Shown here: positions 1 through 64,000 of the stretch, piece by piece
Layout: every line of letters starts with the position of its first letter
Position numbering within the stretch: the stretch's first letter is position 1
Assembly (NCBI GenBank): GCA_965233585.1
Contig: CBDDTI010000746.1
Location: forward strand, 121,905 to 185,904
DNA: 64,000 nt
Reading direction: 5' to 3'
Source of the DNA: a bacterium
GTDB lineage: Bacteria > SAR324 > NAC60-12
Notes under the pieces: model-generated
Seen by the model: the letters and a program-made list of their open reading frames with translations, nothing else
The model's database searches: none
What the model was told of the DNA's origin: nothing
Made by a program: the position numbers and the translations under genes

Positions 1-586
1 AATGGTGGGGTCTTCTTGGGACATGCCTAGTGCATCACAAGTGATATAGTCGTCAATGATTAAATCTCCCAAAACACACACGTTGATTTTTCCAAAAGAT
101 TCAATCTGCTGTTTTAAAGTGGTTGTTTTAATGTCCCTACGATTGAGGAAAGAACGGGGTTGAATCAAGTTTGTGAAGGTAGAAAGAGCAATTTCTTCAC
201 GAATTAAGCTGAATGAAGAAAAAACAGATTCACCAGAGCTGAAAAGTAGTTTCCCTCCATATGCCCGAAGTATTTCTAATTCAGGATTATATCGGTCTTC
301 ATACTCTTTCCCCTTGACTACAATATCAGGACGTTTCTGTTCAATAATCTGTTCAGGAGGGATTTCAATCAGGAAGGCATCGTGGACAATACTTAAATTT
401 TGAATTGCAACAAGTCTTTCCTTTTCAGCAATGTAAGCACTTTCATTCGCCAATTTATCGCTATATACACCGATTGCTAAATGCTCCCCACAGTCTGCTG
501 CAAATTTCAGTAAACGGATATGTCCGGGGTGCAGAATATTAAAAGTTCCTGAGACAAAAACTGTTGTCATACCCTGTAAAAATATT
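1..586 (-). CDS. Partial CDS (3' end outside window): HldE/RfaE-like bifunctional sugar-phosphate nucleotidyltransferase and PfkB-type kinase, with the nucleotidyltransferase domain N-terminal
   Basis: Reverse-strand translation from ATG at 586 gives MTTVFVSGTFNILHPGHIRLL (the HxGH nucleotidyltransferase motif). It is followed by ...KINVCVLGDLIIDDYITCDALG, the PfkB/HldE kinase N-terminal signature. The frame stays open to base 1. The ORF track omits it because no stop lies inside the window. Confidence 0.6.
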
Positions 587-983
587 GTACTAACTTACTT
601 CCCAGAATACAATTTAGAGAGTTCATCTAAATAAGGAGAATCTTCCCAGCAATTTTCTAGGTAGAAGGAAGATATTTTGGCATTATGATCAAATTCAGCT
701 CCTGATGCCATTTCATCATTCGACGTTCTACTTGATGTGCCTATTAAGGGCTTGTTAGTTAACCTTAATAATTCCAGGGCTTTTTGCTGTAAGGAAGATA
801 ACTTCTGGCAATTTACGTCTTCCATAAATTCTATAACTGCATTTTTTATTTCTAAAGGTGTATTCTCTATGACAATAATATTTTCTATGCCGTCCCAGCC
901 ATAATTAACCCAATCTTTCTTGAAGGATGTTAAAACCTCTTTAAAAGGAATAATTTTATTTCTTTTTTTACAAAACGGCATTG

Positions 984-1283
984 TTAAGTAATAAGTGATA
1001 GCTGATTATTCCGTTTTGCCATGAACAAAAGAACAGAATATTGTAATGCTTTAAGAGACTTGCTGTAACATTTGGTTTTCCTTCTCATTCTTGCCAAGAA
1101 ATGTCTCAAGAGAGAATTATACCCTTCTATCGTGTATGTTTCTGCCTTGGAACATGTATGAATTTCTTTGGGAATGACTTGTTTGTAAGCCTTGCAGTGA
1201 TCAGTCATCACCTGAAGAGGTTTTGTTTCCTTGACCTTGTCCCATAAATGCCTACAGGCTTTTGAGTCTCTGTTTCCAAGCAC
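984..1283 (-). CDS. insB: IS1 InsB frame (transposase catalytic part), expressed as an InsAB' fusion by a programmed -1 frameshift
   Basis: ...YTIEGYNSLLRHFLARMRRKTKCYSKSLKAL matches the IS1 InsB C-terminus ([25 protein letters not shown]). The -1 frame upstream of the A8 run continues the InsB homology, as judged against the second copy at 37.3-37.9 kb. Confidence 0.75.
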   Translation of the reverse strand: MLGNRDSKACRHLWDKVKETKPLQVMTDHCKAYKQVIPKEIHTCSKAETYTIEGYNSLLRHFLARMRRKTKCYSKSLKALQYSVLLFMAKRNNQLSLIT

Positions 1284-1666
1284 ATAATTGATAAATTGCT
1301 TCCCACATCTATCAACAGCAATCCAGAGCCAGCAGTAGTTTTTTTTGACTGGATGTAGGTGTGCATTTCATCAATTTCCATAATTTCAATGTCTGTGTCC
1401 TTTCTTAATGCCTTGAGCTGTTCGCCAAAACTACAGACCCAATTATAAACTGAAACATGAGAACAATTCAGCAAACGACCGATTGACCTGAAACCAAGAC
1501 CCTCCAAATACAACTCTAATGCTCTTCTTTTGATCTGTGGTGAGATTTGACCACGATAGGACTTGGTATATTGATAGTTGCAGGCATTGCAACGCCTCCT
1601 CGGTTTACCATATAAAAAACCATTCTTAACCATCTTCTCACTTTCACATCTAGGACACGACTTCAT
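1208..1666 (-). CDS. insA: IS1 InsA (zinc-finger/HTH) reading frame. It reads past the A8C slip site in the 0 frame
   Basis: MKSCPRCESEKMVKNGFLYGKPRRRCNACNYQYT has the CxxC...CxxC zinc finger, and RLLNCSHVSVYNW is the HTH. Both are typical of IS1 InsA. Confidence 0.8.
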   Translation of the reverse strand: MKSCPRCESEKMVKNGFLYGKPRRRCNACNYQYTKSYRGQISPQIKRRALELYLEGLGFRSIGRLLNCSHVSVYNWVCSFGEQLKALRKDTDIEIMEIDEMHTYIQSKKTTAGSGLLLIDVGSNLSIMCLETETQKPVGIYGTRSRKQNLFR

Positions 1667-2734
1667 TGCTACACCATGACTATCAATTCAATTAAATGAA
1701 CTTAATATCGCATATCACTTATAGTTTAACAATACCTACAAAAGAAATGTTTATAGCAACACATATTTTTTGTAGCAAGATACAAATTGGTGCAATTGGA
1801 TCTGAAAACAGGTTTATCTAATGCGTTAGCTAATTCTGAAAGACCTGAATCTCCTCCTATAAATGCACGACATTGATGAATTAAAAAAAGATCACCAATA
1901 TTTGAATAATAAGGTGTTTTAATATAATCAATGACTCTTTCCATTTTTGGTAAAGCAGTCATTGAAGGATCACCCATACGAATCACATATCCTCCTCGCT
2001 CTGTAATATAACGTATTGCGGGTACATAGTTAGATATGGTCGAACTTCTTGTGTTTACTTGTTCATTATGATAACCCGATTCTCGAACATGTAAACAAAT
2101 CCACCAATCTTCTTCATTAATCCCCAAAGATTGTAACAATTCTTGTCCTTTTTTTAACTGGCTCTGATTTAAATTAACTGCTAAAGGTACATTAAACCTC
2201 TTATCATGTCTAAAATTTAAACCACGAATACACTCAAGAAATCTCCCTTGTTGATAACCTATCTTTCTATCCAAGTTTAAGCCCTTTGTAATATTTAACT
2301 TCCTTAAAGGATAAATCAGTCTGTTATAGAAAAGTACTAAATCAAGAAGAAGAAAGTAAACGAGCTTATATTTCCAACTACTTTGATCTTGCTTACAATC
2401 AAAATGACAGAAGTAAATTTCTTTATTGGCAATCTTTAACGATGTTGGAATACATACAAGAGTTTTTTTCTGTTTGTTTTGCTAAAACAGCAGCTACTTT
2501 AATATCAATACTCAAAAAACCCATACAAGCTCCCCATGGAAGAATAACAATATATCTATCAGGAGGAAATATTTTATCAACAATCTTTTGAAGTATTTTA
2601 ATTAAAATTTGATTCATTTTTAGTCTAAATAAATTTAAGCAGTCTGTTTTAGTTAATCTAATGTACTGGGAAAAGTTATTAAAATATAATAGAAAATCTA
2701 ATACTACTATTGCTTACAAAAGTATTGTATCTGT

Positions 2735-3991
2735 TTATTTCCCAGAATATAATTTAGAAAGTTCATCTAAATAAGGAGAATCTTCCCAACAATTTTCCAG
2801 GTAAAAGGAAGATATCTTAGCAAGATGATCACATTTAGCTCCTGAGGCTAAAGCGTCATTCCCATAATTTGAACTATCTTGACCAATCAAAGGCTTGTTT
2901 GTCAATCTGATCAGATCAAGAGCTTCTTGCTGTAATGGAGATAATTTTTGACAATCTAAATCTTCCATAAATTCCATAACTGTGTTTCTTATTTCTAAAG
3001 GCGTATTCTCTATCACAATAAAATTTTCTATGTATTTCCAACCATAAGTAACCCAATCTTTTTTGAAGGACATTAAGATTTCTTTAAAAGGGATAATCTT
3101 TTTTCTCTTTTTACAAAAGATATGCTTATAACAACATATATTTCCCATGGTTGTAAATAAATCGAAGTTATTTATCCTACAAACTGCTTTACCTAATAAT
3201 AAAGCTAGTTCCGCAAGACCTGAATCTCCTCCTATAAATGCACGACATTGATGAATTAAAAAAAGATCACCAATATCTGAATAATAAGGTGTTTTAATAT
3301 AATCAATGACTCTTTCCATTTTTGGTAAAGCAGTCATTGAAGGATCACCCATACGAATCACATATCCTCCTCGCTCTGTAATATAACGTATTACACTTAT
3401 ATAATTAGAGATGCTTGCATCTCTGTAAGTTCTACCTTGATCTTTGTAATAACCTGACTCACGAACGTGTAAACAAACCCACCATTCATTCTCATTTATT
3501 CCCAAAAATTGTAGCAGTTTTTGTCCTCTTTTTAATTGAGATTTATTTATATGAACAGCCAATGGTTTATAAAATCTTATATCAAATTTTAAACTCAACC
3601 CAGAAATACATTTATAAAAATTTCCTTGTTGATAGCCTATTTTTTCATCTAAATTTAACCCTTGTGTAACGTTTAATTTTCTCAAAGGATAAATAACTCT
3701 GTTATAAAAAAGAACTAAATCAACAAGAATAAAATAAATAAGTTTATATTTCCAACTACTTTGATCTTGATTACAATCAAAATGACAGAAATAAAGCTCT
3801 TTATTAACAGTATTTGGTGTCGGAATACATATTAAAGTTTTTCCTGTTTCCTTCGCTAAAACAGCAGCTACTTTGACATCAATAGAAAGATACCCCATAC
3901 AAGCCCCCCATGGAACAATAACAATATACCTATCAGAAGGAAACATCTTATCTACAATTTTTTGAAGTATTTTAATTAAAATTTGATTCAT
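2735..3991 (-). CDS. Intact 418-aa putative GT-B-fold glycosyltransferase-like protein of uncharacterized family
   Basis: The N-terminal PWGACMGYLSIDVKVAAVLAKETGKTL and the C-terminal RAFIGGDSGLAELALLLGKAV resemble the two GT-B half-domain motifs. It sits inside the sugar-biosynthesis cluster. The family assignment is by pattern only. Confidence 0.4.
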   Translation of the reverse strand: MNQILIKILQKIVDKMFPSDRYIVIVPWGACMGYLSIDVKVAAVLAKETGKTLICIPTPNTVNKELYFCHFDCNQDQSSWKYKLIYFILVDLVLFYNRVIYPLRKLNVTQGLNLDEKIGYQQGNFYKCISGLSLKFDIRFYKPLAVHINKSQLKRGQKLLQFLGINENEWWVCLHVRESGYYKDQGRTYRDASISNYISVIRYITERGGYVIRMGDPSMTALPKMERVIDYIKTPYYSDIGDLFLIHQCRAFIGGDSGLAELALLLGKAVCRINNFDLFTTMGNICCYKHIFCKKRKKIIPFKEILMSFKKDWVTYGWKYIENFIVIENTPLEIRNTVMEFMEDLDCQKLSPLQQEALDLIRLTNKPLIGQDSSNYGNDALASGAKCDHLAKISSFYLENCWEDSPYLDELSKLYSGK

Positions 3992-4259
3992 TTTTAATCT
4001 AAATAAATTGAGAGTTTTAAATAAAGAATGTTGTAAACCATTATCTACGGTTTGTTTTTTGCTTGGTATTCACTTCTTTTTTGAGGAGACCTTGCGACAG
4101 ACTTCCCAGACCCGGTGCAATAATATTTCGCTTCTCAGACGCAGGTCTCTTTCCTCTGCTTAGTGCTTCGCGTAAACTGATAACCGTATCCTTTACACTT
4201 ATGACTCTGTTTTCCCCAAGTGCTTACTATTTTATTAGTTATTAAGTATTTTATTTGTT

Positions 4260-4380
4260 TCTTTACAGAAAATAGATGTCTGACTATTTCGTATCTGAGA
4301 GCCAAAACAAAATATTTGTCACAAGGGAATAATTTATCTACAATTCTTTGAATGAATAGAGTCAGAAAAATCTTTGAGAA
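4260..4380 (-). pseudogene. Short N-terminal remnant of a third copy of the GT-B-like gene, inside ORF 4135..4440
   Basis: IQRIVDKLFPCDKYFV versus LQKIVDKMFPSDRYIV of the intact copy. The similarity is lost after ~30 aa. Confidence 0.45.
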
Positions 4381-4393
4381 GTCATTACAATAA

Positions 4394-5425
4394 TTAAAAT
4401 TTGATAATAGGTCTAAAAACACGATGATTTTCAAGATCATCTAAAGCTTGATTGATTTGATCTAAAGTATAGTATTGTGATATGAATCTTTGAAATATTG
4501 AAGATTTTTTCTCATAGAATTTTGCTAATTTAGGAATGTCATGATCAGGGAAGCAACCTCCACCATTAGTTCCTACTATCTTTTTTCCACATATCAGTTC
4601 AAAGGGATCAAGAGAAATTTGATCACCATATTGAGGATGAGATGCAAAAATACAAGTACCATGTTTTTTGTTGAGAATCGCAAAGGCTTGCTCAATAGTT
4701 TTTGTAAATCCTGCAGACTCTATGGCATAATCTACGCCCAATCCACTGGTTAAATCTACAACTTCTGAAACAGGGTCATTACTGTTTGCAAAAACAACAT
4801 CAGCTCCTAAGTTTTTAGCAAAGTTTAGTTTTTCTTGAGAAACATCAATGACAATTCTTTGTCGACAAGGAAAAACTAGAGAAGTGATGAAAGCACTCAT
4901 ACCAATTCCACCAAGCCCCCAAAAAGCTAAAATAGAATTTTCTTTGATTTCAAGTTCATTCAAAATGATTCCTGCTCCCGTTGGGATAGCACAACCAAAA
5001 AGAGCCGCTATGTCTAAAGGTAAGCCATTAGGCAAAAGCGTGCAACGATTTTCTGAAACCACAGCATAATTATTGAAGGTTGTCACCGCACCAGCATTAA
5101 CTTTTCCTAGTTTTTTATGATAGTAACTGATACCTCCTTCATCTAATCCACTTCCTTTAATCCAACCTAATATCACTTGGTCATCAATTTTTACTTTTTT
5201 TACTTTTTGTCCAATATCAATGACGGTTCCGCTGCCTTCATGTCCTAACAAATGAGGAAGATATTTGTTTTTTCCTCTTTTACCTCTAACTTCCATCAAC
5301 TGACTTTGACATACTCCTGCATACTCTAGTTTGACTAACAGTTGACCATCTTTTAGTTTGGGAATTTCAATATTTTCTAAGAGAACAAGTGATTGGTTGA
5401 ACTGTTGTAGAATGGCGGCTTGCAT
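4394..5425 (-). CDS. Zn-dependent alcohol dehydrogenase family oxidoreductase
   Basis: GHEGSGTV is the Zn-ADH signature. The protein is 343 aa with an MDR-family layout. Confidence 0.7.
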   Translation of the reverse strand: MQAAILQQFNQSLVLLENIEIPKLKDGQLLVKLEYAGVCQSQLMEVRGKRGKNKYLPHLLGHEGSGTVIDIGQKVKKVKIDDQVILGWIKGSGLDEGGISYYHKKLGKVNAGAVTTFNNYAVVSENRCTLLPNGLPLDIAALFGCAIPTGAGIILNELEIKENSILAFWGLGGIGMSAFITSLVFPCRQRIVIDVSQEKLNFAKNLGADVVFANSNDPVSEVVDLTSGLGVDYAIESAGFTKTIEQAFAILNKKHGTCIFASHPQYGDQISLDPFELICGKKIVGTNGGGCFPDHDIPKLAKFYEKKSSIFQRFISQYYTLDQINQALDDLENHRVFRPIIKF

Positions 5426-5454
5426 AAAAATTTATATTCGTCTAAAAATATTGA

Positions 5455-6627
5455 TTATTTGTCAGTTAATGAATTTGCTTTAATAAAACTCACATATTGT
5501 GTTCCTCTTCCAAATGCCGATTTGAAATGTTGTAAACCCGCTACATTAGCAGCAGTTACATTATCACTTTCAAGAATATGTATCAAGTCGTTTAATGATT
5601 CAATTACAGCTTTCTGAGGGTTTTTAACTAAAATTTTTTTTATAGAACGTATTATTTCTAGTGCCTCTTCATTTAGATTTTCTTCATAAGATTCTCTTGC
5701 CTTATTAGAAATTTCATAAAAATAATTACAAAACCTTCTTAGGCGATCTAAATCATGCTTAGGCAAAGGATGACAATCAAAAACTTTATAATGAATCAAG
5801 TTGTGCCATACATTGTAAAAATTTTCTATTTTTTTGTTATTGTAATCTTGTGTATTTAACGGTACTTCTTTAAACCAAGTATCATCTAAAATCAATCTTG
5901 GGCATATATGATAAAAACTGTAGCTGTCTTGCAAAAATTTTATAGCATCAACAACAGAAAAAGTATATAGTCTAGCAGCCAAAAGATTATCTGCACACCA
6001 ATTTTCTTTAGAACGAGATAATCCTTTTAACGTTTCTAAATGTGAACCAAAAGCATCAACCCCAAGTTTTATTTTATCATCAAAAGATTTCACTACATTT
6101 CTTTGGCATAATACACTAAATAAAAAATGCCTACATGCTTCAAAGAAAAAAGAAATCTCATCACAACAGTTGATAACTAAAACACCATTTTTTTTCAAAT
6201 GAAGGTCTAACAACTTTAAGATATCAAAACTGTTTTCAATGCAAATCAGTAGATTTTCGCAAATAACAATATCAAATTTTTCAGATTCATCAAGCTGCTC
6301 AATATAAATATTTTGAATATCTATATTATTCATATTGACATTAAAATGATTAAAAGTTTTTCTACAATCTTCAAAAGCTATTTTATTTGGTTCAATAAGT
6401 TTATAAAAAAAGGGTTTTATATTTGCAATATAAAGTGAATCATAACCAGGACCTGGACCTACTTCAAGAAGTGAACTTTTTTTGAAAATCTCAGAAGGTA
6501 AACCTAGAGATTCATAAAGTTTTTTTCTAATGTAAAGTTTTTTTGAAAGTTCTGATTGAGTTGAAAATCCTTGATATGAAGGAGATATATTGTATTTTTT
6601 ATAATGTTTTGTTAAAGCATTCTCCAT
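5455..6627 (-). CDS. Class I SAM-dependent methyltransferase (390 aa)
   Basis: LLEVGPGPGYDSL is motif I. Confidence 0.6.
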   Translation of the reverse strand: MENALTKHYKKYNISPSYQGFSTQSELSKKLYIRKKLYESLGLPSEIFKKSSLLEVGPGPGYDSLYIANIKPFFYKLIEPNKIAFEDCRKTFNHFNVNMNNIDIQNIYIEQLDESEKFDIVICENLLICIENSFDILKLLDLHLKKNGVLVINCCDEISFFFEACRHFLFSVLCQRNVVKSFDDKIKLGVDAFGSHLETLKGLSRSKENWCADNLLAARLYTFSVVDAIKFLQDSYSFYHICPRLILDDTWFKEVPLNTQDYNNKKIENFYNVWHNLIHYKVFDCHPLPKHDLDRLRRFCNYFYEISNKARESYEENLNEEALEIIRSIKKILVKNPQKAVIESLNDLIHILESDNVTAANVAGLQHFKSAFGRGTQYVSFIKANSLTDK

Positions 6628-6652
6628 ATTTTATCCTTATTATTAGAAATGA

Positions 6653-7726
6653 TTAGAAATTTAAATTTTTAATGATCTCAATGACTTGTTCAATATCTGT
6701 TAACTCCTGACTTGGTCCCGCAGGAAATATTAAAGCCTCTTGATCAAAAATATCTGCATTTTTAAAACTACGAGAAATATTAATATGTTTTGCTTTATCG
6801 ATACTCCCCATATCTCTACAACACATGACACCATTTTCATTTAAAATTCTAATGATTTTTTCCCTTTTGGGGGACAAAAAGATTGGTCTCATAGGTGTTT
6901 CTATTTCTGTATTCATTTCTAAGATTTTTAGGTAGGGGATGTTAGCTAAACCTTGTTCGTAAAGTTGATAGATTTCTCTTTGTCTTTGAACTAACTTTTC
7001 TATCTTTTCTATTTGATTTAAACCTATACTTGCATAAATATCAGAATATTTGAAGTTGTAAGACAAGCATAGAGGTTCAAATTCTTTTCTGACATCAAAG
7101 ACTCCTTGATTTCTTATTCTAAGAAGCTTTTCATAATCCTTATCGTTATGGCAAACGACAAAGCCACCAGATACAGTACTAAAAACTTTAGTAATTCCTA
7201 GAGAAAAACAACCAAATCTTGAAAGAGTTCCCGCATAACTATCATTTTGTTTAGATAAAATAGATTGTGCAGCATCTTCAACAATATCTATTTGATGTTT
7301 TCTAGCTATGTTCTGGATAGCTTCCATATTCACCATTTTTCCATTGAGGTGAACTGGTACTATAGCTTTAGTTTTACTAGTAATAAGTGTTTCAATCTGA
7401 TCTATGTTCATCAGCTGAGTTTCCTTATCGACATCTACACAGACAATTTTAACTCCTAAAATCATACCAGCATTGGCTGTTGCAATATAGGTTCTTGCTG
7501 GAATAATGATTTCATCGTATGGCTTAACTCCTATTGCCATAAAAGACATTGTCAAAGCAGCTGTACCACTTGAACAACAAACTACATAAGGAACTTTTAA
7601 CTTTTTGGCTAGTTTTTGTTCCAGTTCTTGCGTCAACACTCCTTGAGTTACAGTTTTGTTATTGATTGCTTGAGTGAGGCAATTGATATCTGTCTGATCA
7701 TATTTGATGTTCCATAAATTTATCAT
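6653..7726 (-). CDS. DegT/DnrJ/EryC1/StrS-family PLP-dependent sugar aminotransferase
   Basis: SSGTAALT and the FSLGITK lysine region. 357 aa. Confidence 0.8.
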   Translation of the reverse strand: MINLWNIKYDQTDINCLTQAINNKTVTQGVLTQELEQKLAKKLKVPYVVCCSSGTAALTMSFMAIGVKPYDEIIIPARTYIATANAGMILGVKIVCVDVDKETQLMNIDQIETLITSKTKAIVPVHLNGKMVNMEAIQNIARKHQIDIVEDAAQSILSKQNDSYAGTLSRFGCFSLGITKVFSTVSGGFVVCHNDKDYEKLLRIRNQGVFDVRKEFEPLCLSYNFKYSDIYASIGLNQIEKIEKLVQRQREIYQLYEQGLANIPYLKILEMNTEIETPMRPIFLSPKREKIIRILNENGVMCCRDMGSIDKAKHINISRSFKNADIFDQEALIFPAGPSQELTDIEQVIEIIKNLNF

Positions 7727-7734
7727 TTTATTTT

Positions 7735-8460
7735 TTAATTTATAGAGATTGAACCATTATTTTTTAATAAACTTTCACTTCCAATCAAAGAAATACCTCC
7801 ATCCATAACTATTTCTTGACCTGTAATATAAGAACAATCATCAGATAGTAAAAAATTTAAAGCATTATAAATATCATCAGAATTAGCAATTCTTTTTAGT
7901 GGGCATAATTCTTTATATATTTTTAAATTTTTTTCTTGATTATAGTATTTAGCATTACTTGACTTAATACAAGAAGATGGAGAAAGCATATTGACTCTAA
8001 TATTTTTTTCACCCAGATGTACTGCATAATATCTTACTAAAGATTTTAAGGCACTTTTAGCAACAGAATACGAAATAGGTTGTTCATAAATAAAATACTG
8101 AGTGACAATAGAACCAATGATTACTATAGAAGCATTACGATTCAAAAATTCTCTAATATTTTCCATGATTAAAAAAGTTGCCTTTACACTTATCTGGAAC
8201 TCTCCTTCAAAAGATTTTTTAGTATCTCCTCTATATCGCTGAAAGAAAACAACATAATCTATTTGTTTTTCAGTAATCTTCTTCAAGATATCTTCAGTAG
8301 AAGATTCATTTGCTAAATTAACTTGATAATATGAAATATTATGATTATTTTCTACAAATTCATTACCTATAACTGAAATTTTTACATTATTATGCAGTTT
8401 TTTAACATAAACAGCTCCTAAACCTGTTGTTCCACCTACTATTAAATAGTGTTTTTGCAT
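7735..8460 (-). CDS. Short-chain dehydrogenase/reductase (SDR)
   Basis: LIVGGTTGLG is the N-terminal TGxxxGxG motif. 241 aa. Confidence 0.7.
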   Translation of the reverse strand: MQKHYLIVGGTTGLGAVYVKKLHNNVKISVIGNEFVENNHNISYYQVNLANESSTEDILKKITEKQIDYVVFFQRYRGDTKKSFEGEFQISVKATFLIMENIREFLNRNASIVIIGSIVTQYFIYEQPISYSVAKSALKSLVRYYAVHLGEKNIRVNMLSPSSCIKSSNAKYYNQEKNLKIYKELCPLKRIANSDDIYNALNFLLSDDCSYITGQEIVMDGGISLIGSESLLKNNGSISIN

Positions 8461-8484
8461 TTCAAATTGTTAAGTACTAAAAAA

Positions 8485-9164
8485 TTATTTCGGATGTATT
8501 AAACTCAAATTTTTTGCTGTAACAAAAGCATAATCTCCAGTATATTGGACATGTTGTAAAACTTTTTCCCATTCTTTTTTTGAAAAAATAGTCGCACCCA
8601 ATAAAGTCCACATTTTAAATAAATCAAACTCTTCTTGAGTTTCATAAGAAGCTAAAGTGATAAAACTTTTTCCTTTTCCAACTCTCTGAATCTCTTTTAA
8701 ACAAGAAATACCATCAGCTAGATTGAGAGGATAAACAACGCCAATAGCTACAATAAAATCAAATTGTGCATTGCCAAACGAAAGTTTTTCATAACGTCCT
8801 GTTTGATATTTTTTTGGATAGAAAGCATCGCATGTTCAATAGCATAGCTAGAGATTTCATAACGTGAAAGTTTTAAATCAGGAAAAAGAGTTTTCAAATC
8901 ATGCAACAAGAAACCTTTTTCACAACCAATTTGTAAAATAGAAGCATTTTTTGGAAGTGAATAGCCTTTCATGATTCTTTCAGCAAAGACTTTCCAGCGG
9001 CCATCATATCGGTATCCACCATACCCATCATTACGTTCACCATCGTAATACCTTTGATCACGATAAGAAGCAATGATTCTATTTTCAATGGTTCGAGTCT
9101 TAGGACTAACCAGTCTATGATTTTTAGGAGGTGGATAATCTTGTAATAAATTGTATTCTCCCAT
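8485..9164 (-). pseudogene. SAM-dependent methyltransferase, paralog of 10150..10809, with a frameshift inside an A7/T7 homopolymer (8809..8815)
   Basis: The 138-aa ORF 8748..9164 aligns to the N-terminal two-thirds of the 219-aa paralog (YGG.Y...ILD/QIGC.KGF.L.D). After a +1 shift at the T7 run, 8485..8760 translates to ...FDFIVAIGVVYPLNLADGISCLKE...WEKVLQHVQYTGDY. That aligns to ...FDLVIAINTIHNLEKDACKKALKE...WKTFFQEASYTGDY. Confidence 0.75.
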
Positions 9165-9179
9165 TCTTTATTTTTAATA

Positions 9180-9374
9180 CTATATTAACATTAAAAAAAT
9201 ATTGATATTTAGAAGTAAAAAATTATCTTCAATATTATTGTTAGGATTAAACTTGATAAGATTACAGTGATTTTTCAATAAAGGTATTAAATCAGTTGCT
9301 ACAGTACCTTTGTAACCACTTATTAAGACTTTTTTATTTTTGATGAAACTCATATTTAGATTACAGCTATTCAA
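9180..9374 (-). pseudogene. Remnant of the N-terminus of an epimerase/dehydratase-like gene, paralog of 12942..13769
   Basis: MSFIKNKKVLISGYKGTVATDLIPLLKNHCNLIKFNPNNNIE versus MSFIEGKKVLWNGFRGSVGSDLSFLLKDHCNLINFDPAKNIE. Similarity ends after ~45 aa. Confidence 0.6.
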
Positions 9375-10127
9375 TTTGTGTAAGTTACTCCTTCCCCGTT
9401 ATCTACAGGCAACATGCAACCGGCAAAAATATGAGAATTTTCAGAAATGAGTAATTGAATCAAAGGCATCAGTTGTGATGTGTTCATCACAGGTACCGAA
9501 TTTGGCAAATGTTCTTGAAACCATTTTTCATAGATATCTGGTTTGTTCTCTTTCAAACGATCCATGGCACTATTATGACCGAGAAAAGCACTAGGCATAA
9601 TTCCTGAAATTGTGACTCCGCGTGTACTCATTTCTCTACCTAGATATCTGACATAAGCAGCTAATGCTGCTTTCACAGTATTGTATCCAACTGAAGCCAC
9701 TGCATAAGATGATGCGGTAGAACCAATATGCACTACATTTCCTTTTCGTTTTTCAATCATCAGAGGTATTAACGATTGGTTTAAAGCAATTCCTCCAGTT
9801 AAATTGACAGCGAGCAGTTGGTTGATTTCTTCAATAGTTAAAAGTGGTCTCCTCAAACCTAATCCGCCACCAGCACAATGAATAACATTATCAACAAATG
9901 GTGTAAATTTAAATAATTCTTTTTTAGCTATTGTAATACTTTTTTTGTCCAATAGATCTAGTTTGAGAACGAAATGATTGTATGGATTTTGAAAAGAAGA
10001 ACGTATTTCTTCTAATTCTTCCAGAGATCGTGCTGCTAAAATTATGTGATACCCTTGTTGTTCAAAAAAAAATAGCACACTGCTTTCCTAAACCTCTGGA
10101 AGATCCTGTGATGAGCAGGGTTTTCAT
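9371..10127 (-). pseudogene. SDR-family oxidoreductase with a frameshift inside an A9 homopolymer (10064..10072). Either pseudogene, phase-variable, or sequencing error
   Basis: An alternative frame from ATG 10127 encodes MKTLLITGSSRGLGKQCAIFF, the SDR TGxxxGxG N-terminus. It runs into the A9 tract. The rest of the SDR (EQQGYHIILAARSLEELEEI..., 235 aa) is in the listed ORF frame. Confidence 0.7.
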
Positions 10128-10149
10128 TTATCAATATATCAAATAGATT

Positions 10150-10809
10150 CTAAGGAATAAACCAATAATAATCTCCAGTATAACTGGCTTCTTGAAAAAA
10201 AGTTTTCCACTCTTCGGTGTGCATGTAAGTCAGGCCTGTCAAATTCCATGCATTCATTCTTTTCTTTTCTTCGTTATTCCTATAAGCATCATTGATGGTA
10301 AAAGCATCTTTTTTACTGACTCTCATCATTTCTTTCAGGGCTTTTTTACAAGCATCTTTTTCTAAATTATGAATCGTATTGATAGCAATCACCAAATCAA
10401 AACTATTATCTTCAAAAGGCAAATCATCGGCACTAGCCACTTGGACAAAGTCTTTGATTTCTGCTTTAGCATTAGCAATAGCATACTCTGATATGTCAAT
10501 CCCTCTGATTTCAAAAGTAGGATTATATTGTTTGAAATCATAAAGCATGAATCCTTTAGCACAACCTACATCTAAAATTGTTGCTCCATCTTGCAGATCA
10601 TAAAATTCTACAAAATCAGGCACTACTGGTTTCCAAAATCGTTCGCTATAATAATGCCCTCCATACCCTACTTTTCTGTCTCCATCAAAAAATTCTTGAC
10701 CAAATTGTCTAGCAATTTTTCGATCTTCTTCTGTTTTTTCTTCAAGCCTTTGAGCTAGATCTCTTTTGGCTCTAGGATAGTTTTTCAATAAATTAATCTC
10801 TTGTTGCAT
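10150..10809 (-). CDS. Class I SAM-dependent methyltransferase (219 aa)
   Basis: ILDVGCAKGF is motif I. It is the intact paralog of 8485..9164. Confidence 0.65.
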   Translation of the reverse strand: MQQEINLLKNYPRAKRDLAQRLEEKTEEDRKIARQFGQEFFDGDRKVGYGGHYYSERFWKPVVPDFVEFYDLQDGATILDVGCAKGFMLYDFKQYNPTFEIRGIDISEYAIANAKAEIKDFVQVASADDLPFEDNSFDLVIAINTIHNLEKDACKKALKEMMRVSKKDAFTINDAYRNNEEKKRMNAWNLTGLTYMHTEEWKTFFQEASYTGDYYWFIP

Positions 10810-10833
10810 GATTTTTTCTAAAAATTTGTGTTA

Positions 10834-11886
10834 TCAAAAGGGACCTTGAAACCAATCACCGGGAATATCATGGTGTTGATCTGATTTTAACAGAATTTTT
10901 TCATCTAATTTCCAATTCAGCATCTCAAATACAGTATGAACAATATCATTAGCGTTTTTGTAATAATGCTTGCTCAAATAATAACTTGTAGGGCTAGGCA
11001 TATTAGGAACAGCTAAAACACGAGGAGCAACCTTTAAATCTTGAAAACAGTGTTGACTCACTTTGGCTACAACCTCACTTGCAATACAAAAACTTTCATG
11101 CGATAAATCTACAGCTAACAATCTACCTGTTTTTTGAACAGAAGTTTTGATAGTTTCAAAATCCAAGGGTGATACACTTTTTAAATCAATCACTTCAGCA
11201 TGGATTCCTACTTGTTCTAAAATTTGACTTGCTTTAAGAGATTCTAAAGCCATTAAAGAATAAGCCACAATAGTTATATCTTTGCCTTGCTTAACAATTC
11301 TAGCTTGGTCTAAAGGAAGTTCAAAGTATTTGTCTCGTACTTCATCTTTGATGTTGTGTAACCAGCGATGCTCTAAAAATAAAATAGGATTAGGATCAAA
11401 AATACTTGCCAGTAAAAATCCTTTTGCATCTGATGGAGTAGTAGGCATTATGACTTTTAACCCCGGTACATGAGCAAACAAACTTTGCAAAGATTGAGAA
11501 TGCGTTGGTCCTTGTCCCCAACCTCTTCCAATAATCAAACGAATGGTAATAGGAACATGTGAAGCACCACCAAACATATAATGCCATTTTGCTGCATTAT
11601 TGACAAGTTGATCAAAGGCTAACAAAAAAAAATCTAACCTTTGATGGACAAACACACTTCTAACTCCATTCAAACTCGCACCTATGGCTATTCCCGTCAT
11701 AGCATTTTCACTGCAAGGTGTGTCGAAAACTCTTGCTTTTCCAAAAGTTTCTTGTAGCCCAGTAGTAGTTCCAAAAATAGCTTTAGGATCAGGGACTCCT
11801 AAACCATACACCAGCATATCACTATCTTTTTGCATAGCAATATGCAGTGCTTCATTGATAGCTTCAGCGAAGGTAATTGTTCTCAC
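10834..11886 (-). CDS. TPP-dependent 2-oxoacid dehydrogenase/transketolase-like E1 component, beta subunit
   Basis: 350 aa, with E1-beta/transketolase C-terminal-like architecture. It is translationally coupled (overlap 11883-11886) to the alpha subunit. Confidence 0.7.
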   Translation of the reverse strand: MRTITFAEAINEALHIAMQKDSDMLVYGLGVPDPKAIFGTTTGLQETFGKARVFDTPCSENAMTGIAIGASLNGVRSVFVHQRLDFFLLAFDQLVNNAAKWHYMFGGASHVPITIRLIIGRGWGQGPTHSQSLQSLFAHVPGLKVIMPTTPSDAKGFLLASIFDPNPILFLEHRWLHNIKDEVRDKYFELPLDQARIVKQGKDITIVAYSLMALESLKASQILEQVGIHAEVIDLKSVSPLDFETIKTSVQKTGRLLAVDLSHESFCIASEVVAKVSQHCFQDLKVAPRVLAVPNMPSPTSYYLSKHYYKNANDIVHTVFEMLNWKLDEKILLKSDQHHDIPGDWFQGPF

Positions 11887-12866
11887 AACGCTTCTTGGAA
11901 TAAGTGAGTGTAAATTTCACTTGGGGTTGGAAAAGGAGAAGACTGAGCAAAAGTAAAGGCATCATGGATTTCTTCTTGAATGTTATTTTCCATTTCCATC
12001 AAATCCTCTTGGCTCATGATTTGTATTTCTAAAAGTTTGTTTTGAAAATAACTGACAGGATCATGTTGGATCCAATCTTCAAATTCTTCTTGAGTTCGGT
12101 ATCCTATGTCATTGTCAAAATTCGTTCCGCAGTGTTCTCTATGCCTGTAAGTATGAAATTCTAAAAAATAAGGTTGTTTCTCCTTTTTAATAAATTCCAC
12201 TGCTTTTTTGCTTTGTTTCATGACTTCTAAAACATCATTACCATTGGCTTCTTCGGAAGTAATTCCAATCGCCTGAACCATTTCATGAATTTTTCTGTTC
12301 TTAGGTTGTCTCACAGCTAAAGGAGAATACACAGAATATAAATTATTTTCACAAATGAAAAGTACAGGTAAGTTTTGAAGAGCAGCAAAGTTAGCACTTT
12401 CATAAAAAACTCCTTCTTCAGTGGCCCCCTCACCAAAAAAAACAGTTGAAACTCTATCCTCTTGTTTGGTTTGAATGGATAATCCCAATCCAACCCCAAC
12501 TGGTATCGTGCCAGCCACAATAGCTGTACTTCCCATAAATCCAACTTTCGTATCTATCAAGTGCATAGAACCTCCCTTGCCTTGACAACAGCCTGTCACT
12601 TTGCCATAAATTTCAGCAATCATTGCTTTTAAACTTCCTCCCTTTGCTAAATAGTGAGCATGTGCCCTATGTCCAGACACTGCAAAATCATAGTCACTTA
12701 AACTAGCACATACTCCAACAGCAACAGCTTCTTGACCTATTGACAAATGGGTAGGACAACGCATTTCTTGATTAGGATATTCTTTTACTATTTCTTCCTC
12801 CACTGCTCGTATCCGTTTGAGATCAAACAATAGAGTTTTTAAAGATTCTTGAGATGCTTGAAACAT
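11883..12866 (-). CDS. TPP-dependent E1 component, alpha subunit
   Basis: FFGEGATEEG...ICENNLYS is a GDG-x(n)-NN TPP-binding-type motif. 327 aa. Confidence 0.7.
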   Translation of the reverse strand: MFQASQESLKTLLFDLKRIRAVEEEIVKEYPNQEMRCPTHLSIGQEAVAVGVCASLSDYDFAVSGHRAHAHYLAKGGSLKAMIAEIYGKVTGCCQGKGGSMHLIDTKVGFMGSTAIVAGTIPVGVGLGLSIQTKQEDRVSTVFFGEGATEEGVFYESANFAALQNLPVLFICENNLYSVYSPLAVRQPKNRKIHEMVQAIGITSEEANGNDVLEVMKQSKKAVEFIKKEKQPYFLEFHTYRHREHCGTNFDNDIGYRTQEEFEDWIQHDPVSYFQNKLLEIQIMSQEDLMEMENNIQEEIHDAFTFAQSSPFPTPSEIYTHLFQEAL

Positions 12867-12941
12867 AGTATCAATTAAAATTTTTATAGAATTACAACTG
12901 AACGATGATATATCTTTTAAAAAGTTTTATTATGAATTGTA

Positions 12942-13769
12942 TTATTTCATCATAGTTGAATGCTTTGGAGAATTAGAAAAGAGTAAATCTGTCCAATAAT
13001 CTATAGATTTTTTAGCATCTAATGCTAGATCATAGTCTTTCATTAATTTATCTACACTAATACTAAAATGATTCAGATTTTCAGAAGATTGTATAATTTG
13101 CGATTTAGATTGTAGTTTTTCTTTCAAATAGACGACTAAATCTAACAAAGTATATTCAACCGAACTAGCAAAGTTTAAAATGTCAAATTTTTTATTAAAA
13201 TCATTGTTTAAAAGAAATTTAAAAATATCATATGGATTTACTAATAAATTAAATTTTTTCAAACTATTAGTTAAGATTACGTCTTGATTCGTAATAAGTT
13301 TATCCAATAATCTGAAAAATAAGTGAGGGTGGATATTTTTTTTAGAAGTAAGTATTGCCGGAAAACGCAGACATAAAACATTCATATCAACACTTTCTAA
13401 CATCTTTTCACCCACTAGTTTTGTCAACCCGTATAAGTCAGGTGTGGATAAAGTATGTTTTTCATCAATATTTTCTTGGTTCGCACTACCATAAACCGAA
13501 TTACTTGAGAAAAACACAAAGTTTTTGATTTGATTTCTATCACAAAACCTAATAACGTCCTGTAAGAAGATAATGTTAGATTGTATTACCTTTTCATAAC
13601 TATGAACAGGACTTGCACCTGCTAAATGCAAAAAAATATCTGCTTCAATATTCTTGGCAGGGTCAAAATTGATAAGATTACAATGATCTTTTAACAAAAA
13701 ACTTAGATCAGAACCTACAGATCCTCTAAATCCATTCCACAAAACTTTTTTACCTTCAATAAAACTCAT
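12942..13769 (-). CDS. NAD-dependent epimerase/dehydratase-like protein (275 aa)
   Basis: KKVLWNGFRGSVGSDL is a Rossmann-like N-terminus. It sits in a sugar cluster. Confidence 0.5.
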   Translation of the reverse strand: MSFIEGKKVLWNGFRGSVGSDLSFLLKDHCNLINFDPAKNIEADIFLHLAGASPVHSYEKVIQSNIIFLQDVIRFCDRNQIKNFVFFSSNSVYGSANQENIDEKHTLSTPDLYGLTKLVGEKMLESVDMNVLCLRFPAILTSKKNIHPHLFFRLLDKLITNQDVILTNSLKKFNLLVNPYDIFKFLLNNDFNKKFDILNFASSVEYTLLDLVVYLKEKLQSKSQIIQSSENLNHFSISVDKLMKDYDLALDAKKSIDYWTDLLFSNSPKHSTMMK

Positions 13770-13805
13770 AGCATTTTTATGAATCTAACATATTTGATAG
13801 TTTTT

Positions 13806-14924
13806 TCAGAACGTGTTCTCTGTGGAATGAAAGAATTGTCCAATGGACTGACAAACAAACTCTATTTGTCCGTCTTTTAAAAAAGGATAAATAGGAAGAC
13901 TCACAATTTCTTTAATAATCTTTTCAGTGATTGGAAAATCACTTTGTTGATAACTTAATCTTTTAGCAATCGGTTGGAGATGCAAAGGAACAGGATAATG
14001 AATTTTGGTTTCTATGCCCTGCTCCAAAAGGAACCTCATCAACTCATCTCTCTGATTTGCATGGACTTGAATGACAAAATTATGATAAACACTTCTCAAA
14101 TTTTTATTAGGAGGAAGACACTTAACAACGTCGTGTAAATTCTCATAATAAAATTTTGCAATTTCCTGATAACGTTTATTCCATTTTGCCAGACGCTTCA
14201 GTTTTACCAAACCAAAAGCCGCTTGTAAATTATCTAATCTGGAATTGACGCCCCAAACAATCGCTTCATCTCTGTTTTTCAATCCATAATTGCGTAAAAG
14301 TCTCAGCTGACTTGCAATATTTTCATCATGGGTAGTAATGATGCCTCCATCTCCCATCAAGTTAAGATTTTTTAGTGGGTGTAAGCTAAAACAACCCGCA
14401 TCAGACAATCCCCCAGTTTTTTTAGCATAGTATGTGGCGCCAATGGATTGAGCTGCATCTTCAATCACGTGGAGACAATGCTTTTTAGCAATAGAATTGA
14501 TTTCATTCATTTTAGCAGGTCTTCCATTCAAATGGACAGGAATGATTGCTCTAGTTTTTGATGTGATGGCTGGCTCAATGAGGTTGGGGTCAATATTAAA
14601 ATCTTCAGCAACATCAACTAAAACAGGCTTTGCTCCAGCACTGATGACAGACGTCATAGTAGCTAGAAAAGAGTGAGCAGGAATAATCACTTCATCATCT
14701 CTCTCTACTCCTAAAACCTTCAAACAAAGCGTGATTGCATCACCACCATTTGCGACACCAACAGCAAACTTTGTTTCACAAAAATCAGCAACTGCTTGCT
14801 CAAAACGCTCCAATTCCTCTCCTAAAATATAAGAACCTTTAGAGCAAACTTGATCAAAAGTTTCTATCAATTCCTCTCTAATTTCTTGATATTCTAAAGA
14901 CAAATCAATAAAAGGAACTCTCAA
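13806..14924 (-). CDS. DegT/DnrJ/EryC1-family sugar aminotransferase
   Basis: GCFSLHPLKNL is the lysine motif. 372 aa. Confidence 0.8.
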   Translation of the reverse strand: MRVPFIDLSLEYQEIREELIETFDQVCSKGSYILGEELERFEQAVADFCETKFAVGVANGGDAITLCLKVLGVERDDEVIIPAHSFLATMTSVISAGAKPVLVDVAEDFNIDPNLIEPAITSKTRAIIPVHLNGRPAKMNEINSIAKKHCLHVIEDAAQSIGATYYAKKTGGLSDAGCFSLHPLKNLNLMGDGGIITTHDENIASQLRLLRNYGLKNRDEAIVWGVNSRLDNLQAAFGLVKLKRLAKWNKRYQEIAKFYYENLHDVVKCLPPNKNLRSVYHNFVIQVHANQRDELMRFLLEQGIETKIHYPVPLHLQPIAKRLSYQQSDFPITEKIIKEIVSLPIYPFLKDGQIEFVCQSIGQFFHSTENTF

Positions 14925-14925
14925 T

Positions 14926-16071
14926 TTAACCTTTATAAAAAGTTTTAATCAATTCAATCACTTGGTCTTGCTGTGCTTGAGTGATAAATTCATGAACAGG
15001 CAGAGAAAGGCAGTGATTTGCAGTGTATTCGCTGACAGGAAAGTCTCCTTTTTGATGATTCAAAAAAGAAGAGGCAGGTTGAAGGTGCATAGGGACTGGA
15101 TAATGCACTTTAGCATCAACTCCATTTTGGATTAAGTAGTCTTTTAATTCATCTCGCCTTTCACAAGTGAACATGTACAGATGATACACATGTTTTTTAT
15201 GAACTTCTCGTTTAGGAATTTTGATCTGTTCTATATTTTCTAACTCCTGGTCAAAATAATGAGCATGTTGGATTCGTTTTGCTGTGATATTTTCAATGTG
15301 ATGATCCAATAAATGTTGTCCCACTACTGCTTGAATAGTGTCTAATCTTGAGTTGTAAGCAAATTCTTGACAAACATTTCTTGAGACCAGCCCGTGGTTG
15401 CGAATCAATCTTAATTGTTCAACGATTTTTTTGTCGTTAGAAACGATGAGTCCCCCATCTCCCCAAACATTCAAATTCTTTAACGGATGCATGCTAAAAC
15501 AAGAGGTGGTGCCAAAATCACCTATTTTCTGGCTCTGATATTCTGATAAAATAGCGTGGCAAGCATCATAAACAATCGGGACGCAATGTTTTTTAGCAAG
15601 ATTTTCTAGGCAGATACAATCACAGGGGTTTCCTGACCAATGCACAGGCACTATCGCCTTAGTCTTTGGAGTCATTGCACTCTCAAGCTGAGAAACATCT
15701 ATGTTGAAATCATCTTTAATATCTACAAAAACAGGCTTTGCTCCAGCAGTCACAATCGCTCCTACAGTTGCATAAAAAGTAAAAGAAGTTGTGATGACTT
15801 CATCACCTTCTTTGACACCAAGAGCCTTTAAGCTTAGGAAAAGTGCATCTGTCCCAGAGCCAACTCCAATGGCATATTTTGCGCCAACTGCTTCTGCAAA
15901 ATTTTCTTCAAACTGATCTACAGCTTTTCCCAAAGTAAAATCGTTTTCAAGTACAACTTGCTCTATCTTTTTGAAGATTTCTTGATAATCGCTAAATTGT
16001 TCTTTCAGATAGTTATGTTTGATAGTCAATTCGCTATCTTTTAGATATTGTTCTGGATAAAAGTTTTTCAT
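14926..16071 (-). CDS. DegT/DnrJ/EryC1-family sugar aminotransferase (tandem paralog)
   Basis: SCFSMHPLKNL. 381 aa. Confidence 0.8.
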   Translation of the reverse strand: MKNFYPEQYLKDSELTIKHNYLKEQFSDYQEIFKKIEQVVLENDFTLGKAVDQFEENFAEAVGAKYAIGVGSGTDALFLSLKALGVKEGDEVITTSFTFYATVGAIVTAGAKPVFVDIKDDFNIDVSQLESAMTPKTKAIVPVHWSGNPCDCICLENLAKKHCVPIVYDACHAILSEYQSQKIGDFGTTSCFSMHPLKNLNVWGDGGLIVSNDKKIVEQLRLIRNHGLVSRNVCQEFAYNSRLDTIQAVVGQHLLDHHIENITAKRIQHAHYFDQELENIEQIKIPKREVHKKHVYHLYMFTCERRDELKDYLIQNGVDAKVHYPVPMHLQPASSFLNHQKGDFPVSEYTANHCLSLPVHEFITQAQQDQVIELIKTFYKG

Positions 16072-16267
16072 GCGATTCCTTCAATAATAAATCTAAACAG
16101 GTTTGGTATTTAAGTCTTCTTTAGAATCTATTTCTACCCAACCTCCTTCTATGTAAATTGGAGTAGCATCTAATAAATTATCTATGATCAATTGAAGAAA
16201 ACTTGTCATATGCATCTCATTCATCGAGTAATGTCGTAATTTTTTTGTAAATCAGAGAAGTTAAACC

Positions 16268-17209
16268 TTAGCTAATCTGCAAATTTTGCATCACTTTTAT
16301 ATTGTAAAATTTATTTTCATCTTTTAAGACTCCCTTATGATACAAATTAGCAATCTCATCAATTGCATCATCTACACAAAAGGAAGGTTGAAAACCTGTA
16401 TTCAGGAGCTTATCAGAATTAAGCCTGTAAGAACGATGGTCTTGAGTATCTATCATTTCTATTTTGGCATCCACCTTTTGAATGATCTTTTCAGCAATAT
16501 TCAATATGGAAATGTTCTCAAAACCTGCATTATAGATGCCTTGTAGTTCTTGACCTTGCTTGATACAGTGCAAATAAACTTCTATCATGTCCTTGATGTG
16601 TATGTTAGGTCTGATATTCTTCTCTCCAAAAACTTTAATCACGCCATTTTTCAAAGCGTGCATAGACAGCATATTGACTGCTGTATCTAACCGCATTCTA
16701 GGAGAATACCCACAAACTGTTGCAGGTCTAATAATTTGGACAAGTATGTCTTTAGTATAGCTCAATAAAACTCGTTCACTAACCATTTTGGTTTTATTGT
16801 AATCACTGATAGGGACTAAATCTAGGTCTTCAGTGACTTGCTCTTCTTCTTTGATGCCATAAACACTGCCACTACTTGCATAAATGAATTGCTTAACATC
16901 ATTTTTGATCGCTTTTTCTACTAAAAACTTTGTTGCTAAAACATTGGTTTCCCAAGAAAGTTTGGGATTTAAATCACTACATGGGTCATTTGCGATATTT
17001 GCCAGATGAATCAAAACATCAACATTCTGCATATTGATTGCTTGAACATCTCTAATATCACCCTTAATGACTTCTAAGTTTTGGTGTTCTTGTAAAAACT
17101 CTCCAAACCAAAATGTGTCTATGACACGCAGCTGGTGTGATTCTTTAAGTAACCTTTCTACCAAAGGAACTCCAACATATCCACCGCCACCTAATATTAA
17201 GATATTCAT
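16268..17209 (-). CDS. NAD-dependent sugar epimerase/dehydratase (UDP-glucose 4-epimerase-like)
   Basis: MNILILGGGGYVGVPLV is the GxxGxxG motif. 313 aa. Confidence 0.75.
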   Translation of the reverse strand: MNILILGGGGYVGVPLVERLLKESHQLRVIDTFWFGEFLQEHQNLEVIKGDIRDVQAINMQNVDVLIHLANIANDPCSDLNPKLSWETNVLATKFLVEKAIKNDVKQFIYASSGSVYGIKEEEQVTEDLDLVPISDYNKTKMVSERVLLSYTKDILVQIIRPATVCGYSPRMRLDTAVNMLSMHALKNGVIKVFGEKNIRPNIHIKDMIEVYLHCIKQGQELQGIYNAGFENISILNIAEKIIQKVDAKIEMIDTQDHRSYRLNSDKLLNTGFQPSFCVDDAIDEIANLYHKGVLKDENKFYNIKVMQNLQIS

Positions 17210-17211
17210 GT

Positions 17212-18264
17212 TTATTCTTTATGTATATAGTTTAGATTTTGTTTCAAAAGTGTTTCCAAATTATTTTTGACCCAACAGATACAATCATCTAACCCTTGTT
17301 CAAGACTCGTATTGAAGTCTGTACAAAATTCATTGGTAAATTGGGAAGAATCTAGCAAGTACGCTTTATCTTTACCTTTTCGTTCTTCTCCAAAATTGAC
17401 ATACTTGTCAAAAGAAATATTTAGTAAATCTGCAATCTTCACCACTAAATCTTTAATACTAATTTGCTCTTGGGTAGAAAGATGATAAAGACTTCCAATC
17501 TTGGATTGTTTCATAATGAGGTAAGTTGCTTGAGCCACATCCTGAATATGAATAAAACTTCTAATTGATGTTCCTCCACCATGCAATGTCAAATTTTGAT
17601 TGGTTAAAAAGTACAAGATTGTTTTTGGAATGATGCGATAAAGTTGTTGACAAGCACCATAAACATTAGCCGCTCTTGTCCACACCACGGGGAAGCCGTA
17701 GGTATTCAGCAGCACTTTTAGGTGCATGTCTATACTTGCTTTAGAAACAGCATAAGGTGTGCTTGGTTGATAATGCGTATTTTCTTGCACTAGACCTTCC
17801 GTATTGCCATAGATTTCAGGAGTAGAAATTTGCACATACTTTTGAATAGAAGTCTCATCCTTTAAATGTTCTAAAAGTTCAACATGAGACAAAAAATTGG
17901 CATGATACCAATGGCTTGGATTCTCAAAACTTTCAGCAACCATACACAGAGCAATAAAATTGACAATGTAGTCAGGCTTAAAAGTTTTGATAAAATCTAC
18001 AATTCCTTGTGTTTGATGGTTTAAGTTGTATTGATAAAAAGTGAAGTTTTTGTAATTAGAGTGGTTTTTGTAGGGAAGAAAGACTTCGTTAATTTCATCA
18101 GATCTGCTGATGCCCACCACCTCATCACCTTGACTCAAACAATGGTTGATGAAGTGAGAACCTGAAAACGAATTACTGCCTAAAACGAGAACTTTACTCA
18201 TTTGACCACGTCTAAAAGCTAGAACAAAGCCCAACATTGTCCTGTAATGTAACCCAAATGTCAA
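17212..18264 (-). CDS. NDP-sugar 4,6-dehydratase-like NAD-dependent epimerase/dehydratase. The likely true start is the internal Met at ~18198 (MSKVLVLGS...)
   Basis: VLVLGSNSFSGSHF is a Rossmann motif, and YAVSKAS is the YxxxK catalytic motif. Confidence 0.7.
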   Translation of the reverse strand: MTFGLHYRTMLGFVLAFRRGQMSKVLVLGSNSFSGSHFINHCLSQGDEVVGISRSDEINEVFLPYKNHSNYKNFTFYQYNLNHQTQGIVDFIKTFKPDYIVNFIALCMVAESFENPSHWYHANFLSHVELLEHLKDETSIQKYVQISTPEIYGNTEGLVQENTHYQPSTPYAVSKASIDMHLKVLLNTYGFPVVWTRAANVYGACQQLYRIIPKTILYFLTNQNLTLHGGGTSIRSFIHIQDVAQATYLIMKQSKIGSLYHLSTQEQISIKDLVVKIADLLNISFDKYVNFGEERKGKDKAYLLDSSQFTNEFCTDFNTSLEQGLDDCICWVKNNLETLLKQNLNYIHKE

Positions 18265-18472
18265 AATGATTGTTCGTTCAAAATTTTGGTAGTGCTACTT
18301 CTTGCTTTTTGGAACAATCAATGGTTTAATAGTGCGAATTTTGGTGTCTAATCGGAGTCAAAGAAAATTTGCACGTACGTTGTGTTTTTGATTTTTCGGG
18401 AAATTTTTTGAGATTTTTTACGAAAGAAGATTTAAACTGCCCCTAACTTGTCATGTTGTGAATGTTGATTGA

Positions 18473-19312
18473 ATGAAGACGGAATTGCTCAAAGCAGAAA
18501 TTGACTCCGATTCTTTTCAGAGTTTTAAGAAGCAAAACCGCTTTCAAGTGTCTTTACCGGAGGTTGCTTTTACCAATCAGGGTGTGTTGTTGCTCAACAG
18601 AGATGACACAACTTTAAAGCTACTAGCCTTATATGGAGGTCAAGATTGTTTTCTTCAGGTTGCTCAACAGCGTGAATGCTTTGGCTTGCGTTCAAAAAAC
18701 TTTGAGCAGTCCTTTGCTCTACATTTGATTTTTGAAAAATCTATTTCCCTTGTCTCCTTGCTTGGAAAGTCCGGGACAGGAAAAACTTTGCTTGCATTAG
18801 CTGCTGGATTGCATGGTGTCTTGATAGACCAAACTTATAGCAGTATCGTCATCGCAAGACCAACAGTTCCTGTGGGAAAAGACATTGGCTACTTGCCCGG
18901 TGATCTTGAAGAAAAATTAAGTCCTTGGATGTCTCCTATTTTTGATAACTTGGAAGTTTTGTTTGAAAGAACCAATGCACAAAAGCATGAGTTGGTAGAA
19001 CAAGGAATCATTAGTTTCACTTCCATCACTCACTTACGAGGACGGAATTTGGCAAACAAATACGTCTTGATAGATGAAGCACAAAACCTTGACACCCACG
19101 AGATCAAGGCAATTCTGACACGTGCAGGTGAGGGAACAAAGGTGGTGTTGACTGGAGACCCTGAACAAGTTGACCATAAGCAGCTTAACCAATATTCAAA
19201 CGGGTTAGTCCAAATGACTCAGGCTTTTCTACCGTACCAGATTTTTGGTACAATCTATTTGAACCATTGTGAGCGGTCTGCTTTAGCCGACCTTGCCTCA
19301 CAGATTTTATAA
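18473..19312 (+). CDS. phoH: PhoH-like ATPase
   Basis: GKSGTGKTLLALAAG is Walker A. YLPGDLEEKLSPWMSPIFD and LIDEAQNL match PhoH. Confidence 0.85.
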   Translation: MKTELLKAEIDSDSFQSFKKQNRFQVSLPEVAFTNQGVLLLNRDDTTLKLLALYGGQDCFLQVAQQRECFGLRSKNFEQSFALHLIFEKSISLVSLLGKSGTGKTLLALAAGLHGVLIDQTYSSIVIARPTVPVGKDIGYLPGDLEEKLSPWMSPIFDNLEVLFERTNAQKHELVEQGIISFTSITHLRGRNLANKYVLIDEAQNLDTHEIKAILTRAGEGTKVVLTGDPEQVDHKQLNQYSNGLVQMTQAFLPYQIFGTIYLNHCERSALADLASQIL

Positions 19313-20084
19313 AAGAGAAAGTATGTTAGAATCAACTGTCGATGTAGGAGACGAAGCCTCTATACAAAATGAAAATTCTTTTGTCATTAAAGGAGTCCAA
19401 AAACACATAGAGCTACAAATTACGCCAGGTGTTGATTTCATGAAGTTAAGGAATGACCTTGAAAGGTATTTTGAAGATGAGAACAACCAAAAACTGTATC
19501 AAGGACAAGTTTTAGTCCTGCAGCTTGGTGATTATGGAATGGAATGGCATCAATTTGAACACTTGAAGCATTATTTAAAAACTTGGTCTGATGTAGAGCT
19601 AGTCATTCATCCTGATTGGAGTAAAAATTTTTTTAAAGACTACTTTGAACAACCATCTTATCTTGATTTTGTAGAAAAAACTTTTGACTCCAGCAGTGAA
19701 GTTAGTCCCAACTTAGACATAGAAAATGCCGTGGTTATCAAAAATACCTTGCGTGCTGGAAGTTGTGTGAAGCATGATGAAACTGTGATTGTGCTTGGTG
19801 ATATTCACAGTAGCGCCAGCGTTTATAGCCAAAAGAATGTAGTAGTGTTAGGTCGGATTAAAGGGAAGACTTGTGCAGGTATGAATGGAGACAGAAAGTC
19901 TTTTATTTTTGGACTCCAAATGTTAGACTCTCACCTTGTCATTGCAGGAACAGAAGAAGATTTAAAGGGAAACAGTCAGAAAAAACCTGCAATCGCATAC
20001 CTCAAACAAGAAAAAACAGAACAAAAGGAAGCAAAGATTCAAATTGATCCTTGTGAAACATTTCATTCATTTATTCCAAAATAG
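19293..20084 (+). CDS. minC: Septum site-determining protein MinC. It likely starts at the internal Met at 19323
   Basis: The C-terminal beta-helix region IVLGDIHSSASVYSQKNVVVLGRIKGKTCAG matches MinC. It lies directly upstream of minD and minE. Confidence 0.8.
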   Translation: MPHRFYKRESMLESTVDVGDEASIQNENSFVIKGVQKHIELQITPGVDFMKLRNDLERYFEDENNQKLYQGQVLVLQLGDYGMEWHQFEHLKHYLKTWSDVELVIHPDWSKNFFKDYFEQPSYLDFVEKTFDSSSEVSPNLDIENAVVIKNTLRAGSCVKHDETVIVLGDIHSSASVYSQKNVVVLGRIKGKTCAGMNGDRKSFIFGLQMLDSHLVIAGTEEDLKGNSQKKPAIAYLKQEKTEQKEAKIQIDPCETFHSFIPK

Positions 20085-20086
20085 CT

Positions 20087-20881
20087 ATGAGTCAAATTTT
20101 TGTTGTGACTTCGGGAAAAGGAGGCGTTGGGAAGACAACAACGACTTGTAATCTAGCTGTTGCTGTTTGCAAGAATAAACCATCAGCTCAAGTCATAGTA
20201 GTTGATGGAGACATTGGGTTACGCAACTTGGACGTCGTCATGGGATTGGAAAATCGCATTGTCCATGACATTATTGACCTCATCAATGAGAATTGTGAAA
20301 TTGAACAGGCGTTAATTACACACAAGAAAGTGGCAAATCTCTCATTGATTGCTGCTTCTCAACATCACGAAAAAGAGGACATCTCATTGGAACAAATGAA
20401 AAACCTGTGTAGCAAGCTCAAAAAACATGCTGATTATGTTTTTATTGACTGCCCTGCAGGCATTGAGCAAGGCTTTAAAAATTGTGTTGGTGCAGCCGAT
20501 GAAGCGATTGTCATCTGTAATCCTGAAATGTCTGCTATTCGTGATGCTGACCGTGTCATTGGTTTGTTGAACTCTGAACAAATTTCTTCCAAACTGATTG
20601 TCAATCGGTTGATTCCTGAATTGGTTAAAGATGAAAAAACTCTCTCTTACCAGGACATTCAAGACGGGTTAGCCATTCCTTTACTGGGGGTCATTCCTGA
20701 AGACCAAAATGTTTTACTTGCTTCCAATGAGGGTAAGTCGTTGTTTGATTTTAAAGATTCGCAAGCGGCATTGGCATATCAAAGAATTGCAAGACGATTG
20801 AGTGGTGAAGAAGTCGTCGTCCCACGTTTTCGTTCGGATACTACCCTTTTTAGAAACCTAAAAAAATGGTTTAAAGGATGA
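20087..20881 (+). CDS. minD: Septum site-determining ATPase MinD
   Basis: VTSGKGGVGKTTTTCNLA is the deviant Walker A. Confidence 0.95.
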   Translation: MSQIFVVTSGKGGVGKTTTTCNLAVAVCKNKPSAQVIVVDGDIGLRNLDVVMGLENRIVHDIIDLINENCEIEQALITHKKVANLSLIAASQHHEKEDISLEQMKNLCSKLKKHADYVFIDCPAGIEQGFKNCVGAADEAIVICNPEMSAIRDADRVIGLLNSEQISSKLIVNRLIPELVKDEKTLSYQDIQDGLAIPLLGVIPEDQNVLLASNEGKSLFDFKDSQAALAYQRIARRLSGEEVVVPRFRSDTTLFRNLKKWFKG

Positions 20882-21132
20882 TTTTTGGGAAAAAACAAAA
20901 AAAACCAAGTAGTGCAGAAATTGCGAAGAGCAGACTAAGTTTGGTCCTGGAGGAAGATAGAATCAATTTGCGACAAGAACAAAAAGAAGAAATGCAACGA
21001 AGGCTTTACGATGTCGTTCAGGAGTTTCTGCCTAACATAGACCTACATATTGACATTACCTATGGTCAAGATAGTCCCGAAGTCAAAGTTGTAGCAAACC
21101 GATCCAAAAGAAAGTCTGGTCTAGCTACTTAA
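20878..21132 (+). CDS. minE: Cell division topological specificity factor MinE
   Basis: SAEIAKSRLSLVLEEDR is MinE-like. 84 aa, with a 4-nt overlap with minD. Confidence 0.85.
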   Translation: MIFGKKQKKPSSAEIAKSRLSLVLEEDRINLRQEQKEEMQRRLYDVVQEFLPNIDLHIDITYGQDSPEVKVVANRSKRKSGLAT

Positions 21133-21198
21133 TTGAAAATCTGTTATACAACAATTATCATCACATAGTCCTATACTACTTTTTCGTTTTTCTGAATT

Positions 21199-23196
21199 AT
21201 GCCAGATATAGGTTACCTTGTTCTTGTCCTTGCGCTCGTCTCTTGTGTTTACTCCATTTTAGCCACTCCATTAGCCATTTATTGGAATAACTGGAACTTG
21301 GTGCAGTCTTCACAATATGCGGCTTTTGCAAACTTCTTTCTTTTGGCTGTTGCAGCAGCAACGATGGAATATAATCTCATCACAAGCAATTTTGAGGTTG
21401 CGTATGTTTGGAGGCATTCCAGCGCAGATATGCCACTTTTCTATAAAATCACAGCTTTGTGGGGTGGTTTGGAAGGGTCGTTGTTGTTTTGGGCAACCTT
21501 GCAAAGCCTCTTTACAATGATTGTGGCGTATGTCTATCGCTATTCTCACCGTGAGGTCATTCCCTACGTGCTAGTGACTTTGCACTTCATTCTTGCCTTT
21601 TTCCTAACATTACTTGTCGGGTGGTCTAATCCTTTTGCAACTCAATTTCCCCAAGAATTGGGCAGAGGTCTCAACCCCTTGCTTCAAAATATTGCAATGA
21701 CCATGCACCCTCCTACTTTGTACTTAGGATACATTGGCTTTAGTGTCCCTTTTGCTTTTGCAATAGGTGGTCTGTTGAAGGGAAAGGTTGACAATGCGTG
21801 GGTGATGACGACAAGACGTTGGACGTTGTTTGCATGGTATTTTTTAAGTATGGGCTTGATGATTGGCGGAGAGTGGGCTTATGAAGAATTGGGCTGGGGA
21901 GGATACTGGGGCTGGGACCCTGTGGAAAACTCGGCTTTGATGCCATGGCTCACAGGAACAGCATTTTTGCATTCCATCATGGTTCAAGAAAAACGCAACA
22001 TGCTGAAAATTTGGAATGTTGTCCTGATTATTGCCACATTCTCCCTAAGCATTCTCGGGACTTTCTTGACTCGTTCAGGTGTTGTCAATTCGGTGCATTC
22101 CTTTTCTGAATCAGACATAGGTCCTGCCTTTGTCGGATTCTTGCTTTTTGTATTGATGACAGGACTTACCCTAATCTTTTGGAGAATTAGACAACTGGAG
22201 TCAAACTACCAAATTGAATCCATTTTTTGCAGAGAAAATATCTTTTTAGCACAAAATATTTTATTCATTGGGATTGCATTCACAGTGCTACTTGGCACCA
22301 TTTTTCCCATTCTTGCAGAAGCTGTAAGAGGCACAAAACTTTCTATTCAAGCCCCTTTTTTCACAGCAGTCACAGCCCCGATGGGTTACATTCTTTTTTT
22401 TCTCATTGGGATTGGAACACTGATCGCGTGGAGACGTGCAAGTTGGTCAAGCCTCAAAAGAAATTTTGCAATGCCTGCCATCGTTGGTTGTTTGGGAACA
22501 GCGGCGACGGCAATATTTATTCCTTTTCGTTTTTTTGAACCATTCCTGATTATTTGGATTGCCTTCTTCCTAACAACAACCATCGTCCGTGAGCTTATTG
22601 TCGTTGTGAGGTCAAAAGCTAGACAACTTAAGTCAGATTGGCTCACGGCATTGGTGACAGTGGTGAGCAACAATTCAAGACGATATGGCGGTTTGATTAT
22701 TCATTTAGGAGTAGTAACTATGTTTTTGGGCTTTGCAGGACGTTTTTTTGATTTTGAAAAAGACATTGCTCTGCAAGTCAATCGTACCGAAGTGGTTGGG
22801 GACTATCAACTCAGGTTTAAGGGAATGGAGGAGTTTCCCGTCCGCAATGCTTTGCACCGTGCCGCTGTGATTGAAGTCTATCAAGAGGGTCAGTTGGTTG
22901 ATGTAATGAAACCTGCCAAAAGCTTTTATCCTACGCAACCTGACCCGCTATCAGAGGTCGCAATACGCAGGTCTTTTTTCCATGACCTCTATCTAGTGCT
23001 TGCTAATGAATCGGAAGGTGGACAAGTTGCCGTGATTAGGGTTCACATCAATCCAATGGTGATGTGGGCGTGGATGACTTTGCCTTTGTTTACACTTGGA
23101 TTTCTTGTTTCAATGGCATACTATCCAAAATCTCTGGTCTTTGATCGTCAAATAAGTTACATTCAACATCAGAAAACAATTAGAACAGGAGTCTAA
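21199..23196 (+). CDS. ccmF: Cytochrome c-type biogenesis protein CcmF (heme lyase)
   Basis: 665-aa polytopic protein with the tryptophan-rich segment typical of CcmF. It is followed by ccmG and ccmH. Confidence 0.9.
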   Translation: MPDIGYLVLVLALVSCVYSILATPLAIYWNNWNLVQSSQYAAFANFFLLAVAAATMEYNLITSNFEVAYVWRHSSADMPLFYKITALWGGLEGSLLFWATLQSLFTMIVAYVYRYSHREVIPYVLVTLHFILAFFLTLLVGWSNPFATQFPQELGRGLNPLLQNIAMTMHPPTLYLGYIGFSVPFAFAIGGLLKGKVDNAWVMTTRRWTLFAWYFLSMGLMIGGEWAYEELGWGGYWGWDPVENSALMPWLTGTAFLHSIMVQEKRNMLKIWNVVLIIATFSLSILGTFLTRSGVVNSVHSFSESDIGPAFVGFLLFVLMTGLTLIFWRIRQLESNYQIESIFCRENIFLAQNILFIGIAFTVLLGTIFPILAEAVRGTKLSIQAPFFTAVTAPMGYILFFLIGIGTLIAWRRASWSSLKRNFAMPAIVGCLGTAATAIFIPFRFFEPFLIIWIAFFLTTTIVRELIVVVRSKARQLKSDWLTALVTVVSNNSRRYGGLIIHLGVVTMFLGFAGRFFDFEKDIALQVNRTEVVGDYQLRFKGMEEFPVRNALHRAAVIEVYQEGQLVDVMKPAKSFYPTQPDPLSEVAIRRSFFHDLYLVLANESEGGQVAVIRVHINPMVMWAWMTLPLFTLGFLVSMAYYPKSLVFDRQISYIQHQKTIRTGV

Positions 23197-23197
23197 C

Positions 23198-23737
23198 ATG
23201 TTTTTAAAGTCGTGGAAGTTTTGGAGCTTTGCATTTGTGATAGGGTCTTTTTCTGCATTGCTTGCCTTTGGACTGACAAAAGACCCTAAAAAAGTTCCCT
23301 CTCCTCTGCTAAATCAACCCGCACCAAGTTTTTCACTCAAAAGCCTATTTGATGATACAAAACAAAAATCTTTATCCAGCTTTCAGGGCAAGCCGCTGGT
23401 CATCAATTTTTGGGCGTCATGGTGTACAGAATGTCGCATTGAAGCAGGAACTCTCAAAGACTTTTACCAAAAATCAGAGTTGCAAGAAAAACGAGCAACA
23501 TTGATTGGCATCGCAATTCAAGATACAGAAGACCGAGCAAAAGGTTTTGCCATCCAGTTTCAAAAAGAATACTTTCTGGCGTTGGACAATTCAGGAGATA
23601 TTGCAATGGATTATGGTGTTTATGGCGTTCCCGAAACGTTTTTTATTGATGCTCAAGGCATTGTTCGTTACAAGCATATCGGGGTTGTCACTCCTGAACT
23701 CATGGAAGACACACTGAATTTGTTAGAAAGTTTCTGA
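23198..23737 (+). CDS. ccmG: Thiol:disulfide interchange protein CcmG/DsbE
   Basis: NFWASWCTEC is the CxxC motif. There is an N-terminal TM anchor. Confidence 0.85.
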   Translation: MFLKSWKFWSFAFVIGSFSALLAFGLTKDPKKVPSPLLNQPAPSFSLKSLFDDTKQKSLSSFQGKPLVINFWASWCTECRIEAGTLKDFYQKSELQEKRATLIGIAIQDTEDRAKGFAIQFQKEYFLALDNSGDIAMDYGVYGVPETFFIDAQGIVRYKHIGVVTPELMEDTLNLLESF

Positions 23738-24204
23738 TGAGATTTGTCCTAATTTCCATCTTCTACCTGTTCTCTTTTGTTGCTTTTGCTCAGTCATTAA
23801 ACGAAGCTGCGCAAGAAAGTCGGATTCGTGATTTGTACACACAATTCCGTTGCCCAACCTGTCAAGGTCTTTCTGTCAAGGATTCTCAAGCAGGATTTTC
23901 CCGAGAGATTCGTGAAAAAATTCAGCAGATGGTCAGGTCTGGTCAAACTGACGAACAGATTAAAGCATTCTTTGTCAAACGTTACGGTGACTGGATTTTG
24001 CGGGCGCCTCCAAAAGAAGGATTTAATCTTGTGTTATGGATTGCCCCTTTTGCCTTGTTGCTGATTGCAGGTGTGTTCACTGCCAAAATGGTTTTACGTT
24101 CCACAGAAAAACTCAAAGTCTCACAAAAAATGGACGATGAACCCCTCAGCGAACAGGAATTGCAGATTGTAGAAAGAGACCTTCAACGATTCAAAAAAAG
24201 TTGA
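23737..24204 (+). CDS. ccmH: Cytochrome c-type biogenesis protein CcmH
   Basis: FRCPTCQG is the LRCxxC motif, followed by a TM helix. Confidence 0.8.
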   Translation: MRFVLISIFYLFSFVAFAQSLNEAAQESRIRDLYTQFRCPTCQGLSVKDSQAGFSREIREKIQQMVRSGQTDEQIKAFFVKRYGDWILRAPPKEGFNLVLWIAPFALLLIAGVFTAKMVLRSTEKLKVSQKMDDEPLSEQELQIVERDLQRFKKS

Positions 24205-24965
24205 CTTTCTTCTCCATCATTACTCCCTCCTTTCAATCTGGGACGCTTCTCCCCAAAACTTGCGAAAGTTTGTACAGCCAAGATTTCACATCGTATGAGC
24301 ATCTCATCGTAGATGGAGGTTCAACTGATGGTACAGTGGAGTGGTTGCAACAAAACCTACCTGAACATTCTCGTTACCTTTCAGAACCAGACCAAGGCAT
24401 CTATGATGCGATCAATAAGGGGATTCAGATGGCTAGTGGACAACTCGTTAATATTTTGAATGCAGGAGACTTGCTTGAACCCAATGCTTTAAGTTTCATG
24501 GCTCAAGAATATCAAAAAATTCCTTTTGAGATGGCTGTCGGAAAGTATTACTGGATTTATCCAAAGCAAGATATTTTAGTCACACCAAACCTTGTCAAAC
24601 TGGCTCAAGGATACCCCATTTGCCATCAAGCTGTTTTTTATTCTCGCCAACTTCATGAAACATTAGGGTTATACGATTTAAGATACCCCAAAGCGGCAGA
24701 TTATAAATTCATCAGACAACAAAAATGGATTCACGAGCTTGATTTTGCGGTTTGTCGTTATGACCTGTCAGGTGTCTCTGCCAAACATTTTCTGGAATAT
24801 GCAAAAGAAGTCTTAGAAATTGACAGAGAACTTGGAGTTCCCATTTGGAGACGTGAGATGACTTATTGGAACAAGTGGTGGCGTTTTCAAATCCGAAATC
24901 TTCTAAAAAGCCTTCGGATTGATTTTTTTCTTCTGATTTATAGAAAAATCATACATTCAAGCTAA
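24201..24965 (+). CDS. Family 2 glycosyltransferase with a TTG start overlapping the ccmH stop
   Basis: FSIITPSFQSG...LIVDGGSTDGT is the GT2 N-terminal signature. Confidence 0.65.
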   Translation: MTFFSIITPSFQSGTLLPKTCESLYSQDFTSYEHLIVDGGSTDGTVEWLQQNLPEHSRYLSEPDQGIYDAINKGIQMASGQLVNILNAGDLLEPNALSFMAQEYQKIPFEMAVGKYYWIYPKQDILVTPNLVKLAQGYPICHQAVFYSRQLHETLGLYDLRYPKAADYKFIRQQKWIHELDFAVCRYDLSGVSAKHFLEYAKEVLEIDRELGVPIWRREMTYWNKWWRFQIRNLLKSLRIDFFLLIYRKIIHSS

Positions 24966-25031
24966 AGTTTAGGGAGGGGAAGCCGATACGTTAGTTAAAC
25001 CAATGTTTAACTTGTCATGTCAAAGGCTCCC

Positions 25032-25178
25032 ATGAAAAAGAAATCCAACAAAATCATCACCATCCCTAACTCTCGCAAAAAACGTTTTCACAGACTGACA
25101 CCTGAAGAGGTGTTAATTCGCAAAGAAGAAAGTTGCAGAACTCGCCTGAGACGCAAAAGAAGACGTTCAAGAAAATAA
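25032..25178 (+). CDS. Unannotated small ORF encoding a highly basic 48-aa peptide
   Basis: MKKKSNKIITIPNSRKKRFHRLTPEEVLIRKEESCRTRLRRKRRRSRK. It is below the ORF-track length cut-off and convergent with the redoxin gene. The only support is the open frame and the ribosomal-protein-like basic composition. Confidence 0.25.
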   Translation: MKKKSNKIITIPNSRKKRFHRLTPEEVLIRKEESCRTRLRRKRRRSRK

Positions 25179-25186
25179 GAAATTTT

Positions 25187-25741
25187 CTACTTCCACTTGA
25201 TGTTGCAACCCAGACTAGGCTTTTGATGAGCTGGAATGTCTTTGCCTTCAAGGAGGCAATCCATTGCTTGTTTTAAGTCTTGACCTGTAACCGCAACCCC
25301 GCTGTTTGGACGAGAATCATCAAATTGTCCACGATAGACGCATTCCAACTTCTGGTCAAATAGATAAAAGTCAGGAGTGCATGCTGCCTGATACGCCTTT
25401 GCAACTTCCTGTGTTTCATCAAAAAGATAAGGAAATTGAAAGCCAAATTGTTCTGCAAATTCTTTCATTTTTTCAGGAGAATCGTCAGGGTAATTTGCAA
25501 CATCATTAGCACTGATTGCAGCAAAGGCAACCCCTTTTTTCATGTACTCGTGAGCCACTTGAACCAAAACTTCTCTAATTGCAATCACAAAAGGACAGTG
25601 GTTACAGATGAACATCACGACGATAGGTCGCACCTGACTGATTTGCTCAAGTTTCATTTGTTGACCTGAAACAACGTCAGGCAGTGAAAAATCAGGAGCA
25701 ACTGCCCCTAGTGGAATCATGTTTGAGGGTGTTCTAGCCAT
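25187..25741 (-). CDS. Thioredoxin-fold (redoxin/AhpC-TSA-like) protein
   Basis: MFICNHCPFV is a CxxC in a thioredoxin-fold context. 184 aa. Confidence 0.6.
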   Translation of the reverse strand: MARTPSNMIPLGAVAPDFSLPDVVSGQQMKLEQISQVRPIVVMFICNHCPFVIAIREVLVQVAHEYMKKGVAFAAISANDVANYPDDSPEKMKEFAEQFGFQFPYLFDETQEVAKAYQAACTPDFYLFDQKLECVYRGQFDDSRPNSGVAVTGQDLKQAMDCLLEGKDIPAHQKPSLGCNIKWK

Positions 25742-26162
25742 ATTTAATTTTTCCTATTGGTCATTGTTAAAAAACGAAACACGGGGCCAATTTTAAAATG
25801 AAAATTAACACCTTGTCATCAAAAATTTACTGCATTTTAGCATGTTTGGCAATGCTGTTTTTGACCTTTTGAATCAATAATCCTGTCAGAGTCCTGTCTT
25901 TTTATTTTTCCTAAATTTTACATTTTTTAACAATTCTCAAAGTTTTAAGTCACTCATTAGCGCAATGATTGGTGGCTGTCACAGTCTTTGGTCTTCCATA
26001 GTTCATAATCTAATTATCTTGAGTATTTGGAGAAATAACGACTAAAAACCAGCTTTGACTCACTTGACAGCAGTATCTTTGTGACATCAATGATGAAGGT
26101 TTATTTAGATTTTTTGTGTTCTTCATGCAAAAGTTTCTGATTAAAAATACAGGATAAACATC

Positions 26163-26190
26163 TTGACATAAAAATAATTCAGTCTATAAT
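26163..26190 (+). promoter_or_regulatory. Near-consensus sigma70 promoter (TTGACA-N16-TATAAT) upstream of the ABC importer operon
   Basis: TTGACA is at 26163-26168, followed by a 16-nt spacer and TATAAT at 26185-26190. This is ~100 nt upstream of the permease start. Confidence 0.55.
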
Positions 26191-26294
26191 CTTTTGGCTA
26201 GTGCTATTTAATTTTCAGTTATCAAGCTAAATAAAAAAAGAAGATAGCACTTATTTTTTCTGTTGCTATTGCATGAAAAATATACGAGCTGAAA

Positions 26295-27347
26295 ATGACA
26301 CATCCTATAGGAAGTTTACTTAGATACAGATCGCATCTTTTGTCTGTTATGTTTTTTGCTATTATGCTTACGATTGCTGTTTTTTCTTCTGGTTTGGGCC
26401 CTGTTTCCATTGATGCCTTGACTGTTTCAAAGGTAGCAACCCATCATATCATCGGCATACCATCAGAACCATCATGGCCTCTTTACATAGACTCTATTGT
26501 TTGGTTGGCGCGGTTGCCCAGAATTTTCATGGCAATGGCAGCAGGGGCAATATTAGCAGTTTCTGGGGCGGTTCTGCAAGCCATCATTCGCAACCCACTT
26601 GCAGAGCCGTATGTGTTGGGAGTGAATGCGGGTGCGTCAACAGGTGCGGCATTGGTCATCACAGGTTTGAGTTTTGCTGCAGGTAGTATTGTTCATCTTT
26701 CTATTGCGGCATTTCTCGGAGCGTTATTCGCCATGGTGTTAGTCTTATTGATTACGGGCTTTCGGGACGTGACTTCGTTCCGTTTGATCATGTCAGGGCT
26801 AGCTGTTGGCTATGGACTGAGTTCTATTACCAGCTTTCTAATATTTGCATCAGATTCTCCAGAGATGTCCCGTTCAGTAATGTTTTGGCTGATGGGATCC
26901 ATGGCTGCCATTAAATGGCAAACAGCTATTTTAACGACAGTGATCTCCATCATATTTTTGTTAATGATTATGGTGTTTTCGGGTTATTTAGATGCCATGG
27001 CTGCAGGTGATGAGACGTCTCTAGCAGTTGGCATATCACCCAGCCAAACACGTATTTCCCTAATGGTTATCATATCCATGGGGGTTGGAGTGGTCATAGC
27101 GGGTGCTGGTAGTATTGGGTTTGTAGGGTTGATCATTCCCCATTTTGCCAGATCCGTATTAGGCTCAAGCCACCGTTTTATGTTGCCATCATGTGCATTT
27201 ATGGGCGGAGCATTTCTGTTAATTGCAGATATGGGAGCAAGACTCCTATTTGCACCTCAAGAAATGGCGATAGGTGTGGTCACCGGTGTTATCGGCTTTC
27301 CGTTCCTAGTGTACATTTTATACTCTAGCAATTCTTGTTCAAAATAA
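26295..27347 (+). CDS. FecCD/BtuC-family ABC transporter permease (iron-siderophore/heme/B12 type)
   Basis: 350 aa, ~10 TM segments, FecCD-like. Confidence 0.8.
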   Translation: MTHPIGSLLRYRSHLLSVMFFAIMLTIAVFSSGLGPVSIDALTVSKVATHHIIGIPSEPSWPLYIDSIVWLARLPRIFMAMAAGAILAVSGAVLQAIIRNPLAEPYVLGVNAGASTGAALVITGLSFAAGSIVHLSIAAFLGALFAMVLVLLITGFRDVTSFRLIMSGLAVGYGLSSITSFLIFASDSPEMSRSVMFWLMGSMAAIKWQTAILTTVISIIFLLMIMVFSGYLDAMAAGDETSLAVGISPSQTRISLMVIISMGVGVVIAGAGSIGFVGLIIPHFARSVLGSSHRFMLPSCAFMGGAFLLIADMGARLLFAPQEMAIGVVTGVIGFPFLVYILYSSNSCSK

Positions 27348-27393
27348 GACTTGCTACTATTCATTATATTAATATCTTAATTCAAGGATAATT

Positions 27394-28368
27394 ATGACTC
27401 ATATTCTCAAAAAAACATATTTAGCAGCATCTGGTTTGTCTCTGATGCTTGCCAGTCAGACCACCATCCTAGCAGACGGTCACTTCCCAGTTACAGTTGA
27501 AAACTGCGGTGTACAAGTCACCATTGCCAAACAACCCAAGCGGGTATTCTTGGTAAACAATGACAGTATTTCTCTAGTTGATGAGGTAAATAGCTTAGAC
27601 ACCATCATTGCTAGAACTGCTACACCCGTTAAAGGCGCATACACAGATCAAGTCATGGAAATGATGGCAGATGTTCCTTTAGTGTCTAAGAAGAAAAATG
27701 ACACTGGAGGTTCTATTATCACGTTGGAATCTGTGTTATCTTATCAACCTGATTTAGTGCTATCTCCTGATAGTTCTGTTGACCGTGATGCACTAGCTCA
27801 AAGTGGCATTCCCCTATATTCTCCCCCTGCCTTCTGCAAAGATAAAAGCAAACGTCCATCAGGTGATGCTAGCTACCAACTGGTCTATTCTGAACTGAAA
27901 AACTATGGCAAAATGTTTGGTCAAAGAGACTTGGCTAGTCAAAAAATTGCTAAACTAAAAGCCATTGCATCAAATCCCGGTGGATTAGGTAAATTTGGGG
28001 GTACTGGTGCAGCATTCTATGTTGGTGGTAATGGCACTCTATACCCCTACGGTGCTGGAAGTATGGTCACCCCCATTTTTAATGCCGTTGGTATTAAAAA
28101 TGTTTACGAAGGTGAGAAACAACGTGTGTTTGAGGTTAGCATGGAGGACATTCTAGGTAAAAACCCTGATACTGTCGTCCTGTTGTTAGCATCAGGTACT
28201 GCAGAAGACCTAGTGAACAAGTTCTATTCTATCAGCGGTACTGAATCCCTAAACGCAGTGAAAAATGAGAAGGTTGTCGTTTTACCATTTGCGTTCACTG
28301 ATCCGCCCACACCTCATTCTGTATATGGTGCAAAAGAATTAGCAAAACGCCTATCAGAATTGAGGTGA
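27394..28368 (+). CDS. Periplasmic substrate-binding protein of the type III ABC importer
   Basis: Signal peptide and a cluster A-2 / FepB/BtuF-like organization. It sits between the permease and the ATPase. Confidence 0.65.
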   Translation: MTHILKKTYLAASGLSLMLASQTTILADGHFPVTVENCGVQVTIAKQPKRVFLVNNDSISLVDEVNSLDTIIARTATPVKGAYTDQVMEMMADVPLVSKKKNDTGGSIITLESVLSYQPDLVLSPDSSVDRDALAQSGIPLYSPPAFCKDKSKRPSGDASYQLVYSELKNYGKMFGQRDLASQKIAKLKAIASNPGGLGKFGGTGAAFYVGGNGTLYPYGAGSMVTPIFNAVGIKNVYEGEKQRVFEVSMEDILGKNPDTVVLLLASGTAEDLVNKFYSISGTESLNAVKNEKVVVLPFAFTDPPTPHSVYGAKELAKRLSELR

Positions 28369-29121
28369 ATGATCAAAGCTAACAATTTATGTTTTTCCCG
28401 ACAGGGAAAGTCCATATTAAATTCTGTTAGTCTGACTTTGGAACAGAGCGAAACCCTTGGTGTCATCGGTCCCAACGGTTGCGGAAAAACCACTTTACTT
28501 CGCCTTTTATTTGGGGCGGAGCAAGTGGATCGTGGCTCCATTACTCTAAATGGTCACCCTCTAAAAGGAATGAATCGCAAACACATTGCCCGAAACATCG
28601 CTTACATGCCGCAGGAACGTCCTGTTGATTTTGGACAAACGGTGATGGATTTAGTTATGCTAGGGAGGTTGTGCCACCATGGTTTGTTATCTGTTCGGAA
28701 TGAGGATGATACGAACCATGCCAAACAAGCTTTAGAAAAGGTTGGTCTCACTCATTTACAAGACCGTAAAATATCCAATTTGTCAGGGGGTGAAATTCAA
28801 CGCGTTCTGATTGCTCGAACTTTGTGTCAAGGAGCCGATGTTATCTTCTTAGATGAACCTACCAATCATTTAGACATCAGCTATCAAATAGAAATTCTTG
28901 ATTTGATTACCCGCTTAAACTGTTCATCAATACTGGTATTACACGATATAAATTTGGCATCACGTTACTGCGATCGTATCATGCTGTTAAATAATGGTTG
29001 CATTCATGCTATTGGAACGCCGCAACAGGTTTTAACAGAACAAAATCTATCCCACGTCTATCAAATCCAAATGACCTGTATGCAGGATACAAGAGACCGA
29101 TTGCATGTCGTGGTGAATTAA
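28369..29121 (+). CDS. ABC transporter ATP-binding protein (FepC/FecE/BtuD-like)
   Basis: GPNGCGKTTLLR is Walker A, LSGGEIQRV is the ABC signature, and IFLDEPT is Walker B. Confidence 0.85.
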   Translation: MIKANNLCFSRQGKSILNSVSLTLEQSETLGVIGPNGCGKTTLLRLLFGAEQVDRGSITLNGHPLKGMNRKHIARNIAYMPQERPVDFGQTVMDLVMLGRLCHHGLLSVRNEDDTNHAKQALEKVGLTHLQDRKISNLSGGEIQRVLIARTLCQGADVIFLDEPTNHLDISYQIEILDLITRLNCSSILVLHDINLASRYCDRIMLLNNGCIHAIGTPQQVLTEQNLSHVYQIQMTCMQDTRDRLHVVVN

Positions 29122-29171
29122 ATCTCTTATGACACTCCAAATTTATTTGTACAAATTTTAAAGAACAACCC

Positions 29172-29945
29172 ATGAATACATCGGACATTACACCTCAATC
29201 CCTATTGGAAAGGTGGCACAAACAGCAAACAGGATTTATTAAATACCGTACCCTAAAAATAGAAATGATGGCAACGGTGGTGAGTCATGTGGGTGGTGAA
29301 GCTCCTAAAGTCTTAGATCTGGCCTGTGGACCCGGTGCATTGACTGACTTCATACTTAAACAAAACCCCAACGCTGAGATTATTGCCGTTGACAAAGACC
29401 CTCTCTTGTTAGCGATTGCCAGCGATGTTTACAGAAATGACAACAGGGTTACTGTGCTTGAGGTAGATTTAGACCACCGCAACTGGGTAGATACGGTCAC
29501 ATCCTTTTGTAATCGCCCCTTTGATGCGGTTGTTAGTGCTACTGCACTGCACTGGCTAGAACCACATATTTTAACCAATGTTTATATTGACCTGTATCAT
29601 CTAGTGCGTGATGGAGGTATTGTGATGAATTCGGACAGCCTATACCACCATCAAAGCTATAAACCCATGATGCGAGCCTTATCAGATAAACTGGAGAGAG
29701 AACACGAAGAAAATAGTTTTGGCATCATCGCTGACAGTTGGGATCATTGGTTTGCACTGGCGGAATCATACCCTGATTATGCTGATGCGGTAGAACACCG
29801 TAAACAGGTATGGCCCCAAGAAAAAAGACAGTTCCCCAATGCAACACTAGGCTTTCATCTGGAAGCCTTACGCAGTGCTGGCTTTCGTGAAGTGGATACG
29901 ATATGGCAATACTTCAATGATACCACCGTGTATGCCTTCCGTTAA
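29172..29945 (+). CDS. Class I SAM-dependent methyltransferase
   Basis: VLDLACGPGALT is motif I. Confidence 0.6.
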   Translation: MNTSDITPQSLLERWHKQQTGFIKYRTLKIEMMATVVSHVGGEAPKVLDLACGPGALTDFILKQNPNAEIIAVDKDPLLLAIASDVYRNDNRVTVLEVDLDHRNWVDTVTSFCNRPFDAVVSATALHWLEPHILTNVYIDLYHLVRDGGIVMNSDSLYHHQSYKPMMRALSDKLEREHEENSFGIIADSWDHWFALAESYPDYADAVEHRKQVWPQEKRQFPNATLGFHLEALRSAGFREVDTIWQYFNDTTVYAFR

Positions 29946-30007
29946 TACAAGAACCTCATTAAATACTTGAACTTTAGTGCATATCAAGACAAAAACCCAT
30001 TTATCCG

Positions 30008-30574
30008 ATGGCTTACCAACTGAAACAAACCCCAGTACTGACCTTCATTTCGTCTAATGAAGGCAAAAGACAAGAGCTTCAACAGTCCCTTCCCTATCCT
30101 GTCAGACTCCAGCAGATTGACCTTGAAGAAATTCAAACTGCTGATTTGGAAACTTTAGTTTTGCATAAACTGAAACAGGCAAAGCAGGTTGTGACAGATG
30201 GTATTTTGGTTGAAGACACCTCCTTAATTTTTACAGCATGGGGGAAGCTACCGGGTCCATTCATCAAATTTTTTTTGCAAGAAATTCATTTGGCAGAATT
30301 TCATAAAATGTTACAAGTGCAGGATCATTTTGAGGCAAAAGCGATTTCTATCATAGGTTTGTTTCATCAAGGGAAGACACTGATTTTTAGAGGAGAAATA
30401 GACGGGCAAATCGTTCTACCTCGTGGGGAAAATGGTTTTGGGTGGGATTCTATTTTTCAGCCGCAAGGAACTTTCAAGACATTCGCAGAAATGGAAGATG
30501 AGGAAAAGCAGGACTATTCCATGCGTCAAATTGCCCTTGACAAATTAACTTGCTATCTTAACCACCTGTCTTAA
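30008..30574 (+). CDS. rdgB: Non-canonical purine NTP pyrophosphatase (Ham1/RdgB family)
   Basis: LTFISSNEGKRQE is the SxNxxK motif. 188 aa. Confidence 0.7.
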   Translation: MAYQLKQTPVLTFISSNEGKRQELQQSLPYPVRLQQIDLEEIQTADLETLVLHKLKQAKQVVTDGILVEDTSLIFTAWGKLPGPFIKFFLQEIHLAEFHKMLQVQDHFEAKAISIIGLFHQGKTLIFRGEIDGQIVLPRGENGFGWDSIFQPQGTFKTFAEMEDEEKQDYSMRQIALDKLTCYLNHLS

Positions 30575-31504
30575 CTCCTTAGGCAATGCAAACACGACAT
30601 TTTCATCAATCATTTTAATTTCTTGAGTAGTAGCATTGCTTGAAAGACTTTCCAATTTTTTCAGAATCTCTTTGACAAGTTCTTCTGGTGCTGATGCCCC
30701 CGCAGTGACTCCAATCATTTTTGAGTCTTTGATGTCTTCGGGGTCAATTTCAGAAGCTGATTCAATACGTTTCGCACGAACTCCTGTTTGTTCTGCCACT
30801 TCAACAAGTCTCAAAGTATTTGAGCTGTTAGATGCCCCAACAACAAAAACAAAGTCTGTCTGTTTTGCCAGCATTTTGACAGCATTTTGACGATTTTGAG
30901 TGGCGTAACAGACATCAGATTTTGCAGGTCCCTGAATGTTGGGAAAGCGTGTTTTGAGAGCATGGACGATTTCTGCAGTATCATCAATGGAAAGCGTGGT
31001 TTGCGTTATATACGCAAGTTTAGTATCAGAAGAAAACTGCAATGCTTCTACATCTTTTTTGTTTTCTACAATGACAATGTTCTCAGGCGATTGACCAACT
31101 GTGCCTTGCACTTCAACATGATTGCGATGCCCTATCAGAACGATACGATACCCTTCTCGTGCGTATCGCTTGGCTTCAAGATGAACTTTAGTGACAAGCG
31201 GGCATGTGGCATCAATACTCTTCAAGCCAAGTCTTGTCGCTTCTTCTCTGACTTGAGGTGAAATGCCATGAGCTGAAAAGATGACATAAGCACCTTTGGG
31301 GATTTCTTCTAAATGCTCAACAAAAATAGCGCCTTGATGTTCTAGTTTTTGGACAACATGAGGATTATGAACAATTTGATGCCTCACATAAATCGGAGGT
31401 CCGTAGAACTCCAATGCTTTTTCTACGATTGTCACTGCACGATGCACTCCTGCACAAAACCCTCTGGGGCTTGCTAACATCAGGTTGAAATTGAAATCTT
31501 CCAT
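30545..31504 (-). CDS. ispH: 4-hydroxy-3-methylbut-2-enyl diphosphate reductase IspH/LytB
   Basis: LASPRGFCAGVHRAV and QIVHNPHV are IspH signatures. Confidence 0.9.
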   Translation of the reverse strand: MEDFNFNLMLASPRGFCAGVHRAVTIVEKALEFYGPPIYVRHQIVHNPHVVQKLEHQGAIFVEHLEEIPKGAYVIFSAHGISPQVREEATRLGLKSIDATCPLVTKVHLEAKRYAREGYRIVLIGHRNHVEVQGTVGQSPENIVIVENKKDVEALQFSSDTKLAYITQTTLSIDDTAEIVHALKTRFPNIQGPAKSDVCYATQNRQNAVKMLAKQTDFVFVVGASNSSNTLRLVEVAEQTGVRAKRIESASEIDPEDIKDSKMIGVTAGASAPEELVKEILKKLESLSSNATTQEIKMIDENVVFALPKELRQVVKIAS

Positions 31505-31508
31505 ATAT

Positions 31509-32492
31509 CTAATCCAACTCTTGTAAAAACTTTCTTTCTGAACTCAATAGCAATGTTACTTGGTCATTGAGGGTGGTACGATAAGCATCATGGGTTCTTA
31601 AAAACCTAAAAAAATCGGGGTCTTTGCCATAAGCCTTAGCGTAAATTTCAAGGGCAATCGCATCTGCGGCACCTCTGACTTCTTCTGCAATCCTTGTGGA
31701 TTCAGACAAGATGTCTATTCTCTCTCTTTCCGCTTGGGAACGAATTTTTAGTGCTTCTTCATCTCCTTCAGAACGGTATCGTTTTGCATCTCGCCTGCGT
31801 TCTGCGATCATACGACCGTAAACGGCTTGACTGTTAGAAGAGGGTAAATCTGCACGCTTGACACGAACATCGGTAATATCAATGCCCAAATTTTTCACAT
31901 TCTCCCGAGAAGAACTCGTAATTTCTTCAATGATAGCTTGCCTCAAGATAGAATCATCAGAACGATTTTTCAACTCACTAAATGATGACTCGCCTGAAAC
32001 AATCTCGCTCAAAGTATGTTTCCCAAGCACTCGCCTCACTTGTGAATAAATCACATCGTCTAATCGGGATTGCGCTGCTGAAATACTTCCACCTCTCATG
32101 GCTCTATAAAACACGAGAGGATCCACAATTTTCCACTTGGCATAATTGTCAACAGACATCTCTTTTTTGTCTTTGGTAATGACAGAACCAGGCTCTGCAT
32201 CGTAAGTCAGCAACCTGTTATCCACAAGAAAAATTTTAGTAATCAGTGGAATTTTAAAATAAAGTCCGGGTTCTTTGTAAATCTGAACAGGGTCTCCCAG
32301 ACGAATTTTGACAGCAAACTGCGTTTGGTCAACAATAAATGCTGACAAGTAAATTCCAACCACAACTAAAAACCCAAGGGCTAGAAAAACACGAGGATCA
32401 AGACGTTTCAACCCACCTACAGTGCCATTAGATGACTGACTTTTTTCCATAAACCTCCAAATAAAAATTTTCAAAAAATTAAAAAAGACCAT
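31509..32492 (-). CDS. SPFH/band-7 membrane protein, HflC-like protease modulator
   Basis: N-terminal TM helix, an SPFH domain and a C-terminal coiled coil. The start may be the second Met (MEKSQ...). Confidence 0.65.
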   Translation of the reverse strand: MVFFNFLKIFIWRFMEKSQSSNGTVGGLKRLDPRVFLALGFLVVVGIYLSAFIVDQTQFAVKIRLGDPVQIYKEPGLYFKIPLITKIFLVDNRLLTYDAEPGSVITKDKKEMSVDNYAKWKIVDPLVFYRAMRGGSISAAQSRLDDVIYSQVRRVLGKHTLSEIVSGESSFSELKNRSDDSILRQAIIEEITSSSRENVKNLGIDITDVRVKRADLPSSNSQAVYGRMIAERRRDAKRYRSEGDEEALKIRSQAERERIDILSESTRIAEEVRGAADAIALEIYAKAYGKDPDFFRFLRTHDAYRTTLNDQVTLLLSSERKFLQELD

Positions 32493-32582
32493 TCTATCAG
32501 GTTTTTAAAAAGAAATATACTTGTCTTTGTTTTGGATAACTTTCATAATTCCTTTGCCATAACCTTTTTATAAAAATCACAA

Positions 32583-34103
32583 ATGCGTTCATTTATTACC
32601 CGCGTGAGCGTCTGCCTCATCGCATTTTTTGTCGTTGGGTTCATTGTTGGAAGCATCATGAGTCATCATTTCTCACAAGGAGGAGCGACTTCTTGGAGTT
32701 GGCAAACGGTTTCAGTGGGCTTGTTGATTATGTCACTCGTGAGCTGGGTGGTCGTTTACTTCTTTTGTGAATGGCTACTTGCTCCTTTGTTTTATTGGTT
32801 TCGCCGTGTTTCCACATTACCGATTGACAAAGTTGTTGGCTCTCCTTCCGATGTGAAAAAAACAACAGAATGGTATTTTTTAAGAGACCATTTCACTTAC
32901 ATGAAACGAACCATTGACTCACAACATCGCGAACTGCAACAAAAAACTCTTGAAAGCCAAGAGGCACATCAGCTGAAAATAGACTTCATCAAAAATATGT
33001 CTCACCACCTAAGAACTCCCCTCAACAGCATGATTGGTGCTTCTCGTCTTTTGTATGAAGGAGAATCTACCCAAGAACTTCAAAAAATCGCTTTTTGCAA
33101 TGCTCAAGACATTTCGGGGTTAGTTGAAAGTTTAATGACTTTAGCAGAGATAGATTCTGCCATGTTAAGATACTCTCCCCAGTGGACAAATTTCAAAGAA
33201 CTCATTGACCAAGCACTCACAGAAGTCGTGCAAACAACTGGTCTCTCACATCAAGAATTACCTCTTCACTTATCTCCAAATCTTCCTCAAAGAACCTTTT
33301 ATGACCCCGATTTATTGGTGCGTATGGTGAAGGTTTTAACTAGGACGTGCTTGCGTTCTTTTCCCAAAGGAGTCCAAATGATTCAGGCATGGTCTGATGA
33401 AAATTCTTTTGCTTTTACTTTGAAAACAGAAGAGTTTGAACAAGACAACTTAGACCGACTGTTAGACCGATTCCCCAAAATCAGCTCTCAATATGTACAA
33501 CAATATCCGCTGTTGTCTGTCAACTTGTCTTTAGTGAAAGAGTTGGCAGAATTTTGCGGGGGGAATTTGCTGGCTTCCTCTATTGATCACAAAGGATTGT
33601 GTTTAGAGTTGAGACTCCCTTTGAATCATACGACTGCAGATTCACAACAAGAAAAACAGTGGGATTTGTTTGAAGAATCTGAAGAAGACCTGAAGCAAGT
33701 AGAAATAGAACCCAAACAACTTGAGCCACACCACAAAATTCTGATTGCAGAAGACAACCGAGAAAACCAATTTGTCTTTGCACAATATCTAACACACAGA
33801 CCAGACCAAAGCTACGAGGTCATTTTTGCATCAGACGGAGTGCAGGCATTGCAAAAAGTGAGGTCAGAAAAGCCAGACCTTGTGATGCTAGACATGATGA
33901 TGCCAAACATGGGAGGCATTGAAACTGCTAAAAAAATCAGAGCAGATGCCAAATTCAAAGACATTCCTTTGATTGCTGTAACATCTATGGCATCAGGGGA
34001 AGATAGAGAGCAAATAGAGGGTTACGTTGATGCTTATTTAAGCAAACCTGTCATGGTAGAGGATTTATACAAAACTTTGGACTGTTATCTAAAAGCGAAT
34101 TAA
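32583..34103 (+). CDS. Hybrid sensor histidine kinase/response regulator with a degenerate (probably inactive) ATP-binding domain
   Basis: Two or three N-terminal TM helices. The HisKA H-box is MSHHLRTPLNSMIG. The catalytic region lacks the G1 (DxGxG) and G2 (GxGLGL) boxes, reading SVNLSLVKELAEFCGGNL instead. The C-terminal receiver has ILIAEDN, DLVMLDMMMP, VTSMA and LSKP. Confidence 0.65.
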   Translation: MRSFITRVSVCLIAFFVVGFIVGSIMSHHFSQGGATSWSWQTVSVGLLIMSLVSWVVVYFFCEWLLAPLFYWFRRVSTLPIDKVVGSPSDVKKTTEWYFLRDHFTYMKRTIDSQHRELQQKTLESQEAHQLKIDFIKNMSHHLRTPLNSMIGASRLLYEGESTQELQKIAFCNAQDISGLVESLMTLAEIDSAMLRYSPQWTNFKELIDQALTEVVQTTGLSHQELPLHLSPNLPQRTFYDPDLLVRMVKVLTRTCLRSFPKGVQMIQAWSDENSFAFTLKTEEFEQDNLDRLLDRFPKISSQYVQQYPLLSVNLSLVKELAEFCGGNLLASSIDHKGLCLELRLPLNHTTADSQQEKQWDLFEESEEDLKQVEIEPKQLEPHHKILIAEDNRENQFVFAQYLTHRPDQSYEVIFASDGVQALQKVRSEKPDLVMLDMMMPNMGGIETAKKIRADAKFKDIPLIAVTSMASGEDREQIEGYVDAYLSKPVMVEDLYKTLDCYLKAN

Positions 34104-34220
34104 CTTTGATGAGCGATAGGTTTTACATGAGTCACTACGATTGTTCACCAACTAGATTTAGCAAAGTTTTGAAAAAAAGCTCACCATACACAACGTGGAA
34201 TTGCATTCGCTATTGATTTT

Positions 34221-35162
34221 ATGTCAGTTTCAAAAGACATTGCAAATTTGGAGAAGTACCAAGAGGTCATCTATCAAAAAATGATAGATGTCATTGCAAA
34301 TCAAAAAAAGATCAAACATCTAATTGATAAGCATAAATTAGAAATAGAACAATGGAATAAAAAAATCATCTTGGCACAGCAATTAGGAGATGAATCACTT
34401 GTAAATAGCGCATTTATCCAAAAGAATAAACTGCAAAATCATATTTTAGAATTAAATCAACAATTAGAACTTGACCAACAAGAACAAAAAAAATTACGTG
34501 GTAAATATGACCAATTAAAATCTCAAATCAATTTATTGAAAATCAAAAAACGTCATCATGCCTCTCAACAAAAAATAGAACAAGAACAATCTCCAAAGCA
34601 AACAAATTTTTCAAAAAGTGGGCATCAGAATAATAGAAAGTCAGACAAGATTTTTAATGCAAAAAAGTGGAGACAAAAAGCCAGTCAAGTTAAATTTAGA
34701 TATTTAGCTAGTATCGTATTGATTATTTTGACTTTATATGCAATTTTTTCTAATAAAAATGAAGGAGGAAGAATAGTAGGAATTGTAAATAGAGTGATAG
34801 ACGGAGACACCATCATTGTAAAAAATATGAGAGTTCGCCTATTAAATGTTGATACAGAAGAAAGTGTCCACCCTACTAGAAGAAATACAGAGTTTGGAAG
34901 GATCACATCAGCTCATGTCCGTCAAGAGCTAACAGGAAAAGAAGTACAGCTAGAATGTCATGGACAAGATGTTTACGGCAGGAGTTTATGTTATGTTTTT
35001 ATAAAAAGCTGGTTGGGTCAAAAACTTTACAATGTTGAGTTAGTTCAAGACGGTTGGAGCAAATACTATACAAAATATGGTATATCCCAAAACTATCACA
35101 GTGAATTTACTAGGGCAGAAAAACAGGCTAAAAACAACGAGATTGGCGTGTGGGAAAAATAA
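34221..35162 (+). CDS. Coiled-coil (PspA/IM30-like) cytoplasmic domain, one TM helix, and a C-terminal staphylococcal-nuclease (SNase/thermonuclease) domain
   Basis: The N-terminal ~150 aa are coiled-coil rich. The TM helix is IVLIILTLYAIF. The C-terminus reads RVIDGDTIIVKNMRVRLLNVDTEE...YGRSLCYVF...EFTRAEKQAKNNEIGVWE, which has the SNase catalytic D/E/R residues. Confidence 0.65.
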   Translation: MSVSKDIANLEKYQEVIYQKMIDVIANQKKIKHLIDKHKLEIEQWNKKIILAQQLGDESLVNSAFIQKNKLQNHILELNQQLELDQQEQKKLRGKYDQLKSQINLLKIKKRHHASQQKIEQEQSPKQTNFSKSGHQNNRKSDKIFNAKKWRQKASQVKFRYLASIVLIILTLYAIFSNKNEGGRIVGIVNRVIDGDTIIVKNMRVRLLNVDTEESVHPTRRNTEFGRITSAHVRQELTGKEVQLECHGQDVYGRSLCYVFIKSWLGQKLYNVELVQDGWSKYYTKYGISQNYHSEFTRAEKQAKNNEIGVWEK

Positions 35163-35278
35163 AAAATACTTATTTCTTGAAACAATAGATTGTTGTAACC
35201 TACTCTACCGATAAACATAAAAAGATTTGGTGATAGCTAAAATTATATTTTTATAAACTTTCCATAGCTAACCTATCA

Positions 35279-35303
35279 CTCAAATCATCATTTGAGCTTT
35301 TTT
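35279..35303 (+). terminator. Rho-independent terminator-like hairpin with a T-run
   Basis: CTCAAAT-catc-ATTTGAG is a 7-bp stem. It is followed by CTTTTTT. Confidence 0.45.
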
Positions 35304-35330
35304 AATCAACCTTTTTCTATAATAAACTTT

Positions 35331-35801
35331 ATGTTACAAACAGGAGACCAAGCACCACTTGACATAGTAGTCAGCAATCAAGAAGGCAAAACTGCATCAC
35401 TTCAAGACTGGCTTGGAAAATACACAGTCATTTATTTCTATCCTAAAGATGACACGCCCGGTTGCACCAAAGAGGCATGCGGAATCCGTGATGATTGGGG
35501 TCAGTTTGAAGCGATGGGAGTTTCCGTTTTTGGGGTCAGCCCAGACGGAGCAGAATCGCATCAGAAGTTTATCAACAAATTTCAGCTTCCTTTTCCGCTG
35601 TTATGTGACCCTGAACATCAACTTGCAGAAGCCTTTGGAGCGTGGGGAGAAAAAAAGAATTTTGGCAAAACGTATCATGGCACTTTGCGTTACACCTTCA
35701 TTCTTGATGCACAAGGTGTGGTTGTCAAAGTCTATCCCAAAGTCAAACCTGAAGAACACGCCCAAGAGTTGCTGCAAGATTTGAAAACTCTTATTTCCTA
35801 A
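35331..35801 (+). CDS. bcp: Thiol peroxidase Bcp (peroxiredoxin). The start is corrected to the internal ATG, because the listed TTG start at 35292 overlaps the terminator
   Basis: MLQTGDQAPLD...VIYFYPKDDTPGCTKEAC is the Bcp PxxxTxxC motif. Confidence 0.8.
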   Translation: MLQTGDQAPLDIVVSNQEGKTASLQDWLGKYTVIYFYPKDDTPGCTKEACGIRDDWGQFEAMGVSVFGVSPDGAESHQKFINKFQLPFPLLCDPEHQLAEAFGAWGEKKNFGKTYHGTLRYTFILDAQGVVVKVYPKVKPEEHAQELLQDLKTLIS

Positions 35802-35879
35802 ATTCTTAAAATTCCAAGACATTTTTTAGAATTTTGGCAGAAATTGCATCTGCAAGATGTGATTCCCATCACGTCAGTC

Positions 35880-36310
35880 TGATTGAGGCAATGAAGTTCC
35901 TGCTTGGTTGCTAGCTTGAAAACAGGCTTCTACAAGAGCCATTGTTTGAATGGCATCTTCTGTGGAGGTGAAAAGTATCGTATCTTCTCCTTGACTACAT
36001 CGTTGGAGATTACTCATTATGCCAATAAAAGCGTCAATGAACCATGCACCTTATGGATAGATTGAGGTTGCATTTCAATACTGTATCCTGCTTCTTTGGA
36101 TGGAATGTAAACTCCTCCTTTGACCTGACAAGGATTGATAAAATGTTCGTGCAGACGGTCTGCAAATTCCAAAACACTGTTCTAGCGATGCAGAGATTTG
36201 CACATAGTCAACCATTGATAGATGTTGCACACCCAGAGGAAAATAAGAAATTAGGAGAAGCGGGGTTGTAGGTCAAGCCTGCAATAACTGGAAGGTAAAG
36301 AGTACTAAAT
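35880..36310 (-). pseudogene. Degraded remnants of a Gfo/Idh/MocA-type oxidoreductase gene
   Basis: The minus-strand frame at 35880-36050 encodes GAWFIDAFIGIMSNLQRCSQGEDTILFTSTEDAIQTMALVEACFQASNQ, bounded by stops. That is typical of the C-terminal domain of Gfo/Idh/MocA enzymes. The adjacent frames are broken. Confidence 0.35.
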
Positions 36311-36313
36311 TGG

Positions 36314-36619
36314 CTAAAGCAAAATTTCCCATTCAGAAGGTAAAAGGTAATGTTTGCTGCTGTTGCATTCTTTACAAGCAGGGACAACATTGGATTTGAC
36401 GCTTTTGCCACCCCTTGAAATGGGGACAACATGATCCATCGTCAATGTTTTTGCTGCAAATTGTTGCTTGCAATAATGGCAGATGTTGTATGCCCTGCGG
36501 TTCTTCCACCATTGAGAGTTTCTTAAATCTCTTGCTTTACGTTTTTCTCTGGCAATGTGTTCTGGGTCTGCTACCTCAAAAAAAACAGAGTTTGTCATCA
36601 GTGATTCAAGTCGTTCCAA
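36314..36619 (-). CDS. Small HNH endonuclease
   Basis: CHYCKQQ...MDHVVPISRGGKSVKSNVVPACKECNSSK has the HNH CxxC/H-N-N/CxxC elements. 101 aa. Confidence 0.75.
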   Translation of the reverse strand: MERLESLMTNSVFFEVADPEHIAREKRKARDLRNSQWWKNRRAYNICHYCKQQFAAKTLTMDHVVPISRGGKSVKSNVVPACKECNSSKHYLLPSEWEILL

Positions 36620-37221
36620 GGTGTTTGGTGGATGCTGTTTTTTTCAAATTGTTCAATTTGTTCCAAAAATTGCAAAGTCCAACCAATCTCATCTAATCCT
36701 TTCAACAATTTTTCTTTGGCAAATGAATCTACGTCAAAGCTAAAAAGGTTACCTTCAGGCGTCAATACGGTTTGCTCTCTCAAATCTACTTCTGCTTGAG
36801 CATGCTCTTTTGATTCAATTTCTGTGAATAGTTGTTGAATGTCAGCACTGCTTAATTTGATTGGTAAAATGCCATTTTTAAAGCAATTATTGTAAAAAAT
36901 GTCAGCAAAACTTGGTGCTAAGAGGCAACGGAATCCGTAATCATGCAAAGCCCAAGGTGCATGTTCGCGGCTTGAACCACAGCCAAAGTTGTCTCGTGTG
37001 ACAAGGATTTTTGCCCCTTGGTAACGTGGCTCATTTAGCTCAAACTCGGGGTTTGGAACTTCCCCTTCATCGTCAAGAAACCGCCAATCATGGAAAAGAT
37101 GCTTGCCAAAACCTGTGCGTTCAATCTTTTTTAAGAATTGCTTGGGAATGATGGCATCAGTGTCCACATCAACACGGTTCAGCAATGCCGCAGTGGCTTT
37201 GAGGTGAATCAATGGAGTCAT
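36598..37221 (-). CDS. leuD: 3-isopropylmalate dehydratase small subunit LeuD. It is an orphan, with no leuC adjacent
   Basis: VTRDNFGCGSSREHAPWAL is the LeuD signature. 207 aa. Confidence 0.8.
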   Translation of the reverse strand: MTPLIHLKATAALLNRVDVDTDAIIPKQFLKKIERTGFGKHLFHDWRFLDDEGEVPNPEFELNEPRYQGAKILVTRDNFGCGSSREHAPWALHDYGFRCLLAPSFADIFYNNCFKNGILPIKLSSADIQQLFTEIESKEHAQAEVDLREQTVLTPEGNLFSFDVDSFAKEKLLKGLDEIGWTLQFLEQIEQFEKNSIHQTPWNDLNH

Positions 37222-37332
37222 TTTTTAAAAGATATTTTTTTGGATTTAAAGATGACGGAAGTCTGCATGCACACTTGACGCAACTGTTGACACGTCTCAC
37301 TCCCTATTTATTGAAATGCAGCATTATCACCT

Positions 37333-37890
37333 TGGCATTGTTAATTTAATATAGTTAATTGATGATTGAGCTTTAAGAACAAGAGTTTGAGAGAAAGTAT
37401 CATCATGTCTTGAGATTTAGAATAGCATTTAGTTTTTCTTTTGAATCTAGCAAGGTAGTGTCTGATTCTATTGTTATATCCTTCTATTGTATAGGTTTGT
37501 TTTTTGTCTTGAATATGTAGATGAAGAGGTGGGAACTCACAGTAGCTTTTCCAATGGTCAGTATAAAAAGTCTCAACATGCCTAGTCTTCAGAGCATCCC
37601 AGATCTTCAGACCTGTTTGAGTAAACCTGTCTCCACAGATACAAGTGATAAATCGCTTTGCAAATCTATCAACAGCAACCCATATCCAGCTGTAGTTTTT
37701 TTTGACCCCACAATAAGTATGAAGCTCATCCAATTCTACCACCTTGAAACCTGACCCTGATGCTTCTGGCACTAAATCTCCAGCAGCTTGAGCATACTGC
37801 TTAATCCAGGTTGGAATTGAAATGAGAGAAGAAATTGATGAATATTTTGCAAAATTCAAATGATTTATTTAGATAAGGATTGTAAGACTG
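37333..37890 (-). mobile_element. 5'-truncated second copy of the IS1-family element. The insA N-terminus is missing and one end is lost
   Basis: ORF 37341..37859 is InsB-homologous (YTIEGYNNRIRHYLARFKRKTKCYSKS). The right IR-like end GGCATTGTTAA is at 37333-37343. The same A8 slip motif is at 37696-37703. No InsA zinc-finger region and no second IR were found before the adjacent ABC gene. Confidence 0.65.
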
Positions 37891-37916
37891 TGAACATTTA
37901 AAGCAAAAAATTCAAT

Positions 37917-38597
37917 TTAAAGTAAAGACGCAAAGTCTTGAGGGAAGTTGTCAGAAAAGTCTGTGATTTGTCCTTCTTTCAAAACAAGCAGTCTATCAAT
38001 GAAATTTTGTTCTTTTGAAAAATGGTGAGTGACCATCAAAACAGAGCCTCCTTGCTGGTGAAACTCTATCAGGTAATCTTGCAATTCCTGAATGGATAAG
38101 GGGTCAAGCCCGCTGTAAGGTTCGTCAAGAATCAGCAAGTCAAACCGATGTAAAAGAAGTCTTGCCAATGCCAGACGTTTTCTCATGCCACTACTAAAAT
38201 GCCTCACTGGAGTTTTTGAGGCACGTTGCAGACGCAGTGTTTCTAACGCATGATTGATTTTTTTGTCCATGTTCTCTACCTGAAAAAGTCTTGCAAAAAG
38301 TTGTAAATTTTCATAAGCAGAAAGCTCGTCATACAAACGATTTTCATGTGAAATCATTATGATATGACGGAACAAAAGATGCTTGTACGTTTGATATTTT
38401 GAGCCTTTGAACAAAAGATGCCCAGAGTTAGGACGTGCCAAAGATGCAATGAGTTTCAGCAAAGAGGTCTTGCCTGTCCCATTCTCCCCAATCAATAAAA
38501 TAAATTCTCCTTGATGAATGTCCAAACACAAATTATTAAAGATTTGTTGAAATCCGTACTCCTTAGAAACAGATTGCAGTTGGACTAATGGCGTCAT
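37917..38597 (-). CDS. ABC transporter ATP-binding protein, CcmA-like. It is an orphan, with no adjacent permease
   Basis: GENGTGKTSLLKLIA is Walker A, FSSGMRKRLALA is the signature, and LILDEPYSGLD is Walker B. 226 aa. Confidence 0.55.
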   Translation of the reverse strand: MTPLVQLQSVSKEYGFQQIFNNLCLDIHQGEFILLIGENGTGKTSLLKLIASLARPNSGHLLFKGSKYQTYKHLLFRHIIMISHENRLYDELSAYENLQLFARLFQVENMDKKINHALETLRLQRASKTPVRHFSSGMRKRLALARLLLHRFDLLILDEPYSGLDPLSIQELQDYLIEFHQQGGSVLMVTHHFSKEQNFIDRLLVLKEGQITDFSDNFPQDFASLL

Positions 38598-38632
38598 CTA
38601 GGAGCAAAAAATGATAAGAAATTTTTGAATCG

Positions 38633-39571
38633 TTATTCTGATTTGCTGAACACTTGATCAAAAATTGGTTGCCCTTCAGCATTCCAAATAATCACTCTGA
38701 CATGAAGGATAGGATTCCTCCGATTGACAGGTTTTTTGAAGTCAAAACTTCTGAACCTTCGTATTGTAAATTGCTGAGATTTTGCAGGGTCAAAAGGGAT
38801 AGGATTTTGGGAGACTTTTTGATTCTGACGGAACAGCACCGTGCGGACACTTCCTTTTTGCAAACGGTCAGAAAGGTTTCTTAACTTGAAGCCAAAGATT
38901 TCTTGATTACCCTGATTTTTCAGATAAAATCCATCTGCAATGACTTCAGATTTGACAGGTGGGGGAGTCGGTGGTGGGTTTTCAGCAGGCTTTTCCTGTT
39001 CTCTGATGATTTTAGCAAGCTCTAATTTGAGATAATCAATCTCGTCTTTTTGCTTCAAAAGTGTTTCTTTTTGCTCTGAAATTTGAAGGTTTTGGTCGTC
39101 TAGCTTTTGTTGTTGTGTCTCTAATTTTTGAGTTTGTTCTGAAAGCTGTTGCTCGTAAGTTTCAACTTGTTCTTGAAGGGTTTGATTAGTCTCTTGAACT
39201 TCTGCAAAATTTTGTTTTTGCCTAGCAAGAAGCACTTCCAAACGAATGACATTCTCTTTTTGCGATTCAGAATGACTGGATTCTTTTTGTTGAGGGCTAG
39301 TATTGCTGAGAACAGCAACCCGCTCTTTCTTCATAGATTGTTGCTGTCCAATTTTTAAATTTTTGATTTCATTTTGATAATGGACATACATGATGATTGG
39401 CATAATGATCGCTGCTATCAAAAAAACAGCCAAAATGTAAGCGATGCTCTTGATAAAACCTTCTCTGATTTCCCAGTTGTTTCTTAACCCAACAATGTGA
39501 ATCTTCTCAGTCAAATGGCTTTTATCAACGGAATCCGTAGTCTCAAAGAACATTTTCAATGTAGTTTGCAT
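38633..39571 (-). CDS. Membrane-anchored coiled-coil protein with a Pro-rich linker (PPPTPPPV) and an uncharacterized C-terminal domain
   Basis: One TM helix (IAYILAVFLIAAIIMPIIMY) and a long Q/E-rich coiled coil. Confidence 0.4.
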   Translation of the reverse strand: MQTTLKMFFETTDSVDKSHLTEKIHIVGLRNNWEIREGFIKSIAYILAVFLIAAIIMPIIMYVHYQNEIKNLKIGQQQSMKKERVAVLSNTSPQQKESSHSESQKENVIRLEVLLARQKQNFAEVQETNQTLQEQVETYEQQLSEQTQKLETQQQKLDDQNLQISEQKETLLKQKDEIDYLKLELAKIIREQEKPAENPPPTPPPVKSEVIADGFYLKNQGNQEIFGFKLRNLSDRLQKGSVRTVLFRQNQKVSQNPIPFDPAKSQQFTIRRFRSFDFKKPVNRRNPILHVRVIIWNAEGQPIFDQVFSKSE

Positions 39572-39589
39572 GGAAAAAATTACCCAAAA

Positions 39590-40726
39590 CTACTCTTCAG
39601 CATAATACATGCCATGATGAATCTCATAACGTTGATTTTCTAACAAATCAACAAATTCTTGTAATTCTAATTCTGTCAATGCGTTTGATAGCGTGGGAAC
39701 GTCCAGCTGTGTTTGTTCACAAAGTTCATCAAAAGAAGCAGAGTTTTGATGAAGGATTTGTAAGACAAGATGTTGGGATTCTGTCAGGTTTGCAGAAGGG
39801 ATTTTTTGTTGGGTAGGAAAGTCAAAACTTTTTTGTTCAATTTTGGGAGTATGAGAAGGAAAGTGTTCCTCAAGAATGTCTTGAGCATTTTGAATCAGCT
39901 TGGCTTGGTTCTTAGAAATGAGACGATGACTGCCGTAGCTATGAATGGAAAAGATTCTGTCAGGAAGGGCAAAGACTTCTCTGTTTTGTTCAAGTGCAAA
40001 ACCTGCTGTAATCAAAGACCCGCTTTTTTGACCTGCTTCTATCACGACAACGGCATGAGACAGACCACTGACGATGCGATTGCGAATAGCAAAGTGCTTG
40101 CCCAATGGCTTGGACGTCATGGGAAATTCTGAAAGCAGACAGCCTTGATGAGTGATTTGCTCTGCAAGGCTTGTGTTCTCTTTGGGATAAATATGATTCA
40201 CTCCCCCCGCTAAAACTGCAATCGTGCAAAGCCCTGACTCTAGTGCGGCTTGATGCGCAGCAGTGTCTATGCCCCTTGCCAGACCGCTGACCACCACAGC
40301 ATCAGGAACAAGTTTTGCGAAGTCAAAAATGATTTGCTTGGTCGCTTCCCTACCATAACTTGTGCAATTTCGTGAACCAACAAAACTGATGAAAAAGCTA
40401 GACTTTGGAAAATGTCCGTTGTAGTACAAAACAACGGGTGGTGCTGGAATCTCTTTGAGTAATTGAGGATACTCAGGTTGGTCTAAACAAATCAGTTGCG
40501 TTTGTGAATGTTGCAAAAGCTGACATTCTTTTTGAAATCTTGGGGCAGACTTCGCATGAACCACTTCAGTTGCCAGTTTTAAAGAAAGCCCTGACCTCCT
40601 TGCGAGGTCTTCTGGAGACATTGTAAAAACTTGCTCTAAACTTTCAAAACGAGATTGAAGGTGTTGAATGGTCTTGACCCCAATAGAAGGAATCAAATGC
40701 AATGCTAGCCAATCCCATTGATTCAT
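39590..40726 (-). CDS. dprA: DNA processing protein DprA (Smf)
   Basis: VVSGLARGIDTAAHQAAL is the DprA Rossmann-like domain. There is a C-terminal winged-helix-like region. Confidence 0.85.
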   Translation of the reverse strand: MNQWDWLALHLIPSIGVKTIQHLQSRFESLEQVFTMSPEDLARRSGLSLKLATEVVHAKSAPRFQKECQLLQHSQTQLICLDQPEYPQLLKEIPAPPVVLYYNGHFPKSSFFISFVGSRNCTSYGREATKQIIFDFAKLVPDAVVVSGLARGIDTAAHQAALESGLCTIAVLAGGVNHIYPKENTSLAEQITHQGCLLSEFPMTSKPLGKHFAIRNRIVSGLSHAVVVIEAGQKSGSLITAGFALEQNREVFALPDRIFSIHSYGSHRLISKNQAKLIQNAQDILEEHFPSHTPKIEQKSFDFPTQQKIPSANLTESQHLVLQILHQNSASFDELCEQTQLDVPTLSNALTELELQEFVDLLENQRYEIHHGMYYAEE

Positions 40727-40729
40727 GCG

Positions 40730-41701
40730 TCAACTTGTTTTAAGAGTTTGTCCGTGAGTCAACTGAAACAAAGCCTCCCAGTTTTCAGATTCTGCAGAGA
40801 CAGCTTGCAAAGTTTGAGTCAACTCTTGCAACGATTCAATTTCTATGGTGAGCGTGACGGCTTCCTTTTCAAAAGAAGGGTCATAGTCAAGTTTTGCATT
40901 ACTGGGAAGTTGTAGCTTCCTGAGATGGACTTGAAATTGTTGCTGTGTTTTTGTTTTTTCAGGGTAGCGATGCTTTTCTAAAAAGAGTTTGAAATGTTTA
41001 AATTTAAGCGAGCTATCAAGCTGTGTGTTTGCCATAATCCGTTGGACTTCTGTTTGTTCTAAAATTTCATAAGGTGAGCATTGCATCAGTTTTGCCGTCT
41101 CACTCAAAAGTTTGATGGTGCTTTTAAATTTATTGCCCCCAATCATAAAATTTGCAAAAACTTTTCCAACCGCACGAATGTCTTCAGCTTTTAACGGAAG
41201 TAACGCCAATAAATCTGAGAGCGAGTACATTTTGAAACATTCTTGTTGTTCTTGCATTTGCTTTTGAAGTCGTTTGATTTGCTGAAGCCTTTGCAAAGAT
41301 GCAGGAAACCCAAAACAAGGCAGGATTGCCACGATAGACTCTTGACTTGCACCATACTGGGCTAATAAATCCAAGATTCTGAATACCTCCAGAAAAGAAC
41401 ACTCTACCAACGAATGACTCTTGAGCTTCCATAACATCAACTCTTTCATGGAAAGGCTTGGCTTGAAGATTAAGCATGGTAGAGGTGAAACATCTTTTTG
41501 GAAGAGCCAACGAAACCTTTGAAATCCATCAACAATCATATAGTTTTTGTCATCTTGAGGATACACACAAAGTGGGTTGAGTAATCCTTCTTTTTCTAAA
41601 GATTCATGCAATGTCTCTTGCAATGCCCAATCAAATAAAAGATTGCGATGCTGAATTTGATGAATCTCTAATTTTTTAAAGGACTCAAAGTAATACTTCA
41701 T
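40730..41701 (-). CDS. ParB/Srx-like N-terminal domain protein (323 aa). It abuts dprA
   Basis: GLLNPLCVYPQDDKNYMIVDGFQRFRW matches the ParB N-terminal domain motif (GLLQPIiV....Y.iidGhRR). Confidence 0.5.
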   Translation of the reverse strand: MKYYFESFKKLEIHQIQHRNLLFDWALQETLHESLEKEGLLNPLCVYPQDDKNYMIVDGFQRFRWLFQKDVSPLPCLIFKPSLSMKELMLWKLKSHSLVECSFLEVFRILDLLAQYGASQESIVAILPCFGFPASLQRLQQIKRLQKQMQEQQECFKMYSLSDLLALLPLKAEDIRAVGKVFANFMIGGNKFKSTIKLLSETAKLMQCSPYEILEQTEVQRIMANTQLDSSLKFKHFKLFLEKHRYPEKTKTQQQFQVHLRKLQLPSNAKLDYDPSFEKEAVTLTIEIESLQELTQTLQAVSAESENWEALFQLTHGQTLKTS

Positions 41702-41755
41702 ATCGGTCTAAATGCTTTGCATGCTGTTTGACATTTCATCAGTTGACTGAACAAC

Positions 41756-42610
41756 TCAATTCATTTCATTCTTAATGTAATGTTGTTGCAAATTTTGGTA
41801 GTAAAAGGCGGATTCAAACTTCATTCGTTTTAAAAATCCGTTGTGCAAAATCAAGCATCGTTGGCAAAGGTTTTGAACCAAATGCCTGCGATTTTCCAAA
41901 GACAAAGGCACAGAGTGTAGAATTTTACACAAAGATCGGACACGATGGCAATCATGCCCCCAACGATGAGACAGCTGGTCAGTATGTCCTCCGTAACGTC
42001 TCATCAATTTTTCATTTAACAAACGCACAGGATAACGTGCTGTAATTCGCAACCACAAATCGTAATCTTCACAAACGGGAAGCGATTCATCAAACAGCCC
42101 AACATGCTGAAAGACGTATTTGGGAATCAAAGCAGTAGAAGGAGCAATCAAACATAAGTGAAGGCTTCTTTCAAAAATCCAACCTTCATGCTTTTGATGT
42201 TTGGCGTGTGGGTTGACCCGCTTGGCATTCCTCATCCAAATTTCATCAGTCAAATATACTCCTGCATGAGGGAAATGTTGCAAATCATCATACTGCCTTT
42301 GCAGTTTCTGGGGAAGCCATTCATCGTCAGAATCTAAAAAGGCAACCCATTGACCTTTGGCTTTTGCAATTCCTACATTTCTTGAGGCACTGACCCCCCT
42401 ATTTTTTGCTAAAGTGAAAATCCGAAGCCTTTCATCTTGATATGCTTTCAACACCTTTTGCGTTTCATCTGTTGAACCATCATCAACAATCATCAATTCA
42501 TAGTTTTGAAACGTTTGTGTCAAAACCGAATCTATGGCTCTTTTCAGGCAGTATGCACGATTGTAGGTGGGAATGATGACAGAAATGAGGGGCATGATTT
42601 TTCGTGTCAA
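41756..42610 (-). CDS. Family 2 glycosyltransferase
   Basis: ISVIIPTYNRAYCL...VDDGSTDET is the GT2 motif. Confidence 0.8.
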   Translation of the reverse strand: MTRKIMPLISVIIPTYNRAYCLKRAIDSVLTQTFQNYELMIVDDGSTDETQKVLKAYQDERLRIFTLAKNRGVSASRNVGIAKAKGQWVAFLDSDDEWLPQKLQRQYDDLQHFPHAGVYLTDEIWMRNAKRVNPHAKHQKHEGWIFERSLHLCLIAPSTALIPKYVFQHVGLFDESLPVCEDYDLWLRITARYPVRLLNEKLMRRYGGHTDQLSHRWGHDCHRVRSLCKILHSVPLSLENRRHLVQNLCQRCLILHNGFLKRMKFESAFYYQNLQQHYIKNEMN

Positions 42611-42684
42611 TGTGTCTGACAGAAGATGAAAGAAGTCCCAAGTCTTTTAGAGTCTTGATAAGAAGTCAAAATCTCATACTTGGC

Positions 42685-43842
42685 TCATTGCTGATTTGGG
42701 TTGACAGGAGACAATTCTTGAGCGATGGCTAAATGCCCATAATACTTGGCAAGTTCATAGGGAGTTTGAGATTGTTGATTGGCTAGGGTCGGGTCTGCAC
42801 CTGCTTTGAGCAACAATTTAACAATGTCATAAGCACCAGTGCGGGAGGCAAAGGCAAGGGCTGTCATTCCTGTTGAAGATTGATTGTTCACAGAAACTCC
42901 TTGCTTTAATAATTCTTGTGCAATTTGAAAGCGTTGGTATTCTGCTGCTAGCATTAAAGCTGTGTAACGTTCTTGGTCTTGTTGATTCAGGTTTGCTCCT
43001 GCTTTGATTGCAAGCAATGCAATGTCATCGTGCGATTGAGCAATAGAAAGCATGAGGGCAGTTGTTCCATCATTTCTTTGTAGGTTGATGTCAGCACCTG
43101 CTTTGAGCAACCACTGAAAGATGTCTTTTTTTCCTGAAAAAGCGGCAACCATCAAAAGACTCCAGCCTTCAGCATTTTGCAAATTGAGACTCCAGCCTTG
43201 TTGATAAAGTGCTTGTAAAACAAACTGATTCCCAGAATCAACGGCTTGTAGCATCTGTTGCCAGATTTGTTGTTTTTGTTGTTTTTGAGTTTTGTTGCGT
43301 TCTTGTCCCACTTCAAGAGCAATCAGTTCTTGCACGACATCTGTTCGGCTTTGTGATTTAGCAAGGGCAAGAGCCGTCTGGTCATCATCGTTTTCAAGGG
43401 TTAAATCTGCGCCTGAGGTGGCTAACATGCGCACCAAATCTAAATGCCCTGCATAAGAGGCAATCATTAAAGCAGTCCAATCTTCATGGTCTTGTAAATC
43501 CAAAGAAGCACCTGAATCTATCAAGACCCTAGCGATTGCAGTATCCCCTTGCATTGCCGCAACCATCAGAGCCGTCCAGCTTTCTTTGCTGATGGCATTG
43601 ACCTTGGCTTTCCTCTGAATCAACAGCCGAACGATTTCTAAGTGTTGATGAAAAACGGAGACAATCAATAATGACCTGCCGTCTCGGTCTTTGGAATCAA
43701 CAGAGATGCCTTGATCCAAAAAATTTTTGACCAACTCAATGTCTCCATTTGCTACTGCACTAAAAATCTGGGTAGTGGCGAAAACCTGCCATGTGAAGAA
43801 ATTTAATGAGATGAAGATGAGGAAAACACGTAGAAACATCAT
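42685..43842 (-). CDS. Secreted ankyrin-repeat protein (~10 ANK repeats) with an N-terminal signal peptide
   Basis: Repeated ...G.tALM.A...GH..iv..LL..GAd.n motifs. The signal peptide is MMFLRVFLIFISLNFFTWQVFA. The start overlaps the topA stop (ATGA). Confidence 0.85.
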   Translation of the reverse strand: MMFLRVFLIFISLNFFTWQVFATTQIFSAVANGDIELVKNFLDQGISVDSKDRDGRSLLIVSVFHQHLEIVRLLIQRKAKVNAISKESWTALMVAAMQGDTAIARVLIDSGASLDLQDHEDWTALMIASYAGHLDLVRMLATSGADLTLENDDDQTALALAKSQSRTDVVQELIALEVGQERNKTQKQQKQQIWQQMLQAVDSGNQFVLQALYQQGWSLNLQNAEGWSLLMVAAFSGKKDIFQWLLKAGADINLQRNDGTTALMLSIAQSHDDIALLAIKAGANLNQQDQERYTALMLAAEYQRFQIAQELLKQGVSVNNQSSTGMTALAFASRTGAYDIVKLLLKAGADPTLANQQSQTPYELAKYYGHLAIAQELSPVNPNQQ

Positions 43843-46256
43843 GGTTGATTGATGACGTGTTCATACTCTTCTGGCTCGGCTTCATATTGACATTGCTCGG
43901 CAGGACACAAGACTGTCGTCTTCGTTTTGTTTTCTTTCACGGTAAGGATAGGGAACTGACAATTAGGGCATGGATGTTTGATGGGACGATTCCACAATGA
44001 GAATTTACATTTAGGATAACCTGCGCAGCTGTAAAAGATTTTTCCGCGTCTTGAACGTTTTTGTAAAATCTGTTCGTTGGAACATTCTGGGCAAAGGCAA
44101 CCTGTGTCTGTTTTTTCTTTTTTGATGTATTTACAACTTGGGTATGTTTCGCAAGCAATAAAAGCACCATAACGTCCCTGCCTTTTCGCCAGTCCTGCAT
44201 TGCAGTTTTCACATGTCCCCTCTACTTTTTCTGGGGCTTGAGCATTCAGAGGTTTGGTGTTTTTACATTTGGGATAATTCTGACAAGCGGCAAACTTCCC
44301 AAATCTTCCTGTCTTGATGACCATTTCGCCTCCGCACTTCTCGCATGGTTCATCTGACACTTGAACGTCTTGAAATCTGGGATTGCCTTGTTCATCAAAC
44401 TCTACTTCTGCAGTAAAAGGGCATTCAGGATATGCGGAACAACTCAAAAAATCTCCATTTTTCCCCCAACGTAGCAACATGACTTCTCCACATTTTTTAC
44501 ATGGAATGTCTGTTGGCTTGGTCTCTCGCTTCAGATTCCGCATCTGGCTTTTGGCTAGTGTCAGATGTTTGGAAAACTCCTTGTAAAATTGAGAAATGAC
44601 ATCTACCCAGTTGGCTTGACTGGCTTCAATGTTGTCAAGTTCCTTTTCCATGTTTGCAGTGAAGTCAACATTGATAAAATCAGAAAAATTTTCAATTAAC
44701 AATCCATTGACTCGTATGCCGATTTGGGTAGGTTCAAAACGTTTTTTGTCATTGATTTCAACATATTCACGTTTGGTGATGACTTCCATAATGGCAGTGA
44801 ATGTGCTTGGACGACCGATTTCTAGTTCTTCTAATTCCTTAATCAAAGAAGCAGGTCCATAGCGTGGCGGAGGTTCAGTAAAATGTTGAGAAGGCAAAAA
44901 GTTTTGCACCGTCAAGATTTCTCCTTCTTGGACATCAGGCAAGAGTTTCTCCTTGTCATCGTCACTATTTTCGGTGTTGTAAAGCGTCAAAAAACCTGCA
45001 AACTTCAACACAGAACCACTTGCACGCCAGAGATAGTCGCCTGTTTGGACTTCTATTTGAGTTTGGTCAAACAAAGCTGATGTCATTTGGGAGGCAACAA
45101 AACGTTTCCAAATCAACTCATATAATTTTTGTTGTTCCCGATTAAGGAATGATGCTGTTTCTTCAGGGGTTTGATTGACATTTGTAGGACGCACTGCCTC
45201 ATGGGCATCTTGATTCCCTTTTTTAGAATATTGATTTGCTGTTTTAGGGCAAAAGGAATTGCCAAATTTCTTCTTAATCAAAGACCTGACTTCTTGAACT
45301 GCTGTGTCAGAAACACGGACAGAGTCTGTCCTCATATAAGTAATGAGTCCTCCCATCTTTTCATCAACACCTTCATAGAGTTGTTGTGCAATCCGCATAC
45401 AGCGGCTACTTGAAAATCCTAGTTTATTGATGGCATCTTGTTGAAGTGTGGAAGTGATGAATGGAGGGGGGGGCTTCCTAGAACGTTGTTTTTTCACCAC
45501 TTGAGAGATGACAAATTGTTCTTTTGAAACTTCACTTAAAATGACTTTGACTTCTTCTTCGCTGCGAATGACTGCTTTGTTTTGGTCTTTACTGTGAATG
45601 TCAATGGTTTTTCCCTGATGCTTCGCAAGTCTGATTTCAAGGGGAGCTTCTTGGCTTGTGGTTGTTTGAGCATGAATTTTCCAATATTCTTCTGACTGGA
45701 ATTTTCTGATTTCTTCTTCCCTTTCACAAATCAACCTTAATGCCACAGATTGCACCCTGCCTGCACTCAAACGATAGCGCACCCTCTCCCAAAGCAAAGG
45801 GCTAATTTGATAACCCACTAAACGGTCTAAGACCCTGCGTGCTTTTTGGGCGTCATATTTAGAAAAATTAAGTTCTTGGGGGTGTTCAAGGGCATCTAAG
45901 ATCGTGTGTTTTGTAATTTCGTGGAGTAGTAGCCTGTATATCTTTCCTGAAAACACTCCTTGAATTTCTTCTGCCAAATGAGCAGCAATGGCTTCCCCTT
46001 CACGGTCAGGGTCAGAGGCAAGAAAAATATTTTTGGCAGATTTGGCAGCTTTGCGAATGTTACGAATGACATCGCTTTTGCTCTTCATCACTTGGTATTG
46101 GGGTGCAAAGTTGTCGTCTATGCTGACACCAAGTTCTTTTTTGGGGAGGTCTTTGATGTGTCCAATAGAAGCGAGGACTTGATAATCTTTGCCAAGATAA
46201 CGATTGATTGTTTTAGCTTTGGCTGGTGATTCTACGATGATAAGTGATTTTGGCAT
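43839..46256 (-). CDS. topA: DNA topoisomerase I
   Basis: 805 aa. It has the Toprim and topo IA core, and C-terminal C4 zinc ribbons (CxxCGxxM...C motifs repeated). Confidence 0.9.
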   Translation of the reverse strand: MPKSLIIVESPAKAKTINRYLGKDYQVLASIGHIKDLPKKELGVSIDDNFAPQYQVMKSKSDVIRNIRKAAKSAKNIFLASDPDREGEAIAAHLAEEIQGVFSGKIYRLLLHEITKHTILDALEHPQELNFSKYDAQKARRVLDRLVGYQISPLLWERVRYRLSAGRVQSVALRLICEREEEIRKFQSEEYWKIHAQTTTSQEAPLEIRLAKHQGKTIDIHSKDQNKAVIRSEEEVKVILSEVSKEQFVISQVVKKQRSRKPPPPFITSTLQQDAINKLGFSSSRCMRIAQQLYEGVDEKMGGLITYMRTDSVRVSDTAVQEVRSLIKKKFGNSFCPKTANQYSKKGNQDAHEAVRPTNVNQTPEETASFLNREQQKLYELIWKRFVASQMTSALFDQTQIEVQTGDYLWRASGSVLKFAGFLTLYNTENSDDDKEKLLPDVQEGEILTVQNFLPSQHFTEPPPRYGPASLIKELEELEIGRPSTFTAIMEVITKREYVEINDKKRFEPTQIGIRVNGLLIENFSDFINVDFTANMEKELDNIEASQANWVDVISQFYKEFSKHLTLAKSQMRNLKRETKPTDIPCKKCGEVMLLRWGKNGDFLSCSAYPECPFTAEVEFDEQGNPRFQDVQVSDEPCEKCGGEMVIKTGRFGKFAACQNYPKCKNTKPLNAQAPEKVEGTCENCNAGLAKRQGRYGAFIACETYPSCKYIKKEKTDTGCLCPECSNEQILQKRSRRGKIFYSCAGYPKCKFSLWNRPIKHPCPNCQFPILTVKENKTKTTVLCPAEQCQYEAEPEEYEHVINQP

Positions 46257-46297
46257 AAATTTTTAAATCATACTTTGTAATTTGTGTAAAAGAAAGC

Positions 46298-46507
46298 CTA
46301 ACTACTACATTTCAGCAGTTCTTGATTTTCTTTTTCTATTTTTTGCAGTTTGACAGGGTCAGTGGTGGTCAAAGATTCTGCATGATTCAGCTCCAGACGT
46401 CTTTTTTTCCAACTTTCACTTTTCCCGATGTATTGAGTGCAACAGGCACTGAACAAAAACATCAACCCAATAAGAGACAGTTTTTTTATTTGCTTTTGAC
46501 TGACCAT
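46298..46507 (-). CDS. Small lipoprotein (69 aa)
   Basis: The signal peptide with lipobox is LMFLFSACC. Confidence 0.45.
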   Translation of the reverse strand: MVSQKQIKKLSLIGLMFLFSACCTQYIGKSESWKKRRLELNHAESLTTTDPVKLQKIEKENQELLKCSS

Positions 46508-47664
46508 TTGAGGAGATAATCTAAAGAAAGCAAATTTCCTGCATCGTTCTCAATATAGCCTGTTGCATCTACAATTCTGATGTATTTAGGCAATGCGTCA
46601 TCTGGATTTTTATGAGTCCATTCTATGATTTGAGATGAAGAAGTAGATGAATATTTCTTCAACTTCTTTTCACCAATTAAATTCCAGTTTTTATCATAAA
46701 TCCATATTTTAGGGAAAAGTCTTGTTTTTCCAATGGGAAACCATTGAAATTCTAGCCTCTCCAAATTCTCTCCTTCAAGTTGAAAAGATGCAGAACCTCC
46801 CCTTCTCGGAATTTGTCCGTAAACTAAAGTTTCAGCAGGTAGTGATGACAGCACATCTCTTTGCATGACTACTTGCAAATCAGGTTGGGGCAAGCCTCTT
46901 TCATCTAAAGTTTGCTCAAGCTGTTTTGAAATTTGTGCAGAGGGAAGCTGTTGCACTTTTTGAAGCATATCCAACTGCAAATCAAGGTGTGGGGGCTTGT
47001 ATTGGGCTTGTGAAATACGGATTTGCGAGCTAAACGTCTGTTTGGGAATTTGTTTGAGCCATTTTGAAAAATCACCGGCATATTCTCCACGATAAATCGT
47101 GTTAGAGCGGGTCAGAACGTCAATTCTCCAGTCTCTCCAACGAAAATCTCTCTCAAACACTTCACCGATAAATTGCTGATGAACCTCCCCAAGAGACACC
47201 CCACGAATGGTCACGATGACAGGAGTGAGACCCCCCGCAAACTGTACTGGTAACTCCAAACTTTCCAGCACTGAAATCAGATGCCCTTGAAAGACTGTTG
47301 CCCGAAGTTGAACGTCAACACGAGTGAAGTCTTTTGAAACATTTTCTTGAATCAGGCTTAACTCACCAATGAATCTATCAGGATTTTTTAAGACATGCGT
47401 TTGTATGAGTTGTTGCTCTTTTTGAGTATCCTCATTTGGAATAAAACTTCGGTTTCGGAAGGGGAGTAGCAAGTCGTTGGGTAAAAAATCCCCTAGCAAC
47501 TGAAGCATCAAGTTTCGCTTGGCATGAGCAATCGCTTTGGCTTTCGCTTGGGCATGGTCGTCCCTCAAAATCTTTGCAGAACCAGACACAACAAGTCTAT
47601 TTTCTGATGCAAATGCCCCAACTAATTTGAAGAACAACAAAATGCTTAGCAAGAAGTATTTCAC
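46486..47664 (-). CDS. Secreted 392-aa protein of unknown function with an LPP20/FlgT-N-like start
   Basis: The signal peptide is MKYFLLSILLFFKLVGAFA. The region LVVSGSAKI...AQAKAKAIAHAKRNLMLQL is only a weak resemblance. Confidence 0.35.
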   Translation of the reverse strand: MKYFLLSILLFFKLVGAFASENRLVVSGSAKILRDDHAQAKAKAIAHAKRNLMLQLLGDFLPNDLLLPFRNRSFIPNEDTQKEQQLIQTHVLKNPDRFIGELSLIQENVSKDFTRVDVQLRATVFQGHLISVLESLELPVQFAGGLTPVIVTIRGVSLGEVHQQFIGEVFERDFRWRDWRIDVLTRSNTIYRGEYAGDFSKWLKQIPKQTFSSQIRISQAQYKPPHLDLQLDMLQKVQQLPSAQISKQLEQTLDERGLPQPDLQVVMQRDVLSSLPAETLVYGQIPRRGGSASFQLEGENLERLEFQWFPIGKTRLFPKIWIYDKNWNLIGEKKLKKYSSTSSSQIIEWTHKNPDDALPKYIRIVDATGYIENDAGNLLSLDYLLKWSVKSK

Positions 47665-47907
47665 AGGATTTCAAAGTTTGAATTTCAGGTTTGTCCTTAA
47701 TGAAAGCATTCTATCATACCCCAATTTTTGTGTGTTCAAAGAATTTTTTGGAAAGGAGAAACTTTGGTCTGTCAGACTCTTGCAGGCTTGTCCACTTGCT
47801 TAAAAAAAGTCAAGTCATTCCTTCAAACATATTCTATATTCCACCAAATTAAAGTTATAATATTGAAGTTCAGCTTTCAAAAAATGACTTAATATTCATA
47901 AAAGAGA

Positions 47908-50900
47908 ATGATCCCCCTTCTCAATTCTACTGCTTCAGTCACGCCTGCTTATTTAAAATTTCTCAAGTCGCTTAAACAAAGCTCTTTTCAAGGGGACATT
48001 GAAACCAGCCATGCCTCCCGCCTTTCTGTTGCCACAGACAACAGCATTTATCAGGTTTTACCGCAGGCAGTTTTGTTCCCCAAACACTCAAGAGATGTGC
48101 AACTGATTTTACAACTGGCTCATCAAAAACCTTTTCAGCATCTTAAATTCACACCACGGGGAGGAGGCACTGGCACGAATGGGCAGTCTCTTGGTCAAGG
48201 AGTTGTGATAGATGCGTCAAGGTACATGAATAAGATTCTTGAAATGAATCTTGAGGCAGGTTGGGTGCGTGTGCAACCGGGTGTCGTGTTAGACCAGCTC
48301 AATGCTGAATTAAAACCGCATCAAGTCTTTTTTGCTCCAACACTTTCACCAAGCAACCGAGCAACGCTTGGGGGAATGATTAGTACTGATGCTTGTGGCA
48401 AAGGGTCGCGAGTCTATGGGCGGACAAGCGAACATGTGATTGAGTTGAAGTCTGTCCTTTGTGATGGCTCTCTTTTGCATTCTCAAGGAGTCAACCTTGA
48501 CGAGTTAGAACAGGTGAAACAAGGTAAGTCTATGGAATCACAAATTTACCAAGAAGTTTGTGATTCTGTTTTGGAACACAAAGAACTGATTCAAGAGACT
48601 TTCCCCAAAATTCAAAGGTTTATGACAGGCTACAATCTTGCAAAAGTCTTTGCTGATGACGGACAGACGTTTAATCTCAATTACTTGCTTGCGGGTTCAG
48701 AAGGGACGCTTGCCTACTTGGTAGAAGCCAAGCTCAAGCTGACGCCTCTTGCCAAACACAAAATACTTTTTGTCATTGCATACGATTCCTTTCAAAATTC
48801 GTTGGCTGATGCTCAAACTCTTTTAAAACACAAGCCAAGTGCCATTGAAACGATTGATGACACCATTTTAAATTTGGCAAAAAAAGATGTCGTTTACGAC
48901 GGAGTCAAAGACAAACTTTCTACTATCCAGAAAGACTTTAAAACCATCAACCTTGTAGAATTGAGCAGCAGCTTGCCAAAAGAACTTTTAACCAAGCAAC
49001 AAAATTTAGAGAAAGAGTTACAAGAACGTGTAAAAAGCGGCAAAATTTGTGGATTTGTGCAGGCAGAAGAGTCAGGACAGATTGAGAAATTTTGGAATGT
49101 GAGGAAAAAAGGTGTGGGCTTGCTTGGGGCTTTCCCGGGTGAAAGACGCCCTGTGCCATTTATTGAAGACACTGCCGTGCCTCCTGAAAAACTCTCACAA
49201 TACATCATGGAACTTTGCCAAGAATTTGACCGCATCGGTTTGCGTTATGGTTTGTTTGGACACGTAGATGTGGGGTGCTTGCATGTGAGACCTGCCTTAG
49301 ATTTGAAAACTGAAGAAGATGAGCAAACGATGAAGCATCTTTCCGACTTCACTGCCAATCTGGTTCAAAAATATGGTGGCGTCATGTGGGCAGAGCATGG
49401 ACGGGGCTTTCGTAGTCAATACACTGAACAATACTTTGGGAAAACCCTAAACCATGAATTGAGAAGAATCAAAGGAGTGTTTGACCCAAACAATCAACTG
49501 AACCCCGGTAAAATTGCAGTCCCTCTTACATCAAATGAAAAGTTAGTACAAGTGGAAGGTTCTTTGCGTGGACAACTGGACAGAACCATTGCAAAGCAAC
49601 TTTGGCAAGCCTATTCTCCTGCTGTGCATTGTAACGGCAATGGTTTGTGTTTTGACTATGACGATGACCACCTCATGTGTCCTTCCTACAAGGCAACAAG
49701 AAATCATCTTCATTCTCCCAAAGGCAGGTCTTCCATGATTCGTGAATGGATTCGTCAACTTTCTGAAAAAGACTACACTGCCTCCTTTTCAACAGCAGAA
49801 CAATTTCAAAATCAAACATTGTTCTTTAAAAAACTTTTAACTTTGATTCAGGACAAAATCAGCAGGAAGCAGACAGATTTTTCACATCAAGTGTACGATG
49901 CCATGTCAGGTTGCTTGTCTTGCAAAGCCTGTGGAACATACTGCCCTGTTCGTGTGGACATACCAAGTGTCAAAGCTCATTTTTTGGAACAATATCATTC
50001 TCGTTATTTCAGACACCCCAGAGATTATTTAATTGGGTTTTCAGAATGGATTGCCTCAATCCAAGTTCAGATTCCACGAATCAGCAATTTGATGACGCAT
50101 TCCAAAATCAGTCTGTATTTATTGCAAAAATATCTTGGAATGATAGACCCCCCGCCTTTGAGCGAACAAACATGGAAGGCATTGCTTAAAAAAAGAGGGG
50201 CATTGCACACCAAAGAGATTCCCTATGGACTTTCTGAAGACCAGCGAAAACGTTCGGTCATTTTGTTACCTGATGCCTTCAGCTCTTTTTATGATGTGCC
50301 TCAAACAATAGCCGTTTATGATTTGTTCCGTTTACTTGGCTTTTCGGTGTATGTTGCACCGTTTCTTGTCAATGGCAAGCCTTTGTATATCAAGGGATTT
50401 GTCAAGCAATTCTTGAAAGTGGCACAAAAAAATTGGAGGAATTTGTACCGCCTTGCACAATCAGGTGTCTCCATTGTGGGGTTAGAACCTAGCGTCGTGA
50501 TGACTTATCGTGATGAGTATTTACGTGCAACAGGAAGAGAAGATTTAGGCTTTCAGGTGCTTCTAATTCAAGAGTTTTTAACAGAGAGGATAGAACGTTT
50601 GTCAAAAATTGCTGAAAAGCTCAAAATTGAAGAAAAAACCCAGTATTACCTCTTTTCACATTGTATGGAAAGAGGAGGGGCTAAAGATGCACCAGAACAA
50701 TGGAGAAAGATTTTTGCAGTGTTTGGATTGGATTTGCAACCTGTGGAGTCAGGTTGTTGTGGCATGGCAGGTGCGTACGGACACGAGTCTCAAAACTTTC
50801 AGCATTCCCGAAGTATCTATCTTTCAAGCTGGGAACGTCTTATCCAAGACCACCAACCTCATCAAATTCTGGTTGATGGGTTTTCATGCAGAAAGCAGAC

Positions 50901-50979
50901 AGAACGTTTTGGACACTTCACGCCTGAACATCCTGCCAAAACATTGTTAAAGCATTTGTCCATGCCTGCCAAAATTTGA
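47908..50979 (+). CDS. YdiJ-like FAD-linked oxidoreductase fused to a 4Fe-4S/GlcF-like domain, a putative D-2-hydroxy-acid dehydrogenase
   Basis: 1023 aa. It has an N-terminal FAD-binding PCMH domain (GGGTGTNGQS), a mid CxxCxxCxxxCP motif (CLSCKACGTYCPV) and C-terminal CCG-like cysteines (SGCCGMAG). The size matches E. coli YdiJ (1018 aa). Confidence 0.7.
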   Translation: MIPLLNSTASVTPAYLKFLKSLKQSSFQGDIETSHASRLSVATDNSIYQVLPQAVLFPKHSRDVQLILQLAHQKPFQHLKFTPRGGGTGTNGQSLGQGVVIDASRYMNKILEMNLEAGWVRVQPGVVLDQLNAELKPHQVFFAPTLSPSNRATLGGMISTDACGKGSRVYGRTSEHVIELKSVLCDGSLLHSQGVNLDELEQVKQGKSMESQIYQEVCDSVLEHKELIQETFPKIQRFMTGYNLAKVFADDGQTFNLNYLLAGSEGTLAYLVEAKLKLTPLAKHKILFVIAYDSFQNSLADAQTLLKHKPSAIETIDDTILNLAKKDVVYDGVKDKLSTIQKDFKTINLVELSSSLPKELLTKQQNLEKELQERVKSGKICGFVQAEESGQIEKFWNVRKKGVGLLGAFPGERRPVPFIEDTAVPPEKLSQYIMELCQEFDRIGLRYGLFGHVDVGCLHVRPALDLKTEEDEQTMKHLSDFTANLVQKYGGVMWAEHGRGFRSQYTEQYFGKTLNHELRRIKGVFDPNNQLNPGKIAVPLTSNEKLVQVEGSLRGQLDRTIAKQLWQAYSPAVHCNGNGLCFDYDDDHLMCPSYKATRNHLHSPKGRSSMIREWIRQLSEKDYTASFSTAEQFQNQTLFFKKLLTLIQDKISRKQTDFSHQVYDAMSGCLSCKACGTYCPVRVDIPSVKAHFLEQYHSRYFRHPRDYLIGFSEWIASIQVQIPRISNLMTHSKISLYLLQKYLGMIDPPPLSEQTWKALLKKRGALHTKEIPYGLSEDQRKRSVILLPDAFSSFYDVPQTIAVYDLFRLLGFSVYVAPFLVNGKPLYIKGFVKQFLKVAQKNWRNLYRLAQSGVSIVGLEPSVVMTYRDEYLRATGREDLGFQVLLIQEFLTERIERLSKIAEKLKIEEKTQYYLFSHCMERGGAKDAPEQWRKIFAVFGLDLQPVESGCCGMAGAYGHESQNFQHSRSIYLSSWERLIQDHQPHQILVDGFSCRKQTERFGHFTPEHPAKTLLKHLSMPAKI

Positions 50980-51257
50980 CTGACAACATTTTTAGACACT
51001 CACTGACTTAAACCCCTTAGCATAGTGGATTCAATAGATTTTTTTCAAAAAAACTCCAATCAATCAGATTTTTCTCAAAACTCTAACTTTTTCTGACCTT
51101 CCAACCTGTCTATTTTCCAATGTTCTAAAAAATCTTAAAAACTCCTTAAATTTTCTTCAAAATCCTGCATCTTTGAGGTTTTGGAAGGTTTGATAGTTAT
51201 CAAAAGTGGCAGAAGGCATCATTCATTTTTTGAAGAAAGTGAAACACTTCGTCCCTC

Positions 51258-51290
51258 CGTCATTGCTCACCTTGTCCGCAATCTCATTCT
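51258..51290. repeat. Degenerate copy of the palindromic repeat family seen at 61.25-61.46 kb
   Basis: CGTCATTGCtcACCTtGtCCGCAATCTC versus the consensus CGTCATTGCGGGACCTGACCCGCAATCTC. It lies immediately 3' of the SBBP lipoprotein gene. Confidence 0.5.
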
Positions 51291-51309
51291 TCTTAAAATA
51301 CAGGACAAA

Positions 51310-52413
51310 CTACCTCCCAAACTTGATTAAAAGCATGTCCTCATTTCCTGAATTGGTGTGTCCATCAAAATTTCCTCCAGAGAATCCTGTCACGTAAACA
51401 TTGCCTGCTGAATCCACACTCACTCCCTTTCCTGCATCACTACTGGTAGTGCCAAGCAACTTAGACCTTTTTTTGACACCTGAAGTATCATACTTGATTA
51501 AAAATATGTCAAAGTCTCCTGAATGGGTCTTTCCATCAAAAGCTCCTGAAGAGCTTCCTGTCACGTAAACATTGCCTACTGAATCCACACTCACTCCATT
51601 TCCTGCATCACTACTGGTAGTGCCAAGCAGTTTTGACCACTGCTTGTTGCCTGAAGTATCATACTTGATTAAAAACATATCCTTACCTCCTGAATTGGTC
51701 TGTCCATCAAAGGCTCCTGCAGAGAATCCTGTCACGTAAACATTGCCTGAAGCATCCACACTCACTCCATGTCCTCTATCATCACCGCTAGTGCCAAGCA
51801 GTTTTGACCACTGCTTGTTGCCTGAACTGTCATACTTGATTAAAAACATGTCCTCTTTTCCTGAATTGGTCTTTGTATCAAAAGCTCCTTTAGAATATCC
51901 TGTCACGTAAACATTGCCTGCTGAATCTACACTCACTCCTAATCCGTCATCACGAGATCGACTGCCAAGCAGTTCAGACCATTGTTTAGCCAAGTGTTCA
52001 GCAATGGCTTGGTTGTGGCAAGCCCATTCAGAAGCAGAAGTCTTGCCTGATGCTTTCACACGAACGCAGAGTTTGTCTTTGGCAATGGCATCATCTCCAA
52101 AACTAAAAGGGCTGCTGCAATCAGTAGGAGTTGTGCCTCCATCTTTGGAACATTGATAGCTTTGCCCTGAAGTGGTGGCAAAGGTCAAGGTTCTGCCTGA
52201 AATAGCAAGAGAAGTTGGCGGCTTTGGTGGCTTGGTAGCTTCAGCAGTGTTGTCATCTGATGGACTACGTTTGTCAGTGCAAGAAACGAGGACACTGAGA
52301 CCAAGCAGGACTGAACATTTCTTCAAAGAAGAAGGTTTAAGAAATGATGCAAAAGCATCGGTGCAGGCAACAAGTGCTTTGATAAACGTTTTGATTGTAT
52401 GACGTGCAAACAT
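51310..52413 (-). CDS. Surface lipoprotein with four SBBP beta-propeller repeats. It is a member of a paralogous modular lipoprotein family
   Basis: The signal peptide with lipobox is LVSC. Four repeats read GNVYVTG(Y/F)S.GAFDG.TNSG..DMFLIKYD.SGNKQWSKLLGT (PF06739-like). The N-terminal 40 aa and an internal 58-aa module are near-identical at nucleotide level to the gene at 61833. Confidence 0.8.
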   Translation of the reverse strand: MFARHTIKTFIKALVACTDAFASFLKPSSLKKCSVLLGLSVLVSCTDKRSPSDDNTAEATKPPKPPTSLAISGRTLTFATTSGQSYQCSKDGGTTPTDCSSPFSFGDDAIAKDKLCVRVKASGKTSASEWACHNQAIAEHLAKQWSELLGSRSRDDGLGVSVDSAGNVYVTGYSKGAFDTKTNSGKEDMFLIKYDSSGNKQWSKLLGTSGDDRGHGVSVDASGNVYVTGFSAGAFDGQTNSGGKDMFLIKYDTSGNKQWSKLLGTTSSDAGNGVSVDSVGNVYVTGSSSGAFDGKTHSGDFDIFLIKYDTSGVKKRSKLLGTTSSDAGKGVSVDSAGNVYVTGFSGGNFDGHTNSGNEDMLLIKFGR

Positions 52414-52437
52414 TTGATGGACTCCATTTAGAGGTTA

Positions 52438-52518
52438 GATAAAAAAACAACATTCAACACAATGAATGTCGTCATGGTAAAACTCTTGGTTTGAAAAAAA
52501 ACATCATCTGATTTTCAA
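52438..52518 (-). promoter_or_regulatory. Conserved 5' leader of the SBBP lipoprotein gene. Hairpin 1 is 52491-52518. A terminator-like hairpin 2 with a T-run is 52438-52469 and ends 24 nt before the ATG
   Basis: On the coding strand, TTGAAAA...TTTTCAA forms stem 1 and ACATTCA-ttgtgt-TGAATGT followed by TGTTTTTTTA forms stem 2. Upstream is the conserved GGCTTGTAT-T10-GTACTTGCATAGT promoter-like block (52545-52580). Confidence 0.5.
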
Positions 52519-52748
52519 GGAAAAGAGTTGAATAAAAACCAAAGCTATACTATGCAAGTACAAAAAAAAAATACAAGCCACGACTTAGAATATTTGAAGT
52601 TTTCTTGAGTTGGTGTAATTTTTGTCAAGAGAAGGAAGGACTGGCAAAAAGTGGTCAAGTTTGGGGTTAAAAAGTTTTTTCAATATAAATTTTGAATATT
52701 TGACAAGTTTTTGCTATACTTCGAAGATTTTGCATTGCCTAATAAATC

Positions 52749-53807
52749 ATGGATTTGAGAGAGCAGTTTGAGACGGTCTTTTGTTCTATCCCCTATGGAA
52801 CATCTGGTCAAAATTTGATTGATGCTGAAGTGGTGCATGGTTGCATCATCAATGAAGATTTTGCAAAGGTGACGCTGATTGTGCCAAATCATCTTTTGCA
52901 TGCAGAGTTGTCCCATGTTGTCAAAGACAAGCTGACAGCGATTCCAGAGATCAACCGTGTGGCTATTGAGTTTCTTGACCAAGCACCTGCTGAAGAACCC
53001 CACAGTTCCAAGCCTTCTACCAAGCTCAAAAAGCCTTCTTCAGTGCTTTATCTTGAGGAGTATAAAGAAGTGATTGCCGTTGCCAGTGGCAAAGGCGGGG
53101 TGGGGAAGTCCACGGTGGCAGTCAATCTTGCGATTGCTTTGGCACAAATGGATTATCAAGTCAGCTTGTTTGATGCAGATATTTTTGGACCAAGTCTGCC
53201 AATGATGCTGAACATACGCAATGAACGTCCAACCACTGTCAAAAATCGTATCTTGCCAATCAAACAGTATGGCATTCAAACTATGTCTATTGGGAATTTG
53301 ATTGAAGAGCAGTCGTCTGTGATTTGGCGTGGTCCGATGGTGCATCAAGCGATTCAGCAGTTGTTGCGTGATACCAACTGGACAGGTGGAGATTTTATGA
53401 TCATTGACCTACCACCTGGAACGGGAGACGCCCAGCTCACTCTTTCGCAAAGTGTTCAGATTTCTGGTGCAGTGATTGTCTCCACGCCTCAAGATGTTGC
53501 ACTACTTGATGCTAGAAAAGCAATCAATATGTTTGAAAAAGTGGATGTGGAAGTCTTGGGCTTGGTTGAAAATATGAGTTCTTTCATCTGTCCTCATTGC
53601 CAGACGGCTTCTCATATCTTCGGAAAACATGGGGCAAAGCAAGAAAGCGAACGTTTAGACATTCCCTTCTTAGGCTCAATTCCACTTGAGCTAGCAGTGA
53701 GAGAAGGTGGAGACTCTGGTGAACCTGTTGTTACTCAAAAACAAAGCACTCCTGCAAAAGATGCTTTTTTTGAACTAGCAACAGCATTATCTGACATTTT
53801 ATCTTAA
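52749..53807 (+). CDS. apbC: Fe-S cluster carrier ATPase Mrp/ApbC/NBP35 with an N-terminal DUF59-like domain
   Basis: VASGKGGVGKSTVAVNLAIALA is the deviant Walker A. C-terminal CPHC motif. Confidence 0.9.
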   Translation: MDLREQFETVFCSIPYGTSGQNLIDAEVVHGCIINEDFAKVTLIVPNHLLHAELSHVVKDKLTAIPEINRVAIEFLDQAPAEEPHSSKPSTKLKKPSSVLYLEEYKEVIAVASGKGGVGKSTVAVNLAIALAQMDYQVSLFDADIFGPSLPMMLNIRNERPTTVKNRILPIKQYGIQTMSIGNLIEEQSSVIWRGPMVHQAIQQLLRDTNWTGGDFMIIDLPPGTGDAQLTLSQSVQISGAVIVSTPQDVALLDARKAINMFEKVDVEVLGLVENMSSFICPHCQTASHIFGKHGAKQESERLDIPFLGSIPLELAVREGGDSGEPVVTQKQSTPAKDAFFELATALSDILS

Positions 53808-53831
53808 ACTTTTCTTTCCTTTGAGGTTTTA

Positions 53832-55613
53832 GTGAATTCTTTTTTTAAAAATATCGGCTTATGGCTGATGATTGGTTTATCATTCCTTTTAGGTTTCATG
53901 TTTTTTGGTGAAAGCCAGCCAACTGCAGGGAACCACGTTGCATTTTCTGAATTTATGACAGACTTGGAGAGGGGAAACATCACAGGGGTTGTTGTGAGAA
54001 GCAATGAATTACTGGGGATTCGTCTTGACAAAAGCGTCGTGCAAACACTTGCACCTGACTATCCCAATCTCATCAGTGATCTTGAAAAGCAACAAGTGAC
54101 AATTCAAGTAGAACCGACCGAGACACGTAGCTTATTCCTTGCCATACTCAACAGCTGGCTGCCTATCTTATTGATTGTGGGCATCTGGGTTTTCTTTGTC
54201 CGACAAGTCCAAGGCAACGCAGGGAAGGCGCTGGGCTTTCAAAAAATGAAGCTCCCTTCTACTGATGGTGCAGACAAAACCGTGACGTTCCAAGATGTTG
54301 CAGGAATTGATGAAGCCAAAGAAGAGCTTTCGGAGATTGTAGATTTTCTGGCAGACCCCAAAAAATTTAGTGAACTTGGAGGCGAGATTCCAAGAGGCGC
54401 CTTGCTCATTGGCAACCCTGGCACAGGGAAAACACTCATGGCAAAGGCAATCGCAGGAGAAGCAGAAGTTCCGTTTTTTAACATCAGTGGCTCTGATTTT
54501 GTTGAAATGTTTGTTGGTGTTGGGGCAAGTCGTGTGAGAGATTTGTTTGACCAAGCCAAGAAAAGCGCACCTTGTATTATTTTTATTGATGAAATTGATG
54601 CACTTGGCAGAAGTCGTGGCTCTGGCATGGGAGGTGGACATGATGAACGTGAGCAGACCTTGAATCAATTACTGGTGGAGATGGACGGCTTTGAAGTCAA
54701 TGAAGGGATCATCGTCATTGCCGCAACCAACCGACCTGATGTGCTAGATTCTGCACTCTTGCGACCCGGACGTTTTGACAGACACATCACAATTCCCATG
54801 CCTGATATTGCAGGACGCCAAGCCATTTTAGAAGCCCATGTGAAACATGTGACATTGGCAGAAGATGTGGATTTACATGTGATTGCAAGAGGCACTCCGG
54901 GCTTTACAGGGGCAGACCTTGCTAACCTTGTCAATGAATCTGCGCTTTGGGCAGCACGTCAAAATAAAGAAGAGGTCAACAAAGATGCCTTTGAGTATGC
55001 ACGTGATAAAGTCCTGATGGGAACAGAACGCAAAACTGCATTGATCCACGAAAGCGAAAAACGCACCACTGCCTATCACGAGGCAGGACATGCCATTGTT
55101 GCTGTTGCCATTCCAGAAGTTGACCCTGTCCACAAAGTCACCATTATCCCACGTGGGCAAGCTCTTGGGGTGACTCAATTATTGCCAGAAGAAGACCGCC
55201 ACAGCTACACCCAAAAAGGATTGCTTGGACAGATTGCTATGATTATGGGAGGACGCGCTGCAGAGCATCTGGTGTTTCAACGTTTCACAACAGGTGCAAG
55301 TGATGACTTGAAAAAAGCAACAGACATCGCACAACGCATGGTGTGTCAGTGGGGAATGAGTGAAAAACTAGGACCGCTTTGCTGTTCAGATGATGAATCT
55401 AAACAAAACTATTCACAAAAATCATACAGCAATCACACTTCACAAATCATTGATTCTGAAATCAAACGTATCTTAGAACAGGCTTATGCCAGAGCCAAAG
55501 ACATTTTGACAGTACACCGAAACGTCCTTGACGAAATTGCCGATGCCCTCATGGAACAAGAAACGATTGACGGAGCCGTGGTAGAAAGCACATTCGCCAG
55601 ACACTCCTCCTGA
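53832..55613 (+). CDS. ftsH: ATP-dependent zinc metalloprotease FtsH (GTG start)
   Basis: [18 protein letters not shown] is Walker A. The SRH and the HEAGHAIV zinc motif are present. Confidence 0.95.
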
Positions 55614-55704
55614 GCTTTTTGAATCTTTCTCAAACCTCAAAAATGGGACAGAGATTGAAAATCAGGGACTCAAAGAGTTGACCGATGCCACTTCAAAAGA
55701 TTTT

Positions 55705-56415
55705 TTAATCAAAATCCCAGCCAAGAAACAACTCTAGCAAAGTATCATTTCCTGCTTTCACAGACTCATTGCCTGCTGAATCTACTGCTGTTGCACCTAA
55801 AATACAAGCACAGACAGAAACCCCTGCCATAAAGGAATCTACCTGATAGAAAAATGGCAAAACAAAGCCTAACGTCTCAAAGCCAGAGTCTTCTACTGAT
55901 TCAGAAATCTCCTGTTCGGTCTCGTTACCTCCAATAAACGTAGTCAGAGTGCCTTTGTAGGACATTTTCATGTCATTAGCAATGCCAACCCGCAACTGTG
56001 GTTGGAAAAACTCCCAAAAAGCATATCCCACGTTGACCACAAAACCTGACAGACTATAATCCATTTCTAGCTCAACTTCTTGCCTAGTTTGAAGTATTCC
56101 TCCTCCCTCACTCTCTCCAATTTTTTCCTTGCCATGAGATAAAGTCAGACTTTGAAAGCCAATTCCCCAAACCCATTCATCAACAAAAGAATATCCCACA
56201 TAAAAGGAACTCCCTGACGTTTTGACAACTTTGTCTTCAGAAATGCTTGTCACAGCTTTTTTGAAATAGGTGGTGGTTCCTGTGGCAGGACCCCCTGAAA
56301 GTTCCAAACGATCGGCAACAGACGTTGTAGTGAACATCCAAGTATTCAGCACGCCTATCAAGATTGATTTCTTTGTCAATGATTTAAATGCGTTCTTTGT
56401 AAATAATTTTTTCAT
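55705..56415 (-). CDS. Outer-membrane beta-barrel protein (OmpW/OmpA-like small porin family)
   Basis: Signal peptide, with alternating amphipathic beta-strands. 236 aa. Confidence 0.5.
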   Translation of the reverse strand: MKKLFTKNAFKSLTKKSILIGVLNTWMFTTTSVADRLELSGGPATGTTTYFKKAVTSISEDKVVKTSGSSFYVGYSFVDEWVWGIGFQSLTLSHGKEKIGESEGGGILQTRQEVELEMDYSLSGFVVNVGYAFWEFFQPQLRVGIANDMKMSYKGTLTTFIGGNETEQEISESVEDSGFETLGFVLPFFYQVDSFMAGVSVCACILGATAVDSAGNESVKAGNDTLLELFLGWDFD

Positions 56416-56560
56416 AGCGACTTGATTCTAAAAATTTTAAAAAGTGTTGGTGTTGAAAGAGATTGAAATTTTTTTAGGGAGTCGTCGTCCTTTTGTTGTT
56501 CATAACCTCTACCTATCAAGCACGATTTTTGTTTCAAAAACTTTTGCTTGTTGAGTGTCA

Positions 56561-56875
56561 TTATGCCACCTCAAGCAAATAATCATGTATCACTTTTTCT
56601 ATCAACTCATCTTCTTTCATACCTTTCTTTTTTGATTGTTCTTGAAGTTTTAAAAAATCTGTTTGCCTTATTCTACAAGAAACTTTTTTGACTTCTTCCC
56701 TCTCAACTCCCAAAGATTTGTAAAAATCATCTACTCTTTTTTGTCTTTCTTCCTCACTAAAAAAAGAAGGGGGTTGACTTTCCAAATAATCATCAATAGA
56801 GTTAGATGTTTCTATTTCATAATCATCTAACTTATACTGTTTTACAAAGGGGTGTTCTTTGTGTAATTTTTCCAT
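56561..56875 (-). CDS. brnA: BrnA-type antitoxin (ribbon-helix-helix)
   Basis: 104 aa. The C-terminus VSCRIRQTDFLKLQEQSKKKGMKEDELIEKVIHDYL resembles BrnA (vsiRlp..ll..ik..A...g.pYQslIK..L). It lies immediately downstream of the brnT-like gene. Confidence 0.6.
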   Translation of the reverse strand: MEKLHKEHPFVKQYKLDDYEIETSNSIDDYLESQPPSFFSEEERQKRVDDFYKSLGVEREEVKKVSCRIRQTDFLKLQEQSKKKGMKEDELIEKVIHDYLLEVA

Positions 56876-56881
56876 ATTGAC

Positions 56882-57172
56882 CTATTTTAAGTTATATTGT
56901 TTATTCAATTTTTGACTTGGTATGATAGTAATCAAGTTTAATACATTCTCTCTTACTTCAAAAGGAACATAATGAATATAATCATGTAAACTGATTATAA
57001 AAGATAACTGATTTGGATATTTAACTTGATTCGGTGTGAAAATTATATCTATAACTTTTCCAAGCCTTATCTCTTTCTCTACCATTTCAAAACTAACTTT
57101 CCTGACACTGTTCTTTAATATTTCATTCTTTTCTTCTTTCCATTCAATAGGAACTTCTTTTAAATTCATCAC
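56882..57172 (-). CDS. brnT: BrnT-type toxin (DUF497, RelE-like fold)
   Basis: 96 aa. VSFEMVEKEI...PNQLSFIISLHDYIHYVPFEVRENVLNLITI fits the DUF497 pattern (vsFeea..vF.d....ED.R...iG......l.vv.t.r...iRiIsaRkA). The toxin-first gene order is typical of BrnTA. Confidence 0.6.
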   Translation of the reverse strand: MMNLKEVPIEWKEEKNEILKNSVRKVSFEMVEKEIRLGKVIDIIFTPNQVKYPNQLSFIISLHDYIHYVPFEVRENVLNLITIIPSQKLNKQYNLK

Positions 57173-57253
57173 TATAAAGATTAAACGTCTATCATAATAA
57201 TCAAAAATTCTACAAAAGCAAATTTATTTCATCATCATCAAAACCTTGTTCCC

Positions 57254-57706
57254 TTATTGATTTTTTAAAGACCTTTCCATGTCACGTTGAGCAGTTTTCT
57301 TTTTAAGAGACTCCCGCTTGTCGTGAATTTTTTTGCCTTTCACCAATGCAATTTCTACTTTCACTTGACCATTTTTGAAGTACAGACTGAGAGGGACAAG
57401 CGTCAGCCCTTTCTCCCTTACCTGACCATAGAGACGTTTAATCTGGTATTTATGTAAAAGTAATTTACGACTCCTATCAGACTGATGATTCATGCGATTG
57501 CCATATTCATATTGTGCAATGTGCGTGTTCATCAAAAAAACCTCCATCATGCTATCCACTTTGCAGTAGCCATCATTGATGTTGGCTTTATTCAGCCGTA
57601 GGCTTTTGACTTCTGTGCCTTTGAGAACGATGCCTGCTTCAAACTTTTGTATGATTTCATGTTCAAAGCGTGCTTTTTTATTAGAGGCAATGATTTTCTG
57701 TCCCAT
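57254..57706 (-). CDS. smpB: SsrA-binding protein SmpB
   Basis: IAQYEYGNRMNHQSDRSRKLLLHK and the C-terminal basic tail. 150 aa. Confidence 0.9.
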   Translation of the reverse strand: MGQKIIASNKKARFEHEIIQKFEAGIVLKGTEVKSLRLNKANINDGYCKVDSMMEVFLMNTHIAQYEYGNRMNHQSDRSRKLLLHKYQIKRLYGQVREKGLTLVPLSLYFKNGQVKVEIALVKGKKIHDKRESLKKKTAQRDMERSLKNQ

Positions 57707-59069
57707 TCTCTGTTTTCAGTTTGTGTGATGCCCATTCTAAAACGCTGTCCAATGATGGAAAATGTCCTTCTAGTTGTAGTTGAAAGCTTTCCCGAATCAA
57801 TGCCCCCATAGCAGGACCAGGTGCCATGCCTAAGGCGATTAAATGCCTTCCTAAAAGCATAGGAGTAAACCCTTTTTTAGGAACTGACAACGTCTTGAAT
57901 TGGCGTCTTAACCAATCCCCTGCTGGAAAGGAACGATACATGGCATCAATCGTCGTGCGTCCAAAATGGTCTGCTTGTGCAAGCCTTAACAAATTGGGAA
58001 TGTCCACACGCAATGAAAGTCTGCGGATTGCAGAGTCTTTGATGACATGCCTTTGCTGATATAGCATAGCAGGTTGCAAATGTTCTTTGACAAAAATTTT
58101 GACGTTTTCAATGAGTTCTTTCTCATCTGTCAGCTTTCTCAAAAAAAGTTCAGTTGGTTTCATACCTAGAACATCATGTGCAGGGCTTCGCCATCTGCCA
58201 TCTTTAAAAACAGTGGTGACAGGCTTGCCAAAATCATGACACAAGGCACTGAACATCAGTTGTAAATCTTGTTTGGGGTTGCCATCACGCAATCTTGCCG
58301 CCTCGTCTATCACCATGAGTGTATGAATCCAAACATCACCTTCAGGGTGCCATTGAGGGTCTTGAGGTGTCCCAATCAATGCACCAAGCTCGTCAAAATG
58401 CTCTAAAATCCCAAGTTCATTGGCATATTGAAGACCCAGCGAAGGCTTTCTTGCAAGCAAGAATAATTTTTTAAATTCTTCAAACAAACGTTCTTTGGAA
58501 AGTTCAGCAATTTCAAGATTTCTGCAGACTGCCAGTGTTTCAGAGTCAATACGAAATTCAAAACGTCCTGCAAATTGCATCGCACGGAGTACTCGCAAGG
58601 GGTCTTCGCCAAAAGCATCAGAAATATGCTTGAGTTGTTTTTTTTGAATCGCTGTGCGTCCGTCAAAGGGGTCATGCCATTCCTCTTTGGTGGGGTCATA
58701 CCCAATGGCATTGATTGTAAAATCTCTTCTTGCTGCCGCTTCTTCAAAGGTAAAGGAAGAGTTCAGCTCTACCTCAAAAGCACGATGTCCCCTGCCAAGT
58801 TTTCTCTCTTTACGAGGCAACGAAAAATCATACTCCCTTTCTTGTGTGAAAAGTTTAAACACTCCAAAAGACTTGCCAACTTCTATGACTTGACCAAAGC
58901 GACCTAACAAAGTTTGCAAACGTTCAGCGTCAATCCCGTAGCACTCAATATCAAAATCTCCGCTTGATGACCTTCCCAAAATAAAATCACGTGTTGAACC
59001 ACCGACAAGAATCATCTTGTGAGGTTTCGCACTTTGCATGATTGCCATCAACTCTTGTGGAATATCCAT
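57681..59069 (-). CDS. cca: Class II tRNA nucleotidyltransferase with an HD domain (CCA-adding enzyme)
   Basis: The N-terminal polymerase-beta-like NT domain is LVGGSTRDFILGR...DFDIE. The HD motif is LCHDFGKP. 462 aa. Confidence 0.75.
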   Translation of the reverse strand: MDIPQELMAIMQSAKPHKMILVGGSTRDFILGRSSSGDFDIECYGIDAERLQTLLGRFGQVIEVGKSFGVFKLFTQEREYDFSLPRKERKLGRGHRAFEVELNSSFTFEEAAARRDFTINAIGYDPTKEEWHDPFDGRTAIQKKQLKHISDAFGEDPLRVLRAMQFAGRFEFRIDSETLAVCRNLEIAELSKERLFEEFKKLFLLARKPSLGLQYANELGILEHFDELGALIGTPQDPQWHPEGDVWIHTLMVIDEAARLRDGNPKQDLQLMFSALCHDFGKPVTTVFKDGRWRSPAHDVLGMKPTELFLRKLTDEKELIENVKIFVKEHLQPAMLYQQRHVIKDSAIRRLSLRVDIPNLLRLAQADHFGRTTIDAMYRSFPAGDWLRRQFKTLSVPKKGFTPMLLGRHLIALGMAPGPAMGALIRESFQLQLEGHFPSLDSVLEWASHKLKTENGTENHCL

Positions 59070-59409
59070 TTTTGCAAAAACTGTGATTGGAGTGACTTAA
59101 AACGTCTTCACAGATTCATCATCTCTGCTTAGACTGCTTTGAACCTGAAAGGTAGAGGTTAAAAAGGATAGAGGACAAAAGTGCTTTGGCTTCAGCAAAA
59201 ATGTTCTCTTCTTGACCTTGGAAAACGGGAGTAGAAACGGCTGTCTCTGTTTCTGCTTGATTGCTAAGGACGTTGTTGATATATTTCATAACTCTAGCAC
59301 TTTTTTGCTCATTGCTTGCTTTATTTCTTTCAAAAGCAAGGCATCTAGTCTAGCAGATTTTTGAGAAAAAGAAGGAGAAGCAACAAGTTTTCTGTCATTA
59401 ATAAAATTC

Positions 59410-60111
59410 ATGGATTCCAAAAAAGTCAATCAGCTGTGTGAAAAGCTGGGGTATCAGTTTGAAAATGCGCAACTCTTGGAACAAGCGATGACTCACACTT
59501 CTTACTGTTCAGGAGTGGCATCAACCCCATACCACAATGAAAGACTTGAGTTTTTAGGAGATGCCTTGCTTGAACTAGCGATTAGCGAACACTTAATGAA
59601 TGCTTACCCTCATCTGCGAGAAGGGACTTTGAGCCAAATGCGGGCAAAACTGGTCAACACAGAAAGCCTCAGTCAACTTTCAAACAAGCTAGGACTTCAT
59701 CTTTTGCTTCAATTAGGAAGGAGTGAAGAAAAATCTGGAGGCAGGAAGAAGCAGTCTATTTTAGCAGATGCCTTTGAGGCACTGATGGCGGCAGTTTATT
59801 TGGACGCCAAGCTAGACTTTGGAGTAATACGTCAGTTGTCAAAACACTTGTTTCAGGAACAAATCCAGCAATTACAGCACGTCTCTTCTCTGGACTTCAA
59901 GGGGCATTTACAGCAATACACCCAAGCCGAATTTCAAACTTTGCCTGTTTACCAGACCGTGAAGGAATCAGGTGCAGACCATGACAAACTTTTTGAAGTA
60001 GTGGTCTTAATCAATGACACCGAACATGGCAAAGGGAGTGGCAAAAGTAGAAAACAAGCAGAATTGTCTGCCGCACAATCTGCACTTGCTCAACTTCGGT
60101 TGTCAACCTGA
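59410..60111 (+). CDS. rnc: Ribonuclease III
   Basis: ERLEFLGDALLELAISEHL is the RNase III signature. There is a C-terminal dsRBD. Confidence 0.95.
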   Translation: MDSKKVNQLCEKLGYQFENAQLLEQAMTHTSYCSGVASTPYHNERLEFLGDALLELAISEHLMNAYPHLREGTLSQMRAKLVNTESLSQLSNKLGLHLLLQLGRSEEKSGGRKKQSILADAFEALMAAVYLDAKLDFGVIRQLSKHLFQEQIQQLQHVSSLDFKGHLQQYTQAEFQTLPVYQTVKESGADHDKLFEVVVLINDTEHGKGSGKSRKQAELSAAQSALAQLRLST

Positions 60112-60135
60112 CCCCTTCTTTCAAAACACAATTCC

Positions 60136-61131
60136 ATGACGTTTGACTGTTCTCCATCTATTCCAAGAGATTGGATTCTTTCGCTCATCTGTCTTACAAA
60201 CACTTCTCCATGTCTGCAAACAATTTCAGACCTTTGCCAACCCTTCGGCTTACAAATCGTGGCATGTCAAAAATTATCTTCAAATGATAGCCAAAAAAAC
60301 CATAGCACCCAAAATGACACTCAAGAACCTGATGTCTTGGAAGTCTCATTGAAACAACAAGGCTCTTTTTGCAAGCAAGAGTGGATTCATGCCTTACTTC
60401 AAAAGCATCAGCAAGGTTTGTTTGACTTCGCTGTTCAGGCGGCAACCCCCTTTTATCAAAGACCGAGATTGGTCATGTTTGATGTGGATATGACGTTCTT
60501 GCAGTGTGAAGTCATTGATGAACTGGCTTGTTTGTCAGGGGAAGATCACGCAGTGAAAGCCATCACGCATCAGACGATGTTGGGGCATCTTGATTTTAAA
60601 CAGGCACTTGAACAACGTGTCGCACTGCTCAAAGGGATTCAAGTGGGGGCAATGAATCAAATTTGCGAAAACTTACCCTATACGCAGGGGATTCAAGTCT
60701 TAGTTCCAATTCTTAAGACGATGGGTTGTGAAGTGGGCATCGTCAGTGGAGGCTTTGATTTTTTGGCAAATTGCCTGAAAAAAGAATTTGGGTTGCATCA
60801 TGCCTACGCCAACCAACTTGAAATCCAGCAAGGCAGGCTGACAGGCAGACTGCTTGGTCAAATTGTTGATGCTGACCAAAAAGGCAAGATTGTCAAAGCC
60901 ATTGCCGAGCAGCAAGGGCTTTTTCCTGAACAGGTCATCACAGTAGGCGATGGTGCAAACGATTTGCAAATGTTGCAATTTGCAGGTTTAGGAGTGGCGT
61001 TTAATGCAAAACCCGTTGTCAAGGCATCTGCAACGGGAGTCCTTTCTACTCCTGACATCAGCAGACTGCTTTATTTTTTAGGATTCTCAGCGTTTGAACA
61101 ACATCAACTCAAACAAAAACTTGGTCTTTAA
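60136..61131 (+). CDS. serB: Phosphoserine phosphatase SerB (HAD family) with an N-terminal regulatory-like extension
   Basis: LVMFDVDMTFLQCEVIDELA is the DxDxT motif. GDGANDLQML is HAD motif IV. Confidence 0.8.
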   Translation: MTFDCSPSIPRDWILSLICLTNTSPCLQTISDLCQPFGLQIVACQKLSSNDSQKNHSTQNDTQEPDVLEVSLKQQGSFCKQEWIHALLQKHQQGLFDFAVQAATPFYQRPRLVMFDVDMTFLQCEVIDELACLSGEDHAVKAITHQTMLGHLDFKQALEQRVALLKGIQVGAMNQICENLPYTQGIQVLVPILKTMGCEVGIVSGGFDFLANCLKKEFGLHHAYANQLEIQQGRLTGRLLGQIVDADQKGKIVKAIAEQQGLFPEQVITVGDGANDLQMLQFAGLGVAFNAKPVVKASATGVLSTPDISRLLYFLGFSAFEQHQLKQKLGL

Positions 61132-61254
61132 AACTCCCATAATTTTTGACCTTCAGCCTATTCATTTCCCTAGTTTCTTCACTTTCTGATTCCCCCTTTG
61201 GTGAAGGTGTGCTTGCCTTCAGCAAGTAGGGTGTTTTTTTCGTTACCACACAAC

Positions 61255-61455
61255 CGTCATTGAGGGCTTGACCCGCAATCTCTCTTGTCTTTTTCTCACT
61301 TCCCCGTCATTGCTGACCTTGAAAAAAGTCATTGCGGGACCTGACCCGCAATCTCTCTTTTATTTTTTGAGATTCCGCATCAAGTGCGGAATGACTGAGA
61401 GGTTTTGTAGGCGTGTCTTTTCGTCATTGCGGGACCTGACCCGCAATCTCCCTTG
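61255..61455. repeat. Cluster of three full copies and one half copy of a 29-32 bp palindromic REP-like repeat, plus a second small palindrome
   Basis: The copies are at 61255-61286 (degenerate), 61305-61320 (half), 61328-61359 and 61422-61455. The core ATTGCGGG-acctga-CCCGCAAT is a perfect 8-bp inverted repeat. A second palindrome, TTCCGCA-tcaag-TGCGGAA, is at 61373-61391. The spacing is irregular (50-95 bp). Confidence 0.7.
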
Positions 61456-61673
61456 TTTTTTCACAATAACCCTCATCTTTCCTGACCTCCCAATCTGCTC
61501 CTTTTTTCCTTTTTTTGAAAAATCTTCAAAACTTTTTAAAACTTTTTAAATTTTTTTCAAAACCTTTCAAACCCTTATCTTTTCTGACTTCCTGACCTTC
61601 CTCTTTTTCCAAAAAATCTTTAAAATTCCTTAAAAAACTAAAAAATGACCCAAAAATTAAAAACGTTGGCTTG

Positions 61674-61832
61674 TTTTTTTTTTTTGTACGTGCATAATGC
61701 CCGTTTTGGCTTTTCGCAAAACTCTCATCTTGAAAACAAATGAGGTTTTCATTTCAAGAGGGGAGTTTTTCGTGTGACAGCACCCGCAGGGGGTGCTGTT
61801 GTTTTGTTTCATCTCTCATTGGAGTTAATCAA
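61674..61832 (+). promoter_or_regulatory. Conserved promoter and leader of the FN3 lipoprotein gene. T12 tract, extended -10 TGCATAAT (61691-61698), hairpin 1 (61728-61759) and terminator-like hairpin 2 with a T-run (61778-61809) 23 nt before the ATG
   Basis: TCTTGAAA...TTTCAAGA is an 8-bp stem. CAGCACCC-gcagg-GGGTGCTG followed by TTGTTTTGTTT is an 8-bp GC-rich stem with a U-run. The same architecture, with different stem sequences, lies upstream of the paralog at 52413. The SD GGAG lies between hairpin 2 and the ATG. Confidence 0.5.
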
Positions 61833-64000
61833 ATGTTTGCATTTCGTACGATGAAAGTGTTCCCCAAAGCACTTGTTGCCCTCACCGATGCTTTGGCATC
61901 ATTCCTCAAACCTTCTTGCCTTAAAAAATGCTCAATCCTGCTTGGCGCCAGTGTTGTGATTGGCTGCGGTGAAGATGGTGCTGTGTCAGTGTCAGCCAAA
62001 CACACTGCCCAGACCAAGCCAGAGTCAAGCGAGTCTGTGTGTCTGGAGATTCCCCAAGCCCTGACGCAAGGCACAGGCAACCTTGCCGTCTTCAATTCAC
62101 TGGGTCAAGATGTCCTGCTGTCGTATTCCAGCAAGCTGAATACAGATGATGTGCTTGCCGTCATTGGTGCCAAGCAAAAAGGGGTCAAAGTGGACATTTC
62201 CAAAAGGACTTCTTCCATCGTCACCTTGTTCGCCTTCAAGATGCCAGCTGTCCAAGACTACTTTGAAGCAGACTGCGATGATTCCCAAATGCCAACGGCT
62301 TTTATGCAGAGTGGGTTCATTCCATCAGCCAAATCCAGTTTTGTGATAGGCACTAAAGAATCCAAGTCAGACTATGGCATGTTGCTGGTGCGAAACAATC
62401 GTGATGAGAAGGTGTCTATTTTTCAAGGCAGTTCGCAGAATCAGCAAATTGGCGTCATTGCCAGCAAGGAACTGGACTACCGAATCAAGATTCCTGTCGG
62501 TGCTAGACTGCTGATGTTTTACCCACACACAGATTCAGGAGAGATTGACTTCCAAAATCCTGTCCTTGTGAAGAACCTAGTCTTTAACAAAGATGACAAA
62601 AAACGCATCATCATTCCTGAACAACAAGTCTTGAGCGTGGCAAAAATCAACTTTACTAATTCTTCTGACCAAGATGTGATGCTGACCGTGAAGAACAGTG
62701 ATGAGGCGTTGTTTAATGTAGAATGCAGTTGTGCAGATTTTAACAAAAATTCTGTGTCAGCCAAGATGATTCTGGTCAATGGAAAGTATTATGCTGATGA
62801 CTTCTTCTTTTCTGTCATTAGTTTAGACACAGGTCAAACTTTGATTCGGAGTAAGCCTTTTCAGCTGGACAAAAACACGAATGTGAATTTTACATTGAAC
62901 AAGAATTTGACGCTGACGAAGGGCTTGGTCAATGCCGTTGTTGCGAAGAATCAAGAGCCAGAGAAGCCAGAAGACTTGAAAATCAGCCAAGTGACCTCTA
63001 ATAGTTTGCAATTAAGCTGGTCGCCTTCTGCAGACGCTGATGGCGAAGTGACAGGTTACGAAGTCTCTCACAAAACAGGCAATGGAAACTGGCAAGTCGG
63101 CACAGACACCACTCAAACAATCGTCATCGTCTCTGGTTTGCAACCTGCCACTGCCTACACCTTTCGTGTCCGTGCCAAAGATGATGAAAATGCTTGGAGT
63201 GATTATGAAGAAAGCAAACCTGTCCAGACGCTTCCTGCTGCCAACAAACCACCTGAAAAACCCAGCAACATCAGCACCAGCGATGTCACTGCAGACAGCA
63301 TCAAGGTCTCATGGACTGCTGCCACAGATTCTGACGGACAAGTGACAGGCTACGAAATCTCTTACAAAACAGGCAATGGATTCTGGTCAGGCACAAGCAC
63401 GACAGCCAACACGGCATACACCTTTCAATCGCTGCAACCTGCCACCAGCTACACTTTCCGCATTCGTGCCAAAGATGATGACGGAGATTGGAGTCCTTAC
63501 CAGACAAGCACCGCTGTCAGCACTGCACCCAATGCACCAACTTCCCTTGCAGTGTCTGCCAGAAGCCTGACCTTTATGATGACTTTAGGCAACAGCTATG
63601 AATGTTCCAAAGATGCAGGCACCACAAAAACCAACTGCAACAGCCCCTTTAGTTTTGGTGATGATGCCATTGCCAAAGACAAGCTGTGCGTCCGTGTCAA
63701 AGCATCAGGCAACACTCCCGCATCAGACTGGGCTTGCTATGACCAAGACATTGCTCAAAAAACTCCTGCTGTCAGCCAAGCAGTCACTTGGAATTTTGAC
63801 AACGGCAACAAGCCAAATGGCTTAACAGGCAACTGGTCTGTTGTCTCTGGTGGGGCAAACAGCACTTCCAAAAGCCTCAAATCTGCAAACATTGGCAGCA
63901 ATCAACAAACCTGCGTCCAAACCACACGCAATGTCTCAGCAGGAGACGTGGAATTTCAATACAAAGTCAGTTCAGAACAAAATTATGACGAACTCTTCTT
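61833..64000 (+). CDS. Partial CDS (3' end outside window): large surface lipoprotein with two fibronectin type III domains. It is a paralog of the SBBP lipoprotein in its signal peptide and one internal module
   Basis: ATG at 61833. MFAFRTMKVFPKALVALTDALASFLKPSCLKKCSILLGASVVIGCGED is a signal peptide with a VIGC lipobox. The FN3 domains at ~62967-63225 and ~63253-63525 contain LQPATAYTFRVRAKDD and LQPATSYTFRIRAKDD. The module at 63564-63737 (SLTFMMTLGNSYECSKDAGTTKTNCNSPFSFGDDAIAKDKLCVRVKASG) is ~85% nt-identical to 52021-52195. The frame is open to base 64000. The ORF track omits it because there is no stop inside the window. Confidence 0.8.
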   Translation, partial: MFAFRTMKVFPKALVALTDALASFLKPSCLKKCSILLGASVVIGCGEDGAVSVSAKHTAQTKPESSESVCLEIPQALTQGTGNLAVFNSLGQDVLLSYSSKLNTDDVLAVIGAKQKGVKVDISKRTSSIVTLFAFKMPAVQDYFEADCDDSQMPTAFMQSGFIPSAKSSFVIGTKESKSDYGMLLVRNNRDEKVSIFQGSSQNQQIGVIASKELDYRIKIPVGARLLMFYPHTDSGEIDFQNPVLVKNLVFNKDDKKRIIIPEQQVLSVAKINFTNSSDQDVMLTVKNSDEALFNVECSCADFNKNSVSAKMILVNGKYYADDFFFSVISLDTGQTLIRSKPFQLDKNTNVNFTLNKNLTLTKGLVNAVVAKNQEPEKPEDLKISQVTSNSLQLSWSPSADADGEVTGYEVSHKTGNGNWQVGTDTTQTIVIVSGLQPATAYTFRVRAKDDENAWSDYEESKPVQTLPAANKPPEKPSNISTSDVTADSIKVSWTAATDSDGQVTGYEISYKTGNGFWSGTSTTANTAYTFQSLQPATSYTFRIRAKDDDGDWSPYQTSTAVSTAPNAPTSLAVSARSLTFMMTLGNSYECSKDAGTTKTNCNSPFSFGDDAIAKDKLCVRVKASGNTPASDWACYDQDIAQKTPAVSQAVTWNFDNGNKPNGLTGNWSVVSGGANSTSKSLKSANIGSNQQTCVQTTRNVSAGDVEFQYKVSSEQNYDELF

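Follow-up and report, generated by a model that had tools for sequence, protein, structure and literature searches.

Two genes for predicted lipoproteins with a common 5′ cassette and an Ig-like module on unrelated scaffolds

How do two genes come to be alike at their beginnings and in one internal segment, when the remainder of their proteins is unrelated? The question is raised by a pair of genes in a 64-kb window of DNA (the whole stretch analyzed, 64,000 nucleotides) from a bacterium of the SAR324 lineage. Compared by FtsH, the bacterium comes closest, among named relatives, to genomes of the SAR324 cluster. On translation gene A (51310..52413, minus strand) encodes 367 aa, and the deposited protein, P0167, uses the same start codon. 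Gene B (61833..>64000, plus strand) runs out of the window, and its 722 codons within it are identical to the database protein P0002 (1204 aa). The gap of 9.4 kb from A to B is filled by housekeeping genes, encoding Mrp, FtsH, SmpB, the CCA enzyme, RNase III and a HAD phosphatase.

BLASTN reveals two homologous blocks in A and B, and a repeat search returns the same two as the sole inverted repeats of the window (Table 1). Their edges are sharp, with identity of 25–37% in the ≤60 nt outside each block, and there is no third copy of the 5′ cassette or the module within the 64-kb window. A sequence-only reading of this DNA had described paralogous modular lipoproteins carrying a common 5′ cassette and internal domain on unrelated scaffolds. 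That description is upheld, and every feature that it named is present in its place, well beyond chance.

Table 1. Positions of the features of genes A and B in the window
Feature	Position	Strand	Details
Block 1	52580-52292 vs 61667-61954		289 nt, 73% identity, E 5e-39 (BLASTN)
Block 2	52229-51997 vs 63526-63758		233 nt, 79% identity, E 3e-54 (BLASTN)
Gene A promoter-like block	52549..52580	-	TGGCTTGTA-T10-GTACTTGCATAGT; T10 at 52562-52571
Gene A leader	52414..52545	-	Hairpin 1 52481-52529; terminator-like hairpin 2 52446-52473, then U-run
Gene A signal peptide	52279..52413	-	45 codons, MFARHTIKTFIKALVACTDAFASFLKPSSLKKCSVLLGLSVLVSC; lipobox L-V-S-C; Cys45 at 52279-52281
Antisense ORF over gene A cassette	52172..52402	+	By-product, not gene; twin 61829..62095 (-)
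Gene A Ig-like module	51997..52227	-	aa 63-139; four conserved Cys; 79% nt identical to B 63528-63758
Gene A SBBP beta-propeller repeats	51313..51987	-	Four, 171-nt period; Pfam PF06739, E 9.9e-36, 4 stretches; direct repeats
REP-like palindromic element	61264..61477	+	3 copies, core ATTGCGGG-ACCTGA-CCCGCAAT; in 700-nt spacer 5′ of gene B
Gene B promoter-like block	61667..61698	+	TGGCTTG-T12-GTACGTGCATAAT; T12 at 61674-61685
Gene B leader	61701..61832	+	Hairpin 1 61718-61769; terminator-like hairpin 2 61774-61802, then U-rich run; GGAG 61821-61824
Gene B signal peptide	61833..61967	+	45 codons; lipobox V-I-G-C
Gene B N-terminal domain, family-specific	61968..62948	+	aa 46-372; no Pfam match at E <= 0.01
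Gene B FN3 domains	62958..63518	+	Two; Pfam PF00041, E 7.9e-35, 2 stretches; direct repeats
Gene B Ig-like module	63528..63758	+	aa 566-642
Gene B repeat domain, family-specific	63774..64000	+	Start only (window end); no Pfam match in window portion

The common 5′ region

The first region of homology extends from position –167 to codon 45 and stops exactly at the lipobox cysteine; the following 60 nt are 37% identical. Inspected by eye, both genes have a lipobox of the form [LVI][ASTVI][GAS]C after positive charges and a hydrophobic segment (...LKKCSVLLGLSVLVSC in A and ...LKKCSILLGASVVIGC in B), and from their sequences A and B are predicted to be bacterial lipoproteins that are substrates of SPase II. 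The signal peptides match at 32 of 45 amino acids and are 76% identical at the nucleotide level over the 45 codons, less than the ~85% over the first ~40 codons previously claimed. Their dS is 0.49, with a dN/dS of 0.46. An extension of 30 residues ahead of the KK in these signal peptides is unusual.

The 167 nt upstream are 70.5% identical (the mean for shuffled sequences is 51% and the maximum 55%), so that the description of the 5′ UTRs as ‘near-identical’ was too strong, although this value does exceed the 56–64% found at synonymous sites of the A/B blocks. Within this region lies a promoter-like block in which A and B match at 29 of 32 positions, and whose pattern occurs just twice in the window where shuffling gives an expectation of 0. 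In it, at homologous positions, lie T10 (gene A) and T12 (gene B), and no other homopolymer in the 64 kb reaches 10 nt. The tract of gene A is interrupted (T-A-T10), and the CTTG-to-GTAC spacing is 12 nt in both genes, so that they are in the same register. Candidate promoter elements are TTGTAT (–35) and CATAGT (–10) for gene A, and CATAAT (–10) for gene B. We infer a promoter role for the conserved block; its match to the consensus is weak, and a promoter consensus scan called neither the A nor the B block.

The block is followed by a leader. Folded separately, the leaders of A and B adopt the same two-hairpin shape, as seen from RNA folding, a terminator-like scan and the leader alignment; the inner stem of hairpin 2 is wholly different in sequence yet paired in each, as GCACCC/GGGUGC in B and UUCA/UGAA in A. 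The fold of the gene B leader has a z-score of –3.7. A GGAG sequence is kept 8 nt upstream of the ATG in both genes, and in the folded RNA of gene A this ribosome site (52422-52425) is covered by a CUCU..GGAG mini-hairpin. An Rfam search of the leader matched no family. The spacer ahead of gene B additionally carries a REP-like element, with three matches to its core against 0.01 expected. The fusion junction of the paralog P0001 (‘...ELDPQSH...’) appears, on back-translation from the protein, to read through REP-like-looking sequence. The two antisense ORFs pointed out in the sequence-only reading both exist, and are by-products as it proposed; their likeness is that of the conserved signal cassette read in reverse frame.

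Unrelated bodies, a shared module and their age

Beyond the signal peptide the bodies of the two proteins are unrelated in Pfam terms, as had been proposed. Gene A has four SBBP repeats (121.9 bits, against a gathering cutoff of 20.5 for PF06739), while gene B has two FN3 domains (119.4 bits, against 25 for PF00041) and a domain without a Pfam family. The latter, N-terminal domain is common to the paralogs P0158, P0001, P0159 and P0161, and to part of P0160. Outside the window P0002 continues with a Kelch propeller and a further copy of the family-specific repeat domain. The C-terminus of gene A (...LLIKFGR) is intact, and the paralogs P0003, P0005 and P0037 end alike. These have more SBBP sequence (they are 173–263 aa longer, with 5–7 stretches in Pfam), and gene A, with fewer blades than the longer paralogs, may be a decaying copy.

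Into these bodies is set a common module, in which A and B match at 61 of 90 amino acids, with a dS of 0.66 and a dN/dS of 0.24. A shared module of 58 aa had been suggested; the sharing is real, but the module is larger, at 77–90 aa. An AlphaFold model of the gene A copy is a beta-sandwich with a pLDDT of 91. Its best fold matches in Foldseek are FN3 domains and the C-terminal Ig-like domain of chitobiase (1c7t, 1qba and 9joq), the latter with probability 0.98–0.99 and TM 0.58–0.61, though with an E-value of ~0.3. On this model the module is predicted to be a small, disulfide-containing Ig/FN3-like beta-sandwich. In Pfam, sequences distantly related to the module match Big_13 (5/26), CHB_HEX_C (5/26) and also Y_Y_Y. 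The module may have a fold similar to that of CHB_HEX_C and Big_13, but the window copies match 0 Pfam families at E ≤ 1, and a sequence search of the PDB with the module gave nothing at a significant E-value. By their sequences these copies form a lineage-specific subfamily of their own, with four conserved cysteines.

The module of gene A is closer to those of the SBBP-type paralogs (79% to P0003 and 72% to P0005) than to that of gene B (67%). It was therefore not moved between A and B, and is a family-wide domain. The gene B module has exact runs of 40–58 aa in common with the modules of P0158, P0004 and P0161.

Variability in the A/B blocks is highest at third codon positions, which are only 64–69% identical, and together with the dS and dN/dS of the signal cassette and the module this indicates that the blocks are coding, constrained and old. 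The same dS values and third positions do not fit a fresh cassette swap between A and B. Recent cassette exchange or shuffling, as had been suggested, thus fails for this pair, but holds for several other paralogs that have 100%-identical blocks. From the sequences, the likeness of A and B appears to be that of an old duplication or domain shuffling, kept by purifying selection.

Mosaic genes in the wider family

How general is this arrangement? Further family members had been predicted, and protein searches found at least 13 proteins on four large contigs. Of the window proteins checked, FtsH and 8 of 10 others are singletons at 90% clustering, found only on an 830,719-bp contig; judging from the clustering data, the four contigs, and with them all of the genes (at least 13), are most likely parts of a single genome. 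The members combine at least three signal types, FN3 domains, 0–6 modules, and SBBP, Kelch, RCC1 or other propellers. The SBBP-type P0005 and P0037 have a second signal type in common with the Kelch-type P0159. The body of gene A is 69% identical to that of P0005, which has this different signal type, while the signal of A matches that of B; such a mismatch of body and signal cannot arise without at least one recombination.

At the protein level some paralogs have 100%-identical blocks of up to 288 aa that take in translated non-coding sequence; the breakpoints lie within the module or next to it. P0004 equals P0001 at 100% over 288 aa (translated upstream non-coding sequence included) and is then near-identical to B, and P0162 equals P0004 for 311 aa before changing inside the module to SBBP repeats. 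Other copies lack a signal peptide and are 5′-truncated or fused (P0160, P0161 and the P0001 fusion), and the architectures of P0162 and P0007, two metagenome variants, are not the same. These sequences point to shuffling that is ongoing within the family.

We consider it probable that A and B belong to a family of modular lipoproteins specific to this lineage, with a common expression and export cassette and an Ig-like stalk module, in which the sharing between A and B is old and mosaicism continues family-wide. The promoter-like block, the ~130-nt leader with two stem-loops, the GGAG and the 45-residue signal peptide would constitute a single cassette. By analogy with the promoter and leader unit of the Borrelia erp genes, this would most likely give the genes common regulation, and common export and lipidation by Sec, Lgt and LspA. 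The module and the FN3 domains would probably serve as a stalk or spacer for varied binding heads (SBBP, Kelch, RCC1 and other propellers), and mosaic genes may still be arising through homologous recombination between conserved stretches, namely the stalk modules and the upstream regions.

Were the similarity a matter of chance, of low complexity or of faulty assembly, only the AT-rich upstream context would speak for it. We reject this reading: E-values lie between 1e-39 and 1e-54, the block pattern has no expectation in shuffles, the copies have diverged and hence are not a collapsed repeat, and both reading frames are intact. Plain old duplication without shuffling, leaving the blocks as the most constrained parts of genes once homologous throughout, would agree with the age of the blocks (dS about 0.5–0.66) and their purifying selection. 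Yet outside them the folds differ (an SBBP propeller in A; a domain without Pfam match, FN3 and Kelch in B), the module starts at residue 63 in A and 566 in B, identity sinks to the random level no more than 60 nt beyond the edges of the blocks, and A has a body like P0005 and a signal like B, for which at least one recombination is needed. We regard this explanation as very improbable.

Programmed phase or antigenic variation is a stronger contender, if still an unlikely one. Slippage of the promoter T tract would switch or tune the genes, and recombination at the module and 5′ cassette with partial or silent copies would change the heads, as in Vlp and similar systems of mycoplasmas. Its support comes from the unique long T tracts at homologous spots of the promoter-like blocks, for which the promoter poly-A switching of M. 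hyorhinis vlp is a precedent (PMC10502178), along with the module-located breakpoints in mosaic paralogs, the signal-less truncated or fused copies, the variable number of SBBP repeats (four in A and more in the longer paralogs) and the differing metagenome variants. However, identity between the window's cassettes reaches only 76–79%, with dS about 0.5–0.66, and the equal 12-nt spacing together with the interrupted A tract suggests a spacer of fixed length. In switching families the 5′ regions generally stay far more similar than those of A and B. Moreover these genes are scattered among housekeeping genes (Mrp, FtsH, SerB-like) rather than forming an expression-site array, and among the ORFs annotated around A and B there is no recombinase or invertase, no inversion sites and no silent-cassette array. 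We are just as doubtful that this SAR324-related, deep-branching and possibly host-associated bacterium runs a surface-lipoprotein contingency system, in which poly-T slippage in a shared promoter would switch or tune single genes, the conserved two-hairpin, terminator-like leader would bring attenuation, and the module, as a mobile point of recombination, would exchange propeller heads between copies that are expressed and copies that are truncated. If true, it would place a contingency system outside the host-restricted pathogens, where such mechanisms are known.

Comparison with known lipoprotein systems

The modular family to which we assign A and B has features in common with several known lipoproteins. 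Like the predicted lipoprotein of gene A, the LipL53-family lipoproteins of Leptospira (NF047494) have SBBP propeller repeats. Gene A nevertheless scores 144.6 bits against this family, below the cutoff of 400, in an alignment that covers the repeat region only, and it differs in having only four blades and an extra Ig-like module.

In families of the Vlp, Vsp, Vpma and Vsa type the 5′ region and the signal peptide are conserved. Vsp, Vpma and Vsa each vary within a single locus by means of site-specific invertases. We reject an invertible locus of this kind here, since A and B lie 9.4 kb apart with housekeeping genes between them and the annotated ORFs in their surroundings include no recombinase. 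The Vlp proteins of Mycoplasma hyorhinis are multigene lipoproteins that are switched through a homopolymeric (poly-A) promoter tract and vary in size via internal repeats (PMC10502178). The family of A and B is likewise multigene and varies in size through internal repeats, and A and B have a homopolymeric tract in a putative promoter region. But ON/OFF switching is proven for Vlp and hypothetical for A and B; the 5′ cassettes of A and B are only about 76% identical, and their mature proteins are globular and multi-domain, not short repetitive tails.

The closest analogue appears to be the Erp family (OspE/F-related, ‘upstream homology box’) of Borrelia burgdorferi, whose members have the promoter/operator, the leader peptide and the first mature residues in common, while the mature domains attached to these vary and often have no relation to one another (PMC10016077). 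Recombination is frequent in this family, and the common 5′ unit gives co-expression (PMC10016077). In A and B too the homology at the 5′ end is confined to the upstream region and leader peptide, ending at the lipobox cysteine; the analogy is a functional one, with no sequence relationship to erp. The erp genes belong to a spirochete, where they are found at allelic sites of cp32 prophage plasmids, whereas A and B lie on the chromosome, scattered among housekeeping genes. The proteins of the A and B family are moreover large and multi-domain, with FN3, Ig-like and propeller domains and a signal peptide of 45 residues, and they have an internal domain in common as well.

Genes A and B and their homologous blocks

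Both predicted lipoprotein genes are intact. Gene A, of the SBBP type, is an open reading frame of 367 amino acids, and gene B, of the FN3/Kelch type, runs beyond the end of the window; its 722 in-window codons are identical to residues 1–722 of the 1204-amino acid database protein P0002. BLASTN finds exactly two significant blocks of similarity between the loci. Block 1 covers the 5′ cassette of promoter-like block, leader, ribosome site and signal peptide (289 nt, 73% identity, E 5e-39), while block 2 covers an internal module (233 nt, 79% identity, E 3e-54). A repeat finder returns these as the sole two inverted repeats of the 64-kb window, and no further copy of cassette or module lies elsewhere within it. 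At the protein level residues 1–45 are identical at 32 of 45 positions, and A 50–139 and B 554–642 at 61 of 90. The sequence-only reading had placed an SBBP propeller in A and FN3 domains and an unknown domain in B, and Pfam agrees, giving four SBBP repeats, two FN3 domains and a stretch of B (residues 46–372) without a match at E ≤ 0.01. The antisense open reading frames that it named are present, as reverse-frame shadows of the conserved cassette.

The module is confidently modelled as a small β-sandwich (pLDDT 91) when taken alone with an alignment of 26 relatives. This deeper alignment was used because its region of the full-length A model was of low confidence (pLDDT 50–70). Chitobiase provides the best fold match, with its C-terminal Ig-like domain (probability 0.98–0.99, TM 0.58–0.61), and many FN3 domains are also among the structural matches, in both cases with weak E-values. 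A search of PDB sequences with the module profile gave nothing significant. No Pfam model matches the window copies, while remoter sequence relatives match Big_13, CHB_HEX_C and Y_Y_Y; together with the predicted fold this indicates that the module is an Ig/FN3-like domain particular to this lineage, in which four cysteines are conserved. As modelled, it is an ordinary sort of extracellular spacer domain.

Several other features were noted in the window. Its first part is of low GC content (29–37%, versus ~40% elsewhere) and on the minus strand encodes two DegT-type aminotransferases, an epimerase/dehydratase, a short-chain dehydrogenase and a methyltransferase; with these sugar-modifying enzymes it is probably a surface-polysaccharide cluster. 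Near the beginning of this region, segments of 140–300 nt recur at offsets of ~1.4 and 2.1 kb with 75–90% identity, in open reading frames that have no Pfam match. A 385-amino acid ankyrin-repeat protein, encoded directly downstream of topA with an overlap of 4 nt, hints at a host-associated lifestyle. The topoisomerase I reading frame contains a G8 run (C8 on the coding strand), unusual at 40% GC. Between FtsH and SmpB lie three open reading frames without Pfam match, one encoding a 236-amino acid protein with an N-terminal signal-like segment, and two small adjacent ones (104 and 96 amino acids) in a toxin–antitoxin-like arrangement.

Coordinates of the features discussed, in window positions
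Feature	Position	Strand	Basis or remark
Gene A	51310–52413	−	
Gene B	61833 to beyond 64000	+	
Block 1	52580–52292 (A), 61667–61954 (B)		BLASTN
Block 2	52229–51997 (A), 63526–63758 (B)		BLASTN
T-tracts	52562–52571 (A, T10), 61674–61685 (B, T12)		gene orientation
Leader stem-loops, both	52446–52529 (A), 61718–61802 (B)	− / +	RNA fold
Second stem-loop, terminator-like, then U-rich run	52473–52446 (A), 61774–61802 (B)	− / +	scan
Signal peptide, 45 residues	52279–52413 (A), 61833–61967 (B)	− / +	ends in lipobox
SBBP repeats of A	51313–51987	−	
REP-like palindrome plus flanks, three copies	61264–61477		700-nt spacer upstream of B
Low-GC region	1–18000	−	
Recurring segments	578–4009		
Ankyrin-repeat protein	42685–43842	−	
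G8 run	45466–45473		
Three open reading frames between FtsH and SmpB	55705–57172	−	

The common 5′ unit and the age of the A–B similarity

A 32-nt promoter-like block, TGGCTTG-T(A)T10/T12-GTAC(T/G)TGCATA(G/A)T, is identical between A and B at 29 of 32 positions, and these are its only two sites in the window. It is plausibly read as a σ70 promoter, with −35 TTGTAT/TTGTTT, −10 CATAGT/CATAAT and the T-tract in the spacer; a consensus scanner calls no promoter in this block at either locus. A σ54 reading of TGGC...TTGCA is excluded by a GG-to-GC spacing of 24 nt, not 10–11. The T-tracts are the window's only homopolymers of at least 10 nt, and are candidates for slipped-strand variation of expression.

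The leaders of ~130 nt, compared as these two sequences, each fold independently into the same two stem-loops (z-scores −1.95 for A and −3.7 for B). The inner stem of the second is wholly different in the two genes, UUCA/UGAA in A versus GCACCC/GGGUGC in B, and both pair. It has a U-run ~25 nt ahead of the ribosome site, and may be a putative attenuator or give a short leader RNA. That it terminates the upstream gene is excluded for A, whose neighbour on that side is divergently oriented. Over the ribosome-binding site lies a short CUCU...GGAG pairing, and in both genes the GGAG is 8 nt ahead of the ATG. No Rfam family reaches gathering score anywhere in the window, and below threshold the two leaders match miRNA and snoRNA models alone, which is noise. 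A conserved leader peptide is likewise excluded; A has an 11-codon reading frame ending in TGA and B an in-frame ATG upstream, at 61740, and the sequences are unrelated.

The signal peptide is unusually long, carrying a conserved 30-residue extension (…ALVA.TDA.ASFLKPS…) before the KK, hydrophobic core and lipobox (LVSC in A, VIGC in B), and the homology of A and B ends exactly at the cysteine. Synonymous-only changes, a coding signature, occur within codons 1–29, and the deposited protein of A (P0167) starts at the same ATG, which indicates that the extension is translated. Together with the CTT of B at the corresponding position, both observations also exclude the TTG codon of Leu30 as an alternative start of A. 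The mature N-termini are acidic at +2 to +5 (CTDK, CGED, CSSDD).

The sequence-only reading took the 5′ UTRs to be near-identical and the first ~40 codons to be ~85% identical, but the identities are lower: 70.5% in the 167 nt before the start codons (shuffled controls mean 51%, maximum 55%) and 76% in the 45 signal codons. The module core of 77 codons is 79% identical. The edges are sharp. DNA beyond the 167 nt is 57% identical, like the shuffles, and identity is 37% in the 60 nt past the lipobox cysteine, 35% in the 60 nt before the module and 25% in the 60 nt after it. The third codon position varies most (64–69% identity in signal and module), and by the Nei–Gojobori method dS and dN are 0.49 and 0.23 for the signal codons, and 0.66 and 0.16 for the module. 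Thus the blocks are translated, under purifying selection and long separated, and the recent exchange between A and B that had been proposed is contradicted by these dS values. The upstream region is 70% identical, versus 56–64% at synonymous sites, and so it too appears to be constrained. Taken alone the A–B pair is sobering, an ordinary similarity of long standing in a window that gives no sign of active variation.

Family members, architectures and mosaics

The two genes belong to a larger family, as the sequence-only reading expected. When 1.8 billion representative proteins were searched exhaustively with HMM profiles of both cassettes, 36 matched, seven of them closely, and a later search with full-length B gave five more members. 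A word-index search with the first 145 amino acids of A found no match; the relatives emerged by the exhaustive search. From NCBI/ENA records, the 830,719-bp contig that holds the window carries A, B, P0158, P0160, P0161, P0005 and P0037; a 1,073,512-bp contig carries P0003 and P0159 together with P0010, which is more distant, and contigs of 620,666 and 256,417 bp carry P0001, and P0004 and P0006, respectively. P0162 and P0007 lie on ENA contigs of 8,119 and 8,777 bp. At 90% clustering FtsH forms a cluster of one, as do eight of ten further proteins of the window that were checked; all nine come from the 830,719-bp contig alone, and the next FtsH is 68% identical. Judged from these 11 proteins the collection contains no sister strain, and none of the collections searched gave a close relative. 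It is therefore simplest to regard the four large contigs as one assembly, and the family members on them as paralogs. The nearest named FtsH relatives, at 63–66% identity, are from SAR324-cluster and ‘Lambdaproteobacteria’ genomes, a tentative placement.

Architectures are combinatorial across the family. Signal type 1 (MFA...ASFLKPS.LKKCS...) is found on SBBP-type A and P0003 and on Kelch-type B, P0158 and P0001, and signal type 2 (MQKFINRC...) on SBBP-type P0005 and P0037 and Kelch-type P0159; the remaining members have short lipoprotein signals of the ordinary kind. A similar extension, …ASVVKPS…, is present in type 2 (P0005, P0159). Bodies comprise a family N-domain, one to five FN3 domains and up to six modules (six in P0160, none in some), and the heads are SBBP, Kelch, RCC1 or other propellers. 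A LamG domain occurs in one member and an M23 peptidase domain in P0007, which is from a metagenome. P0160, P0161 and P0001 lack a signal peptide; the first two start within the N-domain and P0001 is fused across an intergenic region. They may represent pseudogenes, genes with mis-called starts, or partial copies that serve as donors. The N-termini of P0004 and P0160 have the same read-through peptide, MNLISHITYSLTIP.

Mosaics were sought by protein-level comparison throughout. P0004 and P0001 have 288 residues in common at 100% identity, a stretch that takes in translated non-coding sequence from ahead of the real start, and past it P0004 is near-identical to B through the module. The metagenome protein P0162 follows P0004 without a difference for 311 residues and switches inside the module after SPFSFG, where SBBP repeats replace the Kelch-type body. 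P0001 is a B-like gene broken within the module, after …FGDDAIA, and joined at ELDPQSH… to a P0004-like gene. In many other pairs FN3 domains or modules are linked by exact runs of 30–67 residues, and the module of B has exact runs of 40–58 residues in common with P0158, P0004 and P0161. Module shuffling as first proposed is thus supported, at the protein level, elsewhere in the family, but not as a recent event between A and B. Gene A has no exact run of at least 30 residues with any member. Its body is nearest to P0003 (75%) and P0005 (69%), while its signal matches that of B, a discordance that, on these sequence comparisons, requires at least one old swap of the 5′ end.

The spacer upstream of B contains a REP-like palindrome, ATTGCGGG-ACCTGA-CCCGCAAT, with no copies in the window outside this spacer cluster. 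By back-translation the fusion junction of P0001 appears to read through the same palindrome, which may therefore mark intergenic regions or breakpoints of the family. Within A the SBBP repeats are 78–84% identical in nucleotide sequence, with dS 0.14–0.37 and dN about equal to or greater than dS. There are four blades, fewer than in P0003, P0005 and P0037 (173–263 amino acids longer), and the C-terminal end is intact. Candidate explanations of this pattern are unequal recombination, selection that is relaxed or diversifying, and decay of the copy.

Probable recombination and possible programmed variation

Probably these are modular lipoproteins built on a common promoter/leader/signal unit and stalk domains, which have diversified, and are still diversifying, by homologous recombination. 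Judged by their divergence, A and B are old members of the family that have been stably maintained. Their 5′ unit would most likely confer common regulation, and a common route of export and lipidation.

The variable surface-protein system of the sequence-only reading would mean programmed phase or antigenic variation, which we consider unlikely. The T-tracts of the promoter-like block speak for it, since a poly-A tract is contained in the vlp promoters of M. hyorhinis (PMC10502178), as do the mosaics among paralogs and the truncated copies without signal peptide. Yet the cassettes are 76–79% identical, the two tracts are equally spaced and that of A is interrupted, and the genes are dispersed in housekeeping surroundings, with no recombinase among the annotated neighbouring open reading frames.

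The family is of use in three ways. Its 5′ cassette is well delimited, comprising the promoter-like block and its long T-tract, a structured leader and an unusually long signal peptide, and lends itself to the study of co-regulation or phase variation; its Ig-like domains form a new subfamily and mark recombination breakpoints; and its domain-swapped proteins are a natural set in which to study the exchange of binding heads. Recombining families of surface lipoproteins with a common promoter/leader unit have been described chiefly in spirochetes and mycoplasmas, and this would be a chromosomal example of such a family in an almost unsampled lineage.

Follow-up and report, generated by a model that had tools for sequence, protein, structure and literature searches.

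A two-hairpin, terminator-like leader shared by two lipoprotein paralogs of a SAR324-related bacterium

Two lipoprotein genes and their shared upstream module

The window analysed here, a single stretch of 64,000 nt, comes from a bacterium related to SAR324, an abundant and largely uncultured lineage. It carries two paralogous lipoprotein genes, A on the minus strand and B on the plus strand, each preceded by one copy of the same module (copies A and B, Table 1). Besides the N-terminal module that the two proteins have in common, lipoprotein A contains a shared Cys-containing domain and SBBP beta-propeller repeats, while lipoprotein B (lipobox VIGC, Cys45) contains an unknown domain, two FN3 domains, the shared Cys domain and Kelch repeats. 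In this family, SBBP, FN3 and Kelch propeller modules are combined into mosaic proteins. An exhaustive HMMER search detected the N-terminal module in two further proteins, whose genes are on other large contigs that appear to belong to the same assembly: P0124 (539 aa; 81% identity across residues 1-150) and P0125 (1673 aa), whose n-region contains an internal duplication. At least four paralogs have the N-terminal module, and further paralogs found by HMMER have only the internal Cys-containing domain in common.

Other searches for relatives were performed with the protein and with the DNA. A word-indexed protein search with the N-terminal module as query gave no match and missed even protein A, a member of the searched collection, so this negative is weak. 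The promoter-block pattern gave one chance match in a scan of genome contigs, in an Acetatifactor promoter; metagenome scans with N-terminal peptide patterns and then with an SD-ATG DNA pattern gave only chance matches in unrelated genes, and scans of viral contigs gave no match. The proteins of the window are singletons from one assembly.

The upstream neighbour of copy A is a divergent gene for an mrp/NBP35-type ATPase, served by a good promoter of its own on the opposite strand. The best non-self relatives of the Mrp protein are at most 62% identical to it, and the named ones are mostly SAR324 or Lambdaproteobacteria. The nearest retrievable relative has an mrp locus without a divergent lipoprotein gene. 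Among 39 window proteins scanned against Pfam, no recombinase or invertase and no match to a KOW/NusG-type domain was found, nor was a NusG paralog seen next to either lipoprotein gene.

A first-pass annotation had described a two-hairpin leader common to both lipoprotein paralogs, and direct reading and alignment of the two regions confirmed the order and the layout of its elements. For copy A it gave the interval 52438-52580, in which the location is right and the end is not: the module runs to 52411, and with a boundary at 52438 the SD and the ATG would be left out. The two copies align with 73% identity over 293 nt in blastn (E = 4e-38; 52580-52292 of the minus strand against 61667-61954 of the plus strand). 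The homology has a sharp 5' start at TGGCTTGT, i.e. at the promoter-like block, as is expected if the unit consists of promoter, leader and signal peptide. Only two copies occur in the 64-kb window, as found by blastn, by a pattern search allowing 3 mismatches (in its control, 0 of 100 shuffles reached two matches) and by an nhmmer profile built from both copies; nhmmer detected no stand-alone copy of the module in the window.

From 5' to 3', each copy contains TGGCTTGT, a T tract, GTAC(T/G)TGCATA(G/A)T, about 19 nt of single strand, hairpin 1 (hp1), a run of four to five U with a short linker, hairpin 2 (hp2), a U-rich tract, CTCT-N4-GGAG, 8 nt and the ATG, after which about 40 signal-peptide codons are conserved. 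In both copies hp1 starts at module position 52, counted from the start of the outer stem (AACTCTT in A, AAAACTCTC in B), and hp2 starts at module position 108. The hp1 of copy B has two extra outer base pairs, and the shared AACTCT core is thereby offset by 2 nt between the copies. The promoter-like block is identical at 29 of 32 positions and the SD-to-ATG region at 80-100%, the CTCT-N4-GGAG pairing and the RBS region being the most conserved parts of the leader, and the remaining leader is about 53-60% identical. Since identity in the adjoining coding region follows the usual codon-position order (second > first > third), this region is translated. Its third codon positions are 69% identical, and the leader body falls below that value.

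Table 1. Positions of the module copies, their elements and the lipoprotein genes in the window
Feature	Positions	Strand	Description
Module, copy A	52580-52411	minus	170 nt, TGGCTTGT to ATG
Promoter-like block, copy A	52549..52580	minus	TGGCTTGTA-T10-GTACTTGCATAGT; conserved, at 5' edge of homology; putative promoter
Candidate -35 and -10, copy A	52576-52571 (-35); 52554-52549 (-10)	minus	TTGTAT; 16-nt spacer; CATAGT
T10 homopolymer, copy A	52562..52571	minus	putative promoter spacer; second-longest homopolymer in 64 kb
hp1, copy A	52481..52529	minus	outer stem AACTCTT/AAGAGTT, inner stem TTGAAAA/TTTTCAA, then UUUU
hp2, copy A	52446..52473	minus	terminator-like stem GACGACATTCA/TGAATGTTGTT, loop of 6
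U-tract after hp2, copy A	52439..52445	minus	seven U counting stem end; UUUUUUUAU
SD and start, copy A	52411..52433	minus	CTCT-N4-GGAG (weak pairing over SD), 8 nt, ATG 52413-52411
Lipoprotein A	51310..52413	minus	367 aa; long conserved n-region, lipobox LVSC at Cys45
Module, copy B	61667-61835	plus	169 nt, TGGCTTGT to ATG
Promoter-like block, copy B	61667..61698	plus	TGGCTTG-T12-GTACGTGCATAAT; candidate -35 TTGTTT, 16-nt spacer, candidate -10 CATAAT
T12 homopolymer, copy B	61674..61685	plus	putative promoter spacer; longest homopolymer in the 64-kb window
hp1, copy B	61718..61769	plus	outer stem AAAACTCTC/GGGAGTTTT, inner stem TCTTGAAA/TTTCAAGA, then U-rich
hp2, copy B	61774..61802	plus	terminator-like stem GTGACAGCACCC/GGGTGCTGTTGT, loop of 5
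Interrupted U-tract, copy B	61803..61812	plus	TTTGTTTCAT; tract context UUUUGUUUCAU
SD and start, copy B	61813..61835	plus	CTCT-N4-GGAG, 8 nt, ATG 61833-61835; identical or near-identical to copy A
Lipoprotein B	61833..64000, past window end	plus	full-length protein P0126, 1204 aa; N-terminal module as in A

The conserved block is a modest sigma-70 match, and its conservation together with its position at the edge of homology suggests that it may serve as the promoter. A consensus promoter scan flagged the block in neither copy, and the -35 matches at only three of six positions. The block had been read as an extended -10, which was not sustained: TGCATAAT is not canonical, with the TG abutting the hexamer CATAAT. 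Two other placements were tried and rejected. In TGGC...TTGC, read as a sigma-54 promoter, 19 nt separate the two elements, against roughly 7 nt in the sigma-54 consensus; and on direct reading of the sequence no conserved -10/-35 fits between hp2 and the SD in either copy.

Structure and conservation of the leader

hp1 is a long imperfect hairpin with a loop of 14-16 nt. In copy B it is significantly stable (dG -17.9 kcal/mol, z = -4.0, 1 of 500 dinucleotide shuffles as stable), and in copy A it is marginal when taken alone (dG -9.1 kcal/mol, z = -1.5, 38 of 500 dinucleotide shuffles as stable). The inner stems of the two copies (TTGAAAA/TTTTCAA in A, TCTTGAAA/TTTCAAGA in B) had been taken for covariation; both contain one and the same TTGAAA/TTTCAA core, only shifted in register. 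Structure-guided alignment gave one double change only, from T-A to C-G in the outer stem, and hp1 is, on a comparison of the two sequences, conserved mainly as sequence. In drift simulations run in the weak direction for hp1, the hairpin was retained in 26-32% of the trials, which is uninformative.

hp2 is the more regular element in both copies. In copy A it has 11 bp, 3 of them G-C, in an AU/GU-rich stem (dG -12.8 kcal/mol, z = -4.5), and in copy B it has 10-12 bp, 6 of them G-C (dG -19.0 kcal/mol, z = -3.7); 0 of 500 dinucleotide shuffles were as stable in either case. Both hairpins show the sequence marks of an intrinsic terminator, namely a stable G-C-containing stem within the usual length of about 5-14 bp, a loop of 3-8 nt and an adjoining U-rich tract, and both were flagged by a terminator scan. 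The tail scores calculated with the TransTermHP formula were -5.0 to -5.7 for copy A and -4.6 for copy B; the one plausible 3'-end terminator of the window scored -2.1, poorer than both. The sequence features thus bear out the earlier proposal of a terminator-like hairpin that has the sole conserved promoter-like block on one side and the SD on the other in both paralogs.

The rarity of such signals was determined by a census of intergenic sites in the 64 kb, for which a stem of 6 bp or more, a minimum of 3 G-C pairs and 6 or more T in 8 positions were demanded. Only five sites were obtained, and the longest stems upstream of a gene start are the two hp2. About 30 gene 3' ends with a following gap in the 64-kb window have essentially no canonical terminator, so the pair of hp2 does not represent genomic background; intrinsic terminators seem to be used sparingly in the host genome. 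Within the 64 kb, the two hp2 rank as the strongest signals of the terminator-like kind. Because the upstream mrp gene is divergent, the hp2 of copy A cannot terminate a co-directional transcript arriving from upstream. A role of hp1 or hp2 as terminator for the opposite strand was also considered and rejected, as no T-run follows either hairpin on that strand.

The lower 6-7 bp of hp2 are kept between the copies, with two wobble-preserving one-sided changes in the structure-guided alignment. The apical halves (TTCA/TGAA in A, GCACCC/GGGTGC in B) are unrelated in sequence and perfectly paired in both copies. Covariation had been claimed for this stem as well. A structure-guided alignment consistent with each MFE fold shows 3-4 double changes, with two further pairs added and two positions changed on one side only; RNAalifold on a MAFFT alignment recovers only 7 lower pairs with 0 double changes. 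The covariation of hp2 is weak, because only two leader sequences are compared, and it is alignment-dependent. In crude, unconstrained drift simulations at 31-45% divergence, a hairpin as stable as hp2 was retained in 2-8% of the trials from B to A and in 0% from A to B. Since the apical half has been replaced and is still perfectly paired, and drift rarely retains such a hairpin in the simulations, selection on hp2 is suggested. Perfect stems can also arise unselected, by templated quasi-palindrome mutation.

The module had further been proposed to be a switch in which the 3' arm of hp1 pairs with the 5' arm of hp2 in exclusion of the terminator. Such pairing is absent, and both hairpins coexist in the MFE structure, where the pairs of hp2 have probabilities of 0.84-1.0. 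Blocking the 3' arm of hp2, or forcing its 5' arm to pair upstream, costs 11-15 kcal/mol; no antiterminator fold lies within 11 kcal/mol in either leader, and the best alternative pairings differ between the copies. No conserved leader ORF was found: frame, length and sequence differ between the copies and none has an SD. An ATG in the hp1 loop opens an 11-residue peptide in A and is in frame with the main ORF in B. Rfam 15 gave nothing at the gathering threshold over the whole window, and for both leaders only chance-level matches, far short of the threshold, at E up to 10. With no Rfam match and no antiterminator fold, attenuation of the riboswitch type is not borne out. Attenuation by alternative folds in cis is thus unlikely; a terminator that is leaky or controlled in trans would be plausible.

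Candidate roles of the leader

We tentatively favour the view that the module is a shared expression cassette in which hp2 would act as a real premature terminator, with read-through that is either trans-dependent or leaky; on the features described above, this is quite possible. The duplicated cassette would serve a family of mosaic surface lipoproteins in this SAR324-related bacterium, and would be made up of a sigma-70-like promoter with a long T-tract spacer, a 5' UTR of about 130 nt, the SD and, for the lipoprotein, an extended signal peptide. It is probably carried by four or more genes. hp2 with its U-tract would be an intrinsic-terminator signal kept by selection, transcription would mostly end some 25-30 nt ahead of the start codon, and synthesis of the lipoproteins would depend on read-through. 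Because the RNA lacks a competing antiterminator fold, read-through would be governed by a factor acting in trans or would be a constant leak that dampens expression. The factor, if there is one, might be a protein, an elongation-factor paralog or an sRNA/Hfq complex, and its target might be hp1 or the conserved 5' single strand. In copy A, termination could be inefficient because the stem of hp2 is AU/GU-rich with only 3 G-C pairs. Also counting against this view are the weak covariation, the modest promoter match that the scan passed over, the rarity of canonical terminators in a genome that may rely little on intrinsic termination, and the lack of a candidate trans factor next to either gene among the window proteins scanned.

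Premature terminators in 5' UTRs are known from 3'-end mapping: a hairpin with a U-tract is placed after the TSS and ahead of the SD, and termination there yields an sRNA-like product. Many of them have a riboswitch, an uORF or an sRNA as trigger, whereas no such trigger is identifiable in the leaders here. By its sequence, the leader is an unclassified member of this known class, the 5' UTRs that carry a predicted intrinsic terminator.

The main rival of premature termination is a leader of the ompA type that controls mRNA stability and translation, in which the hairpins would block 5'-end-dependent decay, the U-rich segments would dock Hfq or an sRNA, and polymerase would mostly read through hp2. 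The 5' UTR of E. coli ompA, an abundant envelope-protein mRNA, is about 130 nt long and has two stem-loops separated by single strands, of which the first is 5'-terminal and the second lacks a terminator-grade U-tract after it; a U/A-rich segment by the RBS is where Hfq and sRNAs can act. The leader here resembles it in having two stem-loops with single strands between them in a UTR of about 130 nt that ends near the RBS. It has no sequence similarity to the ompA leader, and a U-tract after the second hairpin occurs only here. A review describes Hfq and MicA as acting at the ompA translation start (PMC7509114). The strong conservation of the CTCT-N4-GGAG pairing with the RBS region, the AU/GU-rich hp2 stem of copy A and the apparently sparing use of intrinsic terminators by this genome would all agree with a leader of this type, as would a UTR ending at the SD.

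Three features of the module argue the other way. If transcription starts about 7 nt after the -10, the start of hp1 would be at least 10 nt from the 5' end, while a protective mRNA hairpin normally lies at or very near that end. A U-tract directly behind a perfect stem, which a stabiliser does not need, is kept in both copies, and in copy B hp2 is strengthened by six G-C pairs. We consider an ompA-type role somewhat unlikely.

It is also conceivable that the copies are, in the first place, sibling genes for a small RNA, each extending from the promoter to the U-tract, with read-through of the terminator driving the lipoprotein gene, i.e. a leader and sRNA of dual function. The usual layout of Hfq-binding sRNAs runs from a 5' single strand via a hairpin and a U-rich linker to a terminator hairpin that ends in poly-U. 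Under premature termination, the product would be about 105 nt long and would have this same shape; in the sequence, GUUUU(A/U)C.. is followed by hp2 and then by a U7 or U-rich tail. The promoter-like block ahead of this layout, and terminator-like signals that are the strongest of a window whose mRNAs mostly lack them, agree with an sRNA gene. Against it, the likely seed regions (5' single strand and loops) are the least conserved parts, with 27-37% identity; the unit always lies 23-27 nt upstream of the conserved SD/ATG and was co-duplicated with the signal peptide; and neither a stand-alone copy in the window nor an Rfam match was found. An sRNA gene with such a dual function is unlikely, and by sequence alone it is inseparable from premature termination.

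The hairpins could, further, have been inherited along with a duplicated or gene-converted 5' segment and regulate nothing, or transcription could start elsewhere and leave them outside the presumed mRNA. This would suit the comparison of two sequences only, the preservation of hp1 mainly as sequence, the weakness of hp1 in copy A, which 38 of 500 shuffles match or beat, and a promoter that is a candidate only and was not flagged by the scan. We find it distinctly unlikely, since hp2 has had its apical half replaced with perfect pairing kept, an outcome that is rare in the drift simulations, since the hairpins start at the same module positions (52 and 108) although the leaders are about 55% identical, and since both hp2 are the top terminator-like signals of the window.

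A more elaborate version adds promoter switching to premature termination. Slippage in the T tract would turn the promoter ON or OFF, the leader terminator would be bypassed via a trans factor that recognises hp1, and the two stacked switches would choose among lipoproteins. This would be a lineage-specific cassette, by analogy resembling Bacteroides capsule control or LoaP acting on single lipoprotein genes. The variable-lipoprotein families of mycoplasmas have a conserved 5' cassette of promoter, leader and prolipoprotein signal fused to divergent mature regions, and those cassettes are not known for a leader terminator. A long homopolymer or short repeat between -35 and -10 is the mark of phase-variable promoters, and T10 and T12, which no other homopolymer of the window exceeds in length, lie in the putative spacers of the two copies. 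The mycoplasma lipoprotein genes vlp, maa2 and vmm, which are switched on and off by changes of homopolymer length in the -35/-10 spacer, are alike in the placement of the tract (PMC2268961). The mycoplasma families belong to a phylum unrelated to that of the SAR324-like host. We regard stacked switching as improbable.

A classical cis attenuator, in which a ligand or a stalled ribosome would decide between terminator and antiterminator folds, would fit the position of the terminator-like hp2 between the promoter-like block and the SD, but is highly improbable, because alternative folds are at least 11 kcal/mol worse and not shared by the copies, there is no conserved leader ORF and no Rfam match even at E = 10, and the simple hairpin and about 20 poorly conserved nt that lie 5' of hp2 are too little for an aptamer.

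Relation to LoaP and meaning for the SAR324 lineage

Regulated read-through of a leader terminator with no antiterminator fold has a described counterpart in LoaP, a NusG paralog responsible for processive antitermination at the dfn and mln operons of Bacillus velezensis (PMC12691694). In the dfn leader a recognition hairpin is followed by an intrinsic terminator without an antiterminator fold, and read-through is set by the factor in trans (PMC12691694). The recognition hairpin has a UNCG tetraloop, and the leader is 417 nt long and precedes very long operons (PMC12691694). The leaders studied here are alike in having a small conserved hairpin upstream of the terminator, in lacking an antiterminator fold and in occurring as a leader element at more than one locus. 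They differ in several respects: hp1 has a loop of 14-16 nt in place of the UNCG hairpin, the UTR is about 130 nt long and precedes single genes instead of following the 417-nt and long-operon pattern, and the host is SAR324-like and not a member of Bacillota, with no gene for a NusG paralog seen near either copy. The likeness extends to the logic only and is an analogy; we do not claim membership, because the leaders have no UNCG hairpin and no adjacent NusG paralog was seen among the window proteins scanned. The ops element of RfaH (GGCGGTAGnnTG) is absent, and no GGCGG occurs in either 170-nt module.

To our knowledge, no RNA regulators are known from the SAR324 phylum, and essentially nothing of its RNA biology. 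At present the leader is a well-formed candidate, known from two readable copies in a single uncultured genome. If hp2 terminates transcription, the SAR324 lineage would gain its first described candidate for a cis-regulatory leader, and a family of surface lipoproteins as a whole (four or more paralogs with the N-terminal module) would be expressed via a common checkpoint cassette. The combination of a slippage-prone T tract with a leader terminator hints at variable expression of surface proteins in a free-living bacterium.

Lipoprotein N-terminal module and the shared Cys-containing domain

The first 45 codons of both lipoprotein genes encode a signal peptide in which a conserved, unusually long n-region of about 30 residues (MFA..T.K.F.KALVA.TDA.ASFLKPS.LKK) precedes the hydrophobic core and the lipobox. 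The module is covered by no Pfam or NCBIfam model. Using an exhaustive protein search, paralogs were found, unlike with the word-indexed search, which missed protein A itself though its exact sequence is present in the collection; negatives of the word-indexed search for these lipoproteins are therefore unreliable. A second lipobox-like Cys occurs at residue 17 (LVAC/VVSC) in copy A and in P0124 and P0125, two paralogs with the same N-terminal module on other large contigs, while this residue is Leu in copy B. In P0125 the ASF.KPS.LKK segment is internally duplicated.

Both proteins also share a Cys-containing domain with the pattern ..SYECSKDGGTT...CSSPFSFGDDAIAKDKLCVRVKASG..W.C, and its two coding segments are 79% identical at the nucleotide level. 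No fewer than five further large surface proteins of this assembly contain the same domain, and 24 proteins matched it at E values up to 0.001 (1.84 billion searched). The domain is an orphan with few detectable relatives.

Features of the two lipoprotein loci
Feature	Position	Strand	Location or remark
Cys-containing domain, gene A	51997-52229	minus	~80 residues
Cys-containing domain, gene B	63526-63758		~80 residues
N-terminal 45 codons, gene A	52413-52279		signal peptide
N-terminal 45 codons, gene B	61833-61967		signal peptide
T10 tract	52562-52571	minus	putative -35/-10 spacer of copy A
T12 tract	61674-61685	plus	putative -35/-10 spacer of copy B
REP-like repeat, near-exact (n=2)	61327-61355, 61422-61450		between HAD-hydrolase gene and copy B
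REP-like repeat, degenerate	~61256-61290		between HAD-hydrolase gene and copy B
REP-like repeat, degenerate	~51258-51290		directly past lipoprotein A stop codon
G-poor, A/T/C-rich low-complexity block	61457-61634	plus	upstream of copy B
G-poor, A/T/C-rich low-complexity block	51069-51162	plus	downstream of gene A

Flanking repeats and the wider window

A REP-like palindromic repeat (CGTCATTGCGGGACCTGACCCGCAATCTC) lies near both genes, and a 93-aa ORF overlapping its copies (61268-61549) is probably spurious. The low-complexity blocks follow the pattern TTCTGACCTTCC ... AAAAATCTTAAAA.CTCCTTAAA with about 70% identity between the two sides; one block lies upstream of B and the other downstream of A. 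With the REP-like copies, both lipoprotein genes are therefore flanked by the same intergenic repeat types. Segment 1-18300 has 29-37% GC versus about 40% elsewhere, codes for DegT-type aminotransferases, epimerases/dehydratases, methyltransferases and E1 dehydrogenase components, and resembles an island for sugar modification or the biosynthesis of polysaccharides.

At the approximately 30 gene 3' ends of the whole window, nearly no intrinsic terminators of the canonical type, with a U-tract following a stable hairpin, were detected; the sole plausible one is located at 61210-61228 after the HAD-hydrolase gene. This scarcity suggests that the organism uses mainly other modes of termination.

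Leader ATG codons and T tracts of the putative promoters

The first leader hairpin of copy B has an ATG in its loop (61740) that shares the reading frame of the main ORF and adds 31 codons (61740-61832), so a mechanical ORF call stretches gene B into its leader; the equivalent ATG of copy A opens an 11-residue peptide.

The T10 and T12 tracts are the longest two homopolymers within the 64 kb, and the promoter-like block has the same total length in both copies (TA+T10 versus T12). The tracts, which lie in the putative spacers, are candidates for slipped-strand phase variation, resembling in this respect the promoters of the mycoplasma lipoprotein genes vlp, maa2 and vmm, which carry a homopolymer between -35 and -10 (PMC2268961).
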